Source: Acidimicrobiia bacterium (lineage in GTDB: Bacteria > Actinomycetota > Acidimicrobiia > Acidimicrobiales > JANYDT01). From it: a DNA stretch of 64,000 bases. The notes under the pieces were generated by a model that saw nothing but the letters and a program-made list of their open reading frames with translations, did not search any database and was not told the origin of the DNA. Positions 1 through 64,000 of the stretch are shown in pieces (within the stretch, counting starts at the first letter, position 1; every line of letters begins with the position of its first letter). Position numbers and translations under genes: made by a program. The stretch lies in contig JANMZO010000022.1 in NCBI GenBank assembly GCA_031383405.1, forward strand, positions 1,544 through 65,543, written 5' to 3'.

Positions 1-5
1 CAGCG

Positions 6-857
6 GTGACACGACGTATTGACGACGGTTTTCTCGTGCCGGTATTTCCGGGCGGTGGAGCCTATGTGCTCGGGTCGACCATGATCGAACGTCGCCATCG
101 AATCATCGCGGCAACTCTGTTGACTCCAGGGGCCGCGGCCGACGCTGAAGACGCCGCCGTGTTGCTCGGGCTGATTCCGAATGGCACGAGCCCAGCAGAT
201 CGGTTGCGAAATGAACTCGAGCCCGTCCGGATCGCTGTTCCCACCCCGACCCGCGTGTTCTCCAAAGGGATTTTGGTACGACGCCAACTTCACCGCACGG
301 AACTGGATCTGAACCGCCGGTTCGGCATCGACGTGCTCAGCCCCGAGCGGCTCGTTCTCGACATGGCCGGGCGCTGGCCCGCAGCACGGGTTGCGTACAT
401 TCTCGATGCCGGGCTCGCTGCCGGCACCCTGGATCTCGACACGGCGCTTCGCCGGCACTTGCAGTTGCACCGCCGGGGGCGAAAGGGCGTGCGGGTCGTC
501 GACGCGTTGTTCGAGCGACGACTGGGAGGAACGCAGATTCACGCCACCAAGTTGGAGCGTCGGACTCGGGAAGTCATTACCGCTGCTGGGTTTCCGGAAC
601 CGGTTAGTCAGTTCCGGGTCGAGTTGCCCGGGGGTCGCTTCCGCTACATCGACCTCGCCTATCCGTGGGTTCGAATCGCGATCGAAGTCGACGGGTTTCG
701 CTGGCACTCGTCGCGGACCGACTGGGCTGCGGACCAGGTGCGCAACAATGAGCTGGTCGGGCTCGGTTGGTTGATTCTGCGAGTGACCGACGAAACCCTG
801 GCCAACCCCGCTGCGTTCCTTGGCCAGTTACATCTGCTGGTGAACCGGGCGGCCTAA
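6..857 (+). CDS. DUF559 / Vsr-like endonuclease domain protein
   Basis: ORF 6..857 starts at a GTG and could extend upstream of the window. The C-terminal block RYIDLAYPWVRIAIEVDGFRWHSS...NELVGLGWLILRV is the typical DUF559 signature. Confidence 0.6.
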   Translation: MTRRIDDGFLVPVFPGGGAYVLGSTMIERRHRIIAATLLTPGAAADAEDAAVLLGLIPNGTSPADRLRNELEPVRIAVPTPTRVFSKGILVRRQLHRTELDLNRRFGIDVLSPERLVLDMAGRWPAARVAYILDAGLAAGTLDLDTALRRHLQLHRRGRKGVRVVDALFERRLGGTQIHATKLERRTREVITAAGFPEPVSQFRVELPGGRFRYIDLAYPWVRIAIEVDGFRWHSSRTDWAADQVRNNELVGLGWLILRVTDETLANPAAFLGQLHLLVNRAA

Positions 858-985
858 TTCGCGAGGTTTGGATGTTCTTGCCCGCTGAGCGGATAAATGT
901 ATCCAAACGTCGGGTTTATGCCGCCGGTCCCAACCGGCGGAATGTGCACGGGGACGGGAAGGGGTCTAAGTAGAATCATCGCCTT

Positions 986-2743
986 ATGACTTCTCGACCT
1001 GACCGTGCCCGTGGACTTCGGAGCGACTATTGCGGAGACCTGCGCCTGAGTGATGTCGGCCGCGAAGTGACGCTGTGCGGTTGGGTGGCGACGCGGCGCG
1101 AACACGGTGAGCACCTGGCGTTCATCGACGTGCGCGACCGTACGGGTCTGCTTCAATGTGTCGTCGATGGTGCCGCTGACCTGCGCAATGAGTACGTTGT
1201 GCGGGTCTCGGGCACCGTCACGGCCCGTACGGCCGAGACCATCAACTCGGGACTCGCGACCGGGGAAATCGAACTGAAAAACTGTACGGTCGAAGTCCTC
1301 AACATCGCGGAACCGCCGATGTTCCCGCTCAACGACCGTGACGGCGGCCCGAAGGTCGACGAGAACCTTCGCCTCAAGCACCGTTACCTCGACCTGCGCC
1401 GTGAGCGTATGCAGCGCAACCTTAAAATCCGCTCCAAGGTCAACCGGGCCATCCGTCTGAGCATGGACGATCAGGGCTTCACCGAGGTCGAAACCCCGAT
1501 GCTGATGCCGTCGACGCCGGAGGGTGCCCGTGAGTTTGTCGTCCCGAGCCGCCTGACCCCGGGTAGTTTCTACGCGCTCCCGCAGAGTCCCCAGCTGTTC
1601 AAGCAACTCCTTATGGTGGCGGGCACCGACCGCTACTTCCAGATCGCACGTTGTATGCGTGACGAAGACCTCCGCGCCGACCGCCAGTTCGAGTTCACCC
1701 AGCTCGACGCCGAGATGAGCTTCGTTTCGCAGGAAGATGTGCAGGAGTGCATCTCCGAGGCCGTTCTGGCGGCGACGGAAGCCGTAACCGGTTCGCGGCC
1801 AATGGATGTCATTCCCCGCATGACGTGGCAGCAGGCGATGGAGGACTACGGCTCCGACAAGCCCGACGTGCGCTTCGACATGAAGCTCGTCGAGCTGACT
1901 CCGATTTTCGTAACAACCGAGGCCCGCGTATTCCAGTCCGAATGCGTGAAAGGTCTTCGCCTGCCCGGCGGTGCCGATCTCACCCGTAACCGGATCGACC
2001 AGCTGACCGATCTGGCGAAGAACTGGGGGGCCAAGGGCCTGGCGTGGTTCAAGGTCAAAGAGGGAGGCGAAGTCGACGGTCCGGTGGCCAAGTTCATGGC
2101 CCCCGACGAACTGGCTGCCGTGCTGAAGGCGATGTCGGCTGAACCTGGGGACCTCCTGTTCTTCCAGTCGGCCGACCGCGACACCGCCCGCACGATCCTC
2201 GGCGCGCTACGTCTCGAACTCGGCAAGCCACCGATCAACGAAGGTCTGTCGTTTCTGTGGATTGTGGACTTTCCGATGTTTCACGGAACCTCGGATGCCG
2301 GCAATCCCATACCGGCCCATCACGCGTTCACGCACCCGCACGTCGACGACACCGAAAGGCTCGAATCCGAGCCGTTCTCGGTCCGCGCCCAGGCCTATGA
2401 CCTCACGCTCAACGGCTGGGAACTCGGCTCGGGTTCGATCCGGATCCACAAGCCCGAATTGCAGCAGCGCATCTTCTCACTGCTCGGTATTGCGCCGGAG
2501 GAAGCACAGAAGCGCTTCGGGTTCTTCCTCAACCCGTTCAAGTACGGCGCTCCGCCGCATGGCGGATTCGCGTTCGGTATCGACCGTCTCACCGCAATCC
2601 TGGCCGGCGAGGAGAACATCCGCGAGGTCATCGCGTTCCCGAAGACGCAGTCGGGGCTTGATCCGATGACCGGCGCGCCAACAACGATCGTCGACAAGCA
2701 CATGACCGAGCTCGGCCTGCGGCTGCTTCCGCCCAAGGCCTAG
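986..2743 (+). CDS. aspS: aspartate--tRNA ligase
   Basis: 585 aa. It has an N-terminal OB anticodon-binding region and class II core motifs (FRDEDLRADRQ-like CMRDEDLRADRQFEFTQLD, GGFAFGIDRL). Confidence 0.95.
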   Translation: MTSRPDRARGLRSDYCGDLRLSDVGREVTLCGWVATRREHGEHLAFIDVRDRTGLLQCVVDGAADLRNEYVVRVSGTVTARTAETINSGLATGEIELKNCTVEVLNIAEPPMFPLNDRDGGPKVDENLRLKHRYLDLRRERMQRNLKIRSKVNRAIRLSMDDQGFTEVETPMLMPSTPEGAREFVVPSRLTPGSFYALPQSPQLFKQLLMVAGTDRYFQIARCMRDEDLRADRQFEFTQLDAEMSFVSQEDVQECISEAVLAATEAVTGSRPMDVIPRMTWQQAMEDYGSDKPDVRFDMKLVELTPIFVTTEARVFQSECVKGLRLPGGADLTRNRIDQLTDLAKNWGAKGLAWFKVKEGGEVDGPVAKFMAPDELAAVLKAMSAEPGDLLFFQSADRDTARTILGALRLELGKPPINEGLSFLWIVDFPMFHGTSDAGNPIPAHHAFTHPHVDDTERLESEPFSVRAQAYDLTLNGWELGSGSIRIHKPELQQRIFSLLGIAPEEAQKRFGFFLNPFKYGAPPHGGFAFGIDRLTAILAGEENIREVIAFPKTQSGLDPMTGAPTTIVDKHMTELGLRLLPPKA

Positions 2744-2747
2744 AAGC

Positions 2748-3392
2748 ATGACGGGCGCGCTTCCGCTCGATCTCGACGGGGTCCCTTCGAGGTTGGCCCA
2801 ACAGATGGCGTTCCTCGTCGAGATCGATCAACTGAAGAGCGTGCTCCGTCAGACACCTATCGCTGACGGTTCCCGCCGGGAGAACACGGCGGAGCACTCC
2901 TGGCAGTTGGCCATGGCAGGCATGCTGCTTACCGAACACGCGAATGAACCGGTCGACTCTTCCCACGTCGTGCACCTCCTGCTGGTGCACGATCTGGTCG
3001 AGATCTACGCGGGCGACACGTTCATCTACGCGAGCAACGACCCGGCCGTGGCGGCTGAGCAGGAAGCGAACGAGCAGGCGGCGGCGGACCGTCTCTTCGA
3101 TGGGCTACCCGAGGACCAGGGAATCCGGCTCCGGGCACTGTGGGACGAGTTCGAGTCGAAGGCCACGCCCGAGTCGCGCTTTGCCAAGTCGATCGATCGC
3201 CTTATGCCGATGCTGCTCAACTATGTTGCCGGCGGTGGCTCATGGAAGGTGCATGCCATCACGGCTGACAAGACCCATCGGTTGATCGACGCACAGATGC
3301 CAAGGGGTTCGGTGGCCCTTGCGAACTACGGTCACGAACTGGTGAACCGAGCAGTCGCCGAAGGCATTCTGTTGCCACCGGCAGATATATAG
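2748..3392 (+). CDS. HD-domain phosphohydrolase (YfbR-like 5'-nucleotidase family)
   Basis: 214 aa. ENTAEHSWQLAMAG and LLLVHDLVEIYAGD supply the H...HD...D metal-binding pattern. The start lies 5 nt after the aspS stop. Confidence 0.75.
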   Translation: MTGALPLDLDGVPSRLAQQMAFLVEIDQLKSVLRQTPIADGSRRENTAEHSWQLAMAGMLLTEHANEPVDSSHVVHLLLVHDLVEIYAGDTFIYASNDPAVAAEQEANEQAAADRLFDGLPEDQGIRLRALWDEFESKATPESRFAKSIDRLMPMLLNYVAGGGSWKVHAITADKTHRLIDAQMPRGSVALANYGHELVNRAVAEGILLPPADI

Positions 3393-3823
3393 GTACGCAT
3401 ATTAGTTCGGGCAGTGACGTTTCAATATTTCGAACCCTTGCCGACGGTACGTGTGTCGGACGACCGTGCCCGAAACAGTATTGCTGCGCTACCGCGACAC
3501 AATCCGTGGACATATCGTGAGACAGTGGAGGCATGTGCACTCCAGCGATCGTTCTCGGTGCGCACCGCCCCTGCATCCCGACGCTGCTGGGATCCAGGAG
3601 TCAAAAGGTCCTCGGTCACTGGTAACCAATGTCTTCGGGCACTGGTGATGTTGCGTCGCCAGGTGCATTCTCAATACGGGTGGCGCGCTTCAGCTCAACC
3701 TGTGGACCCGACCAGGTCCATCCTTCCGATGGTCCCCCGATCCTCGTGAACGATGATTTTTCGATTCTTCGTGAACTATTTCGTCCTGTTCGTCCGTAGC
3801 GGTCCCGGTGTCCCGGGCTTCCC

Positions 3824-3860
3824 GACACGATCCTGACACGATCCGGACACGATCCTGACG
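3824..3860. repeat. 11-bp tandem repeat x3 (gacacgatcct / gacacgatccg / gacacgatcct, plus partial gacg)
   Basis: Read directly from the sequence. It lies in the 737-bp non-coding spacer between the HD gene and the glycosyltransferase. Confidence 0.9.
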
Positions 3861-4129
3861 CAGACCGTGCCGGTCCCCTGACCGGTTGGCCAACGAACGG
3901 CCGCTTCACCAATGGACGGATGCCGGACGACCCGATTTCCAACCGTCGGATCGCCGTCCGCAGGTTTGATGCTCCGTCGAATCGGGTACATCCAACGTGC
4001 CGGACCCGCCCGCCCCAAGGTCCCGGGCGAAATCAGACCGTGACCTCTACCGAGGATTTCTACGGAACCACCCGGCAGGTCGCCAAGGCGTCCTGCCCCG
4101 GCTCCGTGCCGACAACCAAAGGAGAACCA

Positions 4130-5290
4130 ATGCAGACATTGCATCCAACGCATGCCTCGACTGTTCTGGTCGGAACCTATCCCCCCACGGAGTGTGGGCT
4201 CGCCACGTTCACCCGCTCCACCGCCACCGCAATATCCGACGGTCGACGGGTGGGTGTCATCGAGTTGGTGTATTCACCGAGGGGCAGCCTTGCATCGATG
4301 GTCTGTGGCACCTGGACCCGGGGAGACGCACGGTCGATGATGAAGGCGGTCGACGTCATCAACTCGTACGACTCGGTAATTATTCAACACGAGTTCGGCA
4401 TCTTCGGCGGCGTCGACGGACGGGAAGTCCTTGATCTCGTGGCAGCGGTCGATGTTGCGATCATGACGGTATTCCACACCGTGCCGGAACGGCCGACCAG
4501 TAGCCAACGCGAGATTCTCGAGCGGTTGTACGAAGCGAGCGATTCAGTAATCACCCTCACGGAAACGGCCCGGCGGCGCCTCATCCGGACGACATCGATC
4601 GATGGCGCTCGAGTCGTCGTCATTCCGCACGGAGCCCATGAGATCCCTGCGATGCGGATAAAGATCAACGCGAACCCTGTCATTCTCACGTGGGGGCTAC
4701 TTGGGCCGGGAAAGGGCATCGAGCATGTGATAGACGCGCTCGCCCTGCTTGGCGACGTTCACCCAAGCCCGCACTACTGGATTGTCGGCGAGACCCATCC
4801 GAAGGTGTTCGCATCGAGTGGCGAGGCGTACCGCGAGTCACTCAAGCAGCGTGCAGCGCGAGCGGGCGTCGGTCGCTACGTGAGGTTTTTCGACGGATAC
4901 CGCGACCTGGCCGGATTACAGGCGCTCGTCTCGCAGGCCGACGTGGTCGCGCTTCCGTATGACTCCCGCGAACAGGTCACCTCCGGTGTGCTCGTCGAAG
5001 CGATCGCGGCCGGACTCCCGGTGGTGGCAACCGATTTTCCTCACGCCCGTGAGCTTCTCGCTGAAGGTTGTGGCCTGGTCGTGCCCCAGGAAAACGCTGA
5101 GGCGATGGCCAACGCTCTCCGGCGCATTCTGCTCGACGACGTATTCCGCTCCGAGCTCGTAGCCGCAGCGCGGCGTATCGGGCCGTCGATGTACTGGCCC
5201 GAAGTTGGCCGCTCGTTCGGGCGGCTCGTGGATCGATGCGTGAAGGCTCGGGCGGCGTCACGTACCGAGTCTGAGATGGCTTCCGCGTGA
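4130..5290 (+). CDS. glycosyltransferase family 4 (group 1)
   Basis: The ATG at 4130 follows aaaggag by 6 nt; the longer ORF from 3920 has a Pro/Arg-rich, non-protein-like N-terminus. The C-terminal EQVTSGVLVEAIAAGLPVVATDFPHARELL is the GT1/GT4 E-x7-E region. Confidence 0.85.
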   Translation: MQTLHPTHASTVLVGTYPPTECGLATFTRSTATAISDGRRVGVIELVYSPRGSLASMVCGTWTRGDARSMMKAVDVINSYDSVIIQHEFGIFGGVDGREVLDLVAAVDVAIMTVFHTVPERPTSSQREILERLYEASDSVITLTETARRRLIRTTSIDGARVVVIPHGAHEIPAMRIKINANPVILTWGLLGPGKGIEHVIDALALLGDVHPSPHYWIVGETHPKVFASSGEAYRESLKQRAARAGVGRYVRFFDGYRDLAGLQALVSQADVVALPYDSREQVTSGVLVEAIAAGLPVVATDFPHARELLAEGCGLVVPQENAEAMANALRRILLDDVFRSELVAAARRIGPSMYWPEVGRSFGRLVDRCVKARAASRTESEMASA

Positions 5291-6528
5291 GTTCCAAACG
5301 GAGCGTCTCCTGGCCGCCGACGATGGACGTCACTCGCGACGCCAAGCATCCGACGCTCATCGTGAGCGGCGCGCTGGCCCGGGAACTCTCGAAACCGGTG
5401 GACCTTTCTCACGTACAGCGCCTCTGCGATGATACCGGAATTCTCGAACACGCCGAGGGAGCGATACCTCGGCGCGAACACGGCTACTGCACGGATGACG
5501 TTTCACGTCAGTTGCTCGTGGCCTGTCTGTATCCCAACGATCCCCGTGCCGAAGAAATCGCAGAGCAGGGTCTTGCGTTTGTGCGGCACGCCGCGCTTGC
5601 CGAAGGCCATTTTCGCTCAAGAATGAACTATGCGCGCATATGGATGGACGAAGGCGACTCGGACGACGCGAGTGGTCGGGCGATCTGGAGCCTCGGTGTT
5701 GCCGTGCAGCGTGCACCATGGCCACACGTGAGAGATGCCGCCCTGTCGCTGTTCGAGACAACAATTTCGTTTGTGTCGCCGCATTGGCATTCGAAAGCAT
5801 TCGCAGCACTCGGTGCCTCGGCCGTTCTGACCGCTTCGCCACAAAACCGCGCGGCCCGTGCCTTCGCCGAGCGGTTGGCCGTCGAGCTTCCACGGCAGAG
5901 GAAGCAGATATGGTCGGTCGATGAAGCGCCCAGCCAGAAGCATCTTTGGCTCTGGCCGGAAGCGCGCATGACCTACTCGTCGGCGGTGCTGCCTGACGCG
6001 CTCCTGGCTCTGTCCGACGTGCATCCCCAACTGCTCGATGAGGGCCTCACGTTGTTGCAATGGTTGGTTGATCGGATGATCCGCAACGGCTTCAGCCCGG
6101 TCCCCGTGGATGGATTGGGTCCGAACGATTTGCGCCCCGGGTTCGATCAGCAACCTATCGAAGCGCAGGCGTTCGCGGGGGCATGCTGGCGGGCGTGGAC
6201 ACTCACCGGCGATCCAAGGTGGCTTGAACCCGTCGTGCTAGCAGCCGCATGGTTCGTCGGAGCGAACGACGCACACACCTACATGATCGATCGACGCACG
6301 AACGGTTGCTTCGACGGTCTGATGAGCTACGGGCGAAACGCCAACCAGGGAGCCGAATCGACGCTCGCCATGTTGCACACCATGGCCATACTCCGCCGCG
6401 GAGTCGACGAAGGAGCAATCATTCTCCGGCACGTCGAAGGTAAAAAAACGCACGATCCTCAGTCCGCGACGATCAGCGACGGAGCAACCGGATCGCCGAG
6501 CCTGGCGTTACAGATGGAGATCGTATGA
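5287..6528 (+). CDS. hypothetical protein, translationally coupled between GT4 and GH130
   Basis: 413 aa. Its GTG overlaps the GT4 stop (GTGA) and its stop overlaps the GH130 ATG (ATGA). I recognise no motif; the helix-rich composition is compatible with an alpha/alpha-barrel carbohydrate-active fold, but that is inference only. Confidence 0.55.
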   Translation: MSSKRSVSWPPTMDVTRDAKHPTLIVSGALARELSKPVDLSHVQRLCDDTGILEHAEGAIPRREHGYCTDDVSRQLLVACLYPNDPRAEEIAEQGLAFVRHAALAEGHFRSRMNYARIWMDEGDSDDASGRAIWSLGVAVQRAPWPHVRDAALSLFETTISFVSPHWHSKAFAALGASAVLTASPQNRAARAFAERLAVELPRQRKQIWSVDEAPSQKHLWLWPEARMTYSSAVLPDALLALSDVHPQLLDEGLTLLQWLVDRMIRNGFSPVPVDGLGPNDLRPGFDQQPIEAQAFAGACWRAWTLTGDPRWLEPVVLAAAWFVGANDAHTYMIDRRTNGCFDGLMSYGRNANQGAESTLAMLHTMAILRRGVDEGAIILRHVEGKKTHDPQSATISDGATGSPSLALQMEIV

Positions 6529-7487
6529 GCCCCACGTGTCCTCCCGAGATCTTCACCCGATTCCAGGGTAATCCGATCATCACCTCCGCTGACTTTCCGT
6601 TCACGGTGAACTCGGTATTCAATCCCGCTGTCACCGTGTTCGACAACGAAACGTTACTGCTTTGCCGGGTCGAACACCGTACGGGACTGTCGGCTCTGGT
6701 TGTCGCAAGAAGCAAAGACGGGCTGACCGACTGGATCATCGAACCGGATCGATGCATGCAACCAATGCTTGAAACCCAGGAGGAAGCCTGGGGTATCGAA
6801 GATCCGCGAATCACGAAGTGCGAGGACGACTACTACATCACCTACACCGGATTTTCGACGTCCGGGCCGCTCGTGTGCCTCGCATCGACCCGCGATTTTC
6901 GGACCTTCACCCGGCTTGGTGTTCTGTCGTCGCCGGAAGACAAGGACGCTGCGCTCTTTCCGACCCGCTTCGACGGCCAATGGATGCTTCTCCATCGACC
7001 GGTTCCGAGATCCGAAAGGATGGGCGCGCACATCTGGGTTTCGACGAGTCCCGACCTCCAGCACTGGGGCAATCCGCGGATACTGTTCGAAGCCCGCAGC
7101 GGAGGATGGTGGGATTCGCACAAGATCGGCCTCGGGCCGCCTCCGATGGAAACAGCCAAAGGTTGGCTCATCTGTTATCACGGCGTGAGAACAACCGCCG
7201 CGGGCAGCCTGTACCGACTTGGTCTGGCCCTGCTGGATCTGGCCGATCCCACAAAGGTCCTCGCTCGCAGTAACGAGTGGGTCTTCGGTCCTTCGGCTCC
7301 GTATGAGATTGCCGGCGATGTCCCCGGTGTGGTGTTTCCGTGTGGTTGGTTGTTGATGCCCGATGGAGACACGGTCCGGATGTATTACGGGGCGGCCGAC
7401 ACCACGATCGCCGTGGCCGAAGCGAGCCTCGCCGACCTTCTCGATCACGTCGAACACCACGACGGTGGCCTCCGGCTATGGGAGTAA
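6525..7487 (+). CDS. GH130 family glycosidase / beta-mannoside phosphorylase-like protein
   Basis: 320 aa. It carries FNPAVTVFDNETLLLCRVE, GIEDPRITK (catalytic Asp context), DKDAALFP...LLHRP and WDSHKIGLGPPP, which fits the 5-bladed propeller family formerly called DUF377. Confidence 0.85.
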   Translation: MSPTCPPEIFTRFQGNPIITSADFPFTVNSVFNPAVTVFDNETLLLCRVEHRTGLSALVVARSKDGLTDWIIEPDRCMQPMLETQEEAWGIEDPRITKCEDDYYITYTGFSTSGPLVCLASTRDFRTFTRLGVLSSPEDKDAALFPTRFDGQWMLLHRPVPRSERMGAHIWVSTSPDLQHWGNPRILFEARSGGWWDSHKIGLGPPPMETAKGWLICYHGVRTTAAGSLYRLGLALLDLADPTKVLARSNEWVFGPSAPYEIAGDVPGVVFPCGWLLMPDGDTVRMYYGAADTTIAVAEASLADLLDHVEHHDGGLRLWE

Positions 7488-7714
7488 TGCTCACTGAACG
7501 CGACGAAAGCTGAATCCGGCCGACCGTCGGTCGAGCGATGGTCGGAACCCGGGTGGTTTCCACCCAACGATCGTTCCGTATGTGGACGTTGAGCCGAAAG
7601 GCCTATTACCGATACGTCTCAGGTGACCGATGATCCGCGAGGTAACTCGCGGTACAACGGTACTGTTGCAGCGCGTGCCTATTCGGCAAGCCCCTACTTC
7701 CCCGAGACGTTCCC

Positions 7715-8839
7715 ATGAAACTCAACACCGGTGTGATCACATCGCGTCCATCGTTCCCGAACGGGACCATTCCCGCGGCGGACAGGGAAACGCTTACAGC
7801 GCTGGACGCTCCTTCCGCCCAAACGGCGTCGACTGCCGCAAAGGCAGTTCAGGCAGTTCAGGCAGTTCAGGCATCGCGCGTCCGCAAAGAACCGATCATC
7901 GCCGCCGGCAGCGTTCCCGGCTACGGGGCGGTGTTCAACGCCGGGGTGATCGAGCACAACGGTGAATATCACCTGTTTGCCCGCGGGATACGAGATGGCT
8001 ATTTTCGCAACGAGGGGGAAGGTGCCCGCTTCCTCAACTACGTGAGCGACGTGCTCGTGTTCGTTTCCGACGACGGGGTTGATTACCGATTTCAACAAGT
8101 GCTCGCGAGGAGCAGCGACGACTGGATCCACGCGGTCGAGGACCCACGCGTGCAATGGGTGCACAGTCGCGGAACCAAGCACGCGGTAATGACCTACACC
8201 CACCTTTCGCATCCATCGACCGGGAACCCGTGGCGTGTGGGCGCGCTCCGACTCGACTTCGACGGGGACCGTTTCGCTCTCGACGAAAGCTCTGCACGTG
8301 TGCTTGGGCCCGAGGGAGTGCACGACAAAGATGCCGTGGTGTTCAACTTGGGCAACGGCAAGGTGGCTCTCATCCACCGGGTTCACCCCAACATCCAGGT
8401 TGCGGTTTTCGATGACCTGGAACACCTGTGGTCGGCCGACGCCGCGTATTGGGATGCCCACATGCGTGACCTGGATCAGCACACGATCATCGCTTCGTCC
8501 GTGCACGTGAGTGGGGTCGGCGCAGGAGCGCCTCCGGTCGAGACCGACGAAGGGCTCCTGCTCTTCTACCACGAGCGGTTGATTACGGGCACCTACACGA
8601 TGAACGTGGCGCTGCTTGATCCCGATACGGCCAAGGTGCGAGCGGTGCTTCCATATCCGATTCTGGTCCCGGAACTACCGTGGGAACTCGAAGGCGACGT
8701 CAACGACGTTGTCTTTGTCGGGGGAGCGGTGGTCCGGACCGACGGCAACATCTATCTCACGTACGGCGCTGCTGACCGTTGCGTTGGGGCCGCAATCGTC
8801 GGGACCCGGGCTCTGCTCGATGCGCTCGCTGCGGTTTGA
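7715..8839 (+). CDS. second GH130-like glycosidase/phosphorylase paralog with a roughly 60-aa N-terminal extension
   Basis: 374 aa. It carries FNAGVIEHNGEYHLFARG, VEDPRVQWV and HDKDAVVF...LIHRV. The N-terminal 60 aa is low-complexity and includes AVQAVQAVQ. Confidence 0.8.
   Translation: MKLNTGVITSRPSFPNGTIPAADRETLTALDAPSAQTASTAAKAVQAVQAVQASRVRKEPIIAAGSVPGYGAVFNAGVIEHNGEYHLFARGIRDGYFRNEGEGARFLNYVSDVLVFVSDDGVDYRFQQVLARSSDDWIHAVEDPRVQWVHSRGTKHAVMTYTHLSHPSTGNPWRVGALRLDFDGDRFALDESSARVLGPEGVHDKDAVVFNLGNGKVALIHRVHPNIQVAVFDDLEHLWSADAAYWDAHMRDLDQHTIIASSVHVSGVGAGAPPVETDEGLLLFYHERLITGTYTMNVALLDPDTAKVRAVLPYPILVPELPWELEGDVNDVVFVGGAVVRTDGNIYLTYGAADRCVGAAIVGTRALLDALAAV
7844..7873 (+). repeat. 9-bp tandem repeat x3.3 (gcagttcag), in frame (AVQ x3)
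   Basis: Read directly from the sequence, inside the N-terminal extension of the second GH130 ORF. Confidence 0.9.
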
Positions 8840-8878
8840 ACAGAAACCGCCAAACCGTGTCGGTTTGTGTTCAAACCG
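8831..8878. terminator. cluster of alternative hairpins (GCGGTTT/AAACCGC, CAAACCG/CGGTTTG, CGGTTTG/CAAACCG) between convergent genes
   Basis: Five alternating AAACCG/CGGTTT arms start at the GH130 stop codon. There is no U-tract, so this is a possible bidirectional terminator. Confidence 0.4.
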
Positions 8879-8914
8879 GGTCGCGACCGGCGTGGCGGCT
8901 GAACGCGCCGCTCG

Positions 8915-9511
8915 TTACGCGATGAGGTTGTAGGCCAGGCACCAGAGCAACGCGGTGAGACTCAAACCGTTGTCGACGCGTCCGGCTGCGAGCTCATCCC
9001 GGAGTTTGGCGACCGGCACCCACTCGATCCGCTCGGCCTCGCTGGGGTCGGTCGGTTCGCCGACGTAGGACACGCCGGTCCCGAGGTACAACTCGAACCG
9101 GTGGTCACCAACCCCGTTGACCGGCGCGTATGAGCACAGGTGCGCCAGGGTGTCGACCTTCCAGCCGGTTTCCTCTTCGACTTCGCGTAACGCCGCGGCT
9201 TCGGGGGTTTCCCCGGGGTCAACTTTGCCGGCCGGGACCTCCCAGCCCCACGTGTTCGAGATGAACCGGTGCCGCCAGAGCAGGAGAATGCCACGCTCAG
9301 GGTCGAACACCACGACGCCCGACGCGGGTGCCGACGTGCGAACGACGTGATGTTCGAAGCGTTTGGCCGGGTGGCCGGGCCCGCAATCGGGGATCTCCAC
9401 ATCGACGAGCGACAGGGTCACCCACTCGCTTTCGTAGAGATTCCGTTCTCCGTGCACAGTCCAACGCATGGCGCCAATGTAGAGGCTGGGGGTCCCGGGC
9501 ATGACCGGCAC
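8915..9511 (-). CDS. NUDIX hydrolase
   Basis: 198 aa. The Nudix box is GKVDPGETPEAAALREVEEETGW. Confidence 0.85.
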   Translation of the reverse strand: MPVMPGTPSLYIGAMRWTVHGERNLYESEWVTLSLVDVEIPDCGPGHPAKRFEHHVVRTSAPASGVVVFDPERGILLLWRHRFISNTWGWEVPAGKVDPGETPEAAALREVEEETGWKVDTLAHLCSYAPVNGVGDHRFELYLGTGVSYVGEPTDPSEAERIEWVPVAKLRDELAAGRVDNGLSLTALLWCLAYNLIA

Positions 9512-9675
9512 ACCGTCGACCGGCGCGCGTGCGAGGCTGGCAACGTGTCAACGATTGCCGGACTTCACGCCGAGCCAACCCGCCGTAAGATGGCGACCGC
9601 CGTGATCCTCGGGGCGTCTACCCATGCGGAGACCATTGCCCTTACCGAACCCTTCGGCCCGAAATCGAGTGCCTC

Positions 9676-10983
9676 ATGACCGATGACCTGTTCAGCGCTG
9701 CGATGGTCGAGCGCCTCCAGCGGGAGGCGCCGTTGGCTGCACGCATGCGGCCGCGCACGCTCGACGATGTCGTTGGACAGGAGCACCTCCTCGACCGAGG
9801 TCGTCCTCTGCGTCGCCTGATCGAAGCTGACCGGTTGTCGAGCGTGATCCTGTGGGGCCCGCCCGGAACCGGCAAAACTACCCTCGCCTCGCTCATCGCG
9901 TCGGCAACGAGCAAGCGCTTCGTGTCGCAATCGGCGGTGACCGCGGGGGTGAAAGACGTCCGTGAGGCCGTGGAGTCCGCCCGTGACGAGCAGCGGATGA
10001 ACCAACGCGGGACCATCTTCTTCCTGGACGAGATTCACCGCTTCAACCGGACCCAACAGGACGCGCTGCTTCCGAGCGTGGAAGACGGCACGTTGGTCCT
10101 GATCGGCGCGACGACCGAGAACCCAAGTTTTTCCGTCAACGGACCACTCCTGAGCCGGAGCACCCTTTTTAAGCTACGCGCGCATACGGAAGTATCGCTA
10201 CGTACACTTATGGACCGCGCCCTCCTCCGTGAAGGGGGCGCAGCCGACGAAGACGCGGTCGCCCACCTCGTCAACATGGCCGACGGCGACGCCCGGTCGC
10301 TCCTAACCTCGCTCGAAGTGGCCATGGCTCTGGCTGATGATCCCGAACGCGGCGACGTTCGCAAGCTCATTACGCTGAACGACGCGGAGGCCGCGGTGGA
10401 TGCCCGGGTGCTGCGCTACGGCCCCGACGAGCACTACGACATCATAAGTGCGTTCATCAAATCGATGCGGGGCAGCGACCCCGATGCCGCGCTCTATTGG
10501 CTGGCGCGCATGCTGACAGCCGGGGAGGATCCCCGCTTCATCTCTCGTCGTCTGGTGATCTTCGCCAGCGAAGACGTCGGGATGGCCGACCCGCTCGCTC
10601 TTGTCGTGGCCGAAGCGGCGGCCCGGGCGGTCGAGTTCATCGGTATGCCTGAAGCCCAGCTCAACCTGGCCCAGGCGACCGTGCACCTTTCGACGGCCCC
10701 CAAGTCGAACCGCACAGCGCTGGGCATCTGGAGCGCGATGGCCGACGTGAAGGAGCGCAGCGCCGGCGCCGTCCCGATCCATCTCCGTGACGCGCACTAC
10801 GCCGGAGCGAAGAAGCTCGGGCACGGAAAGGGCTACCAGTATCCCCACGATGCCCCCGACGGGTGGGTCCAGCAGCAGTACCTACCCGATGACCTCATCG
10901 ATCGGCGCTACTACGAACCGTCGGCGCACGGCCACGAAGGGCGTGTCGCCGAGCGAATGCGGAACCGCGACCAACTTCCTTAA
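9676..10983 (+). CDS. rarA: replication-associated recombination protein A (AAA+ ATPase)
   Basis: 435 aa. Walker A is GPPGTGKTTLA and Walker B is FFLDEIHRFN. The MgsA C-terminal region contains YDIISAFIKSMRGSDPDAALYWLARM. Confidence 0.9.
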   Translation: MTDDLFSAAMVERLQREAPLAARMRPRTLDDVVGQEHLLDRGRPLRRLIEADRLSSVILWGPPGTGKTTLASLIASATSKRFVSQSAVTAGVKDVREAVESARDEQRMNQRGTIFFLDEIHRFNRTQQDALLPSVEDGTLVLIGATTENPSFSVNGPLLSRSTLFKLRAHTEVSLRTLMDRALLREGGAADEDAVAHLVNMADGDARSLLTSLEVAMALADDPERGDVRKLITLNDAEAAVDARVLRYGPDEHYDIISAFIKSMRGSDPDAALYWLARMLTAGEDPRFISRRLVIFASEDVGMADPLALVVAEAAARAVEFIGMPEAQLNLAQATVHLSTAPKSNRTALGIWSAMADVKERSAGAVPIHLRDAHYAGAKKLGHGKGYQYPHDAPDGWVQQQYLPDDLIDRRYYEPSAHGHEGRVAERMRNRDQLP

Positions 10984-10991
10984 GAAGGGTC

Positions 10992-11411
10992 ATGACCTCA
11001 GCGTTGACGGCAGAAACCACGCGGCCGACCGCCGCCGCCTACGCTTTTACCTGTATGAGTCTCGTTACCTGGATGGCGATGGCCGGAGTACTGGTACTGG
11101 CCGTGGCCCTGGTCGTGCTGTTCAGGGCCGTTTCCGTGCTGGGTCAAGCCATCGACAACCTGACCAGAGAAGTGTCCCAGCTCCGCGATCAGACGCTTCC
11201 CGCGCTCCACGAGGCCAGGCGGGCTCTGAAAAGCGTCGAAGGTCAGGCGGCCAAGGCGGATGCGCTACTCGACGTGGCCACTTCGCTGACGGCAACGGCC
11301 GACAATGCGTCGAAGCTTGCCCATCGTCTGGTGACCAACCCGTTCATAAAAGTGTTTGCGTTCTTCGCCGGCACCAGGCGGGCTGCGTCGAAGCTGCGCG
11401 ACAACGGCTGA
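10992..11411 (+). CDS. DUF948-like membrane protein
   Basis: 139 aa. A single N-terminal TM helix is followed by a coiled-coil-like region (LTREVSQLRDQTLPALHEARRALKSVEGQAAKADALL). Confidence 0.55.
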   Translation: MTSALTAETTRPTAAAYAFTCMSLVTWMAMAGVLVLAVALVVLFRAVSVLGQAIDNLTREVSQLRDQTLPALHEARRALKSVEGQAAKADALLDVATSLTATADNASKLAHRLVTNPFIKVFAFFAGTRRAASKLRDNG

Positions 11412-11450
11412 ACCGCTGCGGGCACGCACCGGCCCGACACACGGCGCTGA

Positions 11451-11574
11451 GAAATGTGGACATGAACGGTTGGCCGCAGGTTTGTGTCCACGTTTCGACA
11501 TGTATGTGGTGCGAAATGTGGACATGACCGGTTGGCCGCAGGTTTGTGTCCACGTTTCGACATGTATGTGGTGC
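11451..11574 (+). repeat. 62-bp tandem duplication (2 copies, 1 mismatch) carrying GTGGACA / TGTCCAC arms
   Basis: Copy 1 is 11451-11512 and copy 2 is 11513-11574; they differ only at 11466 versus 11528 (a/c). The unit is gaaatgtggacatgaMcggttggccgcaggtttgtgtccacgtttcgacatgtatgtggtgc. Confidence 0.95.
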
Positions 11575-11641
11575 GACCACCGGAACTCGCCGACTCGGCG
11601 CAAGACGCGACGTGTGGTGCGTGAGATGCCACACTGGTGGG

Positions 11642-11914
11642 GTGATCAAGCGAATCGTCTGGTGGACCGCCGGAGCGCTGATGGGCGCAGGGGGTTCGAC
11701 CTATCTGCAAATCAAGTTCCGCAAGGCGGTCCAGGCCAAGGTGGCGAAGTATGCCCCGCCGAACATGGTCGCTGTGGCGGCCGACAGGGCCAAAGGCTTC
11801 AGGTCACGGGTGGGCTCCGCCGTTTCGGAGGGAAGATCGGCGATGGTCCAACGGGAGACTGAACTGCGCAACCGGGTCGCAACCCGCTCCGCTGCCGCGA
11901 AGCGCCCGAGATAA
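11642..11914 (+). CDS. small hypothetical membrane protein upstream of alaS
   Basis: The GTG at 11642 gives VIKRIVWWTAGALMGAGGSTYLQIKF..., one TM helix plus a basic tail. The longer ORF from 11546 would start inside the repeat element. Confidence 0.45.
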   Translation: MIKRIVWWTAGALMGAGGSTYLQIKFRKAVQAKVAKYAPPNMVAVAADRAKGFRSRVGSAVSEGRSAMVQRETELRNRVATRSAAAKRPR

Positions 11915-11959
11915 ACCCCGCTCCGAAGGACCGGGGACGGCCGGTAGGCTGGCACCACC

Positions 11960-14605
11960 ATGTCTTCGACCCTGCCAGCGAACACCGCTCCACTGCACAA
12001 CCCGGCTCCACCGAAGTCCTCCGACGAGGTCAGACGCTCCTTTCTGGAGTACTTCATCGCGAACGGTCACACTGAGGTCGAGTCGGCCAGTTTGATCCCG
12101 CACGACCCGACGATTCTTTTCAACGTCGCTGGCATGGTGCCGTTCAAGAGCTACTTCACCGGCGACGAAACCGCCCCGTTCAAGCGGGCGGCCACGTCCC
12201 AGAAGTGCGCTCGTGCAGGTGGCAAGCACAACGACCTCGACGACGTCGGGCGCACCGCTCGCCACCTCGTGTTCTTCGAAATGCTCGGCAACTTCAGCTT
12301 CGGCGACTACTTCAAACGCGACGCAATCACCTTCGCGTGGGAGTTCGTGACGAAGGTGCTGCAGTTCGACCCGGCGAAGCTGTGGGTGACGGTGCACGAG
12401 TCCGACGACGAGGCGGAGCGCCTGTGGCAGGAACTCACGCCCATGCCCCTGCAACGCATCCAGCGGCTGGGCGACAAGGACAACTTCTGGCAGATGGGTC
12501 CCGTCGGACCCTGCGGTCCGTGCTCAGAGATCTTTTACGACCGCGGTCCGGAATACGGCCCCGAGGGCGGCCCACTCAACCCGGAGTCCGACGCCCGCTA
12601 CATCGAGTTCTGGAATCTGGTCTTCATGCAGTTTGCGCAGGCCGAGGATGGATCCCGCACCCCGCTCCCGAAGCCGTCGATCGACACCGGTGCAGGTCTC
12701 GAGCGAATCCTGTGCCTGCTGCAGGGCGTCGAAGCTGTCTGGGAAACCGATCTTATGGCTCCGATCATCAACAGGGCCCGCGAGCTCACCGGAGCCACCT
12801 ACATCGTCGGCGACTACAACGACCCAGACTCGTTCTCGCTGCGTGTCCTGGCCGAGCATGCCCGTTCGGGAGCGATGCTCATCTCCGACGACGTCTTTCC
12901 GTCAAACACCGGCCGCGGCTATGTGCTCGCCCGGATCCTTCGCCGGGCGATACGCCACGCCTACCGCCTCGGCGTCACGAAGCCGATACTCGGGGATCTG
13001 ATGACCATCGCGATCGATGTCATGGGGGGTGCCTACCCGCGGGTGCTCGAGCGCAAGATGCACATTCTCAACGTCGTCAACCGTGAAGAGGAGGGGTTCC
13101 GTCGTACCCTGGAGCGGGGCTCGATACGGCTCGATGACGAGATCCGGTCGTTGGAACAAGACCAGGAGCTGAGCGGCGACACGGCCTTCGAGTTGCATGA
13201 CACGTTCGGCTTCCAACTGGAACTTACCCGGGAGATTGCCGCGGAGCGCGGCGTCAACGTCGACGAAGTGCGCTTCAACGTGCTCATGACGGAGCAGCGC
13301 GACCGGGCGCGTGCGGCCCGAAAGGATTCGTCGACACCCGAGGAGTTGTCGAGGCTGTACCGCGAGATACAAGACGAAAACGGCACGACAACCTTCGTCG
13401 GCTACGAACACGACGAGGTTGTTGATGCCAAGGTCATCGGTGTCGTGGAGACTGACGGGGGGGTTGAGGTTTTCCTCAACCGCACACCGTTCTACGCTGA
13501 ATCCGGTGGACAGATCGGCGACACCGGGACCATCGTCACCGCCACGGGCAAGTTGGAGGTGACCGACACCACGTATGCAGTTCCGGGCCTGGTCCGTCAC
13601 GTGGGCACGCTGGTGAGCGGCGAGGTGGTAGTCGGTGACATCGCTCATGCTGCGATTGACGTGGCCAAACGTGACGCGACCCGTCGCAACCACACCGGAA
13701 CCCACCTTCTGCACTGGGGTCTGAGGCAGGTGCTCGGCGATCACGTGAAGCAGGCCGGCTCGCTGGTCGGACCCGATCGTCTCCGGTTCGACTTCTCCCA
13801 CTACGAGTCGGTGACGCCGGATCAGGTTCGGACGATCGAGGATCTTGTCAACGCGGCTGTGTTGGCCGGTACCGACACGTTGAATGCCGAAGTTACCAAG
13901 ACCGAAGCGGAAGCGATGGGCGCTATTGCGTTCTTCGGCGACAAGTACGGTGAAAGAGTACGCGTACTCAGGGCTGGCCCGTCGTTGGAATTCTGCGGTG
14001 GAACCCACGTGCACAACATCGGTCAGATCGGCGCGGTGAAGATCACCGGCGAAAGCTCGATCGGCTCGAACCTTCGTCGCATTGAGGCCACGACCGGTTT
14101 GCGGACTCTGGAGCGGTTGCGCTCGGGCGAATCGATGTTGGCCGGTGCAGCCGGCATACTGCGCGTAAAACCCGACGAAGTGGCCGACCGTGTCGCTCGC
14201 CTGCTCGATGAGCGGAAGGTGCTCGAGAAGGAGATCGAGCAGCTGAAGCGGGCCGCCGCTGGGGCTGGAATCGGGTCGCTCATCGCGGGTGCGGTCAACG
14301 GGATTGTCGTGGCTCGGGTGGAAGATGCCGACCGGGATTCGCTGAAGGATCTCGCTCTGGCGATCCGCGACTCGGCCGGTATCCGGGGCGTGGTTCTCGG
14401 TTCGGCTCCCGCCTCGGGTGGCGTCGCATTGGTGAGTGCGGTTCGGAAAGACTCGGGTCTCCATGCCAGCGATCTGATCACCGAGGCGGCGAAGCTCGTG
14501 CAGGGGGGCGGCGGTAAGTCACCTGAGCTCGCCATCGCCGGAGGGCGGAAGCCCGAAGCTCTCGACGCCGCCCTTGCCGCGGCCCGTATCGCCGCCGGTA
14601 TCTGA
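11960..14605 (+). CDS. alaS: alanine--tRNA ligase
   Basis: 881 aa. It has FFEMLGNFSFGDYFK, an editing-domain HxxxH (HTGTHLLH) and a C-terminal DHHA1-like region. Confidence 0.97.
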   Translation: MSSTLPANTAPLHNPAPPKSSDEVRRSFLEYFIANGHTEVESASLIPHDPTILFNVAGMVPFKSYFTGDETAPFKRAATSQKCARAGGKHNDLDDVGRTARHLVFFEMLGNFSFGDYFKRDAITFAWEFVTKVLQFDPAKLWVTVHESDDEAERLWQELTPMPLQRIQRLGDKDNFWQMGPVGPCGPCSEIFYDRGPEYGPEGGPLNPESDARYIEFWNLVFMQFAQAEDGSRTPLPKPSIDTGAGLERILCLLQGVEAVWETDLMAPIINRARELTGATYIVGDYNDPDSFSLRVLAEHARSGAMLISDDVFPSNTGRGYVLARILRRAIRHAYRLGVTKPILGDLMTIAIDVMGGAYPRVLERKMHILNVVNREEEGFRRTLERGSIRLDDEIRSLEQDQELSGDTAFELHDTFGFQLELTREIAAERGVNVDEVRFNVLMTEQRDRARAARKDSSTPEELSRLYREIQDENGTTTFVGYEHDEVVDAKVIGVVETDGGVEVFLNRTPFYAESGGQIGDTGTIVTATGKLEVTDTTYAVPGLVRHVGTLVSGEVVVGDIAHAAIDVAKRDATRRNHTGTHLLHWGLRQVLGDHVKQAGSLVGPDRLRFDFSHYESVTPDQVRTIEDLVNAAVLAGTDTLNAEVTKTEAEAMGAIAFFGDKYGERVRVLRAGPSLEFCGGTHVHNIGQIGAVKITGESSIGSNLRRIEATTGLRTLERLRSGESMLAGAAGILRVKPDEVADRVARLLDERKVLEKEIEQLKRAAAGAGIGSLIAGAVNGIVVARVEDADRDSLKDLALAIRDSAGIRGVVLGSAPASGGVALVSAVRKDSGLHASDLITEAAKLVQGGGGKSPELAIAGGRKPEALDAALAAARIAAGI

Positions 14606-14700
14606 CCGCCCATCGGCCGTGTGGGTGCACCTTTCGGCCCTCCCGGGAGAAAAGTGAACCCACACAACGGGTTCGCACGACTCACCGGTACTCTGGAGAC

Positions 14701-15993
14701 ATGCCCGGTCCAGTCCCACAGCATGGATTTGCCACGCGCTCGATCCACGCGGGAGCGAGGCCTGATCCGATTACCGGTTCGCGGGCCACGCCGATCCACC
14801 AGACCACCGCTTTCGTGTTCGAAGACGCGTCCGACGCGGCGACGCTTTTCGCGCTCCAGAAGTACGGTGACATCTACACGCGGCTGAGCAATCCGACGGT
14901 GGCTGTGTTCGAGGAACGAATGGCATCTCTCGAGGGTGGGATCGGGGCGGTGGCGACGTCGTCGGGGCAGGCGGCCGAGTTGCTGACCTTCGCAGCACTC
15001 GCCGGGTCCGGCGACCACATAGTGGCCAGCGCACATCTCTACGGCGGAACGCGTACGCTCCTCGAAAGCACCCTCGCCCGCTTCGGCGTCCAGACGACGT
15101 TCATTGCGAGCGACGATCCGGCGGCGTTCGCGGAAGCGGTCATGCCGAACACGAAGGCCCTCTATGCCGAGGTGGTTGCGAATCCGAGCGGCTCGGTCGC
15201 TGACCTTGAGGGACTCGCCGCTGTCGCCCACGCCAACGATGTTCCGCTTGTCGTCGATGCCACGTGCGCCACTCCGTACCTCTGTCGGCCGATCGAGTTC
15301 GGTGCCGACATCGTGGTGCACTCGGCTACGAAGTTTCTCGGTGGACACGGGACTTCGCTCGGCGGGGTGGTCATCGAAAGCGGCACGTTCCCCTGGGACA
15401 ACGGCCGTTTCCCGCTGATGACCGCACCCACACCGTCCTATGGGGGCATTAGCTGGACGGGAAACTTCGGCGAGTACGGGTGGCTGACCCGTCTGCGCGC
15501 AGAACAATTGCGCGATACAGGTGCAACCCTGGCCCCGTTCAACGCGTTCCTGTTCCTGCAGGGTCTCGAAACGCTTCCGTTGCGCATGCGGGCGCATGTC
15601 GAAAACGCCCAGGCCGTCGCCCAGTTCCTCGACACCCATCCGCTGGTTTCCTGGGTCCGTTATGCGGGCTTATCAAACCACCCGCACCGGGAACGGGCCC
15701 GGAAGTATCTGCCGAAGGGGCCCGGAGCGGTACTTGCGTTCGGAGTGAAAGGCGGCCGCGAAGCCGGTAAGCGATTCATTGACGCCGTCGAGCTCTGCTC
15801 CCACGTTGCGAACATCGGCGACGCCCGCACGCTCGTGATCCATCCGGCTTCGACCACCCACGCGCAACTCGACAGCGCCGCGCTCGCTGCGGCGGGGGTG
15901 GAAGATGATCTGGTGAGGGTGAGCGTCGGGATCGAAGACGTCGATGACATCTGCGCCGATCTCCAGCAGGCACTTGTCAAGGCAGCACGATGA
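14701..15993 (+). CDS. metY: O-acetylhomoserine sulfhydrylase / aminocarboxypropyltransferase (PLP-dependent)
   Basis: 430 aa of the Cys/Met-metabolism PLP family. The PLP lysine context is HSATKFLGGHG and the C-terminus contains RVSVGIEDVDD. Confidence 0.9.
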   Translation: MPGPVPQHGFATRSIHAGARPDPITGSRATPIHQTTAFVFEDASDAATLFALQKYGDIYTRLSNPTVAVFEERMASLEGGIGAVATSSGQAAELLTFAALAGSGDHIVASAHLYGGTRTLLESTLARFGVQTTFIASDDPAAFAEAVMPNTKALYAEVVANPSGSVADLEGLAAVAHANDVPLVVDATCATPYLCRPIEFGADIVVHSATKFLGGHGTSLGGVVIESGTFPWDNGRFPLMTAPTPSYGGISWTGNFGEYGWLTRLRAEQLRDTGATLAPFNAFLFLQGLETLPLRMRAHVENAQAVAQFLDTHPLVSWVRYAGLSNHPHRERARKYLPKGPGAVLAFGVKGGREAGKRFIDAVELCSHVANIGDARTLVIHPASTTHAQLDSAALAAAGVEDDLVRVSVGIEDVDDICADLQQALVKAAR

Positions 15994-16469
15994 ACTTCCC
16001 TCAAGCGTCACCTGCCGCCATCCTGAGTGTGCTCCGGTCAACGAAAACCGTGGCCCTGGTCGGGTCTTCGGCCAAGGCTTGGCGCGCATCGTATTTTGTC
16101 GCGACGTATCTACGGGCCGATGCCCGCGAATACACTGTGTGGTACGTGAACCCGGGAGTGACCGAAATCCTCGGACAGCGGGTGTATCCCTCGGTAGGCG
16201 ATCTTCCCGGTGTGCCCGACCTGATCGATGTCTTCCGTAGCGCAGAAGACCTTCCGGCGGTGACCGACGAGGCGATACGCATCGGAGCCAAGAGCCTCTG
16301 GTTCCAGCTCGGACTCCGTTGCGATGGGGCCGCGATCCGAGCCGAAGCCGCCGGTCTGGCTGTCGTGCAGGACCGTTGTCTGAAGGTCGAGCACGCCCGT
16401 TACGGGGGCGGGCTGCACAAGGCCGGGTTCGACACGGGTGTGATCTCATCGCGCCGAGCCTTCAGGTGA
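15990..16469 (+). CDS. CoA-binding domain protein (YccU/YneT-like)
   Basis: 159 aa with TVALVGSSAKAWRASYFV and IDVFR motifs. It overlaps metY by ATGA. Confidence 0.75.
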   Translation: MNFPQASPAAILSVLRSTKTVALVGSSAKAWRASYFVATYLRADAREYTVWYVNPGVTEILGQRVYPSVGDLPGVPDLIDVFRSAEDLPAVTDEAIRIGAKSLWFQLGLRCDGAAIRAEAAGLAVVQDRCLKVEHARYGGGLHKAGFDTGVISSRRAFR

Positions 16470-16566
16470 TTCCTACCCTGGGTTCCGGGTGTGGGTTCTG
16501 ACCAAAAAACCGCACAGGGTTTGCGACGCGTCACGGCCGCGGAAGCGGCCGATCTACGATCGGTGT

Positions 16567-17109
16567 ATGGCTCGAGCGCTCGGCATCGACCTCGGGAGCA
16601 AACGTATCGGCGTGGCCTCGAGTGACACCACCCGTACGCTCGCGAGTCCCGTGGCCGTGGTGCAGCGCCGGGGATCGCGAAGCGCTGACCACAAGGCGAT
16701 CTCCGAGATCATTTCCGAGTACGAACCTGACGTGATCGTTGTCGGCCTTCCGCTGTCCTTGAACGGCTCAGAGAGCCATGCCGCTGCACTTGTGCGGGCG
16801 GAGATCACCGAAATGGAAAAGGTGTTCACGGTTCCGATCGTTGCGCACGATGAACGGTTCTCGACGGCAACGGCCCACGCCTCGATGATGGAGCGCAAAA
16901 TGAATGCCCAAGCGCGACGCAAGGTCGTCGACAAGGTGGCCGCAGCGGTTATGCTCCAGAGCTGGCTCGATAGCGAGGCCCACCGTCGAAACCACTTGTC
17001 CGACCGGGTACACAAACCCGACCAGACCCGGTCAACTTCTCAATCCACCGATCAGTTCAATGACCTCCATGCCGAATTGGCCGCCAACCCGAAAGCGGTA
17101 CTTCCATGA
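16567..17109 (+). CDS. ruvX: Holliday junction resolvase-like protein RuvX/YqgF
   Basis: The ATG at 16567 gives MARALGIDLGSKRIGVASSD, the canonical YqgF N-terminus. There is a roughly 40-aa C-terminal tail. Confidence 0.85.
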   Translation: MARALGIDLGSKRIGVASSDTTRTLASPVAVVQRRGSRSADHKAISEIISEYEPDVIVVGLPLSLNGSESHAAALVRAEITEMEKVFTVPIVAHDERFSTATAHASMMERKMNAQARRKVVDKVAAAVMLQSWLDSEAHRRNHLSDRVHKPDQTRSTSQSTDQFNDLHAELAANPKAVLP

Positions 17110-18611
17110 GTGACGTGTCCCCGGACAGTGACTGGAGTCGCGGCGCCGATGATGTCTGGGAAAGCGACTCGGCCTGGGAGGCGGAGGGTGACTGGGGCCA
17201 GGCTTCATCCCGGTTTTCCCGCAATGACGAAGGCCTCGAACGAGGATGGGTCGACGACGGCGCCTCCGCACGCACGACCTCCGCCTCCGCCTCCTCCGGG
17301 TCGCAGGGCAACCACTCGCTCGATCCCGTGGAATCGCAACCGACTCCCGTGCCGACGCGGCCCTCATCACGACCGTTGGCGGCAGTTCCGTCGTCGGTCG
17401 CGGCCGCCCCGGCGCTGCCCGCAGCACCGGGCCCGGCCTCTCCCGTTCCAATCGTGCCGCGCGCTGCCGTGACCCCTCCGCTAACGAAAATCACCAGGTC
17501 GTCGCGCCGGGCGCGCCGCAACCATGACACCTTCGACACCTTTGACACCTTCGACGATGACGAGGACGAGGAGGCTTTCCCTCAGCCTCGACGCTGGCGT
17601 GGTTTTCTCGGCTTCCTGCTCGTGCTCGTGATATTGGCAGGTGGGCTGCTGTTCACACTGCAGTGGTACCGAAGCCAGGTCACGCCGTCGGGCACACAGG
17701 GTCCGGCTGTCTCGATCACCATTCCCAGCAATACCTCAACTTCTCGGATCGGCCAGATCCTCCATGAGAACAAGGTGATCGGCAACCCCACCCTCTTCCG
17801 GTTCTATGCCCAGTACAAGGGTAAGGGTGGCTTCGAGGCCGGACGCTACAAGTTTCCTACCAACGCGTCCTTCGACGCCACGCTGGCCATTCTTGCGAAG
17901 GGAGCGGCGGTTCCGGAGCAGAACCGGGTCACGATCCCTGAAGGCTTCCGGATAGAGCAGATCGCCGATCGGGTGGCTGCGAAGTTGCCCGGCCGAACAC
18001 GTGACGGCTTCATCGAAGCGGCTACCTCCGGAAAGATCCGCTCGTCGTTCTCACCCTCAAGCGCAACGACCCTCGAAGGCTTCCTGTTCCCTGAGACGTA
18101 CACCTTCACGCTCGAAGAAGATGAGTCGACCGTGGTCACCCGAATGGTGGAGACTTTCGATCAGATCGCGGATGAAGTTGGGTTGAGCCGATCGCAGGAA
18201 AAAGTCGGCCTGACTCCGTACGAAACGGTAGTTCTCGCGTCACTGATCGAACGTGAAGCGAAGATCGACTCCGATCGGGCCAAGATCTCCCGGGTGATAT
18301 TCAACCGGCTGAAAGCCGAGACCCCCCTGCAGATCGATGCAACGCTGGTCTACGCCCTCGGCGGGGTCGACCGGGTGTTGCTCGACGACCTGAAGAAGGA
18401 CGGCCCCTACAACACCTACACACGTAAGGGGCTTCCGCCCACGCCGATCGCTTCGCCGGGCAAAGCGTCGCTCATCGCGGCGTTGAATCCGGAGAAGGGC
18501 GACTGGCTGTACTACGTCGTCACCGGCACCGATGGTTCGCATTCGTTCGCGACGACGTTCAAAGAACACAAGGCGAACATCCGACTGGCAAAGGAACGTG
18601 GCCTGCGGTGA
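17106..18611 (+). CDS. mltG: endolytic murein transglycosylase MltG (YceG-like) with a long disordered N-terminus
   Basis: 501 aa. It has a TM helix (FLGFLLVLVILAGGLLF) and a YceG domain (LASLIEREA...RVIFNRL...LQIDATLVYA...YNTYTRKGLPPTPIASPG). It overlaps ruvX by ATGA. Confidence 0.85.
   Translation: MSDVSPDSDWSRGADDVWESDSAWEAEGDWGQASSRFSRNDEGLERGWVDDGASARTTSASASSGSQGNHSLDPVESQPTPVPTRPSSRPLAAVPSSVAAAPALPAAPGPASPVPIVPRAAVTPPLTKITRSSRRARRNHDTFDTFDTFDDDEDEEAFPQPRRWRGFLGFLLVLVILAGGLLFTLQWYRSQVTPSGTQGPAVSITIPSNTSTSRIGQILHENKVIGNPTLFRFYAQYKGKGGFEAGRYKFPTNASFDATLAILAKGAAVPEQNRVTIPEGFRIEQIADRVAAKLPGRTRDGFIEAATSGKIRSSFSPSSATTLEGFLFPETYTFTLEEDESTVVTRMVETFDQIADEVGLSRSQEKVGLTPYETVVLASLIEREAKIDSDRAKISRVIFNRLKAETPLQIDATLVYALGGVDRVLLDDLKKDGPYNTYTRKGLPPTPIASPGKASLIAALNPEKGDWLYYVVTGTDGSHSFATTFKEHKANIRLAKERGLR
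17526..17555 (+). repeat. 9-bp tandem repeat x3.3 (gacaccttc), in frame (DTF x3)
   Basis: Read directly from the sequence, inside the acidic cytoplasmic tail of MltG. Confidence 0.9.
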
Positions 18612-19480
18612 CCGAACCGGCGGCCGACGCACGATCCCTTCTGAACGGGGCCACCCGGGTATGCGGGGTGATTGGAGATCCGGTCGGTCACTCTCTCTCA
18701 CCGGCTCTGCACAATGCCGGATACGCCGCGCTCGGGCTCGATTTTGTCTACGTCGCGTTCGCTGTGAGTCGCGACCTCGGCCGCGGAGCCGTTGACGCCA
18801 TGCGCTCGTTGCAGTTGGCCGGGCTTTCGGTGACGATGCCCCACAAAGACACCATCGCCCGCTTCGCCGATGAGGTGTCGGACGACGTGGCCATGCTGGG
18901 GTCCGGTAATACGCTGCGCTGGGTGAATAACCGGATCCGGGCCGAAACCACAGACGGGCCCGGCTGCATCACCGCGCTTCGTGAGGGCGGTGCCGATCCC
19001 GCGGGGAGGCGGGTCATGGTGCTCGGTGCCGGTGGGGCCGGGCGAGCCGTCATCCATGCCGCGGCCAACGCCGGGGCCCGGGAAATCATCGTCGTCAACC
19101 GCAGCGTCGAGCGGGCCGAGGCCGCCCTTCTCCTGACCAACGGCATAGGTCGGGTGGGCTCGGCCGACGAAGCCGACACATGCGACATCATCGTCAATGC
19201 CACGTCGATCGGGATGGGGCCTCCCGCCCCGGGCGACGCTGCGGTCGCGCTGCCACTCGATCCGGCCCGCCTCGGACCCGGGCAGTACGTCAACGATCTG
19301 ATCTATCACCCGCTGGTCACATCACTCATGATCAGGGCGGCCGAACGCGGTGTGACGGTGATTGGTGGTGTGGGCATGCTGCTCCACCAGGCTGCGCTCC
19401 AGTTCACCTTCTTCACGGGTGAACCCGCCCCCATAGAGGCGATGCGATCCGCGGTCCAGCAGCACTTGGCGAGCCGGTAA
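18608..19480 (+). CDS. aroE: shikimate dehydrogenase
   Basis: 290 aa with GVIGDPVGHSLSPALHNA and NAD(P)-binding VLGAGGAGRA. The GTG overlaps the mltG stop. Confidence 0.85.
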   Translation: MTEPAADARSLLNGATRVCGVIGDPVGHSLSPALHNAGYAALGLDFVYVAFAVSRDLGRGAVDAMRSLQLAGLSVTMPHKDTIARFADEVSDDVAMLGSGNTLRWVNNRIRAETTDGPGCITALREGGADPAGRRVMVLGAGGAGRAVIHAAANAGAREIIVVNRSVERAEAALLLTNGIGRVGSADEADTCDIIVNATSIGMGPPAPGDAAVALPLDPARLGPGQYVNDLIYHPLVTSLMIRAAERGVTVIGGVGMLLHQAALQFTFFTGEPAPIEAMRSAVQQHLASR

Positions 19481-19494
19481 CAGGTCCTACGATC

Positions 19495-19538
19495 CGAAAC
19501 GCCGGATTCGAAAACGCCGGATTCGAAAACGCCGGAAT
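19495..19538. repeat. 15-bp tandem repeat x3 (cgaaaacgccggatt)
   Basis: Read directly from the sequence. It is intergenic, between aroE and the prepilin peptidase. Confidence 0.9.
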
Positions 19539-19600
19539 CAGGTGTCAGGCCGTTAGCGCTAGTGGACCGCTAGTCTCGGCGGCGTGATCGGAGTCTGTTC

Positions 19601-20380
19601 ATGACGGGAACTGTCGGCGGAGCGTTGGTTGGCGGGCTCATCGGGTTCGTCGCGTCGCCGGCGGTATCGGTCCTCACGACCCGTCCTCCACTGCTCGATG
19701 CCAAAGAGCTTCCAAGCCTGAAGTTTCGGTGCGACAGTTGCGGCTCGGCGCTGAAAGCGATGGATTCGGTTCCGCTTGTTTCGTTTGTGATTCGACGCGG
19801 CCGCTGTCGTCTCTGCGGCGGGCGTATCAGCCGATGGGACTTCGCAGCGGAAATCCTGTCGGTCGTTGTCGGGGCTCTCGTGGGGTGGCGGGTGGGGTTG
19901 GTGCGCGAGCTTCCCGCTTTCCTGGTCCTCGGCCTCGTCAGTGTCATCGTGCTGCTGGTTGACGCCCGGCTGCACAAGATTGCGACTCGCCTGATCTACC
20001 CGGCCACTGCGCTTGGGTTTGTGCTGCTCGCATTCGCCGGGCTCACGGGCGGACGTCGCGGAGACGTACTCGTTGCCGCACTGGGTGGCGTCGCAGCGAG
20101 CGCCTTCATCTGGTTTCTCGTCCTCGTCTACCCGGCCGGTATGGGTGACGGTGACGCCAGGCTCGTACTGTTTCTCGGCATGTTTCTCGGTTGGTTCGGC
20201 TGGAGATATGTGTACCTAGGACTCACGGCCGGGTTTCTTCTCGGGTCCGTCTTCGGACTCGGAATCGCCGTAGTCAAAAGGACCGGCCGGAAAACGAAGT
20301 TCGCGTTCGGGCCCTACCTCTGTGCCGGTGCCCTCTTCGTTGTACTTTGGCCCGGCATATTCTCGTCGTACATGCAGTAA
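19601..20380 (+). CDS. A24 family prepilin peptidase
   Basis: 259 aa and polytopic. It has a Cys-rich N-terminal loop (CDSCGSAL...CRLCGG), an active-site-like MGDGDARL and a C-terminal FGPYLCAGALF. Confidence 0.8.
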   Translation: MTGTVGGALVGGLIGFVASPAVSVLTTRPPLLDAKELPSLKFRCDSCGSALKAMDSVPLVSFVIRRGRCRLCGGRISRWDFAAEILSVVVGALVGWRVGLVRELPAFLVLGLVSVIVLLVDARLHKIATRLIYPATALGFVLLAFAGLTGGRRGDVLVAALGGVAASAFIWFLVLVYPAGMGDGDARLVLFLGMFLGWFGWRYVYLGLTAGFLLGSVFGLGIAVVKRTGRKTKFAFGPYLCAGALFVVLWPGIFSSYMQ

Positions 20381-20438
20381 GTCCGCTCAGCAACGACCTG
20401 CCCGGTTATTGCCGTCGAGTCATACGAGTCATCCTAGA

Positions 20439-21605
20439 ATGACCCTTGTGCTTCGCTACCTCACTGCCGGAGAATCTCACGGTCAAGCGTTGACGGTGAT
20501 CATGGAAGGCGTTCCCGCCGGCCTGTCAATCACGGTCGAGGAGATTCAGGCGGAACTCGGCCGGCGCCGTCTGGGCTACGGGCGTGGACCCCGAATGCGC
20601 TTCGAACAAGACGAGGTGACGTTGCTCGGAGGGGTCCGTCATGGTCACACGCTGGGCTCGCCGGTGAGCATCCAGATCGGTAACACCGAGTGGCCGAAAT
20701 GGCAGGACGAGATGAGCCCGGCTCCCGGGGTGACGACCAAGCCGCTCACAAAGCCCCGTCCCGGGCACGCCGACCTTACCGGCATGCAGAAATATGGCTT
20801 CACCGATGCACGCGATGTGCTCGAGCGCGCTAGCGCCCGGGAAACCGCCGCCCGCTGCGCCGCCGGCGCAGTTGCCAAAGCGCTCATGGCGACCGTCGGA
20901 ACACAGATCATCAGCCATGTGATCCAGATGGGCCCGGCCCGAAGTAAGGCAACCGCGCGTCCGCAGCCGAGCGATCTCAGGCAGGTAGATGAATCGGCCG
21001 TACGGTGCTTCGACACGGCCGCCGAACTCGAGATGATCGACGAGATCAAAGCTGCAGCGAAAGACGGCGACAGCCTCGGCGGCATTGTGGAAGTGCTCGG
21101 GTACGGCGTTCCTGTCGGCCTCGGCAGTCATGTGCACTGGGACCGCAAGCTCGACTCGCTCCTCGCTGCGGCGCTTATGAGCATCCAAGCCGTCAAGGGC
21201 GTGGAGATCGGAGACGGTTTCGAAGTGGCCGGTCGCCGTGGCAGCCTGGCCCACGACCCAATCGTTTGGAACCCGGCGACGCAGCAGTACCGTCGCGAGT
21301 CGAGCTTGGCCGGCGGCACGGAAGGCGGTATGTCGACCGGTGAACTACTCGTCGCCCGGGTGGCCATGAAGCCCCTCGCCACGCTCAACAAGCCGACGCT
21401 CGCCACCGTCGACATGGCGACGAAGGAGGCAACCGTCAGCTTCAAAGAGCGCACGGATGTGACCGCGGTTCCGGCCATGGGTGTCGTCGCCGAAACGATG
21501 GTGGCGCTGGTGCTGGCCGGCGAGGCGCTGCGAAAGTTCGGTGGCGATTCCCTCAGCGAGTTCGTCCGCAACCATGACTCGTTCGTCCGCTCGCTCAACC
21601 CCTGA
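20439..21605 (+). CDS. aroC: chorismate synthase
   Basis: The ATG at 20439 gives MTLVLRYLTAGESHGQAL. The start could be a few codons later. Confidence 0.95.
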   Translation: MTLVLRYLTAGESHGQALTVIMEGVPAGLSITVEEIQAELGRRRLGYGRGPRMRFEQDEVTLLGGVRHGHTLGSPVSIQIGNTEWPKWQDEMSPAPGVTTKPLTKPRPGHADLTGMQKYGFTDARDVLERASARETAARCAAGAVAKALMATVGTQIISHVIQMGPARSKATARPQPSDLRQVDESAVRCFDTAAELEMIDEIKAAAKDGDSLGGIVEVLGYGVPVGLGSHVHWDRKLDSLLAAALMSIQAVKGVEIGDGFEVAGRRGSLAHDPIVWNPATQQYRRESSLAGGTEGGMSTGELLVARVAMKPLATLNKPTLATVDMATKEATVSFKERTDVTAVPAMGVVAETMVALVLAGEALRKFGGDSLSEFVRNHDSFVRSLNP

Positions 21606-21619
21606 CGGTTCGGCGTTCG

Positions 21620-22285
21620 ATGACTGACGTACGCACGGTCGGAGCGGCAACGGTCAGCGCGGCAACGGTCGGAGCGGAAACGGTCGGAGCGGAAACGGTC
21701 AGAGCGGAAACGGTCGGTGAATTTCTGGGAAGCCCGGTTGTCGGGTCGGTGGCGGTCGGTTCGGCACCATGGTCACGACACATTGTCCTCGTCGGCATGA
21801 TGGCCTCGGGGAAGACGACTGTCGGCCGCTTTCTGGCCGCCCAACTCGACCGGCAGTTGCTCGATCTCGACTCGGTCCTGGTCGAAGGCATGGGCATGTC
21901 GATTTCCGAAGCCTTCGATTTGCACGGGGAAGCGTGGTTTCGCTCCCAGGAATCGGCGGCGTTGGTCGAGGTTCTCCGACGGCCTGAACCGACGATCGTG
22001 TCCCCGGGGGGTGGTGTTGTGCTGGCGGCCAGAAACCGGGAGGTTCTGAAGCGCTCAGCCCGTAACGTATGGCTGCGGGCCACCCCGGAAACGATCATCC
22101 GGCGGGTCGGATCGGGCTCGGGGCGTCCACTTCTGGCCGGAAATACCGAGGACCGGGTCCGACGCATCGACGCCGAGCGCCGCGGACTCTACGCTGAGGT
22201 CGCAACGGTGGTGGTCGACGTCGACGACCTCACAACGCCACAGATCGCCGAGTGTATACGCGCCGCGTTCCACGATCTCTGCTGA
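21620..22285 (+). CDS. aroK: shikimate kinase (start uncertain)
   Basis: The P-loop is VGMMASGKTTVGR. The ORF from ATG 21620 adds roughly 50 aa made of 15-bp repeats, and an internal GTG near 21748 is an alternative start. Confidence 0.8.
   Translation: MTDVRTVGAATVSAATVGAETVGAETVRAETVGEFLGSPVVGSVAVGSAPWSRHIVLVGMMASGKTTVGRFLAAQLDRQLLDLDSVLVEGMGMSISEAFDLHGEAWFRSQESAALVEVLRRPEPTIVSPGGGVVLAARNREVLKRSARNVWLRATPETIIRRVGSGSGRPLLAGNTEDRVRRIDAERRGLYAEVATVVVDVDDLTTPQIAECIRAAFHDLC
21635..21717 (+). repeat. 15-bp tandem repeat x5.5 (acggtcggagcggMa)
   Basis: Read directly from the sequence. It translates in frame as TVGAA TVSAA TVGAE TVGAE TVRAE TVG. Confidence 0.95.
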
Positions 22286-22579
22286 AGGACTTCGGCCGTG
22301 AGATACGCTTCCACGGTTTCGCGACCATAGGTTCCGGCTACCGACGACTGGGTGCCTATACCCCATCACCGGGGTGTGGATCGGTTGCGTCTTCGTGGAT
22401 CCCCGATGTGTATCAGCCGACGCTCAGATGGCCAGATGTGCGGTAAACCTACGGGATTTGACCGGGCGACAGACCCGATAGGCGATAGCCAGCGGGATAA
22501 CAAGGGTAAGCGAAGAACGCCGCTCTCGGTGGTCTTGCGTGGCAAGATGCACAGACAAGTTCATAGGGAAGGCCGCGCA

Positions 22580-25500
22580 ATGCAATCGACGGAAAACCGC
22601 CGTACACCTAAAGCGAAACGAACATCGGCCAGGCATCGTCGGCGGTCGCTGCTGCAGTTCGGGCTTGGGATCGTGACGGCGGTCGGCATAACGGCCGTTG
22701 GCTTCCCCTTTGTGGCCTCGGGCCAATCGTCGTCGGGCCCATCCTCGGGTCAGACGGTCCAAGCTTTCGCTGCGGCGCCCGCCACTTCCACCACCACGAA
22801 GGCAACCTCTGAGGTTCGAAAGCCCAGCTACGGCGACGTTGACACCGCCCGGAGCACGGCTGCGTTGACGGTGGTGCTCGCAGCCCCGTCGGGCGCCCTT
22901 CGCTCGACGAGTTCGGCAAGTGAGATACGTTGGATTTTTGATCGCCCCGTGACCCAACTCGGCGCAATTGACAAACAACTGGATCCGAAGAAGTACGTTT
23001 CGATCACACCGAACCTCGATGGCAAGTTCCGATGGGTGTCGACGCGTGCCCTCGTTTTTGAACCAACCTCGGTTCCGGGTTCATCGACGTACACTGTCAC
23101 CCTCGCGGCCGGGTTCCCGGCCATCGATGGCACGAGCCTCGCCGAGCCCAAGGTGACGAGATTCTCCACCCCGACGATTTCGTGCTCGCTGGTCGACACC
23201 CAACTTCCGCGGGTCCGGGTCCACTGCGACCAGCCATCTACGATCAAATCCGTAGGCGCGCATACGGTCATCGAATACTTGCGCCTCGAATCTGATTCCG
23301 GCGACTCGTTCGCTACTCAGTACCGTCCGGCCGCCACCGACCTGGCCACGATGAAAAAGATCGACCCGGCCGGAACTGCGGCACTCGAAAAGGTGATTGC
23401 CCGGCTCGATTCGGCCAAGGAGGTTGTGGCCACCCACGGGGTCCGCATCGTGCGTGAGGAGTTATGCGACGCAACGAAGGACCCGTCAGTCGACAACACC
23501 TGCTTCGTTTTTGAAGGTATCCGTCCTGTAGTGCTCGATACCGTGGCCCGCCTCAAGTTCTCGGCCGGGACCGTTACCTCCGAAGGTCCGCTCCTCGGAA
23601 AAGCCTCGGTCGATGGTCGTATTCCAACCGAGCGTTCCCCCCTTGTCGTCATGAACGCCTGCTCGAAGAACTGCAACCCCGAAAGCTACTTCGGACTGGA
23701 AATGGCCGGCGACGGGTTTTCACCCTTGGGTCTCGATGGAGCGATCACCGTGAAGGACATCGGAGCGAAGAAGTCGGTGACCTACCGGATCCCGGCCGAC
23801 CTGACCATCAAATCCGAAGACGACGTCGACTCGTTGCCCGGCAATCTCCGTTACCCGCTGTCGCTTTCATGGGCTGGCATCAAACCTCTGCGGACCTATG
23901 AAGTGAGTGTCTCGCCGAAGGCCCGAAACATCTCCGGCCGCGGCCTCGGCTACACCGCCGTTCGCACGTTCTCTCTCGGCAACTACCCGGCGTTCGCGTT
24001 CATTTCCGGTGGCGAGCAGGTCGTCGAGTCCGAGGTCAACGGCTTGCGGCTCCGCTCGCGCAACACCACCGAAGTTGATGAGATTGTTTCCCGCGTGGAC
24101 AGGGGAGACCTTGTTGCGCAAATACGGGCCTACGCCGGAACCTCGACCGATCCCCTCGACCTCAACAAGGTCGGTTCGTCGAAGGTTACGCTGACCCCGA
24201 AGACGAACTACTCAGCGAGTTCGGTCGTGCCGTTCCCTGACAAGAAGCCGGGCGTGTTTCTGGTAGCGGTGAGGGCAAGAAAGTACGTCGGGAAGAGTCG
24301 TTACAACGACCAGGGTTACCAGTGGAACGGGTCCGATCAGAACGCGGCGGATGAAGCGGCCAAGTCGGCTAAGGGCACGGGAGCATACGGGGATGGTTGG
24401 TCGAGCGCGCTTGTGCAGCGAACGGATCTCGCCGTGACGCTGAAGCGCTCGGAGAGCAACGTTGTCGTGGTGGTCACAAGCCTGGCCGACGCGAAGCCGG
24501 TGAAGGGCGCCGAGGTGTCGCTCTACGATTCCGACGACCATCCGTACTGGACCGGAAAGACCGGTGAGGAAGGCATCGTCGAAGGCAAGGTATCCAAGAA
24601 CAAAGCTTGTGCGTCCGGCTGTGATGTGGTCGCGGTCGTCCAACACGATGGTGATATCGCGTATGCCCTCAGCTACTGGCGTGACTGGGGCGATGACGTT
24701 CGCTACAGCGACGTGAGCGACTCGTCGGCGCCCGACTCCTCCGGCGGTTCCGAAGCCGACCTCGTCGACACCCAAGCGCCTACCACCGTGGCCGAAGACG
24801 CGGCCCCCACGCTTGCGCCGGGTGTCCACCGGATCGGGGCCGTGTTTGCCGACCGGGGCGTCTACAAGGTCGGTGAGGTAGTCAACATCAAGGGGTACCT
24901 GCGAAATGAAACATTACGTGAACTTACCTTTCCCGACGGTGTGAAGAAGGCGACTGTCACGGTCACCGACCCACGCAATACCGTGATCGCGTCCAACAAG
25001 GTCGACGTTTCTTCCAGTGGCGCTTTCGACACCACGGTCACTGTCCCGACCGCTGCCGTACAAGGCGACTACAGCATCGCGGTTGACAACACGTTCACCT
25101 CCTTCCTCGTTACGACGTTCCGCAAACCCGACTTCGTCGTAGACGTCAAAGCCACGCCGGGTTCGGTCGTGCGCGGCAAGTCGATCAGCTTCGATGTCAC
25201 GGGTCGCTATCTCTACGGGTCCCCAATGACGGGTGATCCGCTGAATGCGAGCTACTCCGCCAACTACCTCACCATCAACCCTCTGGCCGACATTCGCGGC
25301 CCGCAGTACCAGGGCTTCACATGGACATTCACGTGTGAGTACGCGCAGACGGCCGACACGCCCGACCCTGATGCCACCTCCGGCGATGAGTGTTACGACT
25401 CCGCAGGAGGCGATCTGAGCGGCCAGAACTCCGCGACGCTAGACACTGCCGGACACTACGTCGAGACCATCCAGGCGCCGGTGCGCAGCAAGCGTCACTA

Positions 25501-28500
25501 CCCGGTCGGGCTCGGCTACGAGGCCAACGTCAGCGATGTAAGTCGCCAGTCATTCGCGGGTCGAACATCGGCGATCGTTCACCCGGGTGAGTACTACGTG
25601 GGCGTCCGTCAGAAGGAGTACTTCACCACCTCCAAGAAGCCGATGGTGATCGACCTCATCGCGGGATCGCCCGACGGCAAAGTTGTAACCGGAGCAAACG
25701 TGACCGTCGATCTTTTCCGGTGGGACTACGTCACGACGAAGCGCAAGAACGACGACGACACCGTGACGACGGTCGGTACCTGGAAATCGACACAAGCCGG
25801 CACCGCGAAGGCAAAGACCGCGGGCCAGCCGGTGTCGGTTTCGTTCACCCCGGATAAGGCGGGCACCTATGAGGTCAGGGCCCATGCCAAGGACGCTTCC
25901 GGCAACTATCTCGAATCGGGCTTTTCGACCTATGTGCTCGGACCGGACTTCGTGCCGTGGTACACCGACGACTCCCAGCCGCAACTCACGATGATCGCCG
26001 ACAAGGCGTCGTACAAGCCGGGTGACAAGGCCCGCATCCTCATCCAGTCACCGTTCTCAAAAGCCACCGGCCTGCTTACCATCGAGCGCAATGGTGTTAT
26101 GGAGCACCGCCGTTTCGACGTCAACAGTTCGGCCACGTCGGTCGAGATTCCAATCACGGATGAATACACGCCCAATGTCTATGCCAGTGTGACCTTGTTC
26201 AAGGGCCGCACGGGTGCCCCGAGCAAGACCGACCCGTCGGACCCGAACCGCCCGCAGGTGCAGACCGGAACACTCAACCTTTCCGTTCCACCGAAGACAA
26301 AGGAACTTTCGGTGAGCGTCGAAACTGATAAGCGCGAGTATCTTCCTGCTGCCGATGCGTCGGCGACGGTGAAGGTTGTCGATGCCAAGGGTCAGCCGGC
26401 GAAGGGAGAGGTGACGCTGTGGGCGGTCGACGAGGGCGTCCTTCGCCTCACCAACTACACGGCACCCGATCTGCTCACCATGATGTACCCGGGTCGCTCG
26501 CTGAGCGTCGACACCGCCGACAGCCGAATGCGGCTGGTCGCGCGTAACCGCGACGATGAGAAGGGTGGCGTCGACGGTGCTGCCCCCGCACCGGGTGGCG
26601 GTGGAGGCGACGAAGAAGCCACGGTGGCGGAGGGTATACGCACCGACTTCCGCACCCTCGCCGCCTGGTCGGCCACCGTGAAGGTCGGCGACAACGGCAT
26701 AGCTGTGGTGCCGATGAAGTTGCCGGAATCCCTCACGGAGTACCGCGTGATCGCGGTTGCTATCAGCGGTGCCGACCGTTTCGGCACCGGTAAGAGCAGC
26801 CTCACGATCCGCAAGCCGTTCCTCGCCCTGGCGGCACTGCCCCGCTCGGTCAACATCGGAGACACCTTCGAAGCCGGCGCGACGCTCCGCAATCAAACCG
26901 GCACGGCTGCGCCTGCGACATTGACGATTGATCTTCCGGCCGACTCGCCGCTCGTGGTCGATGGCCCGAAGACACTGACCGCTTCCGCTCTCGGCGACGT
27001 TCCGACCGAGCTCCGGTTCAAGTTCCGTGCGCTGAAGACCGGCACCGCGACGTTCAATCTGAAGGCCAAGCTGGCCGACGGAGTCGGTGCCGAGCGTAAC
27101 GACGCGCTCCGTGCCTCGATACCGGTCACCGTTACGCGTCGGCTGGAAACCGTTGCGACCTCGGGCACGGTGTCGGCCGGTGGAAAGCCTGATCTGGAGC
27201 CGATCACCGTTCCCGCGGGGGTTTACGGTGACCTCGGATCGCTCGAAATCACCGCCTCGTCAAGTGCCCTTGCCGGTCTGCAAAACGGCATCACGCAGCT
27301 CGCCGAGTACCCCTACGGTTGTGTGGAACAGCGGTCGTCCCGCATCCGGGTGTTGCTTGACCTGGCTGCGCTGGCCGAGAAGTATCCGCTACCGGGCGTC
27401 AAGACCGGCAACATCAAGACGGTCGTCCAGGAGCAGATCAATCTCCTGCGCACGTATCAAACCGACACCGGCGGCCTCGCGTACTGGCCGGGTGATACGT
27501 ATGCCGACCAGTTCATCTCGCCCCGCGTGTTCCTTCTTCTCCTGGATGCCAAAGACGCCGGCTACAAGATCCCCGCGGGCATGATGGAGCAGTTGCAGTC
27601 CTATCTGATTGAAATGGCCAGGGGTGAGCGCAGCGACAGCTTCGTCGATTCGTCCCTCCCGAACCAGGCTCAGGTGGCCTGGGCGCTGGCCCGGGCGGGG
27701 CACCCCGAATCCGGCCTCGTCGACTTCCTCTACGAAAAGCGCTTCGAGCTCTCGTTCCTGGAGCGGGTTCATCTCCTTCATGCCATGTTGGAAGCCGGGG
27801 AGAAGGGCAAGCGCCCGAACTCGCTGTTTGGCGATCTCACCTCAAGCGTGCGAACCGATGGCGGGCGGGCCATGGTCGAGGAAGACTTCGATTGGGCCAA
27901 TTGGCCCAGCTTGAGTTACCTCGACGGCGGTCGTTCCCATGACACGGCGGCGTTCCTGTCGTTGCTCGTTCGTATCGACGCCAGCCACCCGTTGGTGACT
28001 CAGTTGGCGGCCGGGCTTCTGTCGCAACGCCGCAACGGGACGTGGGACAACACGTTGGAGAGTGGCTATGCGTTGAAGGCACTTCTCGACGTGTCGCGCT
28101 ACGCGGAGAAGACGACGCCCGACTTCACGGCGAAGATCGCCATCGGAACATCCAAGTTGATGGATCAGAGGTTCGCCGGGTCGGATCTCTCGGTCGTCGG
28201 CTCTTCGACGCCGATGGCAAAGCTAAGCACACTTAGTAAGCCTGGCACCGCCAGCCAACTGAGTATCTCGGCCGAGGGGAAGGGCACGTTGCACTGGGCG
28301 GCTTCGCTGCGATACGCGCCGAACCTGGCGTCGTTGAAGCCGCTTGATCAAGGTCTCACGGTCGAGCGTCGGTACTTCCCGTTCACCAAGACCGAGTACG
28401 ACAAATCCGGAAACCTGATCCTCCCTCCGGCGAGCACGTCGTTCAAGGCGGGTGACCTGGTCCGCGTCGTCATCAAGGTGTCCACGCCACTCGCCCGCAC

Positions 28501-28948
28501 GAACCTCGCGGTCGACGACCCGCTGCCCGCCGGACTCGAAGCCCTCAACGCGTCTCTCGCGTCCACGTCGCAGGCTGATGTCGGCGAGGGCGATACCGCC
28601 GGGGACGACGGCAACGGAGCTTCGGCCTACGACCGGGTCGAGATCGGCAACGACCGGGTGCTGTTCTTTGCGAACCAGTTTTCAGCGGGCGAGCACGTGA
28701 CGTCGTACATCGCCCGTGCCACCGCGCCAGGCACGTTCGTCGTCGCTCCGACCCAGGCCGAAGACATGTACCGCCCCGACGTGTTCGGCCGCAACGGAAC
28801 CGCCACCATCGTGATTGCGCCCCCGGTCGGAAAGGCTGCGGCGCCCGTGTCGACCGTGGCGCCCGTATCGACCGTATCGCCCGTGTCGACCGCCAAAGTG
28901 GCCTCGACACCGGCGTCGGCCGGGGTCACCACGACGACGAAAAAGTAA
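22580..28948 (+). CDS. bacterial alpha-2-macroglobulin family protein (thioester-containing)
   Basis: The ATG at 22580 follows agggaagg. 2122 aa. The N-terminus has a basic RRRSLL stretch then a hydrophobic segment. The thioester motif EYPYGCVEQ sits at 27320-27331 (CVEQ), flanked by many MG-like beta-rich repeats. The next gene is a PBP1C, which is the known pairing. Confidence 0.85.
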   Translation: MQSTENRRTPKAKRTSARHRRRSLLQFGLGIVTAVGITAVGFPFVASGQSSSGPSSGQTVQAFAAAPATSTTTKATSEVRKPSYGDVDTARSTAALTVVLAAPSGALRSTSSASEIRWIFDRPVTQLGAIDKQLDPKKYVSITPNLDGKFRWVSTRALVFEPTSVPGSSTYTVTLAAGFPAIDGTSLAEPKVTRFSTPTISCSLVDTQLPRVRVHCDQPSTIKSVGAHTVIEYLRLESDSGDSFATQYRPAATDLATMKKIDPAGTAALEKVIARLDSAKEVVATHGVRIVREELCDATKDPSVDNTCFVFEGIRPVVLDTVARLKFSAGTVTSEGPLLGKASVDGRIPTERSPLVVMNACSKNCNPESYFGLEMAGDGFSPLGLDGAITVKDIGAKKSVTYRIPADLTIKSEDDVDSLPGNLRYPLSLSWAGIKPLRTYEVSVSPKARNISGRGLGYTAVRTFSLGNYPAFAFISGGEQVVESEVNGLRLRSRNTTEVDEIVSRVDRGDLVAQIRAYAGTSTDPLDLNKVGSSKVTLTPKTNYSASSVVPFPDKKPGVFLVAVRARKYVGKSRYNDQGYQWNGSDQNAADEAAKSAKGTGAYGDGWSSALVQRTDLAVTLKRSESNVVVVVTSLADAKPVKGAEVSLYDSDDHPYWTGKTGEEGIVEGKVSKNKACASGCDVVAVVQHDGDIAYALSYWRDWGDDVRYSDVSDSSAPDSSGGSEADLVDTQAPTTVAEDAAPTLAPGVHRIGAVFADRGVYKVGEVVNIKGYLRNETLRELTFPDGVKKATVTVTDPRNTVIASNKVDVSSSGAFDTTVTVPTAAVQGDYSIAVDNTFTSFLVTTFRKPDFVVDVKATPGSVVRGKSISFDVTGRYLYGSPMTGDPLNASYSANYLTINPLADIRGPQYQGFTWTFTCEYAQTADTPDPDATSGDECYDSAGGDLSGQNSATLDTAGHYVETIQAPVRSKRHYPVGLGYEANVSDVSRQSFAGRTSAIVHPGEYYVGVRQKEYFTTSKKPMVIDLIAGSPDGKVVTGANVTVDLFRWDYVTTKRKNDDDTVTTVGTWKSTQAGTAKAKTAGQPVSVSFTPDKAGTYEVRAHAKDASGNYLESGFSTYVLGPDFVPWYTDDSQPQLTMIADKASYKPGDKARILIQSPFSKATGLLTIERNGVMEHRRFDVNSSATSVEIPITDEYTPNVYASVTLFKGRTGAPSKTDPSDPNRPQVQTGTLNLSVPPKTKELSVSVETDKREYLPAADASATVKVVDAKGQPAKGEVTLWAVDEGVLRLTNYTAPDLLTMMYPGRSLSVDTADSRMRLVARNRDDEKGGVDGAAPAPGGGGGDEEATVAEGIRTDFRTLAAWSATVKVGDNGIAVVPMKLPESLTEYRVIAVAISGADRFGTGKSSLTIRKPFLALAALPRSVNIGDTFEAGATLRNQTGTAAPATLTIDLPADSPLVVDGPKTLTASALGDVPTELRFKFRALKTGTATFNLKAKLADGVGAERNDALRASIPVTVTRRLETVATSGTVSAGGKPDLEPITVPAGVYGDLGSLEITASSSALAGLQNGITQLAEYPYGCVEQRSSRIRVLLDLAALAEKYPLPGVKTGNIKTVVQEQINLLRTYQTDTGGLAYWPGDTYADQFISPRVFLLLLDAKDAGYKIPAGMMEQLQSYLIEMARGERSDSFVDSSLPNQAQVAWALARAGHPESGLVDFLYEKRFELSFLERVHLLHAMLEAGEKGKRPNSLFGDLTSSVRTDGGRAMVEEDFDWANWPSLSYLDGGRSHDTAAFLSLLVRIDASHPLVTQLAAGLLSQRRNGTWDNTLESGYALKALLDVSRYAEKTTPDFTAKIAIGTSKLMDQRFAGSDLSVVGSSTPMAKLSTLSKPGTASQLSISAEGKGTLHWAASLRYAPNLASLKPLDQGLTVERRYFPFTKTEYDKSGNLILPPASTSFKAGDLVRVVIKVSTPLARTNLAVDDPLPAGLEALNASLASTSQADVGEGDTAGDDGNGASAYDRVEIGNDRVLFFANQFSAGEHVTSYIARATAPGTFVVAPTQAEDMYRPDVFGRNGTATIVIAPPVGKAAAPVSTVAPVSTVSPVSTAKVASTPASAGVTTTTKK
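28841..28894 (+). repeat. 18-bp tandem repeat x3, in frame (APVSTV x3) at the A2M C-terminus
   Basis: Read directly from the sequence: gcgcccgtgtcgaccgtg / gcgcccgtatcgaccgta / tcgcccgtgtcgaccgcc. Confidence 0.9.
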
Positions 28949-28954
28949 GCGTGC

Positions 28955-31090
28955 ATGCGACGACGGACAAAGGTTCTGGCCGGTTCGTTCGTCGTCGGCG
29001 CGCTTGGGCTCTGGGCCCGACTCGGTAGCCTGCCTGTAGCGATAACCGAGCCGAGAACCATACGTGCACCGACGTTTCTGGCGAGCGATGGCTCCCCGCT
29101 CGACGCGGCCGCGACCCGGGCCCTCGCTGCGGAAAAACGACAATCATCCAAAACCCGGGGCCCGTCACTGGCGAAGCAGGCCAAGCGGTTGGCCGAGGCG
29201 ACGAAGGCGGCCGAAGACCGCCGTTTTACGTCCCACGTCGGGGTCGACCCCATCGCCGTGGTACGGGCCATCGGGGCCGACGTTCGGGCTCGACGGGTCG
29301 TGCAGGGTGGTTCTACGATCACCCAGCAATTGGTGAAGCTGCGAGCCGGATCCGGGTCCGATGGACGTAGCGCCCGGGGGAAGCTGCGGCAGGCGATCTT
29401 CGCGCTCCGGCTCGAACACCGCATGAGCAAAGACGACATCCTTTCCGCATACCTGGCTGAAGCTCCGTACGGAGGCCGGATGATCGGGGCCGAATCGGCC
29501 GCGGAGGGGTACTTCGGGACCTCGGCATCACAACTCACGTGGGCCCAGGCGGCATATTTGGCCTCGCTGCCGCAACGCCCCACGGCCTTCAACCCGCGGC
29601 GTGATCAAACGGCAGCGCGTCACCGGCAGGTCTGGATCCTGAGGCGGTTGCGCAAGACAGGGGTACTCGACGAACGAGAACTGCAGGCCGCCCTCTCCGA
29701 GGCATTGAACTTGGTTCCCGACGCCTTTGATCCGCAAGCTCCGCACTTCACCGAAATGCTGGCCAAACAGCAATTGACGACCGGCGTTCCGATCCGTACG
29801 ACACTCGACGCGGCTCTGCAGCGCGACGTTGTCGGGATTGCGCGGCAGCAGCGACGCGTACTGCGCAAGAACCATGCCGCCAACGTTGCGGTGGTGGTAC
29901 TCGACAACCGCACCGGCGCGGTGCGGGCCTGGGAGGGTAGCGGCGACTATTTCGATGCTGATCACGGTGGCATGCTCAACGGCCCGACTCTTACGCGGCA
30001 GGTCGGGTCGACCATCAAGCCATTTATCTACGCCGGTGCGTTTGACGCGGGATCGGCTCCGGGTGATCTGATTGACGACACGCCGTTTGAGACCATGGCC
30101 GACGGTAAGAACTTCCAACCCCAGAACTACGATCACAAGTTTCGGGGCCCGATTCCGATGCGAAGGGCCTTGGCCAGTTCGGTCAATATCCCTGCGGTGC
30201 GCCTGCTGGCCGACCAGACACCACGCGTGCTTATGGATACGTTGTCGAGGTCCGGGATCGAGCTTCCATTCGGGCCTCAACACTACGGACTGGCCCTGGC
30301 TCTCGGAACAGCTGAGATAAGCCTGCTCGATCTGACGAAGGCGTACGCTTCGTTCGCCCGCGGCGGCCTTTCACTGAACCCGACCTTCATAGAACCCGCG
30401 AAGATGCAGGCCGGTGGACGCCAGGTTGTGAGCGAGTCGGCCGCGTTTCTCGTCAGCGATGTGCTTTCGGACAACGAGGCCCGAGCCTCAGCGTTCGGTA
30501 GACGCTCGGCACTGAAGTTCACCTTTCCCGTTGCGGCCAAGACCGGAACTTCGCAGAACTTCCACGATAACTGGGTTGTGGGTTACACGGCTGATTTCAC
30601 CGTCGGCGTGTGGGTGGGCAACTTCGACCGGACCCCACTGGCCGGAGCCACGGGCGTCACCGGCGCCGGGCCGGTCTTCCACGCGGTGATGCTCGCCGCC
30701 CACCGCTATCTCGCGCCAAGCGCGGGCCTGTCACCCGACGCGACACTGCTTCGTTCGGTACCCGACGATCTCGTTGCCGTCGAGCACGGCACCCGCACCG
30801 AGTACGACTGGTTGGTTCCACGGCGCCGGGTCGTTTCGGCGCCGGACCTCGGTGGGAAATTGCGTCTGGTCGAGCCGGTCGGCGGCGGTCAGTACCTTCT
30901 CGACGCCAGCCGCCCGGGGGATGCCCAGAGCCTTCCTCTGCGCGCCAGCGGCGGCAGCGCTCCCTACCTGTTCACGGTCGACGGCGATCCCTTTACCGGG
31001 TCGTCGTGGTCACTGCGGGTTGGTCGTCACGAGATCTGCGTACGTGACCGCACAGGCACCAAACGGTGCTCCCACTTCTCCGTGTCGTGA
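28955..31090 (+). CDS. pbpC: penicillin-binding protein 1C (bifunctional glycosyltransferase/transpeptidase)
   Basis: 711 aa with an N-terminal TM anchor. GT51 motifs are EDRRFTSHVGVD and GGSTITQQL. Transpeptidase motifs are STIKPF, SVN and KTGTS. There is also a PBP1C-type C-terminal domain. Confidence 0.9.
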   Translation: MRRRTKVLAGSFVVGALGLWARLGSLPVAITEPRTIRAPTFLASDGSPLDAAATRALAAEKRQSSKTRGPSLAKQAKRLAEATKAAEDRRFTSHVGVDPIAVVRAIGADVRARRVVQGGSTITQQLVKLRAGSGSDGRSARGKLRQAIFALRLEHRMSKDDILSAYLAEAPYGGRMIGAESAAEGYFGTSASQLTWAQAAYLASLPQRPTAFNPRRDQTAARHRQVWILRRLRKTGVLDERELQAALSEALNLVPDAFDPQAPHFTEMLAKQQLTTGVPIRTTLDAALQRDVVGIARQQRRVLRKNHAANVAVVVLDNRTGAVRAWEGSGDYFDADHGGMLNGPTLTRQVGSTIKPFIYAGAFDAGSAPGDLIDDTPFETMADGKNFQPQNYDHKFRGPIPMRRALASSVNIPAVRLLADQTPRVLMDTLSRSGIELPFGPQHYGLALALGTAEISLLDLTKAYASFARGGLSLNPTFIEPAKMQAGGRQVVSESAAFLVSDVLSDNEARASAFGRRSALKFTFPVAAKTGTSQNFHDNWVVGYTADFTVGVWVGNFDRTPLAGATGVTGAGPVFHAVMLAAHRYLAPSAGLSPDATLLRSVPDDLVAVEHGTRTEYDWLVPRRRVVSAPDLGGKLRLVEPVGGGQYLLDASRPGDAQSLPLRASGGSAPYLFTVDGDPFTGSSWSLRVGRHEICVRDRTGTKRCSHFSVS

Positions 31091-31179
31091 ACGGTACGGG
31101 TGCACGTTTACCCGTGAAAGGGGGAAAAGTGCACCCATACCTGCGTAGAGCCCCGGCTTGCGTCGGCCACAATGGTGGG

Positions 31180-32253
31180 ATGCGAGTTGTTCCTGTTTCT
31201 CTGCCTGATGGTCGGTCCTATGACGTGCACGTCGGCCCGGGCGTGAGGATCGAGTTGGCTGCCATTCTGGCGGCGGTGGCTCCGAAGGCGAAGCGGGCGG
31301 CGATCGTCTCCCAACATGCCATCGCTGACATGTGGGGTTCGGTGGAACCGGGTGTCGAGAGCCGTCACTTCTCGATCGGCAACGGGGAGACGTTCAAGAC
31401 GCTGTCAACCGTCGAAGAACTGTGTCGCGAATGGTCGCTGTGGGGGATGACCCGCAACGATGTCGTCGTGGCGGTCGGGGGAGGTATGGTCACCGACGTC
31501 GGGGGGTTCGCCGCGTCGATCTACCTACGCGGAATACAGGTCATCTATGTCTCGACAACGTTGCTCGGCATGATCGATGCTGCGATCGGAGGCAAGACGG
31601 GCGTGAACCTGCCCGAAGGGAAGAACCTCGTCGGCACGTTCTGCCAGCCCGCCGCCGTGCTGTGCGACACCACCGCGCTCGCCACCATGCCGCCGCGAGA
31701 ACTGCGTTCCGGTCTCGGCGAAATGGCGAAGTACCACTTCCTCGAAGGAACGCCGCCCCTGACGAAGACCCCGGGGGGACTCGAGTCGCTCGACCTCGAA
31801 GACCGCATCGCCCGCTGCATCGAGATCAAGGCGCAGGTGGTCGCGGTCGACGAGAAGGAAGGTGGATTACGGGCGATCCTCAACTACGGCCACACGTTGG
31901 CTCACGCTCTGGAAATCGCGGACAATTTCGAGATACTGCACGGCGAGGCGGTCGCTCTTGGCCTCGGTTATGCGGCCGAAGTGGCGCTCCGACTTGGTCG
32001 GATCGACCGGGCCAGGGTCGACGAGCACTACCGCATCTTGTCGTCGCACGAACTCAACACGAAGCTCACAAAGTTGTATAAGCCCGAACAACTTCTCGCG
32101 CTGATGGGTCGTGACAAGAAGGCGCTCAACGGCATCACCTTCGTGCTCGACGGTCCCAACGGTGTGGAGTCCGTCGCCGGCATCGACCCGACGGTGCTGA
32201 TCGACGCGCTCGCTGCCGTGACCGATGACGCGGCCGGTGCTGTGGAAGGCTGA
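31180..32253 (+). CDS. aroB: 3-dehydroquinate synthase
   Basis: The ATG at 31180 gives MRVVPVSLPDG.... Motifs include GGGMVTDVGGFAAS, GGKTGVNL and NYGHTLAHALE. Confidence 0.9.
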   Translation: MRVVPVSLPDGRSYDVHVGPGVRIELAAILAAVAPKAKRAAIVSQHAIADMWGSVEPGVESRHFSIGNGETFKTLSTVEELCREWSLWGMTRNDVVVAVGGGMVTDVGGFAASIYLRGIQVIYVSTTLLGMIDAAIGGKTGVNLPEGKNLVGTFCQPAAVLCDTTALATMPPRELRSGLGEMAKYHFLEGTPPLTKTPGGLESLDLEDRIARCIEIKAQVVAVDEKEGGLRAILNYGHTLAHALEIADNFEILHGEAVALGLGYAAEVALRLGRIDRARVDEHYRILSSHELNTKLTKLYKPEQLLALMGRDKKALNGITFVLDGPNGVESVAGIDPTVLIDALAAVTDDAAGAVEG

Positions 32254-32257
32254 CGAC

Positions 32258-32716
32258 ATGACCGAACGGCCGATCGTCCTGCTGCTGAGTGGACCCAACC
32301 TGAACCTTCTCGGCTCCCGACAGCCGGAGATCTACGGAACGACGACGCTCGCGGATCACGTCGCAACCGCGTCACATGCGGCATCCGACAATGGCTTGAG
32401 CCTGGAGCATCTCCAGTCGGCCAACGAGTCGACGCTCGTAGAAGCCGTACATGCGGCCCGTGGGCGATGTGCGGCGATCGTCATCAACGCCGGCGCCCTC
32501 ACCCATTACAGCTGGTCGCTCCATGATGCGTTGAACTCGTTCGACGGGGTGAAGGTGGAACTTCACATTTCCAATACCCACGCCCGCGATTCGTGGCGTC
32601 ACACCTCGGTGATCGCCGGCACCGTCCACGGATCGATACAGGGCTTCGGCGCTGACGGCTACGCCATGGCTATCGAAGGCGTCGCCCGATTACTACGTAC
32701 ACATAGTAAAAAGTGA
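32258..32716 (+). CDS. aroQ: type II 3-dehydroquinate dehydratase
   Basis: The ATG at 32258 gives MTERPIVLLLSGPNLNLLGSRQPEIYG. It also has HISNTHARDSWRH. Confidence 0.92.
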   Translation: MTERPIVLLLSGPNLNLLGSRQPEIYGTTTLADHVATASHAASDNGLSLEHLQSANESTLVEAVHAARGRCAAIVINAGALTHYSWSLHDALNSFDGVKVELHISNTHARDSWRHTSVIAGTVHGSIQGFGADGYAMAIEGVARLLRTHSKK

Positions 32717-33900
32717 GCGCAGCTGTGATGATCTCCGTCTCCGAAATCCGAGCTGCGGTCGCGCTGGGCCATGATATGAACGCAGCGCTTCCGTCGATCG
32801 ACACCGCTGATCGACTGCTGGCGGTCCAAAGCTCCGCGTTTGCCGGTGGTGGCGCTCCCGACGCACTCCTGATCACCGACCTGGTCAATGTCCGTTACCT
32901 CACCGGGTTCACCGGCTCATCCGGGCGGCTTCTTGTAACGCCCGATGCCGCCGTCTTCATTTCCGATGGTCGCTACGCCGAGCAGGCGGCCGGTGAACTG
33001 GCGTCGACCAACTGCCCAGCGCACATAGAAATTCGGCGAACGGTCGAGGACCAGAAGGCCCTCCTTTCCGAACTGATGATGTCGTTAGGGGTCACACGAC
33101 TTGGACTCGAAGCTACGCATGTGTCATGGGCCGCGGCGGAGGATTACCGTACGCTGCTCGGCGAGATCGACAGATCGGAACTCGTGGCCACGAAGGACGT
33201 CGTGGAGAGTCTCCGTCGCACGAAGGATGCAGCGGAACTGGCCCGCCTGGCTCGGGCGTCCGCCATCGCCGACGCTGCCCTGTTGCGGGTGATTTCGCTG
33301 CTGGCCGAACGGCCGACCGAGATGGCCTTTACCCGTGCCCTGGAATCGGCGATGGTCGACCTGGGCTCGCACGGACCGAGCTTCGACACGATCATCGCAA
33401 GTGGTTCGAACGCCAGCCGTCCACACCACGATCCATCCGATCGCGTCATCGAGTCGGGCGACGAGGTCATCTGCGACTTCGGCGCGACCATCGACGGCTA
33501 CCACTCCGACATGACCCGCACCGTTTACGTCGGTGAGCCCGCGATGAAGCAGAAGCGCCACTTCGGCGTTGTGCGAGCCTCGCAGAGAGCGGGTGTCTCG
33601 GCGGTGCGCCCGGGCGCGACGGGTGTCGACATCGACCGGGCCTGCCGCGACGTGATCGTAGAGGCCGGTTGGGGTGATTTCTTCGTGCACGGCACCGGGC
33701 ACGGCAGCGGTCTGTTGATCCACGAGACTCCGTGGGCGGGTCAAACAAGCACCAGCGTCCTGCAGACCGCCGACATTCTTACCGTCGAACCCGGCGTGTA
33801 CCTACCGGGCGAAGGTGGCGTTCGCATCGAGGACTCCCTCGTCGTCTGCGACGACGGCCCGGTTTTCTTGACCCGCGCCCCATACGACCTGATCGTGTAG
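32713..33900 (+). CDS. pepP: M24 family Xaa-Pro aminopeptidase
   Basis: 395 aa. The pita-bread metal ligands lie in [29 protein letters not shown] and EPGVY...IED. Confidence 0.85.
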
Positions 33901-34094
33901 GCCGATGGTCCCCCGAGGGGGCGGACCTATGGAGCCGAAACTCGTATTTGTCGGGCGGCCCCGGACTCCGGAGGGGTCGGCAACGTGAGAAATCGGCGGT
34001 GTCCGGGGCGGGCCCCCCGCTCACCTACACTGGTAGGTCGATTTCTGGCGTCACGATCCGGTCGCCATCATTCCTTCTCTCCAAAGGTTGCGTC

Positions 34095-34658
34095 ATGCCC
34101 CCAGTTTCCACGAGCGATTTCAAGAACGGCATCACCATCGATATCCCCGAGGGTCTGATGCAGATCATCGATTTCCAGCACGTGAAGCCGGGTAAGGGTG
34201 GTGCCTTCGTTCGCACAAAGATGCGCAATGTACGCACCGGTGCCGTTATTGACCGCACCTACAACGCCGGCGAGAAGATGGAGCAGGCCATTATCGACAA
34301 GCGGGAAATGCAGTTCCTGTACCGCGATGGATCGAACTACGTGTTCATGGACAACTCGACCTACGACCAGATCGAGATAACACCCACGCAACTGGGCGAT
34401 GCCATCAACTACCTCAAAGAGCAGGACAACGCGATGGTCAACACCTATGACGATGAGATCATCGGCATCGAGCTTCCGGCTGCTGTCGAGCTGATCATCA
34501 CCGAATGTGAACCCGGTATCCAGGGCGACCGGGTTTCCGGCGCGAAGAAGCCGGCCACGCTTGAGACCGGCCTCGTTATCCAGGTTCCGCTGTTCGTGAA
34601 CCAGGGCGACAAGGTGAAGGTAGACACCCGTTCGGGCGACTATCTCACCCGCGTCTGA
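34095..34658 (+). CDS. efp: elongation factor P
   Basis: The ATG at 34095 gives MPPVSTSDFKNGITI.... It contains KPGKGGAFVRTKMRNV and is 187 aa. The long upstream ORF extension is non-protein-like. Confidence 0.97.
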   Translation: MPPVSTSDFKNGITIDIPEGLMQIIDFQHVKPGKGGAFVRTKMRNVRTGAVIDRTYNAGEKMEQAIIDKREMQFLYRDGSNYVFMDNSTYDQIEITPTQLGDAINYLKEQDNAMVNTYDDEIIGIELPAAVELIITECEPGIQGDRVSGAKKPATLETGLVIQVPLFVNQGDKVKVDTRSGDYLTRV

Positions 34659-34665
34659 CCGCCCG

Positions 34666-35079
34666 ATGACATCTCCGGCGACCTCGCGTCGCGATGCCCG
34701 CGAGCGGGCGATGGAGCTTCTCTACGAAGCGAAATCCAAAGGTGATGATGTTGCGACGGTCGTCGCGTCGCTTCCGATACCGCCTGACTCCTATGCCGCG
34801 TCGATTGCGCTCGGAGCAGGCAAGGCCGAGCATGAAGCAGGGGCCATGGATCTGATCCGTCGCTTCGCCCGGAAGGACTGGCCCGTCGAGCGGCTCCCGC
34901 AGCTCGACGTCATCATCCTCCGCCTTGCCATCGAAGAACTGCAGTATCAGGCCGGCGTGCCGAAAGCTGTCGTGATTGACGAAGCGGTTGAATTGGCCAA
35001 GCTCTTTTCGACAGAAGATTCGGGTCGTTTCATCAACGGCATCCTCACCTCAATCGCCGACGATCTCGGTAGGCACTGA
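34666..35079 (+). CDS. nusB: transcription antitermination factor NusB
   Basis: 137 aa with RRDARERAMELLYE and a C-terminal FINGILTSI. Confidence 0.9.
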   Translation: MTSPATSRRDARERAMELLYEAKSKGDDVATVVASLPIPPDSYAASIALGAGKAEHEAGAMDLIRRFARKDWPVERLPQLDVIILRLAIEELQYQAGVPKAVVIDEAVELAKLFSTEDSGRFINGILTSIADDLGRH

Positions 35080-35141
35080 CGGGGAACTCCAGGTCTTGCG
35101 ACCCAGCCGGGTCGAATGGATCTGGCGGGGATTTCCGTGGG

Positions 35142-35966
35142 TCAGCGGGTTAGCGAGCTGTTGGTTTGCATGCGTTCGACCTGTTTGGATACGACCTGAG
35201 CCATTTCAGGATGGGTGAGGACCCAGAAGCGGTCGTTGACGACGGCATCGAGCACCATCGGACCGACATCATCCGGGTTCATGCCGTCGGCCAGGGTCCG
35301 GCTCAGGATGTCCCAGAACTTCCGACCGGCATCGGTTTCGACGTAGTCGGCGGCGGAGTCGGGCGGGCGGTTTCGGGAACTCTCGACGATGCTTGTGTTG
35401 ATCGGCCCGGGGCACAGAACCGAAGCGTGAAGCGGGGATCCGGCCAGTCGTAGATCGCGCTCCAACGAAGCCATCAGGGCCACGACCCCGTGCTTGGCCA
35501 CGTTGTAGGCGCCCAGCGAGGCACCCGCATAGAGTCCGGCCATCGACGCCGTTGCGTTTATGTGTCCTTCTCCCTGTCGTTCCATGATCGGGAGGAATAC
35601 GTGCACGCCGTTGATCGGACCCCAAAGGTCGACGTCAAGCGTCCACTTCCAGTCGGCCATCGATGTTGCACCCACCGGGTTCGACATGCCGATGCCGGCG
35701 TTGTTGCACAGAACGTGAGCGGCACCGAACCGGTCGAGCGTTTTGGCCGCAAGCGCCTCGATCTGATCGAGTTTCGACACGTCGGTGCGCACGCCGATCG
35801 CGTCGGTGCCGACCTTGGTGAATTCCGCCACCGCTTCGTCGAGGGGCCCCTGTTCGATGTCGGCCAACACGAGCTTCATTCCCTGGGCAGCGAACGTTCG
35901 GGCGATCCCGCGTCCGATGCCGCTCGCTCCACCCGTGATGACTGCGACTTTTCCTTTGACGTCCAT
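35142..35966 (-). CDS. SDR family oxidoreductase
   Basis: The start at 35966 gives MDVKGKVAVITGGASGIGRG. The catalytic motif is YNVAKHG (YxxxK). The longer ORF to 36116 would overlap the upstream gene. Confidence 0.8.
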   Translation of the reverse strand: MDVKGKVAVITGGASGIGRGIARTFAAQGMKLVLADIEQGPLDEAVAEFTKVGTDAIGVRTDVSKLDQIEALAAKTLDRFGAAHVLCNNAGIGMSNPVGATSMADWKWTLDVDLWGPINGVHVFLPIMERQGEGHINATASMAGLYAGASLGAYNVAKHGVVALMASLERDLRLAGSPLHASVLCPGPINTSIVESSRNRPPDSAADYVETDAGRKFWDILSRTLADGMNPDDVGPMVLDAVVNDRFWVLTHPEMAQVVSKQVERMQTNSSLTR

Positions 35967-36090
35967 ACCGGCACGATACAGCGCTGCCAGCTGACCTCGC
36001 CTACGACGTTTGGTCAAATACTCCCGCTCAGCGGGCGAAATCGGCCAAATGTCTAACGAAAACGCGACCAGACCGCTGTTGACGGGGCAA

Positions 36091-36786
36091 TTACCTGAGT
36101 TCCTCGATCGGATCACTCACGGTGGCGAAGGCCCGGACGGTGAAGGTACCCATCCCCTTGATTTTCGGTGGCACGGCGGTGAAGCGGAACAACACGCGGG
36201 GGAGTGCGTCGAGGTTGGTGAGGTGCTCGATGATCGGGATGCCTGCTCGCAGCAGCGTGGTGTGGACGGGTCGTCCGGCTCCGGCGTCGCCCGAGATGGC
36301 ATCAATGTTCAGCGAATCGATCCCGACACACGCGACCTTGGCCTTCACCAGCGACTCGGCCGTCGCAACGGAAATATAGGGGTGACTGTCGAAGTACGCG
36401 GGTGTACCGAATTTTTTGGAATGGTCGGTGCGGAAGAGAATCGCACAACCCTCGAAATCGAGTTCGTGGAGCCGGGGCAGGTCGATGATCGGCGTATCCA
36501 GCCGTGAGAAACAGACGGCGGGCACATCGGCGACACGCTCCAGGGGAAGCTCCGACAGATCATGCCCGTCGTCGAACCGGTGGGCCGGCATGTCGATGTA
36601 GGTGCCGGTGTTTGAGCACATCGTGATCATGCCGATCTGAAAACGTACGCCGACACCGTATATCTCCTCGGCCGCGTCACGGGTCAGGTGGTCCCCGATG
36701 CTCGGAACCGGCAGACCCGGGTACGTCAGCATCTGGTCGGTCACGGTGTGGCTGAGGTCGATGCGGCGGCGATTCACGCCAGCCAT
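36091..36786 (-). CDS. putative cyclase / kynurenine formamidase-like family protein
   Basis: 231 aa with IDLSHTV...YPG and a GTYIDMPAHRF motif region (HxGTHxDxPxH-like, with the first His replaced). Confidence 0.7.
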   Translation of the reverse strand: MAGVNRRRIDLSHTVTDQMLTYPGLPVPSIGDHLTRDAAEEIYGVGVRFQIGMITMCSNTGTYIDMPAHRFDDGHDLSELPLERVADVPAVCFSRLDTPIIDLPRLHELDFEGCAILFRTDHSKKFGTPAYFDSHPYISVATAESLVKAKVACVGIDSLNIDAISGDAGAGRPVHTTLLRAGIPIIEHLTNLDALPRVLFRFTAVPPKIKGMGTFTVRAFATVSDPIEELR

Positions 36787-36832
36787 GCTGCCAGACCCCG
36801 GCTTGGAGACGGGATCTTCCGGCGGCTGTGCG

Positions 36833-37639
36833 TCAGCTACGTGGGCCTCCGTAAGTGTCGCGGGGGCTTGCCCCGACGTCGAATCGGTCCTGGGCCGCCC
36901 GCATCGTCAGCAGTGCATCGGGCGAGCCGGAGAACGATTGAAAGATCTTCTGGTCGTTCATGACGGCGTCGGTGATGTGAAGGTCATCACCTTCGGTGAG
37001 CATGCGTTTCATGCCAGCTAAAGCGGCCGGCGGCTTGTCGGCCAGGTCGGATGCCCATTGCAGTGAGACCTCGACGGCCCTCCCGGTCGGAACGACCCGG
37101 TTGATGCCCCCCAATTCGTACAGACGTTGCGCCGTCATTGGTGACCCCATGAGCACCATTTCAGCCGTTGCGGTGCGCCCGATCAGATGGCGAAGGCGCG
37201 ACGTCCCCCCGATGCCGGTTCCGACGCCGATCGACACTTCGGGCTGCCCGAACAGGGCCTGCTCCTCGGCGATCCTCAGATCGCATGCCCAGCCGAGTTC
37301 GCATCCGCCGCCACCCGTGTCGCCTGAGACCGCGGCGATTGTCACCACGTTCTTCTTGTTGAGCTCGCTAAGGCAACGCCACCACGATCCGCCGTCGCCT
37401 GTCGTCGGCCGCCCCTCGAAGGTGGCGATCAGGTCGGTCAGCCACGCGTGTTCGAACCAGTGGCCGGGTACGCCGGATGCGAGCACGCTGACCCGTGCCC
37501 CATCGGCACGGGCCTGGCCGAGCGCGTCGGCCAGTTCTCCGATTCCGGCCCATGAGCCGTGGTTGTTGATCGACGGGTTGGTCATCGTGATGAGGGCGAC
37601 GCCCTCCCGTGGGGTCTCAAGGGTGACGAAATCGGCCAT
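36833..37639 (-). CDS. enoyl-CoA hydratase/isomerase (crotonase) family protein
   Basis: The start at 37639 gives MADFVTLETPREGVALITMTNP. The oxyanion region is GGGCELGWACDLRIA. Confidence 0.8.
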   Translation of the reverse strand: MADFVTLETPREGVALITMTNPSINNHGSWAGIGELADALGQARADGARVSVLASGVPGHWFEHAWLTDLIATFEGRPTTGDGGSWWRCLSELNKKNVVTIAAVSGDTGGGGCELGWACDLRIAEEQALFGQPEVSIGVGTGIGGTSRLRHLIGRTATAEMVLMGSPMTAQRLYELGGINRVVPTGRAVEVSLQWASDLADKPPAALAGMKRMLTEGDDLHITDAVMNDQKIFQSFSGSPDALLTMRAAQDRFDVGASPRDTYGGPRS

Positions 37640-37775
37640 GGAGGTCAGTCTTGCCGGTGGACCGGACCTCTGCCGAAATTGGGGGTGATTTCTTAGGCTC
37701 GCGATCCGGTGCACCAATAGTTCGCACCTACTCTCCTTCCAAATTTGGCGCGTTCAAGCTGCTAGCTTGGCCGTA

Positions 37776-37813
37776 TCCGTCAAGTGGGTTCTGTGAGGCC
37801 CGCACGGAAGGAG
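37776..37813 (+). promoter_or_regulatory. candidate PyrR-binding hairpin overlapping a GGAAGGAG Shine-Dalgarno-like element
   Basis: TCCGT (37776-80) pairs with ACGGA (37804-08), enclosing GUGGG-UUCUGUGAGG-CCCGCAC. The loop UUCUGUGAGGCC...ACGGAAGG resembles the PyrR binding core UCCAGAGAGGCU...AAGG. By-eye match only. Confidence 0.4.
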
Positions 37814-37819
37814 ATCATC

Positions 37820-38371
37820 GTGACAAGCACTTCTTCTTCGCCGCCCCCTGAGGGCGGCATTTTTTTACGTGTGCCGCCCCGCACGGTGCTCGACCCCGCT
37901 GCGATCAATCGGGCGGTGAAGCGCATGGCGCACGAGATCATCGAACGCAACCAGGGTGCTTCCGACGTTGTGCTGATCGGGCTCATCAAAGGCGGCGTAT
38001 GGATGGCCGACGCGCTTGGTGCGGCCCTCGACGAACTCGGGGAATCGGTACCGGTCGGTTCGGTTGATGTCAGCTTCTTCCGCGACGACCTCGGGTTGCG
38101 CAACGTCGAGCCGGCCCGAAGCGAGATCGACTTCGACATCCACGACAAGGTCGTGGTGCTGGTCGACGACGTGCTCTACACGGGCCGGACCGTCCGGGCG
38201 GCGCTAGACGCGCTGCGCGAATACGGCCGACCGAAAGCGGTCCAACTCGCAGTGATGGTCGACCGGGGTCATCGGGAGCTGCCGATCCGGGCTGACTTTG
38301 TCGGTAAGAACCTTCCGACCTCCCGGTCGGAGAGCGTGAAGGCGACGCCAGAAGGAGTAGTGCTGCAATGA
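37820..38371 (+). CDS. pyrR: bifunctional pyr operon regulator / uracil phosphoribosyltransferase PyrR (start uncertain: 37820 or 37871)
   Basis: The conserved core starts at TVLDPAAINRAVKRMAHEIIERNQG, and the PRPP motif is VVLVDDVLYTGRT. The GTG at 37820 has a strong SD, but the terminator hairpin plus T7 lies between it and the conserved core. The GTG at 37871 would give a Bacillus-like short N-terminus. Confidence 0.85.
   Translation: MTSTSSSPPPEGGIFLRVPPRTVLDPAAINRAVKRMAHEIIERNQGASDVVLIGLIKGGVWMADALGAALDELGESVPVGSVDVSFFRDDLGLRNVEPARSEIDFDIHDKVVVLVDDVLYTGRTVRAALDALREYGRPKAVQLAVMVDRGHRELPIRADFVGKNLPTSRSESVKATPEGVVLQ
37840..37866 (+). terminator. textbook intrinsic terminator (pyr attenuator candidate)
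   Basis: GCCGCCC (37840-46), loop cctga, GGGCGGC (37852-58), then A and T7 (37860-66). It has seven G-C pairs. T-runs this long are rare in this window. Confidence 0.55.
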
Positions 38372-39288
38372 GCGAACGGAAGCATCTTCTCTCCATCGAT
38401 GAACTCGGTCGTGACGGGATCGAACACCTCATGACGCTCACCGACCGATTCGTGGAAGTAAGCGCGCGTAAGGTTCCGAAAGTACCGGTCCTGCAGGGCA
38501 AGACGGTCGTATCGCTCTTCTACGAGGATTCGACGCGCACCCGTCTGAGCTTCGAAACGGCAGCAAAGCGGCTGTCGGCCGACGTGATGACGTTCAGCGT
38601 ATCGACCAGTTCGGCCAACAAGGGTGAGTCGATCCGCGACACGGTTGAAACGATCGAAGCCATGGGCATCGACGCGATTGTTGTACGGCACAAAGCGGCC
38701 GGCGTGCCGTGGCAGATCGCGTCGTGGACCGAAGCGGCGGTGATCAACGGCGGCGACGGATGGCATCAGCATCCGACCCAAGCGCTGCTCGATTGCTACA
38801 CCATCCGGCAACGACTCGGTGGTCTGGAAGGCCGGTCCATCGCGATTGTCGGCGACATCAAGCACTCGCGGGTCGCCCGGTCCAATGTCGACGCGTTCGT
38901 CGCGATGGGCGCCGACGTGACGCTTGTGGCCCCACCCACACTGATGCCTCCGTCAATCGACGGCTGGGACGTGAAGGTCGAACACGAACTCGATCCCGTG
39001 CTGAAGCGCGTCGATGTCGTCTATCTCCTTCGCATGCAACTGGAGCGGATGAACGAAGCCCTGATCCCTTCGTTGCGTGAGTACACGACCCGTTACGGTC
39101 TGACCGACGAGCGGGCGCGGACGCTGCGAGACGATGTGCTGGTCATGCACCCTGGGCCGATGAACCGCGGCGTGGAAATCGGGGCTGCGGTACCCGACCG
39201 GGAAAACACGGTCATTACCCAGCAGGTTGCAAACGGCGTCGCCGTGCGCATGGCCGTGCTGTTCGAACTTCTAGCCGGAGCAAAATAA
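38368..39288 (+). CDS. pyrB: aspartate carbamoyltransferase catalytic subunit
   Basis: 306 aa with STRTRLSFE, HPTQALLD and HPGPMNRG. It overlaps pyrR by ATGA. Confidence 0.95.
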   Translation: MSERKHLLSIDELGRDGIEHLMTLTDRFVEVSARKVPKVPVLQGKTVVSLFYEDSTRTRLSFETAAKRLSADVMTFSVSTSSANKGESIRDTVETIEAMGIDAIVVRHKAAGVPWQIASWTEAAVINGGDGWHQHPTQALLDCYTIRQRLGGLEGRSIAIVGDIKHSRVARSNVDAFVAMGADVTLVAPPTLMPPSIDGWDVKVEHELDPVLKRVDVVYLLRMQLERMNEALIPSLREYTTRYGLTDERARTLRDDVLVMHPGPMNRGVEIGAAVPDRENTVITQQVANGVAVRMAVLFELLAGAK

Positions 39289-40577
39289 TGAGTGCCGTTG
39301 TCATCCGTGGCGGGTCCGTTCTCGTGGGCGTCGACTATCAGCGGACAGACGCTGACCTTGTCATCGTCGATGGTCTGGTGAGGGAAATAAGCGCACATAT
39401 CGATGTTCCATCCGGCGCCACCGTGCTCGACGCATCCGGGTGCACGGTCGGTCCGGGTCTCGTCGACCTTCATACGCACCTCCGCGAACCCGGCAACGAA
39501 GCGGCCGAAACAATCGAAAGCGGCTCCCGGGCGGCCGCCCTCGGCGGCTTCACCGCAGTGCTCGCCATGCCCAACACGACCCCGGCGATTGACAGCGCCG
39601 CCGTGGTTGAGCAGGTTCTGCAGCTCGGAGCCAAGGCCGGACTCGTCGACGTGCATGTCGCCGGTGCCATAACCATCGGGCGTGCCGGCGAACTGCTCGC
39701 ACCGATGGGGGAAATGGCCGAGCTCGGTGTGCGAATGTTCACCGACGACGGTGCCGGCGTGCAGAACAACCGTCTCATGCGCCGGGCCCTCGAGTACGCG
39801 TCGTCTCTCGGTGTCGTGCTCGCACAGCACTGTGAGGATGCGGCCCTGTCGGAAGGTGGCGTGATGCATGAGGGGGCGTGGTCGTCCAGGCTCGGGCTCC
39901 CCGGTCAGCCGTCTGAAGCCGAAGAATTGATGGTCGCCCGCGACATCGCCCTGTGTCGGCGCACCGGAGCGCCGGTCCACTTCCTACACCTGTCGACAAC
40001 CGGGTCGGTCGAACTGGTCCGACGCGCCAAGGCCGACGGCCTACCGGTCACCGCCGAAGCAGCCCCGCACCACTTCACGCTCACCGATGCTTGTCTCGCG
40101 AGCTATGACACCGTGTTCAAGGTGCACCCTCCGCTGCGTCCCGATACCGACAGACTGGCCGTGATCGCCGGACTCGCGGACGGCACGATCGATGCCATCG
40201 CCACGGATCACGCTCCCCACACCCCGGAAACAAAGGAGCGATCCATGCTCGATGCTCCGCCCGGAATGTTGGGCCTCCAGACGGCACTGGCGTTGGCGAT
40301 CACCGGGCTCGGGCTGCCCATCGAGCGGGTGTTCCGTCTGCTTTCGGGTGGCCCGGCCCGGATAGCGAAGATCTCCGATGCACATGGTGCCTTGGCGGTC
40401 GGTCGCCCGGCCAATGTGTGTGTAGTCGACCCGACCGCGACGTTCACCGTCGACGCCGCGTCGATCGCAAGCAAATCAAAGAACAGTCCGTATCTCGGGC
40501 GAACGTTGCAGGGCGTACTACGCCACACCGTCTTCAGCGGCGTCGCCACGGTCAAGGATGGAAAGGCGACGCGATGA
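39288..40577 (+). CDS. pyrC: dihydroorotase
   Basis: 429 aa with DLHTHLREPG and ATDHAPH. It overlaps pyrB by TAATG. Confidence 0.92.
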   Translation: MSAVVIRGGSVLVGVDYQRTDADLVIVDGLVREISAHIDVPSGATVLDASGCTVGPGLVDLHTHLREPGNEAAETIESGSRAAALGGFTAVLAMPNTTPAIDSAAVVEQVLQLGAKAGLVDVHVAGAITIGRAGELLAPMGEMAELGVRMFTDDGAGVQNNRLMRRALEYASSLGVVLAQHCEDAALSEGGVMHEGAWSSRLGLPGQPSEAEELMVARDIALCRRTGAPVHFLHLSTTGSVELVRRAKADGLPVTAEAAPHHFTLTDACLASYDTVFKVHPPLRPDTDRLAVIAGLADGTIDAIATDHAPHTPETKERSMLDAPPGMLGLQTALALAITGLGLPIERVFRLLSGGPARIAKISDAHGALAVGRPANVCVVDPTATFTVDAASIASKSKNSPYLGRTLQGVLRHTVFSGVATVKDGKATR

Positions 40578-41697
40578 GCGGCGTAACGCGCGTAAACAAG
40601 GTGACCGAGGCGCAGCTGGTCATGACCGACGGAACGGTCTTCGAAGGTGAAGCGATCGGCTTCCAGCCGGAAAGTGGCATCGCCACCGGTGAGGTGGTGT
40701 TCAACACCGTGCTGTCGGGCTATCAGGAGGTCATCACCGACCCGAGCTACGCCGGGCAGATCATCACGTTCACCTATCCGCACATCGGCAACTACGGCGT
40801 GAACGCCGAAGACCACGAAGCGACCCGGCCGTTCTGTCGCGGAATCATCGTGCGTGAACTTGCCCGCCGACACAGCAACTGGCGGGCATCGGGGTCGCTG
40901 GATTCCCTTCTCCAGCAGTGGAAGCTGTCGGGGATTGCCGGAATTGATACCCGCCGTCTCACGAAACACATCCGTGACGCGGGGGCGATGCCCGGTGCCT
41001 TCGGAACGGCGTCGGCCGACGCACTACTCGCCGCGGCGAAAGCCGAGCCAGGCACCGACGGCGTTGACCTCGTCCGCGAAGTGACCACCAGGGAGCCCTA
41101 CGTTGTCGGCACGGGCCCGCTCAGGGTGGTGGCCTTTGACTATGGCATCAAGCGCACGATCCTCCGCCACCTGAGTTCGTTCGCCACGGTGACGGTCGTG
41201 CCGGGCGATATGCGCGCTGATGATGTGCGCGCCTACGAGCCCCACGGTGTCTTTCTGTCCAACGGCCCGGGTGACCCTGTCGTCTGCGACTACGCCGTGG
41301 AGGAGATCAAGCAGCTCATCGGTCAGGTCCCGATCTTCGGTATATGCCTTGGGCAGCAACTGTTGGCCACGGCCATGGGTGGGTCCACCTTCAAGATGCC
41401 ATTCGGCCACCACGGCGGCAACCATCCGGTGCGCAACATCGCCACCGGTCACGTGGAGATCACCAGCCAGAACCATAACTTTTGTGTCGACCCCGGATCG
41501 GTCGAGTCGGTCGGAACGATCACGCACGTGAATCTGAACGACGGCACTCTTGAGGGCGTTCGCTACAACGACGTACCGGCGTTCAGCGTGCAGCATCACC
41601 CCGAAGCCGGCCCGGGGCCGCATGAGTCCACGTACCTGTTCGAAGAATTTCGCGTGCTTATGGATGCCTTCACCTCGACCGGAAAGCTGGCCCGCTG

Positions 41698-41698
<1 letters not shown>
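40574..41698 (+). CDS. carA: carbamoyl-phosphate synthase small (glutaminase) subunit
   Basis: The ATG at 40574 overlaps the pyrC stop. It has a GICLGQQLL catalytic Cys and QHHPE. Confidence 0.95.
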
Positions 41699-45007
<3,309 letters not shown>

Positions 45008-45008
<1 letters not shown>

Positions 45009-46060
45009 TGCGCGTTCGTGGTCCGCTGGCTCCCGGTGCGTTGCGCAAATTCGCGCGCACCGGACCACGTCACACCGACGACGAAGCGGATCAATCGGGT
45101 TCCGCGCGGGCTACTTCGGCTTCGCGATGTGACCTTTCGGCGCAGGTCGGTTCGGTACGCCTTCCCAACCCGGTGATGACCGCCGCCGGTACGTCGGGGC
45201 ATGGCGCGGAGTTGGCCGGCTACTTCGATCTAGGCGAGTTGGGGGCCATTGTGGTGAAGTCGCTGTCAGCGGAACCTTGGGAGGGTAACCCGGCCCCTCG
45301 CGTCAGTGAAGTCGACGCCGGGATGATCAACTCGGTCGGTCTGCAGAACGCCGGTATCGATCACTGGATAGCCAACGACCTTCCGAAGTTGAAAGCGGCG
45401 AACGCCCGAATAGTGGTCAGCGTCTGGGGTTTCAGCATCGACGCATATGAGAAGGTGGCCAGGGCGCTGCGAGGCGTGGCCGGGCTCACGGCCGTCGAGG
45501 TCAATGTGAGCTGCCCGAACATTGAGGACCGCCGACACATGTTCGCCCACTCGCCCGAAGGCACCACGGAGGTGCTCAAAGCGGTTCGGAGCGGCCTCGG
45601 GTCCCGTGGCGGGGAAACGGGTCTCCCCATCTGGGCAAAGCTCAGCCCCAACGTCACGTCGCTCACCGATATCTGCGGTGCCGCGCTCGACGCCGGTGCC
45701 GAGGCGCTCACGCTGACCAACACCGTCATGGGTATGCGCATTGATGTCGAGTCCCGACGGCCTGCGCTCGGCGCCGGGGGAGGTGGGCTTTCGGGTCCGG
45801 CTATCCGGCCGGTCGCGGTGCGAGCCGTATACGAGACCAGGAAGATGTTTCCGAACGCACCGATCATTGGTGTCGGGGGAGTCGCCCATGGCGTTGATGC
45901 TGTGGAGTTTTTGTTGGCCGGTGCCAACGCTATCGAGGTCGGGACCGCTACGTTTTACTCACCGACAGCACCGTTGCGTGTTCGAAACGAGTTGCAAGCG
46001 TGGTGCGAAAAACACCACGTAAACACCCTGAACGAGTTGATTGGAGCAGCACATGGTTGA
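45008..46060 (+). CDS. pyrD: dihydroorotate dehydrogenase, class 1-like (N-terminal extension or later start)
   Basis: It has VRLPNPVMTAAGTSGHG, NSVGLQN and GGLSGPAIRPVA. The ATG at 45008 overlaps the carB stop, and the first 40 aa or so are not conserved-looking. Confidence 0.85.
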
Positions 46061-46787
46061 TTTCCCGGAGCCCCTCGAAGCTGGTAGCGCGGGTGCTGAA
46101 GCGATTCGGTCGCAACTCGCACTGGCGCTCGACGTCGACGACTCCGTCGCGGCAATGCAACTCGCGCGGGAACTTCGCCCGTGGTTCGGTGTTGCGAAGG
46201 TCGGCCTGGAACTCTTCACGGCAGCCGGCCCTGATGTCGTGGCCCATCTGATCGGCGAAGGCTTCGACGTGTTTCTCGATCTCAAGATGGTTGACATCCC
46301 GACCACGGTCGGCAAAGCGGCCAAAGTCGTCGGCTCGCTCGGGGTGAAGTACCTCACCATGTACGCCCACGGTGGTTCCGACATGCTCCGGGCCGGTACC
46401 GAGGGGATGCTGGAGGGTGCGTCGTTGGCTGGCCTCGAGCCGCCGACCCCGCTCGCTGTGACGATACTGACCAGCGATGACACCGCCCCCGACCATATCC
46501 TCGGCAAACGGCTCATGCTCGCCATGGAAGGTGGTTGCAAGGGTGTCGTATGCGCGGCCGGCGACCTTCGCGAGGTCCGCCAGTTGGCCCCTCGCATGGC
46601 CACGATCGTGCCCGGGATCCGGCCCGGGTTGGCCCTCACCCACGACCAGGCCCGAGCCGCCACGCCAGCCGAAGCTATCGCCGCGGGCGCAAGTGTGCTC
46701 GTCATCGGTCGGGCCGTGACGCAGGCGGCGAACCGCCGAGACGCCGCCTCCCGCATAGCGGCCGAGGCCCTTGCCGCCCGGGTCTGA
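46053..46787 (+). CDS. pyrF: orotidine 5'-phosphate decarboxylase
   Basis: It has LALALDV, FKVGLELF-like (AKVGLELF), DLKMVDIPTTV and LVIGRAV. The alternative TTG start is at 46041. Confidence 0.88.
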   Translation: MVDFPEPLEAGSAGAEAIRSQLALALDVDDSVAAMQLARELRPWFGVAKVGLELFTAAGPDVVAHLIGEGFDVFLDLKMVDIPTTVGKAAKVVGSLGVKYLTMYAHGGSDMLRAGTEGMLEGASLAGLEPPTPLAVTILTSDDTAPDHILGKRLMLAMEGGCKGVVCAAGDLREVRQLAPRMATIVPGIRPGLALTHDQARAATPAEAIAAGASVLVIGRAVTQAANRRDAASRIAAEALAARV

Positions 46788-47054
46788 GCCGGAGGCTGGG
46801 TCGGGGGTCGTATTGCCCCGAACGGTGGCCCCCCGTCCATCACCGACACAGGGATGCTCCCTGTCGGCGTCGGCCGTTCCCCATCTCGGCGCCAAACTCG
46901 ACATCCACGAGGAATACGCCGCCGACAGCGCCGCCCCACGTCTTACCGAACTTCCCCACGCAACCCTTTGTTGTGACCCGCTCTTTGAACGCCCTCTGCA
47001 ACTGGGAATGACCGTGGCCAACAACCCTGTCGCTCGTCCTAATGAGAACGGCAT

Positions 47055-47671
47055 GTGCAGTTCACGTCCTTTATCCGTGTAGGGGACGGCGACGTGCAGC
47101 TCTCCGCTGGAGAGGTTGACGACATCCTTGCTGCACGAAGCCAACGAGACGACAGTCGCCGACCGGCTCCCGAAGGTGCCCAGCTTTCTCGGCGTGCCAT
47201 TGTCGACCTGTACGGGCGGCAGTCCAAGAGTCGCGACGCGACGCTCCGGCGGCTCGGAATCTGTGTCGATGACGGAACCCCCGCACTTGCTGGCTGGCTT
47301 CTGCTTGGAGATGAGCCGGCGGCGCGGAGCCCGATCGCTCGCGTGGCATGTATGAGCAGTCCGCGTCCGGGTGATCCAGTGGTGCACGCCAGCGGGGTGT
47401 TCATGTCGAGGGCACGATCGGTGAGTTGATCGATGGGGTCATGGAGTGGCTTGAACGTGAACTCGGTGTTGTTCAAGTCAGCAAGCGCGGGACGATGGTC
47501 GACGAACTTGACTTCCCAGCGGAAGCACTTCGCGAAGCGATCTCGAACGCATTGATCCACCGAAGCCTCGGCCCAATCTCGGAGTCGACAACCATCGGCG
47601 TTCGCGTCACACCCGCGACAGTGGAAATCACCAGTGCCTACAAACTCACCACCTCGGCCGCCGCCAACTAG
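47055..47671 (+). pseudogene. remnant of an AlbA_2 / HATPase_c_4-type putative transcriptional regulator (often annotated RecG-like ATP-binding protein), frameshifted and truncated
   Basis: Frame A reads FIRVGDGDVQLSAGEVDDILAARS...LGICVDDGTPALAGWLLLGDEP.... Around 47400 the similarity switches frame to GTIGELIDGVMEWLEREL...DFPAEALREAISNALIHRS...VEITS. It stops at 47671 without the C-terminal half. The 243-aa antisense ORF looks spurious. Confidence 0.5.
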
Positions 47672-47787
47672 AGCGGCACCGAGACTGACTGTTCGGCAGG
47701 TTCCGTTCTTGAATACTTCGTAGTTCTCGGAATATCGATCTCGAAGTAGCCGAGTGTCCAAGAAGAGCACGCTTCGGGGAGGGTCTG

Positions 47788-48090
47788 GTGACGGAGCATG
47801 GGTCCACGACTGAAGCGGCGCGACCCTCGGGAACGGTGACGTTTCTGTTTACGGACGTGCAAGGTTCCACGCCGTCGCTGGGAACTTCCCCTTTCTCGCA
47901 CCCAGTGTTGTTGCAGTGATGAGTGGCGACTTCGAACGGTGGTCGCGGCCGCCAGTCCGGCACGATCGGCTACGGCCGTCAGTGCACGCCGATCCGCACA
48001 CCGGACGATAACGCAACATTCATCAGCCGGTCGTCGCACCGAGGACGGAACAGGTCTCGTGTTCGCGTTCGATGCCCAGCGCCCCAAGTT
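47788..48090 (+). pseudogene. possible remnant of a class III adenylate/guanylate cyclase domain N-terminus
   Basis: A 43-codon ORF (47788-47919) contains GTVTFLFTDVQGST, the signature first strand and metal-Asp of class III cyclases. A second frame downstream reads TEDGTGLVFAFDAQ, similar to (T)xGDGxxxxF. No intact domain remains. Confidence 0.35.
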
Positions 48091-48127
48091 AAGAAAGGGG
48101 TCGAGCGCTGGGGAACGAACTTTTTTT
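48075..48127 (+). terminator. possible terminator: CCCAGCGC(CCC)...(GGG)GCGCTGGG hairpin followed 8 nt later by T7
   Basis: The 8-bp outer stem is 48075-82 / 48105-12, with an inner CCC/GGG extension. T7 is at 48121-27. The spacing to the T-run is longer than ideal. Confidence 0.35.
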
Positions 48128-48184
48128 GTGTTCAGACAACGGATTGCCACCGTTTGGGAAACCGTGGCCGCTAGCCTCAAATCC

Positions 48185-48499
48185 ATGTCACTTCCTCCCG
48201 CACTGTCGACCGAAACCCGTATGGCCGCTCTCGAAAAGGCGGCCGAAGTACGCCGTGCGCGCGCCGAGTTGAAAGACCGTCTGAAGATGGGGTCGGTCTC
48301 GCTCCAAGAGGTCCTTGACGCCGCCTCGAACGACGAGATGATCGGCAAGACCAAGATGCTGACCGTTCTCGAGTCGCTTCCGGGCCTCGGCAAGGTCAAG
48401 GCCCGTCGCCTTCTCGACGAAATCGGTATTGCCGATACCCGTCGTGTGCGGGGCCTGGGAGACAACCAGCGTCGCCGTCTCCTCGAATCCGTTAGCTGA
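48185..48499 (+). CDS. mihF: actinobacterial integration host factor
   Basis: The ATG at 48185 gives MSLPPALSTETRMAALEKAAEVRRARAELKDRLK...LESLPGLGKVKARRLLDEIGI, 104 aa. Confidence 0.85.
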   Translation: MSLPPALSTETRMAALEKAAEVRRARAELKDRLKMGSVSLQEVLDAASNDEMIGKTKMLTVLESLPGLGKVKARRLLDEIGIADTRRVRGLGDNQRRRLLESVS

Positions 48500-48515
48500 C
48501 CGGCCTTCGTTTTTT
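48485..48515 (+). terminator. possible intrinsic terminator after mihF
   Basis: GAAtCCG (48485-91) pairs with CGGccTTC (48501-08), followed by G and T6 (48510-15). The stem is imperfect. Confidence 0.4.
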
Positions 48516-48556
48516 GCGTCGCCTCCGCACCGCTGTCGTCCGAGAACGGTAGTTCT

Positions 48557-49123
48557 GTGGAGCCCATCATTTTCGTCCTCTCGGGGCCATCAGGCACCGG
48601 CAAGGGAACGATCGTCGACGCCCTGGTCGGTGACGACGAAACCCTGTGGTTGAGTCGCTCCTGGACCACCCGCAACCGACGCAAGAACGAATCGCCTTAC
48701 GCCTACCGCTTCGTAGACGGAGAAACGTTTCGTCGCCACATCGCAGAACAAGGCTTCGTCGAATACGCGGAGGTGTTCGGCAACTTCTATGGGACGCCAG
48801 TGCCGACACCCCCTGCGGGCTGCGACGTTGTACTTGAAATCGATGTCCAGGGCGCCGTCCAGGTCCGGGAAAAGTATCCTGACGCCGTGCTGATCTTCGT
48901 GGAGCCACCCAACCGGGAGGCCCAGGAAGCTCGACTCCGGTCGCGGGGAGACGACGACGTGGTCATCGCTAAGCGCCTCGCCAAAGCCGAGGCGGAAGAA
49001 GAAATCGGGCACCGGATTGCCAACCACGTCGTGGTAAATGACCGGCTTGAGCGGGCGGTGGCCGAAGTGGCTGGTATCGTGGAGGGCTACCGCGCATCGC
49101 GCGCGGCTCAAACCGGCTGGTAG
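48557..49123 (+). CDS. gmk: guanylate kinase
   Basis: 188 aa. The P-loop is LSGPSGTGKGT, and it contains SWTTRNRRKNE...Y.F. Confidence 0.93.
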   Translation: MEPIIFVLSGPSGTGKGTIVDALVGDDETLWLSRSWTTRNRRKNESPYAYRFVDGETFRRHIAEQGFVEYAEVFGNFYGTPVPTPPAGCDVVLEIDVQGAVQVREKYPDAVLIFVEPPNREAQEARLRSRGDDDVVIAKRLAKAEAEEEIGHRIANHVVVNDRLERAVAEVAGIVEGYRASRAAQTGW

Positions 49124-49245
49124 TTGCAGGCCTGCATCTTGTCGGCTCCGCAATGATCCAGTTCCCGAGTGTTCCGGCAGTACCCGCAGTAATCCAGCAG
49201 TACCAATCGCAGAAGAACCAATCGCAAGAAGAACGAGGCAGCACC

Positions 49246-49536
49246 ATGACTCAGCGCCGCGCAACAATGATCAACCCCGCAATCGAAGATCTTCTGGCGA
49301 GGGTCGACTCGAAGTTTACGTTGGTTACCGTCTCGGCTAAGCGGGCCCGCCAAATCAACTCGTACTTCAATCAACTCGGCGACGGCCGTGGCGCAATGAT
49401 TCCCCCGCAGGTGGCCTCGGTCAGCCGTAAACCACTGTCGATTGCCCTTGAAGAGATCGTCGCGCAAAAGATCGAATACACCCGGATCACTCCCGACGTG
49501 CCGGCGGAGCCCGTCGCTGCAGCTGCGGCCGAGTAA
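49246..49536 (+). CDS. rpoZ: DNA-directed RNA polymerase omega subunit
   Basis: The ATG at 49246 (alternative 49267) gives INPAIEDLLARVDSKFTLVTVSAKRARQINSY. Confidence 0.85.
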   Translation: MTQRRATMINPAIEDLLARVDSKFTLVTVSAKRARQINSYFNQLGDGRGAMIPPQVASVSRKPLSIALEEIVAQKIEYTRITPDVPAEPVAAAAAE

Positions 49537-49590
49537 CTGCTCGGCCTACGAGTCCCCGTTACCCAGCGTCGTTGACCCGTCGATACGTCG

Positions 49591-50844
49591 ATGGCCGAGG
49601 GTAGGGGTCCCAGGTTGTCATCAACCATGCCGTCTCCGTCGCCTGACCTGAGCAGCATCGCGGGCAAGCGGATTGTCCTCGGCGTAAGCGGAGGCATTGC
49701 CGCGTACAAGGCCGTCGAAATCTGCCGACGCCTCGTCGATGCCGGAGCGTTCGTTTCGCCCGTTCTCACCGAAGACGCTCTCCGCTTCATCGGGAAATTG
49801 ACCTTCGACGCGCTCGGGTCCGAACCAGCGCAGGTGCACCTCTGGGGCGGGGAAAACCCGATTCCCCACACGAAACTCGGGCAGAATGCGGACCTGATCG
49901 TGATCGCCCCAGCCACTGCCCGAGTTCTGGCCAAGTACACGGCTGGGTTGTCCGACGATCTGCTCACGGCCACGTTGCTGGCTACCCGGGCTCCGGTTCT
50001 GGTCTGTCCGGCGATGCATACCGAAATGTGGGAGCACCCATCGGTACAGGAGAACCTGGTCACGCTGCGGCGTCGCGGTGTGCATGTTCTGGAACCCGAG
50101 AGCGGTCGGCTTGCCGGTGGCGACAGCGGGGCTGGGCGCCTGGCGAACCCGGCCGCCGTCGTTGTAGCTGTGGCCGGAGTGTTGGCTATCGGCTGCGATC
50201 TCGTCGGACGCCGGGTCCTTGTGAGCGCCGGTGGTACCCGGGAGCCGATCGACCCCGTTCGTTTCATCGGCAACCGCTCCAGTGGCAAACAGGGCTACGC
50301 CGTCGCTTTCGAGGCACGTTGTCGGGGGGCCGAGGTCGTGATTGTGAGCACCGTAAAGCTGGCTGCCCCCTCTGGCGTCCGGGTCGTGTCGGTTGAAACG
50401 GCCGCGCAGATGCACGACGCGATGATGGCCGAATCCGAAGCGGCCGACATCATCGTGATGAGCGCGGCGGTCGCCGACTTTCGACCCAAGCTGGTGGCCG
50501 AATCGAAGATCAAGAAGCAGGGTGGGGCTCCCGAGGTAATCCTTGAACCGACGGTCGACATTCTGGCCGCGTTGGGAAAAGTTAAGCGCGCAAATCAAGT
50601 GCTGGTAGGTTTCGCCGCTGAGACCAATGACCTGGTCGCCAACGCACTCGAAAAGGTGAAGCGGAAGAACCTTGACCTGATCGTGGCCAACGACGTGAGC
50701 GCCCCCGGCGTCGGGTTCGAACACGAAACGAACGCCGTCACGATCCTTGATCGCCTTGGTGGTTGCGAATCAATTTCCCTCACCGACAAGCGCGAGATCG
50801 CCCGTCAGGTGATCGACCGCGCCGTGTGGTTCGCCAACTCCTGA
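49591..50844 (+). CDS. coaBC: bifunctional phosphopantothenoylcysteine decarboxylase / phosphopantothenate--cysteine ligase
   Basis: 417 aa with GVSGGIAAYK, PAMHTEMW and a CoaB half containing ISNRSSGK-like (IGNRSSGKQG). An alternative start is at 49627. Confidence 0.92.
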   Translation: MAEGRGPRLSSTMPSPSPDLSSIAGKRIVLGVSGGIAAYKAVEICRRLVDAGAFVSPVLTEDALRFIGKLTFDALGSEPAQVHLWGGENPIPHTKLGQNADLIVIAPATARVLAKYTAGLSDDLLTATLLATRAPVLVCPAMHTEMWEHPSVQENLVTLRRRGVHVLEPESGRLAGGDSGAGRLANPAAVVVAVAGVLAIGCDLVGRRVLVSAGGTREPIDPVRFIGNRSSGKQGYAVAFEARCRGAEVVIVSTVKLAAPSGVRVVSVETAAQMHDAMMAESEAADIIVMSAAVADFRPKLVAESKIKKQGGAPEVILEPTVDILAALGKVKRANQVLVGFAAETNDLVANALEKVKRKNLDLIVANDVSAPGVGFEHETNAVTILDRLGGCESISLTDKREIARQVIDRAVWFANS

Positions 50845-51076
50845 GTCCGGTCGGGGCGAAGCAAGGTCGTTGCGCGCAATGCTGGCCCGGTCCTTCCCAT
50901 CCATCCTGCGGCGGACGCTTAGGCCGACCGGCTCAACTCGGCACAGGCTCACCTGGGTCGATGTGACCAAATCATCTCTGAGTCCTCGTTTGTCGCCGTA
51001 CTTCGCTGGTAACGTTCCAACCTCAACCACCACCGATGTGCACTAGCGCACTCGGCTCTTCAAAAGGGGTTCACTC

Positions 51077-52270
<1,194 letters not shown>

Positions 52271-52331
52271 GCCTTGCCCCTCGGCGCACGAGTGGTCGCG
52301 GGTGTCATACCCGTTCGGTAAGGTCGGTCGT

Positions 52332-54338
52332 ATGGATCGAACTGTTGAACGCCGGGTCGTTCGGGTGTTGCCCGACGAACCCGGTCTGAACAAGACGTTC
52401 GATTATTTCCTACCCAAAGACTTCCACGACACGCCGTCGACCGCACCCGACCCGGCCCCTCCCGCGTCGACCCGGTTGGTGGCTACCGAACAATCCCCCG
52501 CCCACACAACGGGCGTCTCACCTTCCGCTTTTCAAGCATCCGCAGCCAAACACACTTCCGCTGAACACTCTTCCGCTGAACACATTTCCGCTGAACACAC
52601 TTCCGCCAAACACATCGTCGATGGTGCCGAGCTCATCAAGCTCGGCACCATTGTGCGTTTTTCACTCGCCGGCCGACGGGTCGGGGGTTGGATTGTGGGC
52701 GTCGACGTCGAGCCGGCCACTGAACCCGCCAAACTCAAGGCGCTTTCGAAGGTGTCGGGCCTCGGCCCGAGCGAGGAGCTGCTGTCACTCGCAAAATGGG
52801 CCGCGTGGCGTTGGTGGGGGAAGCCGGCCCATTTTCTGCGCACCGCATCACCCGATCATGTCGTGCGGGGCCTCCCTCCGGTCCGGCCATTTGACCCCGC
52901 GCTCCTTTCGGTCAACGCCGTTCTCGACGACATGGGTGACCTGGCTGCCGACGTGTTCTACCCGTCCGATGATTCCGATGTCGCCCACGGGCCGGTCGTT
53001 GTGCGGATGGCACCTTCGTTCGATCCCTATCCGCTACTGGTTGAGGCGGCGCGGTTTGTTGCCCCTAAGGGACTACTCGTGATTGCTACATCCCTCGCAA
53101 GTGCCGCCCATCTCGCCCGGCGTTTGCGAAGGGCCGGTGCACCGGTTGCGTTGTTGCCGACCGAGTGGGCGCGGGCCGCGGCCGGAGGGTGCATTGTTGT
53201 CGGAGCCCGGTCGGCGGCCTGGGCGCCGATCCCCGATGCAGCCGCGATAGTCGTACTGGACGAACACGATGAGGTTCACAAGCAGGAGCAAACACCGGCG
53301 TGGAACGCCCGTGATGTTGCGGTTGAACGAGGGCACCGGCTGCGAATTCCTGTGGTGCTCACCTCGCCGATCCCTTCGGTCGAGGCCCTGTCGATTCCCG
53401 GGGTGCGGGTGGTTGAGCCTTCTCGATCCGTCGAGCGGCGTGGTTGGCCACGGATCGATGTGATCGACCGGGCCCAGGAAGATCCGGCCCGGCAGGGGAT
53501 CGTGAGTGATCGGCTGGTGTCGCTACTGCGTAGCAACGACCGGGTCGTGTTGGTGCTCAACCGGACCGGTCGGGCGAAGCTCCTGGCGTGCGTGGCATGT
53601 GGAGCGCTGTGCCGATGTGAGCATTGCGACGGCGCAATGGCAATGCCGAGTGACTCATCGTCCTTGGTGTGTCAGCGTTGCGAACGCGATCGTCCACCGC
53701 TTTGCGCGTCGTGTGGAGCCGGCAGGTTAAAGAACGTCCGGGTCGGGGTCACCCGCGCACGCGAGGAATTGGAGGCCCTGGCGTTGAGGCCCGTGGGCGA
53801 GATGACCGCCACTTCGCCCGACCCGCACGACAGCATCCGGGTGATCGTGGGAACAGAGGCAGCGTTGCACCGGGTCGGTGCGGCCGACGCGGTGGTGTTC
53901 CTCGACTTCGATGGCGAACTGCTCGCGCCCCGGTACCGCGCTGCGGAGGAGGCGATGCACCTGTTGGTTCTGGCCACCCGGCTGACGGGCGGTAAAGGAG
54001 ACGACGGTCGGGTCTTCATCCAGACCCGCCAGCCCGATCATCCGGTCGTCAAGGCTGCGGTGTTGGGCGACCCGTCTCGGGTCATGGCCGGCCAACTGGC
54101 GCTGCGACAATTGCTGGGTTTCCCCCCGACGAAGGCCGTCGCGGCCGTCAGCGGCGCCGGTGCCGAAGTGGTCGCGGAAACGGTGCGATCGCTTGAGCCG
54201 ACGATCCGGGTGGAGGGGCCGGCCGGCGGCCCGTACCTGCTCAAGGCGCCAACCCAGGCCGTGCTGTGCGGCGTGCTCGCGAAGGTGGAGCGACCGGCCG
54301 AACGTGTACGGGTCGAGGTCGACCCACTCCGCATCTGA
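52332..54338 (+). CDS. priA: primosomal protein N' homolog (Walker A not recognisable)
   Basis: It starts at ATG 52332 or 52302. It has VVLDEHDEVHKQEQTPAWNARDVAVERG (DExH box region) and a Cys-rich zinc region (CVACGALCRCEHCDG...CQRCE...CASCG). RMAPSFDPY sits where GxGKT is expected. Confidence 0.85.
   Translation: MDRTVERRVVRVLPDEPGLNKTFDYFLPKDFHDTPSTAPDPAPPASTRLVATEQSPAHTTGVSPSAFQASAAKHTSAEHSSAEHISAEHTSAKHIVDGAELIKLGTIVRFSLAGRRVGGWIVGVDVEPATEPAKLKALSKVSGLGPSEELLSLAKWAAWRWWGKPAHFLRTASPDHVVRGLPPVRPFDPALLSVNAVLDDMGDLAADVFYPSDDSDVAHGPVVVRMAPSFDPYPLLVEAARFVAPKGLLVIATSLASAAHLARRLRRAGAPVALLPTEWARAAAGGCIVVGARSAAWAPIPDAAAIVVLDEHDEVHKQEQTPAWNARDVAVERGHRLRIPVVLTSPIPSVEALSIPGVRVVEPSRSVERRGWPRIDVIDRAQEDPARQGIVSDRLVSLLRSNDRVVLVLNRTGRAKLLACVACGALCRCEHCDGAMAMPSDSSSLVCQRCERDRPPLCASCGAGRLKNVRVGVTRAREELEALALRPVGEMTATSPDPHDSIRVIVGTEAALHRVGAADAVVFLDFDGELLAPRYRAAEEAMHLLVLATRLTGGKGDDGRVFIQTRQPDHPVVKAAVLGDPSRVMAGQLALRQLLGFPPTKAVAAVSGAGAEVVAETVRSLEPTIRVEGPAGGPYLLKAPTQAVLCGVLAKVERPAERVRVEVDPLRI
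52549..52614 (+). repeat. 15-bp tandem repeat x4.4 (aacacacttccgctg), in frame (SAEH pentapeptide repeats)
   Basis: Read directly from the sequence. It encodes KHTSAEHSSAEHISAEHTSAKH in the N-terminal region of PriA. Confidence 0.95.
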
Positions 54339-54342
54339 CCGG

Positions 54343-54386
54343 GCCGCCCCGTTGATCGTTTCCGCGCCAAACGATCAACGGGCGGC
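54343..54386. terminator. long perfect-ish hairpin between convergent priA and the S41 peptidase (bidirectional terminator candidate)
   Basis: GCCGCCCCGTTGATCGTTT (54343-61), loop ccgcgcc, AAACGATCAACGGGCGGC (54369-86). It has 18 bp with one bulged C. The right arm covers the S41 stop codon. There is no U-tract. Confidence 0.55.
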
Positions 54387-55736
54387 GCATCCGGGCTGCT
54401 GGTTGAGCCACGATACAGCTGCGTTGAGAACAGGATCGGTAGCGGAGCCGACGTTGCTCCAGTCGATCGTCACGGGCTGCTCGGGCAGGATCGGACCGTC
54501 GTAGACGTTGCCCGCCCGGTCGACGTCAACCGCGTTGAGAATGTCGAGAAACGCACCATCTGGCATGCGCTTGCGCACATTGAAGGTGGTGAGACCGACG
54601 GTCTTCTCGCCAAAGGACCGGCTGTTGGGTCTATGACGAAACGCAATTGCCGTCGCTTCCCCTGCGCTCGCTGTCAGCCCGCTCGTCAGTACCGCAACCG
54701 GCGGCAGCGGGTCAGCCGGACGGTACGGTCGATCGACCACGACCGTGGCACTGTCTCCCGCGAACAGGGCGCCGTCGGTGTAGCTCCACATCGTGCGGGC
54801 ACCGCTCGCGTTGAGCTGCCCGGCCACTTCCCCTGCCCCGAGCAGCGGTCCGAGCCCGGCGAGCATTGCATAGATGTACCCACCGCGGTTCCGGCGTAGG
54901 TCGACAACCCATCCGCAGCGCGGGTCAGCGTCGGTGGTGCGGATAGCGTCTTGCAACCCCTGGGCGAAGCTCTTCTGAACGGCGTCGTCGCCGATGATTC
55001 CGGGCACATCGAGATATCCCAGGGGCCCAACGGCGCCTCCGACTTTTGGTGGCACGACAACAGCCGTAGGTACACTTATCAAAGTGACGGTGCCAACGGC
55101 CATCACGAGGTTCTTCGGAAGACGAAGGCCCTTACGGGTTATCGTGACGACGATCTTCGACGGGAAGTCGCCGCGCTTGTCCCGTGGAACGGTGATGTTG
55201 GTGTCGGTGTGCACGGGCGTCATGCCATCGATCTTCGAGATCCGATCGCCGACCCGGAGTCCGGCCCTGAAGGCCGGCGATCCGTCGGCCACGGTGACGA
55301 CAGTTCTGGACGGCCATACGGCGACAAACCCGAAGCCGCTGTAGTTACCGGTGCTTTGCAGCAGCGCCTGCGGCGGGCGCGTGAACGACGAGTGCTTGTC
55401 GTCCATTGTCTTGATGACGGTGGCGATGATGTCGTGCGCGTTCTCGATCGAGGTCGCGCTTTGGGCCTTGGCTTGTGCGGTGTTTCGGATCGCGCGCCAG
55501 TCGATGGTCGATTTCCGAAACGATGCCTGGTCGATGAAGTCCAATGCCTCGTTGACATAGGAAACTGGCGTAACGGGTGGTGGCGTCGAGGTGCTGGAGG
55601 AATCACCTTGATACAGGATCCGTGAGGCAGCGATCGATGCCGCGCCCACGCGGTCCGCCGTAGTTGACGTCAACGCGCCCGCGGCAACTGCGTTCAGCGT
55701 CACGACCGCGAGCATGGCCGCAAAACGTCGCATCAC
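54375..55736 (-). CDS. secreted S41 family peptidase with a PDZ-like domain
   Basis: 453 aa. The signal peptide is MMRRFAAMLAVVTLNAVAAGA. It has a PDZ-like GLRVGDRISKIDG, the S41 region DLRRNRGGYIYAML, and LTSGLTASAGE. Confidence 0.75.
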   Translation of the reverse strand: MMRRFAAMLAVVTLNAVAAGALTSTTADRVGAASIAASRILYQGDSSSTSTPPPVTPVSYVNEALDFIDQASFRKSTIDWRAIRNTAQAKAQSATSIENAHDIIATVIKTMDDKHSSFTRPPQALLQSTGNYSGFGFVAVWPSRTVVTVADGSPAFRAGLRVGDRISKIDGMTPVHTDTNITVPRDKRGDFPSKIVVTITRKGLRLPKNLVMAVGTVTLISVPTAVVVPPKVGGAVGPLGYLDVPGIIGDDAVQKSFAQGLQDAIRTTDADPRCGWVVDLRRNRGGYIYAMLAGLGPLLGAGEVAGQLNASGARTMWSYTDGALFAGDSATVVVDRPYRPADPLPPVAVLTSGLTASAGEATAIAFRHRPNSRSFGEKTVGLTTFNVRKRMPDGAFLDILNAVDVDRAGNVYDGPILPEQPVTIDWSNVGSATDPVLNAAVSWLNQQPGCAAR

Positions 55737-55827
55737 GGCGTCGACATCTCGCTTGCGGTTTCCACGGAGAAGAACCTACCGGTTGCCGGGCGGCGTCTGT
55801 GGTTAGGGCCGATCAGGTTTCGATGGC

Positions 55828-58608
55828 CTATCGGGAAGTGAAGAGCGACAGCAGATCGTCGGCGTAAAGCTCGAGGCGTCGAGGACCCATCCCTTCGACC
55901 TTGGCGAGGGCTGCGAGGGTCGTCGGCCGGGCGGCGGCGAGAGCTTGGAGGTGCCTGTCATGCATCACGACGTATGGGGGTACAGCATCGGCCTTTGCCC
56001 GGGCGCTTCGCCACGTCCGCAGTGCTTCCAACAGGTCGGCGTCGAGGGCTGACAGGTCGGGTGCACCTGTGGTTGTAGTGTCTCCGCGCTTTTTGGCCGC
56101 CCTCCGCTCGGCAACCGACGCACGGCCCGGTATCCGCGTCGGGGAAGCCGGCGCGGCCGAGGAAATGGTGGTTGCCGACGACTTAGCGGACGAGGGTTTG
56201 GCGACGTGTTTCGGGTCGAGTTCGACGATAAACGGTGATGGTTTCGCCGAGTCGGTGAGTAGCGCCACGTGTTCGATTCCGCGCGTGATACCTACGTGGA
56301 GAATGCGGCGCTCCTCCTCGTCGTCATCGCTCAACCGGTGCGGAAAGAGACCGTCGTTGACCCCGAAGAGTATGACGACGGGCCACTCCTGCCCCTTCAC
56401 CTTGTGAATTGTGGCCAGCGTGATCTCTTCGGTGGAGCGACCGGCCGACGGTCCGCCTCCGATGCTGCGGCCTGTCCCTCGAACCGTCATCGTTAGGGCG
56501 TCTTCCTCGTCGGGGAACTCGGACGATCCCTCGAGGTTGTCAGATGTTGCACGCATGTCTGGTCGAGGGTTGAGTGCCGCCCGCAGCCATGTTTCGAATC
56601 CGGTAGCAGCGGGATGGAGATCCGCCACCTGCTCAAGCGCCTCGAGGTCATCGAGGTGGGATCCACTGGCCGATGCATCGAGCATCGTCATGGCTTGGCC
56701 GAGACCGACATCGTTCTTGATCGACCGCAGGATGTCGCGGGTCGTGCCTCGCATCGCGACCCGGGTGATCTGGGCCAGGTCGGCGGCAAATGCGTCGACT
56801 TTCATGGCCACCTTCGGGTCGTCGAGACTCGATGAGACTCGGCGGAGTTGTTCAACCGTCATGGTCTTTCCCCGGAACCATTTGTCGATCCACTGGGGAA
56901 GCCCCCGCGACGGTCGACGGAGAACTTCGGTTAGGTCGGTCACCGCAAAGCCGCCGGGGTTCGTCGCGATACGGAGGTAAGCGAGCGCGGCACGGACGCC
57001 GGTGCGCTCAAGGGCATGCTCGTCGAGTCCGCCCGCGGCTGCAATCCCGGCTTCTCGAAGCGCGACCTGGGGGGCCAGCAGGGTCGAGTTCACCCGGGTG
57101 AGTATGGCGATGTCGGAAAGCGGAGTGCCCGCAGCCATATGTGTACGTATGAGTTTCACGAGTTCCTGGGCGCCGGACTGTGTGGCGTGCCGAATGGTGT
57201 CAAGTGAATCGGGAGCCGGGTCGCGATGTGACCTGATGGTCTTGGGAATGCGACGTCGGTTGTGGGACAGCAGTGCTCGGGCGGCATCCACAACGGCAGG
57301 GCGGCAGCGGTAGTTGACCTCAAGTGGATGGGTCGTTGCGTGCGGAAACAAGTCATCGAAGTTGAGGAGAAACGTCGGGTCGGCGCCGGCGTAGCCATAG
57401 ATGACCTGATCGTCATCGCCCACACCGAACACGTCGAGTCCGGGCAGCGAAAGCAGCCGGAGCATCAGCACGTGGGCGGGTGTGAGATCCTGGAACTCAT
57501 CGACCAGCAGGTGACGATGCCGAGCCTGTTGGGTGCGTCGGAACTCGCCGTCGGTAAGTAGTCGTTGGACGGCTCCATATATCTGCTCGTCGAAATCAAC
57601 CGCCCCGAGGTCTCGGAGCGCAGCGCGGTAGCCGTCGAACGCTTCGGCGATTCCCGGTACGTCGTCGCGTTCGTCTTCGACTTCTGAGGGGTCGACGAGG
57701 CCGAGGCGGATCGTGCTTAGCGCTTCCAGATACGGTCCGATCGGATCGACGTTGGCCCGCCTCGTAGGCTTTGGCACCAGCCCTTCGATGATGCGACGGC
57801 ACTCGCGTTCTGCAAGAACGCGGGGCCGGCCGAGCAACTCCCAACCCAGTGCGTTGAGCGTGACGACGCGCGGCCGGAACGCGCGGCAACGGTGGGCCAG
57901 CTCCTCCTGGGCGCGTCGGTTATAGGCAACCGCGCAGACGAGCTCGCGCTCGACCTGCTGGTTACCGAGCAGATGACGCAGACGTTCGGTGAGGACCCTG
58001 GTCTTTCCGCTGCCGGCCGGAGCCACGATGCGCGCCGGACCGGCTCCGTGGGAAACGGCGAGAAGCTGATCCGGAGCGAGCGGAATTTCCGGTGTGGGTT
58101 CGGTTGGAGCCGCGGCCGGTCGAAGGGACCCGAGTTCGACCGATTCGCTGTGTACATAAAATAATCCGCCAGGGAGCGGACTTCGTGGGCCGCCGTCGAT
58201 CCACGCCTCCCGGCCGTCGGGCAGCCGCACGTCGGCCGGACCGTCGGGGGTTTCGACGGCTCCGATACGTGACGCCTTGCGGCTCCACCACCACTGCGGA
58301 GGCGCCCCTTTACGTGCGTCGTAGTTATTTGCCCACACAAGATGATGGAGGCGGTCGCCGGGGAAGTCGATGTTCGTGGCTAGCTTCCACGGTTCGATGT
58401 TGATCGTGTCGGGTGTGCGCCACTGCGCCGCATCAATGAGCAGCCTAACGACCACGGGCCGGCGGTGAAGCCATGCATCGTGAAGCGCATCGATGGCCTT
58501 TGGGCCATCGACCGTCAGGACCTCGGCCTTCCGCCATGGCTCCGGTGTGGGGTCGTCGGCCAGCAGGACAACGCCACGCCCGAACTCGGGAGGTCCGGGA
58601 AAAGGCAT
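55828..58608 (-). CDS. UvrD/PcrA/Rep-family (SF1) DNA helicase with a C-terminal HRDC domain and a roughly 190-aa N-terminal extension
   Basis: The start at 58608 gives MPFPGPPEF. Walker A is APAGSGKT and motif II is LLVDEFQD; it also has TIHKVKGQEWPVV. The C-terminal HRDC-like region is LLEALRTWRSARAKADAVPPYVVMHDRHLQALAAARP. Confidence 0.85.
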   Translation of the reverse strand: MPFPGPPEFGRGVVLLADDPTPEPWRKAEVLTVDGPKAIDALHDAWLHRRPVVVRLLIDAAQWRTPDTINIEPWKLATNIDFPGDRLHHLVWANNYDARKGAPPQWWWSRKASRIGAVETPDGPADVRLPDGREAWIDGGPRSPLPGGLFYVHSESVELGSLRPAAAPTEPTPEIPLAPDQLLAVSHGAGPARIVAPAGSGKTRVLTERLRHLLGNQQVERELVCAVAYNRRAQEELAHRCRAFRPRVVTLNALGWELLGRPRVLAERECRRIIEGLVPKPTRRANVDPIGPYLEALSTIRLGLVDPSEVEDERDDVPGIAEAFDGYRAALRDLGAVDFDEQIYGAVQRLLTDGEFRRTQQARHRHLLVDEFQDLTPAHVLMLRLLSLPGLDVFGVGDDDQVIYGYAGADPTFLLNFDDLFPHATTHPLEVNYRCRPAVVDAARALLSHNRRRIPKTIRSHRDPAPDSLDTIRHATQSGAQELVKLIRTHMAAGTPLSDIAILTRVNSTLLAPQVALREAGIAAAGGLDEHALERTGVRAALAYLRIATNPGGFAVTDLTEVLRRPSRGLPQWIDKWFRGKTMTVEQLRRVSSSLDDPKVAMKVDAFAADLAQITRVAMRGTTRDILRSIKNDVGLGQAMTMLDASASGSHLDDLEALEQVADLHPAATGFETWLRAALNPRPDMRATSDNLEGSSEFPDEEDALTMTVRGTGRSIGGGPSAGRSTEEITLATIHKVKGQEWPVVILFGVNDGLFPHRLSDDDEEERRILHVGITRGIEHVALLTDSAKPSPFIVELDPKHVAKPSSAKSSATTISSAAPASPTRIPGRASVAERRAAKKRGDTTTTGAPDLSALDADLLEALRTWRSARAKADAVPPYVVMHDRHLQALAAARPTTLAALAKVEGMGPRRLELYADDLLSLFTSR

Positions 58609-58638
58609 ATCCTGATCGTAGTAAGGCTGGTGTGGACA

Positions 58639-58695
58639 CCGATGCGAGCATGATGACCGATGCGAGCATGACACCGATGCGAGAATGGTGACCGA
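58639..58695. repeat. 17/18-bp tandem repeat x3.3 (ccgatgcgagcatgatga)
   Basis: Read directly from the sequence. It is intergenic, 30-90 nt upstream of the helicase start, and is preceded by TGTGGACA at 58631-38. Confidence 0.9.
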
Positions 58696-58792
58696 GTGGT
58701 GAACCACGACCCCGGATGGGAGTTCGACGCCGCTTTGCCGATTCCGGAATCACGGTCCCAGGCTCGAAACGAGGTGGACCGGGTGCGCCGCT

Positions 58793-59419
58793 TCAGTCCT
58801 CACCGCAACCTTCAGCTTCGTACCAACGCAACCGGCAGTCGCTTTCTGCGGGGTAGAAGAATTCCCCGCACCGCAGGGCCATCGATGACCAACAGGAGTC
58901 ATCGAGGGCGAGGACGTCGACAAGGTCAACTCCGAGGCCGGCCAGTACCTGGCCCGCCGATCGCCAGTTCTGGTCCTCGAGTTCCTTGGCGCGCGCCGAC
59001 GGCGGAGATGGGGTCGACTGCGCAAGATCAGCGCCGGCGCCCAGTTTTCGTACGATGCCGAGGATGACAGCGGGTGTTGACCTCAGAGGGTTTCCGTCGG
59101 AAGCACTTGTGGCTTCGCCAATGACCCTCACGATCCGGTCGAGTTCATCGGCCGGAGCATTATGAACGGCCAACACGACCGTTGGCTCACGATTCCCGTC
59201 GAGAAACAAGACGAGCACGCCCGACTCGAAACCTTCCGGGCGTGAAAGGTCAAGAGCATCGACGGCATCGAACGGGTCGTGGATTGGCCAGCGGGCGCTC
59301 TCGGTGTCGGGGCGGAGCGGTCCGCGTGCGTCGAGTTGATCGAGCCGAACCGGGGGAGTGGTGCCCACCTTGTTCGGACGGTGACGGCCGGGTGGGCGGT
59401 GGAAACGTTGGGCAGCCAT
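58793..59419 (-). CDS. hypothetical protein with a C-terminal four-Cys cluster
   Basis: The 208-aa ORF fills the gap between co-oriented genes. Its C-terminus is CWSSMALRC...CRLRWYEAEGC. I recognise no family. Confidence 0.4.
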   Translation of the reverse strand: MAAQRFHRPPGRHRPNKVGTTPPVRLDQLDARGPLRPDTESARWPIHDPFDAVDALDLSRPEGFESGVLVLFLDGNREPTVVLAVHNAPADELDRIVRVIGEATSASDGNPLRSTPAVILGIVRKLGAGADLAQSTPSPPSARAKELEDQNWRSAGQVLAGLGVDLVDVLALDDSCWSSMALRCGEFFYPAESDCRLRWYEAEGCGED

Positions 59420-59536
59420 GGCGCGCCCCTTTCACTGGGTTCGAACGCGCGCAGCCGCAAGGCCGGTGGCGTGTCGTTTTGTGAAGGGGGAAGCGGAAGC
59501 ACGAGGCGACGCTGCCAAGCTAAACGAGGGGGTGTG

Positions 59537-59569
59537 ACCATCCGCAAAACTGCCCGTTTTGGGGATGGT
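59537..59569 (-). terminator. 14-bp hairpin downstream of the alpha/beta hydrolase gene
   Basis: ACCATCCGCAAAAC (59537-50), loop tgccc, GTTTTGGGGATGGT (59556-69). There is one mismatch and no U-tract. Confidence 0.35.
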
Positions 59570-59626
59570 TCTTGCGGCACCCGTACCGAAAGCATCCCCA
59601 AAGGCTCGGGCCCGGGTAGCAGTGAG

Positions 59627-60532
59627 CTATGCGGCGCCGACGGTTGACGAGGCCGCGTGCGACGCGATGTGCCCGGTCAAGGCGGGCCACAGGGGGTCGG
59701 GGAGGTCGTGACCCATATCTTCGATGAGCTCCAGCCGGGCACCCGGAACGAGTTCGGCTGTGCGGTGGCCACCCGACAACGTGATGAGTGTGTCGTCGAG
59801 CCCGTGGATCACAAGCGTCGGAACGTTGAGCGAACGCAGTGCATCGGCTCGTGAGCCTGAGGCCACGATCGCTCCGAGTTGGCGAGCGGCACCCTCCGGG
59901 TAGAAGGAACGGTCGAAGGACTCTCCGGCGCGGGCCCGGATCGCGTCGAGGTCGCGGTACTTCTTCGACATCCAGATGGTCCACGAGTCGACCGCCGACT
60001 GCACGTACGCGTCGCGCTCGGTCGGCGAAGGCGCCAACAACGCCGCTTGTACTTCGGGCGATGACTGCCCGTACTCAACCTCGCCGGTCATCGACATGAT
60101 CGAGGTGAGCGAGAGGCAACGTTCGGGATGTTCGATTGCCATCGTCTGAACGATCATCCCGCCCATCGACGCGCCAACGATATGCGCACGTTGTATCCCC
60201 AGATTGTCGAGCACCGACCACGCGTCGTCGGCCATGTGGGAGAGGGTGTAAGGGACCTGGTCGGCCACAAGTTCCGGGCGGTTGAGCATCACCGCAGTAA
60301 GGATCAGGTCCATGTCAACGGCGACGCCGTCGTGTTTCGTAGAAAGACCGCAGTCACGATTGTCGAAGCGGATGACGTGGTGGCCCGCGTCGGCGAGTTG
60401 CCGACAGAACCCGACCGGCCAGCCCGTCATTTGAGCGGTGTACCCCATGACCAGAAGCATTGGACTCCCCTTGGGGGAGCCGAACGTGTCATATTCGAGG
60501 GTGATTCCGGCTGGGTTCGTAAACGAAGGCAT
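59627..60532 (-). CDS. alpha/beta fold hydrolase
   Basis: 301 aa. The nucleophile elbow is GASMGGMI, the oxyanion region is HG-like (LVMGYTA), and the C-terminus has IEDMGHDLP. Confidence 0.8.
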   Translation of the reverse strand: MPSFTNPAGITLEYDTFGSPKGSPMLLVMGYTAQMTGWPVGFCRQLADAGHHVIRFDNRDCGLSTKHDGVAVDMDLILTAVMLNRPELVADQVPYTLSHMADDAWSVLDNLGIQRAHIVGASMGGMIVQTMAIEHPERCLSLTSIMSMTGEVEYGQSSPEVQAALLAPSPTERDAYVQSAVDSWTIWMSKKYRDLDAIRARAGESFDRSFYPEGAARQLGAIVASGSRADALRSLNVPTLVIHGLDDTLITLSGGHRTAELVPGARLELIEDMGHDLPDPLWPALTGHIASHAASSTVGAA

Positions 60533-60608
60533 GCCTACCAGACTACCGAAGCGAAGTCTGCCACCCGTCCAAGTCGCTTTCGAGGAAGCAGTCCGACGAC
60601 GCGGCGGG

Positions 60609-62738
60609 TCACGTCGTGATTTCTTTCAGGAAGGCGCAGACTTCGCCCAGGTCGCGCGAACGACGCATCGGTGGAAGCGCCTGGAGCAGGTCGTAACGGT
60701 ACGACCTGGCGGTGTTCAGGCGGGGATCGAGAACGGCGACGACGCCGCGGTCAGTTGACGTGCGAATGAGGCGGCCCGCTCCCTGGGCCAGCATCATCGA
60801 CGCACGGGGAAGATCAATGAGCCGGAACGCGGCGTCGCCGACCCGTTCACGGCGGGCGACGAGAAGGGGTTCATCGGGCCGGGCGAAGGGGAGCTTGTCG
60901 ATGATCACGAGGCTGAGCGCGCGGCCGGGAACATCGATGCCCTGCCAGAATCCCATGGTGGCGAAAAGGCAGCTCGTTTCATCTTCGGAGAAGGCCTTGA
61001 TGAGTGCCGGTTTGGGCAGATCGCTCTGCGTCAGGATTCGGAACGGAAGTTTGGGCTTCACATCGCTGAGCGCCTCCGCGGCAGCGCGCATGGCTTTCCA
61101 TGAGGTAAAAAGTGCGAGCGTTCGGCCCCCCGCCGCTTCCATAAGCGCACGTATTTCTTTGTGAGTTGCTGCTTCGAAGCTGGCAGAGCGTGGGTCTGGC
61201 ATGGTGACGGCGCAGTACAACATGCCCTGGCTTCCGTAGTCGAACGGGCTGCCGACATCGAGGATCGCGGTCGAGTCTTTAGGAAGCCCGAGTCGCAGAC
61301 TGAGATTCGATCGAATGGTTGCGCTCGTGAGGATTGCGGTTGTGGAACTCCACGTCGTGAGAGAAAGCGTCGATGCGACGTCGACCGGCGCGATTCGCAG
61401 GACCGGGCCCCGCGTGCTCGAAGCCCCTTCCACCCACGCAACACGGTCCTCCGCGTAGTCGCTGCTCGGCTGCTGCGTCGCCGCTTCTGTTCGCCCGCCG
61501 TCGGGAGCTCCAGAATCCTCGCCGTGGTCTGATGACGACCCGAGAGCGCGCCGTTCGTTCGGATTCGTCCCGAGTTCCGACGCAATGAGCAACTCTTCGG
61601 CAAGGCCGGTGGCGGCCTGGACCGCCCGGAGCTTCTTCGGGCCTAGACCACCGGGCGCGTTGTCGTCGATCATTCGGAGAAGCGACATCGCCTTGTTGAC
61701 GCGCTGGATTGCGGTCACGAGTGCCTGACGGATCGGCTCTTCGGCGCCCGGCCCCCGCACCAGACGCTGTCCCGAGTACGGCGTGAGCGCACTTTCGATC
61801 TGGGTTCCGGCGTCGATCAGATCGACGCTTGCGTCGGCATCGACAATGACCTGGCGAAGGCGGGAGGCAAGGAACGCGAACCGTCCGGCCGAGATCTCGA
61901 TGGCGAAGCTGTCGGACATGATGTCTTCGACTTCATGCGCTTCGTCGAAGATCACGACGTCGTGTTCCGGAAGCACGTAACCGCCGCTGCGGACGTGCTG
62001 TCCGTACAGGTGGGTGTTGACGACGATCACGTCGGCGTCGGCGGCCCGGGCTCTTGCTCTTTCCGCAAAGCATCCTTCGCCGCTCGGACATTTCGCCGCG
62101 CCGGGACACTCTCCGGCGCTGACGCTGACCGCCGACCAGGCCGGTCCGAGGGGTTCGAACGAGAGCTCAGCCCGGTCGCCAATTTCGGTATCTTGAGCCC
62201 AGTCGATCAGCGCGTCGATCTGCTCGAGTACCTTCGCCCCGTCGAAACGACGCGAGGTCTCGCCATCGTCGAGGAGCTGCATTTGCTGTTTCGGGCCCTG
62301 CAATTCGGCTGCCTTTTGCACACAGAAGTAGTTGCTGCGACCTTTCAGCAGTGCGAATGTGAACGGTACGTCAAGATGTTCGGCCAAGAAGGGGAGGTCC
62401 TTGGCGGCGAGCTGATCCTGAAGAGCTTTGGTCGCAGTCGAGACCACCACCGTGGCTCCCGAGATGATCGCCGGAACCAGGTAGCCCAACGACTTTCCGG
62501 TGCCGGTCCCGGCTTGGATGATGAGGTGCCCGCTGTTGGCGATCGCCTTCGCCACGGCAACGGCCATCGTGCGCTGCCCCTCACGGACCTCGCCGCCTCC
62601 GGGTAGGGCCGCGGTAACTTTGGCCAGGGCATCGGTGACCGCGGAACCGTCGTCGGGGTTGTCGGGTGGTCCGTCGGGTTTGCCGTCAGTCGGCACGGGG
62701 CGCGCGTTGCTGTCGGACGAGTAGCTCATGGGGACCAA
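60609..62738 (-). CDS. dinG: DinG/XPD-like (SF2, DEAD_2) ATP-dependent helicase with a 4-Cys Fe-S cluster signature
   Basis: 709 aa. Walker A is QAGTGTGKSLGYL and the DEAH box is VIFDEAHEV. Cysteines occur at NYFC and ECPGAAKCPSGEGC. The C-terminal helicase motifs include GRLIRTSTDRGVV. Confidence 0.85.
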   Translation of the reverse strand: MVPMSYSSDSNARPVPTDGKPDGPPDNPDDGSAVTDALAKVTAALPGGGEVREGQRTMAVAVAKAIANSGHLIIQAGTGTGKSLGYLVPAIISGATVVVSTATKALQDQLAAKDLPFLAEHLDVPFTFALLKGRSNYFCVQKAAELQGPKQQMQLLDDGETSRRFDGAKVLEQIDALIDWAQDTEIGDRAELSFEPLGPAWSAVSVSAGECPGAAKCPSGEGCFAERARARAADADVIVVNTHLYGQHVRSGGYVLPEHDVVIFDEAHEVEDIMSDSFAIEISAGRFAFLASRLRQVIVDADASVDLIDAGTQIESALTPYSGQRLVRGPGAEEPIRQALVTAIQRVNKAMSLLRMIDDNAPGGLGPKKLRAVQAATGLAEELLIASELGTNPNERRALGSSSDHGEDSGAPDGGRTEAATQQPSSDYAEDRVAWVEGASSTRGPVLRIAPVDVASTLSLTTWSSTTAILTSATIRSNLSLRLGLPKDSTAILDVGSPFDYGSQGMLYCAVTMPDPRSASFEAATHKEIRALMEAAGGRTLALFTSWKAMRAAAEALSDVKPKLPFRILTQSDLPKPALIKAFSEDETSCLFATMGFWQGIDVPGRALSLVIIDKLPFARPDEPLLVARRERVGDAAFRLIDLPRASMMLAQGAGRLIRTSTDRGVVAVLDPRLNTARSYRYDLLQALPPMRRSRDLGEVCAFLKEITT

Positions 62739-62786
62739 GACGCTAGCCCCCGTCCGCCGAGAGCCGGCGCCGGTTCCGCTGAATCC

Positions 62787-62838
62787 GGTTTATGTCCACG
62801 GTTTGACATGTATACGACGCGAACTGTGGACATAAACG
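62787..62838 (+). repeat. third, diverged copy of the TGTCCAC/GTGGACA hairpin element (18-bp continuous helix, 14-nt loop)
   Basis: ggTTTATGTCCACgGTTTG-acatgtatacgacg-CGAACtGTGGACATAAAcg. It aligns base-for-base with 11479-11530. It lies in the divergent dinG/uppS intergenic region. Confidence 0.85.
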
Positions 62839-62946
62839 CCGAGAGCCGGCCCGGGCGACACCAGAATTGTGGAGGATTTGTGGAGGTTTCCGAAGCGGGG
62901 TGCCCGCGGCACGGCAAAACGCGTCGGGGCCGCTAACGTCAGAGGA

Positions 62947-63705
62947 ATGCGGTCGCCATTCCCTTCGACGCTTCCTCCCGGTATCGATTCGTCATATCTA
63001 CCTCGACACATCGCCTGCGTGATGGATGGGAACGGGCGCTGGGCCACTCGCCGTGGTCTACCCCGAACCGACGGTCACGCTGCGGGAGAGGAAGCACTGT
63101 TCGATGCGGTGGAGGGAGCGCTTGAACTTCGGGCTGAGTGGTTCACCGTCTATGCGTTCTCGACGGAGAACTGGAAGCGCCCGATCGACGAAGTGCGTTT
63201 CCTCATGCACTTCAACGAGTCGATTCTCGTTCGGCGTCGCGACGAACTCAACGATCTGGGCGTCCGGGTTCGTTTCATCGGTCGTCGTAACTGGCGCGTG
63301 CCGGGTCGGTTGATCAAGCAGATCGAAGCGGCGGAGGACCTCACGCGCAAGAACCGTCGGATGACGCTGTCGTTCGCGTTCAACTATGGCGGACGAGCTG
63401 AATTGGTCGATGCCGTGCAGCGGATCATCGGAGACCGGGTCCCGGCCAACAAGATCGACGACAGGTTGATTTCGAAGTACCTCTACGCACCCGATATGCC
63501 TGACCCCGACCTCATGATCCGGACCTCGGGGGAATACCGCACGTCGAACTTCCTCCTGTGGCAGTTGGCCTATTCCGAGCTTGTGTTCACCGAGGTGTTG
63601 TGGCCCGACTTCCGTCGCAAAGACCTGTTCGACGCCGTGAAGGAGTTTCAGGCCCGGGAGCGCCGCTTTGGTGGCGTAGAAGCAGCGAACACCGCAGGTT
63701 CGTGA
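62947..63705 (+). CDS. uppS: isoprenyl (undecaprenyl) diphosphate synthase
   Basis: The ATG at 62947 gives ...LPRHIACVMDGNGRWA. It also has FSTENWKRP and IRTSGEYRTSNFLLWQLAYSE. Confidence 0.93.
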   Translation: MRSPFPSTLPPGIDSSYLPRHIACVMDGNGRWATRRGLPRTDGHAAGEEALFDAVEGALELRAEWFTVYAFSTENWKRPIDEVRFLMHFNESILVRRRDELNDLGVRVRFIGRRNWRVPGRLIKQIEAAEDLTRKNRRMTLSFAFNYGGRAELVDAVQRIIGDRVPANKIDDRLISKYLYAPDMPDPDLMIRTSGEYRTSNFLLWQLAYSELVFTEVLWPDFRRKDLFDAVKEFQARERRFGGVEAANTAGS

Positions 63706-64000
63706 GCCTCTACCGCTGCGAAGGCATTGTTCTGCGCACCTACAAACTGGGTGAAGCAGACCGTATAATAAGTGTGCTCACGAATACGCACGGCAAGGTC
63801 CGTGGAGTCGCCAAAGGTGTACGGAAAACGAAGAGCCGCATCGGCGCCCGGCTCGAACCGACATCGTATGTGGCGCTGCTTCTGTACAAGGGGCGGGGTG
63901 ATCTCGACACGATCAGTCAGGCCGATTCGTTGGAGCAGTACAAGACAATCCGTGAAGACCTCGACCGCATCACCCACGCAACGGCGATGCTTGAAGCCGC
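63702..64000 (+). CDS. recO: DNA repair protein RecO (5' part; runs off the window)
   Basis: The GTG at 63702 overlaps the uppS stop (GTGA). My own translation is VSLYRCEGIVLRTYKLGEADRIISVLTNTHGKVRGVAKGVRKTKSRIGARLEP.... This ORF is not in the supplied track because it has no stop in the window. Confidence 0.85.
   Translation, partial: MSLYRCEGIVLRTYKLGEADRIISVLTNTHGKVRGVAKGVRKTKSRIGARLEPTSYVALLLYKGRGDLDTISQADSLEQYKTIREDLDRITHATAMLEA

Follow-up and report, generated by a model that had tools for sequence, protein, structure and literature searches.

Among the described type I A2M/PBP1C systems, the closest to the locus analyzed here are the YfhM (ECAM)-PbpC pair of Escherichia coli and the alpha-2-macroglobulin (A2M) SaA2M of Salmonella (PDB 4u48, 5a42, 4ziq, 4rtd). 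The literature places bacterial A2Ms in the periplasm of Gram-negative cells (PMC4498604; PMC5764988), in line with the tie between A2M-pbpC pairs and diderm cells that an earlier, sequence-only reading of this DNA had put forward, and ECAM carries a signal peptide with a lipobox (PMC3328433). Type II A2Ms, such as MagD of Pseudomonas aeruginosa and YfaS of E. coli, lack the CXEQ motif and belong to a mag operon of six genes that does not include pbpC (PMC3735191; PMC5764988).

The A2M encoded in the window, i.e., the whole 64-kb stretch of DNA that was analyzed, resembles ECAM and SaA2M in its CXEQ thioester within the sequence YPYGC(L/V)EQ and in its scaffold of MG domains, bait-region domain, thioester domain and MG10, and, as in the YfhM-PbpC system, its gene is followed directly and on the same strand by pbpC, the product of which passes the TIGR02073 model. 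Unlike ECAM and SaA2M, it is about 470 residues longer (2122 vs. ~1650), some 310 of the additional residues being N-terminal and including a Big_5-like domain; the lipoprotein signal of ECAM is absent, and identity to the two proteins amounts to only ~15% over the structural alignment. A further difference from YfhM-PbpC is the location within a shikimate operon, in an actinobacterial host for which an outer membrane is most likely absent. The pair, described until now solely from Gram-negative bacteria, here occurs in a genome of Gram-positive type. With type II A2Ms, the window protein shares the MG-domain fold and, presumably, export to the envelope. Assignment to the type II/mag systems was ruled out by the CXEQ motif, the adjacent pbpC and the neighboring aro genes, and no gene of the magABCDEF context was found near the A2M gene.

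Long-form A2Ms from other phyla (P0005-P0045, with examples from Proteobacteria, Armatimonadia, Anaerolineae and Caldilineaceae) match the window protein in length class (~1900-2100 aa), in the N-terminal Big_5-type domain, an add-on shared among A2Ms of ~2000 aa, and mostly also in the CXEQ motif; sequence identity is 24-32% over 62-78% of the query. Two of them, P0006 and P0008, are likewise followed by a PBP1C gene, with a 4-nt overlap, and this pairing supports the view that A2M and pbpC travelled as a unit. In contrast to this outgroup, in which many proteins bear a lipobox cysteine, the A2Ms of Acidimicrobiia never contain a lipobox, and they form a separate, monophyletic clade (100/100 neighbor-joining bootstraps).

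The A2M-pbpC pair at the aroK-aroB junction

The sequence-only reading had placed a thioester A2M and a PBP1C, preceded by a spacer of roughly 290 bp, between aroK and aroB genes 8.9 kb apart. Pair and spacer are present as claimed (Table 1), and the distance from the aroK stop to the aroB start is 8,894 nt. All genes of the locus are oriented in the same direction: mltG, aroE, a prepilin peptidase gene, aroC (20322-21605) and aroK lie upstream, while aroB, aroQ, pepP, efp and nusB follow downstream, aroB after a gap of 89 nt. The true start of aroK may be later than that of the open reading frame, the orthologue in the related locus L001 being called at 197 aa; aroB most likely starts at the listed ATG, which follows GGTGGG (L001 orthologue, 357 aa). 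A2M stop and PBP1C start are separated by 6 nt, and across this gap the synthesis of PBP1C is probably coupled translationally to that of the A2M.

Table 1. Position of the A2M-pbpC pair, its sequence features and its flanking genes in the window.
Feature	Position	Strand	Basis
aroK (shikimate kinase) ORF, upstream edge of insertion	21620..22285	+	Pfam SKI, E = 6.7e-39
Spacer between aroK and A2M, 294 nt	22286..22579	+	
Type I (thioester) bacterial alpha-2-macroglobulin, long form, 2122 aa	22580..28948	+	ATG 22580, TAA 28946-28948
Sole hydrophobic segment of A2M, residues 23-45	22646..22714	+	Hydropathy scan, N-terminal alignments
Sub-threshold Big_5 (bacterial Ig-like) domain, A2M residues 93-197	22856..23170	+	Pfam Big_5, E = 4.7e-4
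Putative bait segment, A2M residues ~1318-1352	26531..26635	+	Between Pfam A2M_BRD and A2M domains; clade alignment
Thioester motif C1581-V-E-Q1584 (GCVEQ), inside EYPYGCVEQRSSRIRVL	27320..27331	+	Translation
Three in-frame 18-nt tandem repeats encoding PVST-rich C-terminal tail of A2M	28842..28892	+	Repeat search, C-terminal alignment
PBP1C, bifunctional glycosyltransferase/transpeptidase, 711 aa	28955..31090	+	ATG 28955, TGA 31088-31090
aroB (3-dehydroquinate synthase), downstream edge of insertion	31180..32253	+	Pfam DHQ_synthase and DHQS_C

The last ~85 nt of the spacer (about 22497-22579) are conserved in alignments with loci L001 and L005, and the proximal ~45 nt together with the Shine-Dalgarno sequence GGGAAGG are retained even in L002, where the pair has been relocated. 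The spacer is probably the A2M gene's own 5' UTR or promoter. Within its 294 nt, neither an Rfam match nor a consensus sigma-70 site was found.

Five Pfam domains of the A2M (bMG3, MG2, A2M_BRD, A2M and bMG10) exceed their own cut-offs. A phmmer search against the PDB retrieved SaA2M (4u48, E = 2.9e-37) as well as ECAM, and an AF2 model of residues 49-1130 gave ECAM (5a42, E = 2e-31) and 4u48 (E = 1e-30) as best Foldseek matches. The thioester motif aligns with YPYGCLEQ of SaA2M, and GCxEQ is invariant in the 18 clade sequences compared, i.e., in all eight full-length members and ten further representatives. The N-terminal Big_5 domain scores 21.3 bits against a cut-off of 23.6 and covers positions 2-105 of the 105-position profile; the outgroup proteins P0005 and P0009 exceed the cut-off. 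The putative bait segment, which aligns with residues ~925-955 of SaA2M, is acidic and glycine-rich, with a conserved PGGGGG(D/E) core between variable flanks. The conserved five-glycine core is unusual for a bait region and counts against a trap model.

Besides an N-terminal membrane anchor, the downstream protein contains Transgly, Transpeptidase and BiPBP_C domains. Its score exceeds the cut-off of TIGR02073, the NCBIfam equivalog model for PBP1C (519.8 vs. 494.2 bits), and remains below that of the PBP1A-family model (390.7 vs. 508.75). The window protein and all eight orthologues contain the motifs EDRRFTSHVG, GGSTITQQ, S352-TIK (STIKP), S409-VN and K529-TG. BiPBP_C (PF06832) is marginal, with 28.1 bits against a cut-off of 26.8, and a precomputed match to it is missing in several more distant clade members.

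Age and inheritance of the insertion

In 51 related metagenomic loci, whose aroC is 67-80% identical to that of the window, aroK and aroB are contiguous (gap between tblastn matches: median 78 nt, maximum 336), and none of the 51 contains A2M or pbpC, which bears out the earlier claim that the pair was inserted into the junction. The insertion is found in eight further loci, six of them with the order aroK-A2M-pbpC (L001, L003, L004, L005, L093 and L094) and two with part of it (A2M-pbpC-aroB in L006 and aroK-A2M in L007). In L002 and L092 the pair resides elsewhere, its genes still adjacent, as in all 10 clade loci covering both genes. The A2M gene of L005 is broken by at least two frameshifts; relocation and frameshifts together indicate that retention at the aroK-aroB site is not absolute. 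All clade members are known from metagenomes or from MAGs of uncultured organisms.

Within Acidimicrobiia, the pair is present in at least four deeply separated sublineages. Identities between these four are 86-90% for aroC, 47-59% for pbpC and 44-49% for A2M, and the groupings obtained with the three proteins are congruent. In an exhaustive search, the clade A2Ms fell into about 13 clusters at 50% identity, and the score dropped from 313 to 205 bits between them and all other A2Ms. The nearest outgroup grouping, which would indicate a donor, received 21/100 bootstraps. The sequence-only reading had seen a hint of horizontal acquisition in several ATT and TTT codons of the A2M gene, and this hint dissolved upon comparison with the 41 other ORFs of the window: neither codon is enriched (ATT/Ile 0.164 vs. 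0.167, TTT/Phe 0.197 vs. 0.198), GC3 is 0.77 for A2M and 0.74 for pbpC at 0.72-0.78 in the flanks, and the synonymous-codon fit is native to the window (z = +0.52 for A2M and -0.43 for pbpC). Relative to L001, dS is 0.235 for A2M and 0.240 for pbpC (flanks 0.15-0.23), and dN/dS is 0.10 for both genes (flanks 0.06-0.21).

These data bear on whether the pair could be a young foreign island of 8.9 kb that entered the aro operon in just this organism. Its absence from the 51 related junctions would fit such an event, as would the occurrence of the A2M family mostly in other phyla and the TTT/Phe usage of pbpC (10/28 vs. 0.198 in the reference ORFs), although few codons underlie this weak signal. 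We nevertheless regard a recent acquisition as very improbable: GC, GC3 and codon fit cannot be told apart from those of the flanks, A2M uses ATT and TTT as often as the window does on average, the pair and its neighbors have equal dS, no integrase, repeats or tRNA genes accompany the pair, and the insertion is shared not only by the close relatives L001 and L005 but also by deep ones whose A2M is only 39-49% identical. Even less credible is the notion that non-functional remnants are decaying in the operon. The frameshifts in L005 would suit it, but the indel in the start-codon region of that assembly suggests sequencing error, and in the window both frames are intact (2122 and 711 aa), dN/dS is low for both genes, and catalytic and thioester motifs are conserved throughout the four sublineages. 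Of the earlier reading, the inserted, acquired pair stands and the hint of recent transfer does not: the insertion, with native codon usage, is conserved across a deep sublineage, which is largely the pattern that this reading had named as a sign of ancient vertical inheritance, and we therefore conclude on an ancient acquisition followed by vertical inheritance. On the sequence record, the pair is an old, conserved feature of this Acidimicrobiia sublineage rather than a recent foreign insert.

Envelope of the host and proposed role of the pair

The A2M has one hydrophobic segment, followed by A-S-G and a linker rich in Ser, Thr, Ala and Gly, which suggests export through Sec, with the segment acting as signal peptide or as signal anchor. 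A lipobox cysteine at or near the end of this segment is absent from the window protein and from ~20 clade members, such that the lipid anchor defining characterized type I A2Ms is missing. As to other retention signals, the ~220-kDa protein contains neither an LPXTG motif nor a C-terminal transmembrane segment, and these absences count against the model set out below.

We consider it probable that A2M-pbpC was acquired a single time in one Acidimicrobiia sublineage by insertion between aroK and aroB, was then inherited vertically, and serves as an exported module of protease trap and wall synthase. According to this model, the ancestor of the sublineage (Actinomycetota) would have gained the two-gene cassette, which would have been kept under purifying selection ever since. 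The A2M would leave the cell via Sec and, given its single N-terminal hydrophobic segment and the missing lipobox, would either be freed by signal peptidase I or be held by an uncleaved signal anchor. It would fold into the architecture of MG, bait and thioester domains of the E. coli and Salmonella proteins; a protease cutting the exposed acidic, Gly-rich bait would trigger a conformational change, upon which the Cys1581-Gln1584 thioester would bond covalently to the protease and trap it. PBP1C, with its N-terminal helix as membrane anchor, would polymerize and cross-link peptidoglycan on the membrane face on which the A2M acts, and the pair would jointly protect and repair both the wall and the zone next to the membrane, in a cell most likely without an outer membrane. 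We take the identity of the genes, their motifs, the fold, the site and age of the insertion and the selective constraint as established, whereas the export route, protease trapping, cooperation with PBP1C and the monoderm envelope are inferred; the functional model follows the work on ECAM and SaA2M (PMC4498604; PMC5764988; PMC3328433).

The assignment of the host to the actinobacteria was confirmed. Its closest named relative is a MAG of the Acidimicrobiales (94% identity for aroC and 88% for alaS), the housekeeping synteny is typically actinobacterial throughout the window, and loci L005-L007 are labelled as Acidimicrobiales or Acidimicrobiia. Cultured members of this class stain Gram-positive. 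On purely taxonomic grounds, the host is thus most likely monoderm. A true periplasm, bounded by an outer membrane or by some other barrier, in which the module would work as in Gram-negative bacteria, would agree with the periplasmic life to which the module is otherwise tied (PMC4498604; PMC5764988), but is distinctly unlikely for relatives from a class with Gram-positive cultured members (documented for one genus in PMC12263773). Moreover, no outer-membrane-related Pfam domain occurs among the scanned genes of the window, and A2M homologues with a lipobox are also found in Chloroflexota (Caldilineaceae and Anaerolineae), a phylum generally regarded as monoderm, so that the family may extend beyond diderms. 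Somewhat less remote, and still unlikely, is another job for the same proteins, be it as a buffer for proteases that the cell itself secretes, as a scaffold at the surface or for adhesion, or as a regulator of PBP1C in wall remodeling. Loss of the lipid anchor and the long Big_5-like N-terminal extension would suit such a role, the conserved glycine core of the bait-like segment speaks for a specific substrate and against a promiscuous one, and defense is still a hypothesis even for the E. coli protein (PMC5764988). Against it, the invariant thioester motif and its surroundings together with the low dN/dS point to retained covalent-capture chemistry, and the strict A2M-pbpC adjacency, as in the classical module, has survived relocation in L002 and L092.

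A monoderm lineage of Actinomycetota may long have kept PBP1C along with a thioester A2M that is not lipidated, and the module would then work without a periplasm enclosed by an outer membrane; we advance this tentatively, as a serious possibility. The main task of the module would be to guard the zone of peptidoglycan synthesis on the outer side of the cytoplasmic membrane, and the standard model for bacterial A2Ms, defense after a breach of the outer membrane, would be too narrow. The PVST-rich tail of the A2M is restricted to the sublineage of the window.

Gene layout and the aroK–aroB junction

On the plus strand, the genes around the pair follow each other in the order mltG, aroE, a prepilin peptidase gene, aroC, aroK, a spacer, the open reading frame for the thioester alpha-2-macroglobulin (A2M), pbpC for the wall synthase PBP1C, aroB, aroQ, pepP, efp and nusB. 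G+C content is about 63% for the window, and composition shows no break across the region. The best start codon for A2M is preceded by the Shine–Dalgarno sequence GGGAAGG and is the same in the 95%-identical homolog P0001. From the aroK stop to the aroB start we measured 8,894 nt, in agreement with the separation of 8.9 kb given in the sequence-only reading.

Positions of the features discussed in the text
Feature	Position	Strand	Size	Remarks
ORF, no Pfam match at E <= 1e-5	5287-6528	+	413 aa	
Type IV prepilin peptidase (A24)	19601-20380	+		between aroE and aroC
aroK	21620-22285	+		
Spacer, aroK to A2M	22286-22579		294 nt	
Conserved upstream block	22497-22579		~85 nt	last part of spacer
A2M	22580-28948	+	2122 aa	ATG 22580, TAA 28946-28948
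Tandem repeats in A2M	28842-28892		three units of 18 nt	in frame
PBP1C (pbpC)	28955-31090	+		ATG 28955 to TGA 31090; 6 nt past A2M stop
aroB	31180 (start)	+		ATG 31180, most likely start, after GGTGGG; 89-nt gap from PBP1C
carB, ATP-grasp part	41698-44355		885 aa	two ATP-grasp halves
carB, MGS-like part	44331-45008		225 aa	other frame, overlapping
ORF, no Pfam match at E <= 1e-5	45948-47387	-	479 aa	
ORF, no Pfam match at E <= 1e-5	47668-48684	-	338 aa	
S41 (C-terminal processing) peptidase with PDZ domain	54375-55736	-		~23 kb downstream of pair

The same reading regarded the pair as inserted into an otherwise contiguous aroK–aroB arrangement, and this was borne out by a metagenome scan with the window AroC, which yielded 80 loci with aroC 67-80% identical, onto which the window proteins were mapped by tblastn. 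In 51 loci aroK is found next to aroB (hit-to-hit gap 78 nt in the median and 336 nt at most), aroB directly follows aroC in three further loci, and neither A2M nor pbpC gave a tblastn match in those 51 and three loci. Since the two genes are adjacent and free of the pair in 51 loci, we take contiguous aroK–aroB to be ancestral in this part of Actinomycetota. The loci lacking the insertion stem from the JGI collection and have in every case an AroC at most 80% identical to that of the window, and the A2M-bearing loci come from ENA, NCBI and Logan. The prepilin peptidase gene holds the same position in A2M-bearing relatives, and weaker matches to it occur there in some empty-site loci.

Identity of the pair and comparison with characterized A2Ms

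The Pfam domains bMG3, MG2, A2M_BRD, A2M and bMG10 were all found above their cut-offs in the A2M, and no NCBIfam family matched at E <= 1e-5. By sequence, the protein matched solved structures, namely the Salmonella A2M (SaA2M, PDB 4u48; E = 2.9e-37) as well as 4rtd, 5a42 and 4ziq (about 1e-35), and its motif EYPYG-C1581-VEQ aligns with YPYGCLEQ of SaA2M. The thioester context is strongly conserved among the Acidimicrobiia A2Ms (EYPYGCxEQRSSRIRVL). When residues 49-1130 were modeled with AlphaFold2 (mean pLDDT 76), the model had its best solved-structure matches in the E. coli A2M (ECAM, 5a42, E = 2e-31) and SaA2M (4u48, E = 1e-30) and also matched the MG0-NIE-MG1 fragment of ECAM (4zjg, TM 0.57 on target). 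An acidic, glycine-rich segment at residues ~1318-1352, located between the A2M_BRD and A2M domains and aligning with the corresponding SaA2M segment, is bait-like and is proposed here as the putative bait.

PBP1C carries the Pfam domains Transgly, Transpeptidase and BiPBP_C, scores 519.8 bits against the NCBIfam PBP1C equivalog (cut-off 494.2) and retains all catalytic motifs (EDRRFTSHVG, GGSTITQQ, STIKP, SVN, KTG); an exact look-up found no database record of the identical sequence. As read from its sequence, it is an enzymatically intact, membrane-anchored protein. On the grounds of domains, structures, thioester, equivalog score and motifs, we assign the pair to the type I (thioester) A2M plus PBP1C combination in the sense of PMC5764988. 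It belongs to the A2M-PBP1C module on four counts, i.e., motif, fold, adjacency and PBP1C equivalog score.

ECAM and SaA2M, each about 1650 aa in length, are periplasmic lipoproteins anchored to the inner membrane (PMC3328433; PMC4498604). Compared with these, the window A2M is about 470 aa longer, with some 310 of the additional residues at the N-terminus as judged from alignment offsets, where a full-length, sub-threshold match to Big_5 was noted (residues 93-197, 21.3 vs 23.6 bits). This long N-terminal architecture is common to the window protein and ~1900-2100-aa A2Ms of other phyla (24-32% identical). Many of these outgroup proteins carry a lipobox, e.g., P0006 (LVAC) and P0008 (LAAC), whose genes each precede one for PBP1C, and P0018 (Caldilineaceae) and P0027 (Anaerolineae) from Chloroflexota, whereas none was found in any member of the Acidimicrobiia clade inspected. 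The window A2M thus lacks the lipoprotein anchor of the module and, with the envelope type taken from taxonomy, it probably does not reside in a diderm periplasm.

The window A2M instead has a single hydrophobic segment (residues 23-45), followed by the small residues A-S-G and joined to the first conserved domain by a Ser/Thr/Ala/Gly-rich linker; in many clade relatives, A-x-A-type sites follow the hydrophobic segment. The N-terminus would be either a cleaved signal or an anchor. The sequence RRRS-LL in the window protein was considered as a Tat signal and rejected, and we assume Sec export because the twin arginine is not maintained elsewhere in the clade. Neither an LPXTG motif nor a C-terminal transmembrane segment was found. 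In the sublineage of the window, the protein ends in a PVST-rich tail encoded by the in-frame tandem repeats. Its repeat units are PVSTVA/PVSTVS, and the Pro/Val/Ser/Thr-rich tail, which terminates in TTTKK, is present only in the window, in the related locus L001 and, in shorter form, in the related locus L002; the other sublineages have none.

Descent of the pair within Acidimicrobiia

A word-index homolog search with the 2122-aa A2M returned four close relatives and 62 true matches among 8000 candidates, counts that are lower bounds, as is to be expected for long proteins containing low-complexity sequence, since the search missed the clade A2Ms of the related loci L092-L094 in the same collection. 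These counts were replaced by those of an exhaustive HMMER search, in which residues 49-1130 were compared with 1.84 billion cluster representatives. End-to-end alignments were obtained for about 13 full-length proteins (32-69% identity, 313-1642 bits), past this clade the score drops to 205 bits at 28% identity, and the wider family comprises 4,573 matches at E <= 0.001. All clade representatives inspected are 1993-2206 aa long, contain GCLEQ and are devoid of a lipobox. Judged by these searches, the clade is small and deep. In a neighbor-joining tree of 48 A2Ms, the Acidimicrobiia proteins form one clade in 100/100 bootstraps. The method is crude, and no donor or sister lineage is indicated, the nearest grouping of the clade with an outgroup being recovered in 21/100 bootstraps.

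The order aroC-aroK-A2M-pbpC-(aroB) recurs in L001 (A2M 95% identical), L005, L003 (GCA_031367185.1), L004, L093 and L094, and is seen in part on the short contigs of L006 and L007, both from MAGs named 'Acidimicrobiia bacterium'; the relatives come throughout from MAGs or metagenomic contigs, with taxon labels for three loci only. L005 derives from an 'uncultured Acidimicrobiales bacterium' MAG and has an A2M 77-89% and an aroC 94% identical to those of the window. Pairwise identities resolve four sublineages, {window, L001, L005, L002}, {L003, L004}, {L092, L093} and {L094}, between which A2M is 44-49%, PBP1C 47-59% and AroC 86-90% identical, the grouping being the same for all three proteins. 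In L002 and L092 the pair is still adjacent and located elsewhere, which we read as secondary relocations.

Several observations bear on the age of the insertion. GC3 is 0.770 for A2M and 0.737 for pbpC, compared with 0.72-0.78 for ten neighboring genes, and the leave-one-out synonymous-codon likelihood against 41 other window ORFs gave z = +0.52 (A2M) and -0.43 (pbpC). ATT and TTT codons, considered rare elsewhere in the window in the sequence-only reading and hence a hint of horizontal acquisition, are used in A2M as frequently as in this 41-ORF reference (ATT/Ile 12/73, 0.164 vs 0.167; TTT/Phe 13/66, 0.197 vs 0.198), and the hint has therefore lost its basis. The window contains no tRNA genes, and the pair is not bordered by direct or inverted repeats. 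In the comparison with L001, dS is 0.235 for A2M and 0.240 for pbpC, equal to that of the flanks (0.15-0.23), and dN/dS is 0.10 for both genes, a constraint as tight as that on housekeeping neighbors (0.06-0.21). Composition, codon usage, the absence of mobile-element signs, the conserved arrangement and the congruent divergence together led us to reject a recent foreign origin of the pair, a conclusion with which the dS and dN/dS values agree, and one acquisition in the ancestor of the sublineages followed by vertical descent is the simplest history.

The A2M gene of L005 (9866-16182, MAG MFD02832.bin.1.185, CAVXNJ01) contains at least two frameshifts, near the start codon and near 13310, next to an intact pbpC; either the assembly has indel errors here or the gene is a true pseudogene. 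Downstream of pbpC, L005 encodes a PIN toxin, a CoA-transferase, an ORF without known identity and a DAO oxidoreductase (18432-22867). In L003, L004 and L006 aroB is inverted, L003 having in addition an SDR gene and a PIN/PhdYeFM toxin-antitoxin pair (18906-21771); L094 carries a PNPOx gene (12130-12558), and in L093 LUD-domain genes (12016-14180) follow aroB where the window has aroQ. The junction past pbpC behaves like a local hotspot of insertion and rearrangement in this lineage.

The conserved upstream block is shared with L001 and L005 and far exceeds the remaining spacer in conservation, the rest of the spacer having diverged in L005. The proximal ~45 nt of the block (GGCAAGATGCACAGACAAGTTCATAGGGAAGG...) are likewise found with the relocated A2M gene in L002. 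This suggests a 5' UTR or promoter belonging to A2M itself, and the block may represent a promoter, a 5' UTR or a translational element. A clade-wide regulatory element was rejected, as the block is present in the window's sublineage only and was not found in the others. A promoter and terminator scan of 19400-35200, restricted to sigma-70 consensus sites, detected none in the spacer and fewer sites overall than in shuffled sequence. The block contains a small CTTGC-GTG-GCAAG hairpin. A search of 21500-32500 against Rfam gave CcsR1 as the sole match, on the minus strand within the A2M coding region, and this sub-threshold hit (22.8 bits vs a gathering score of 65.3) was taken as chance.

Envelope context and possible function

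By analogy with the literature on ECAM and SaA2M, a protease would cut the bait and thereby free the thioester domain, which would cross-link and trap the protease, and PBP1C would rebuild nearby peptidoglycan. In an Acidimicrobiia cell, no outer membrane would take part in these steps, which would be located inside the wall or on the outward side of the cytoplasmic membrane. The monoderm state of the host is taken from taxonomy only, namely from record titles and from Gram-positive cultured members of the class such as those of PMC12263773. The genera Acidimicrobium, Ilumatobacter, Iamia and Microthrix likewise serve as a basis for assuming it.

Bacterial A2Ms are described as Gram-negative proteins (PMC4498604; PMC5764988; PMC3735191), the view in the literature being that of periplasmic, lipid-anchored proteins, and full-text searches of the available literature returned no paper linking A2M with Actinobacteria, Acidimicrobiia or monoderms. 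The pairing with PBP1C underlies the hypothetical idea of a protease-trap and wall-repair system acting after a breach of the outer membrane. That Acidimicrobiia harbor a deep clade of the module, kept under selection and devoid of a lipid anchor, widens the known host range and offers a natural comparison for asking which parts of the model depend on an outer membrane; homologs in Chloroflexota also suggest a distribution of the family that is not strictly diderm. The significance is moderate, as both proteins can be assigned to known families and Chloroflexota, too, have related A2Ms. The pair does not represent a novel type of system; its interest lies in its bearing on the 'periplasmic defence' hypothesis and in the dated insertion into an operon, a clean, datable case of a large cassette fixed inside a conserved biosynthetic operon.

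Elsewhere in the window, carB is apparently split, its MGS-like C-terminal domain lying on a separate ORF, to be explained by a frameshift or sequencing error or by a true division of the gene. Two of the three ORFs lacking a Pfam match, the 413-aa and the 479-aa one, have coding-type GC3, and the former is flanked by genes for a GT1 glycosyltransferase and two GH130 phosphorylases. The S41 peptidase is one of the host's own envelope proteases and may be of relevance if A2M buffers endogenous proteases.

Follow-up and report, generated by a model that had tools for sequence, protein, structure and literature searches.

Lineage-restricted palindromic repeats, probably a new REP/MIRU-like family, in uncultured soil Acidimicrobiales

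REP-like repeats are well studied in Proteobacteria and hardly in Actinomycetota, where no such work is known for uncultured soil Acidimicrobiales. Broadly defined, a REP is extragenic, palindromic and short (14–40 nt in E. coli), shares a consensus with its other copies, is multicopy and is usually transcribed (PMC12306157). The strict REP/RAYT definition asks for a 5' GT(A/G)G head, a GC-rich palindrome interrupted by 2–4 bases, more than 100 copies, alternating BIMEs and a RAYT gene flanked by the repeats (PMC2817692). MIRUs are tandem units of 46–101 bp scattered over many intergenic loci, with a copy number that varies between strains (PMC3914561).

Here we describe a hairpin-forming repeat from a 64-kb stretch of DNA (the window, which is the whole stretch analysed), a housekeeping portion, at 63% G+C, of an Acidimicrobiales chromosome whose DinG and RarA homologues are found in Acidimicrobiales MAGs. 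We think it probable, at roughly 60%, that the element represents a new family of lineage-restricted, REP/MIRU-like interspersed palindromic repeats of uncultured soil Acidimicrobiales. The hairpin is real and maintained; it is not a conserved cis-regulator of the genes that adjoin it. A defined family with a covariance model offers a handle for finding the copying enzyme and can be used in strain typing through presence or absence and array length, and the repeats may explain assembly breaks in short-read MAGs.

Repeat units in the window and beyond

The element occupies two loci in the window, a tandem array at 11.4 kb and a solo unit in the spacer between the divergent genes dinG and uppS (Table 1). 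The original prediction had this solo hairpin match the central hairpin of the array (unit Y) column for column, and alignment A2, in which column n is position 11477+n in unit Y and 62785+n in the solo unit, confirms it. The pair table likewise agrees with each of the predicted stem differences: T11493-A11516 corresponds to G62801-C62824, a double compensatory change; G11484.T11525 to A62792-T62833; T11483.G11526 to T62791-A62834; C11496-G11513 to T62804.G62821; and the mismatch T11481/C11528 to the pair T62789-A62836. As had also been stated, the 5' half of the loop (ACATGTAT) is the same in both copies whereas the 3' half reads GTGGTG in one and ACGACG in the other. The hairpin itself stands as described, but its stem is longer, with 18 bp around a 14-nt loop in both copies in place of about 13 bp. 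Over the 50-nt core the two units are 80% identical, and the claim that this similarity exceeds chance holds: the pattern GGTTTRTGTCCACG-N-TGTGGACAT matches only 11479-11525 and 62787-62833 and has 0 matches in 100 shuffles, and the 21-nt 5' half TGTCCACGKTTYGACATGTAT occurs three times in the window (11485, 11547 and 62793) against an expectation of 0. Covariance model R1 scores unit Y at 71.3 bits (E 4e-18) and the solo unit at 72.8 bits (E 1e-18); their RNA folds reach -27.4 kcal/mol (z -5.4) and -26.6 kcal/mol (z -6.4), respectively, with -20.1 kcal/mol for the bottom strand of the solo unit.

Table 1. Repeat units and other hairpins in the window, the Pfam-based order of window genes, and the gene contexts of the seven loci.
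Feature	Position	Strand	Remarks
First array unit, 5'-truncated	11447-11469	+	Loop end and 3' arm (CTGAGAAATGTGGACATGAACGG)
Linker TTGGCCGCAG	11470-11479	+	Between units; GTTGGCCG also present at the empty site of L044
Complete unit Y	11480-11529	+	5' arm 11480-11497, loop 11498-11511, 3' arm 11512-11529
Second linker (CGGTTGGCCGCAG region)	11530-11541	+	From array sequence and TRF
Last array unit Z, 3'-truncated	11542-11576	+	5' arm and loop, without 3' arm
Left copy of 13-bp direct repeat	62756-62768	+	19 nt before hairpin; membership in element uncertain
Solo unit	62788-62837	+	5' arm 62788-62805, loop 62806-62819, 3' arm 62820-62837
Tail GCCGAGAGCCGGC	62838-62850	+	Directly after hairpin; right copy of 13-bp direct repeat
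Sister hairpin	14617-14667		Directly after alaS stop
Sister hairpin	31092-31142		Directly after PBP1C stop
Hairpins of similar build	862-912, 8832-8878, 54348-54382
Window genes, block 1			aspS, HD-domain (YfbR-like) gene, group-1 glycosyltransferase, two GH130, NUDIX, rarA, DUF948
Window genes, block 2			alaS, Cys/Met PLP enzyme, ruvX, yceG, aroE, aroC
Window genes, block 3			alpha-2-macroglobulin with PBP, aroB, aroQ, M24 peptidase, nusB
Window genes, block 4		-	Short-chain dehydrogenase, cyclase, enoyl-CoA hydratase
Window genes, block 5			pyrR, pyrB, carA, carB, pyrF, gmk, rpoZ, coaBC, metK
Window genes, block 6			S41 peptidase, UvrD/HRDC helicase, hydrolase, dinG, then (divergent) uppS
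Context of array locus	11.4 kb		DUF948, then small ORF-alaS; co-directional
Context of solo locus	62.8 kb		dinG / uppS; divergent
Context of L007			Thiolase with own terminator, then LigD Prim-Pol; co-directional, element reversed
Context of L001a			Fae, then 127-aa gene; co-directional
Context of L001b			asnB-like / pentapeptide gene; convergent
Context of L019b			454-aa gene / FAD-oxidoreductase; convergent
Context of L018			SfLAP / yceD-rpmF-plsX; divergent

TRF finds 2.0 copies of a 62-nt unit at 11451-11576, matching at 98%. Unit Y is flanked by two truncated units. The 3'-arm pattern matches the first at 11449-11467 with 2 mismatches, inside the TRF array, and this unit is missing from the collinear relative L044; unit Z fits the 5' half pattern without a mismatch at 11542-11567, and R1 gives 25.7 bits at 11540-11588. 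A degenerate 3' arm of unit Z at 11612-11637 was rejected and assigned to the flank, because L044, which has no array, carries this sequence too. A remnant copy at 3505-3513 (ATGTCCACG) was rejected as well, the rest of the element being absent there. At the solo unit, the tail exactly repeats the left 13-bp copy, which differs at 2 positions in the relative L022, and occupies the position where other copies have the tail gaCAAGGGTCGa or gCAGGCTCTCtc.

When one genome per species was scanned with the 5' half (a strict 17-base pattern), the element turned up in a single lineage, the Acidimicrobiales MAG MFD02832.bin.1.185, with a solo unit in L001, two tandem units with a 63-nt period in L007 and 2.9 units in L018; the remaining 15 of the 18 genome matches are chance hits in unrelated phyla. 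These are the only 3 loci that the strict pattern finds in this representative MAG. Fuzzy matching together with R1 added two loci, a second copy in L001 and one in L019, on a 1.4-Mb contig of a relative whose DinG is 87% identical to that of the window. Ten units were thus recovered, three at the two window loci and 7 more complete units at 5 loci, and unbiased sampling (the window, L019 and L043) gives a density of about 3 loci per 107 kb. Two scans of JGI metagenomes returned 0 matches and then 12 chance matches (low G+C, without a 3' arm), and searches of phages and plasmids (blastn) and of viral contigs gave no match to the element, so that an origin from a phage or plasmid was rejected.

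The ten units are 66–100% identical (mean pairwise identity 81%). Each spans about 62 nt (62–63), of which 50 nt form the hairpin and 11–13 nt a tail (gaCAAGGGTCGa, gCAGGCTCTCtc or GCCGAGAGCCGGC) that is found even at solo copies. The hairpin consensus is GTTTRTGTCCACGTTTYG, then the 14-nt loop with the conserved 5' half given above, then CRAARTGTGGACATAAAC; unit starts read (C/G)GTTTRTG, and the hairpin has 44–54% G+C in a 63% G+C genome. Four loci carry solo units and three carry arrays (2.0, 2 and 2.9 units), all of them head-to-tail. Mean pairwise identity falls from 88% in the 5' arm to 81% in the 5' half of the loop, 79% in the 3' arm and 62% in the 3' half of the loop, a grading that suggests sequence-specific recognition besides structure.

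Gene contexts and turnover among relatives

All seven loci lie between called genes. Both window copies have the same orientation about 110 nt upstream of a plus-strand gene (109 nt from the end of the solo unit to the likely uppS ATG at 62947), in line with the predicted 70–110 nt, but this arrangement does not extend to the other copies, which occupy spacers between convergent, divergent or co-directional genes and have no orientation in common. Orientation is informative at three loci, where two copies are sense and one is antisense, an arrangement that a 5' UTR element would not show. A common regulon was rejected, the Pfam contexts of the copies being unrelated. On two of the points that the original prediction had itself named as telling against it, among them a scatter of copies without orientation bias, the element behaves as the REP/MITE-type repeat that was its stated alternative.

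Presence and absence among relatives indicate that both window loci are dispensable. The relative L044, with a RarA 97.7% identical to that of the window and the same order rarA-DUF948-small ORF-alaS, lacks the 115 nt of the array between flanks that are about 93% identical and has only TTGGCCGACGAT at the site; the difference is unpolarised and may be a gain or a loss. Contigs of L046 and L047, from the same species as the window, end before the array. The between-strain variation seen is array versus no array. L043 (RarA 94%) has no copy in 21 kb, searched with filters off. The dinG-uppS copy is identical in L022 (DinG 99%); in L019 (87%) the spacer holds an orphan 5' arm and a hairpin with the same outer stem and a different inner stem and loop; and L020, L021 and L023 (82–83%) and L024 (70%) have no copy. 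In L021 and L023 the folds of this spacer are no more stable than those of shuffled sequence (z +0.16 to -1.0), and the idea that every relative retains some hairpin there was rejected.

Apart from promoter blocks, the orthologous dinG-uppS spacers are unalignable. Directly in front of the ATG of dinG, L019 to L022 all have a GCTAGC block, which reads GTTAGT in L023. On the uppS side, two blocks are conserved in L019–L022 and not in L023 or L024: GAATTGcGtGG-N5-6-TGTGGAGGTTT (62864-62889) and CCGCTAACGTC, which is followed 7 nt later by the uppS ATG and probably represents the -10 element of a leaderless transcript. The solo unit sits between the two core promoter regions and interrupts neither, and it is not obviously within a 5' UTR because the conserved uppS core promoter lies between the element and the ATG. 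A promoter within the loop (TTGACA) was considered and rejected, as any -10-like hexamer is at least 21 nt away, unit Y reads TTCGACA and the consensus scan is empty.

Unit Y is 86% identical to the first and third units of L018, in another genome, and 80% identical to its neighbour in the window. This cross-genome likeness, together with gains, losses and decay, is the pattern expected from the birth and death of units in a repeat that propagates from a conserved source sequence; it does not fit individually constrained sites. The window also holds sister hairpins, and the orthologous spacers of L043 carry different hairpin repeats, including a 60-nt array of 3.3 copies and, after alaS, a hairpin followed by the tail of the focal family (AACGCAAGGGTCAG); such other repeats at orthologous spacers imply several related, mutually replacing hairpin-repeat families in these genomes. 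Hairpins with unrelated inner stems have the outer ends GTTYRTGT...AYAYRAAC and the tail (A)ACGCAAGGGTC in common, swap at the same intergenic sites across genomes and show 60–63-nt tandem amplification. There is a small chance that mobile hairpin modules form a larger system in Acidimicrobiia, as yet undescribed, of which the focal family is one lineage. If so, a dedicated single-strand-specific enzyme would be the propagator, and a REPIN/RAYT-like symbiosis would exist outside Proteobacteria; a less likely variant has the TGTCCAC-type units also act as DnaA-titrating sites.

Maintenance of the hairpin and its possible causes

Across the ten copies 94.4% of 180 stem cells pair, compared with 27–58% in slid registers. 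Two column pairs changed on both sides, 19/36 (UA in five copies, CG in four, UG in one) and 16/39 (UG in six, UA in two, GC in one), and 13 further stem cells carry one-sided changes that keep the pair. Eight of the 10 unpaired stem cells belong to the three-unit L018 array (u1–u3), in which u1 and u2 have GTCCA in place of GTGGA in the 3' arm. The top strand folds as RNA at -26.6 to -28.8 kcal/mol in intact copies and the bottom strand at -18.0 to -23.9 kcal/mol, the top strand being more stable in every copy by about 4–10 kcal/mol as RNA and 2–4 kcal/mol as DNA. The z-scores of the folds lie between -2.1 and -7.8 and are weakest (-2.1 to -3.8) in the three decaying units of L018. Inside the loop of most copies are a bulged A and a 3-bp mini-stem; 9 of 10 copies retain the mini-stem C22-G34/A23-U33 with its bulged A.

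The original prediction had read covariation as the mark of a selected structure. The maintained hairpin and the two compensated pairs support this, but the covariation statistics are modest: the score of 0.183, against 0.159±0.019 in column shuffles, was reached by 28 of 500 shuffles, and related sequences reach such values without structure. Stem cells comprise 22 G.U and 4 A.C, an excess that represents few independent events because most of it derives from two ancestral pairs shared by descent. Pair-preserving events number about 8–10 against about 7 disruptive ones, and outside L018 about 10 against 2. Hairpin potential is thus maintained in intact copies and decaying in others. When two copies of a palindromic repeat differ by compensatory changes, caution is due: such changes show a maintained hairpin and not regulation of the adjoining genes.

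How the family might spread can be proposed from these comparisons. Units would be copied into intergenic DNA of any type and amplified locally head-to-tail into arrays of 2–3; at single sites they are gained, remodelled and lost fast, and the family consensus and the one-strand hairpin persist across genomes. The hairpin may be kept since the copying process, or an enzyme that recognises the repeat, needs a folded single strand, a requirement for which REP/RAYT or IS200/IS605-type elements are the model. Alternatively, quasi-palindrome template switching may hold the arms matched, and switching from arm to arm could keep palindromes matched without selection on function. A generic role of the hairpin at RNA ends could maintain it as well. 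Primary sequence is strongly conserved, in the 5' half of the loop too, and recognition by a sequence-specific host protein would agree with this as well. Effects on dinG or uppS would be incidental. The 64-kb window offers no candidate for a mobilising enzyme: no transposase, RAYT, integrase or phage gene is among its called genes, all of them housekeeping genes; nor is a RAYT gene among the genes adjoining the MAG copies. The flanks show no consistent target-site duplication, the lone candidate being the 13-bp repeat at the dinG-uppS copy. Both the mechanism of spread and a role of the repeat at the RNA level are put forward as proposals.

Such an RNA-level role would be that of a structured module at transcript ends, useful to the host, which once transcribed would act as a block to 3' exonucleases, a terminator without a U-tract or a processing site for RNase III or RNase E. 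Roles of this kind have been reported for E. coli REPs and for ERIC/Correia elements, and the idea is compatible with a repeat family and does not exclude it. It would account for the preponderance of G.U over A.C cells (22 to 4), the 4–10 kcal/mol advantage of the top strand as RNA, the mini-stem in 9 of 10 copies and the position of four of the seven loci (the window array, L001a, L001b and L019b) in sense just past a stop codon; the stops of alaS and PBP1C are likewise followed directly by sister hairpins (14617 and 31092, respectively). Yet three of the seven (the window dinG-uppS copy, L018 and L007) have no co-oriented upstream gene, near relatives do without copies, and the G.U excess comes mostly from the two ancestral pairs. 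The U-tract and terminator consensus are also absent: at neither window locus does the element's strand carry a GC-rich short-loop stem with a T-run, so an intrinsic terminator was rejected. We regard a transcript-end role as unlikely. The gene-specific regulatory RNA of the original prediction, a conserved 5' UTR riboregulator or independent sRNA about 70–110 nt upstream of specific plus-strand genes, is very improbable. The stable, statistically unusual fold and the co-orientation of both window copies with a downstream gene at about 110 nt speak for it, but it is largely refuted because the element is missing at orthologous loci, with RarA 97.7% and DinG 70–83% identical. Moreover, among the other copies some are flanked by convergent genes or precede a gene in reverse orientation, and the -10-like TAACGT of uppS (ATG 7 nt on) and GAATTG...TGTGGAGGTTT lie downstream of the element and are kept in relatives without it. 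Identification as a known RNA family, which the original prediction had allowed for, did not follow, as the window has 0 matches at the gathering thresholds of Rfam 15, and permissive scans are empty too, the best sub-threshold hits being chance matches to miRNA and snoRNA models (E at least 0.3).

A double-stranded binding site is another reading that the sequence permits, in which inverted DnaA-box-like 9-mers would titrate DnaA or a dimeric factor would control repair genes (dinG, LigD Prim-Pol). Each unit holds RTGTCCACG on the top strand and ATGTCCACA on the bottom, with cores identical at 8 of 9 and 7 of 9 positions to the actinobacterial DnaA-box consensus TTGTCCACA, a sequence that serves M. 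tuberculosis and Streptomyces as high-affinity box (PMC4285127). Across the copies TCCAC and its partner vary little or not at all, and the 3' arms of L018 u1 and u2 (TGTCCACA or CGTCCAAA) keep or flip the box where the hairpin is broken; DNA-repair genes adjoin two loci, and the 62–63-nt array period is close to six helical turns. However, neither box matches the consensus exactly, covariation and conservation reach beyond the 9-mers (columns 16/39 and 19/36, the 5' half of the loop), and TGTCCAC is not enriched in the window, with 14 occurrences against 9.1 expected and 6 of the 14 within elements. Replication and repair are absent from most contexts, close relatives dispense with the sites, and core half-sites about 27 nt apart would be unusual for a dimeric operator. 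Such binding appears improbable as the explanation of the element, for which we favour a repeat family.

Comparison with known kinds of element

No sigma-70 consensus was found at the window elements, and a CRISPR array was rejected, as the whole 62-nt period repeats (98% in the window). To our knowledge, the consensus sequences of attC, parS, dif, the SOS box and other operators do not fit the element. DnaA-box clusters (datA, DARS and the B. subtilis DBCs) resemble it in having inverted near-consensus 9-mers that are tandem-multiplied, intergenic and outside oriC, but here no box is perfect, the conserved and covarying columns reach past the 9-mers, and the loci are neither indispensable nor conserved between relatives. 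MITE-like elements (Correia/NEMIS, ERIC, RUP and BOX) are similarly small and non-coding, with terminal inverted repeats, long hairpins when transcribed and intergenic insertion, sometimes beside promoters. The Acidimicrobiales element differs from them in being shorter (50–62 nt) and in lacking a consistent target-site duplication, and no IS with matching ends was found as a parent. A MITE was rejected: the ends are inverted, but the seven loci have no duplication in common in their flanks, the sole candidate being the 13-bp repeat of one locus (62756/62838), which is offset by 19 nt.

The closest likenesses are to MIRUs and to REPs. The unit length is not a multiple of three, an 18-bp hairpin dominates the unit and there is no sign of overlapping small ORFs, which differs from MIRUs, for which such ORFs were reportedly described by Supply et al. 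in 1997. By description, however, the repeat resembles MIRUs in being actinobacterial and intergenic, in its period of 62–63 nt, within 46–101 bp, in its scattered loci of one to a few head-to-tail units and in its polymorphism among close relatives, which here takes the form of presence or absence only. The strict REP/RAYT definition does not apply, as the element has no GT(A/G)G head, a stem that is not GC-rich, a 14-nt loop and no alternating BIME. The stem is A+T-rich for a 63% G+C genome, the loop is 14 nt long compared with 2–4 nt in REP/BIME, arrays are head-to-tail, the copies probably number far fewer than 100, a RAYT was not seen, and the host is an actinobacterial lineage rather than a proteobacterium. 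Like REP, BIME and REPIN sequences, the units are short extragenic imperfect palindromes with a family consensus and multiple copies, placed near gene ends and between convergent genes, with one strand that folds better and with compensatory changes in the stem; individual copies turn over fast as the family persists. At 50 nt for the hairpin and 62–63 nt for the unit they are longer than E. coli REPs, by a length criterion that is species-dependent, and the 64-kb window has 2 loci with highly similar units, the MAG lineage at least 5. Under the broad definition (PMC12306157) the element would qualify as a REP, being extragenic, palindromic, relatively short and multicopy with a shared consensus.

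Repeats and conserved blocks in the dinG-uppS spacer

The dinG-uppS spacer is a hot spot of repeat expansion. At this site in a relative with 87% DinG identity (L019, 9897-9976), we found an orphan 5' arm of the focal REP/MIRU-like family, GGTTTATGTCCA, adjoined by a hairpin whose outer stem is that of the focal family but whose inner stem reads AGCC/GGCT rather than CCAC/GTGG. This hairpin is related to one that lies 3' of alaS in L043, a relative with 94% RarA identity.

Two blocks of the spacer are conserved among relatives whose DinG is as little as 82% identical, L023 excepted. The downstream block, CCGCTAACGTC, contains TAACGT and looks like the -10 element of a leaderless uppS mRNA; a TAGCGT also precedes dinG on the opposite strand. 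Outside the conserved blocks the spacer is unalignable among relatives. An unrelated tandem repeat with six units of ~38 nt occupies it in L020 (9700-9990), and several short tandem repeats, likewise unrelated, are present in L024 (9740-9960).

Possible origin and variation of the tandem arrays

The rarA-alaS interval that carries the tandem array is plastic, as comparison of window positions 11412-11959 with loci L038-L041 and L043 indicates: an ftsH-like gene, in some cases with further genes, occupies it in relatives at 80-82%, the L043 interval holds a GT87 gene together with three small ones, and the window and the collinear array-free relative L044 have only a small ORF. The sequence GTTGGCCG is common to both array linkers (11470-11476 and 11532-11538) and to the empty site of L044 (11785-11792); either the target may have supplied the linker sequence, or excision may have left a scar at the L044 site. 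Short-read contigs from two near-identical strains (L046 and L047, RarA 99.8%) both end within the DUF948 gene, ~170 nt ahead of the array, which may reflect an assembly break near the tandem repeat.

In the 2.9-unit array of the MAG locus L018, two units (3805-3823 and 3867-3885) carry GTCCA in place of GTGGA within the 3' arm. This GG-to-CC change breaks the centre of the stem and recreates TGTCCAC in direct orientation. The core may truly have inverted, or the change may be an artefact of the long-read consensus.

Sister hairpins and a common tail

Two sister hairpins in the window are matched weakly by R1, the covariance model of the focal family (E 1e-3 for the copy after alaS and 2e-2 for that after the PBP gene); the alaS copy is retained in L044 with one arm substitution.

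Hairpins and conserved blocks in the window
Feature	Position	Sequence	Location
Sister hairpin	14617-14667	GGGTGCACnTTT...AAAAGTGCACCC	directly 3' of alaS stop codon
Sister hairpin	31092-31142	GGGTGCACnTTT...AAAAGTGCACCC	directly 3' of PBP stop codon
Long hairpin, comparatively A+T-rich	862-912		gene end
Long hairpin, comparatively A+T-rich	8832-8878		gene end
Long hairpin, comparatively A+T-rich	54348-54382		gene end
Conserved block	62864-62889	GAATTGtGGAGG-N-TGTGGAGGTTT	dinG-uppS spacer
Conserved block	62930-62949	CCGCTAACGTC	uppS ATG 7 nt on
Opposite-strand motif	62740-62747	TAGCGT	10 nt ahead of dinG ATG

Orthologous spacers of L043 (100-296 and 8505-8705) hold different hairpin repeats, including a tandem array of 3.3 units of 60 nt. 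Hairpins in L043 (16945-17000) and L038 (16420-16489) have stems unrelated to the focal family. The tail behind them, (A)ACGCAAGGGTC(R), is that of this family, which hints at a modular superfamily.

The alpha-2-macroglobulin and PBP genes

A gene for a 2198-aa bacterial alpha-2-macroglobulin is followed at once by one for a bifunctional penicillin-binding protein (PBP) with a BiPBP_C domain (22352-31090). This neighbor is probably PBP1C, and bacterial alpha-2-macroglobulin and PBP1C genes are a known pairing.
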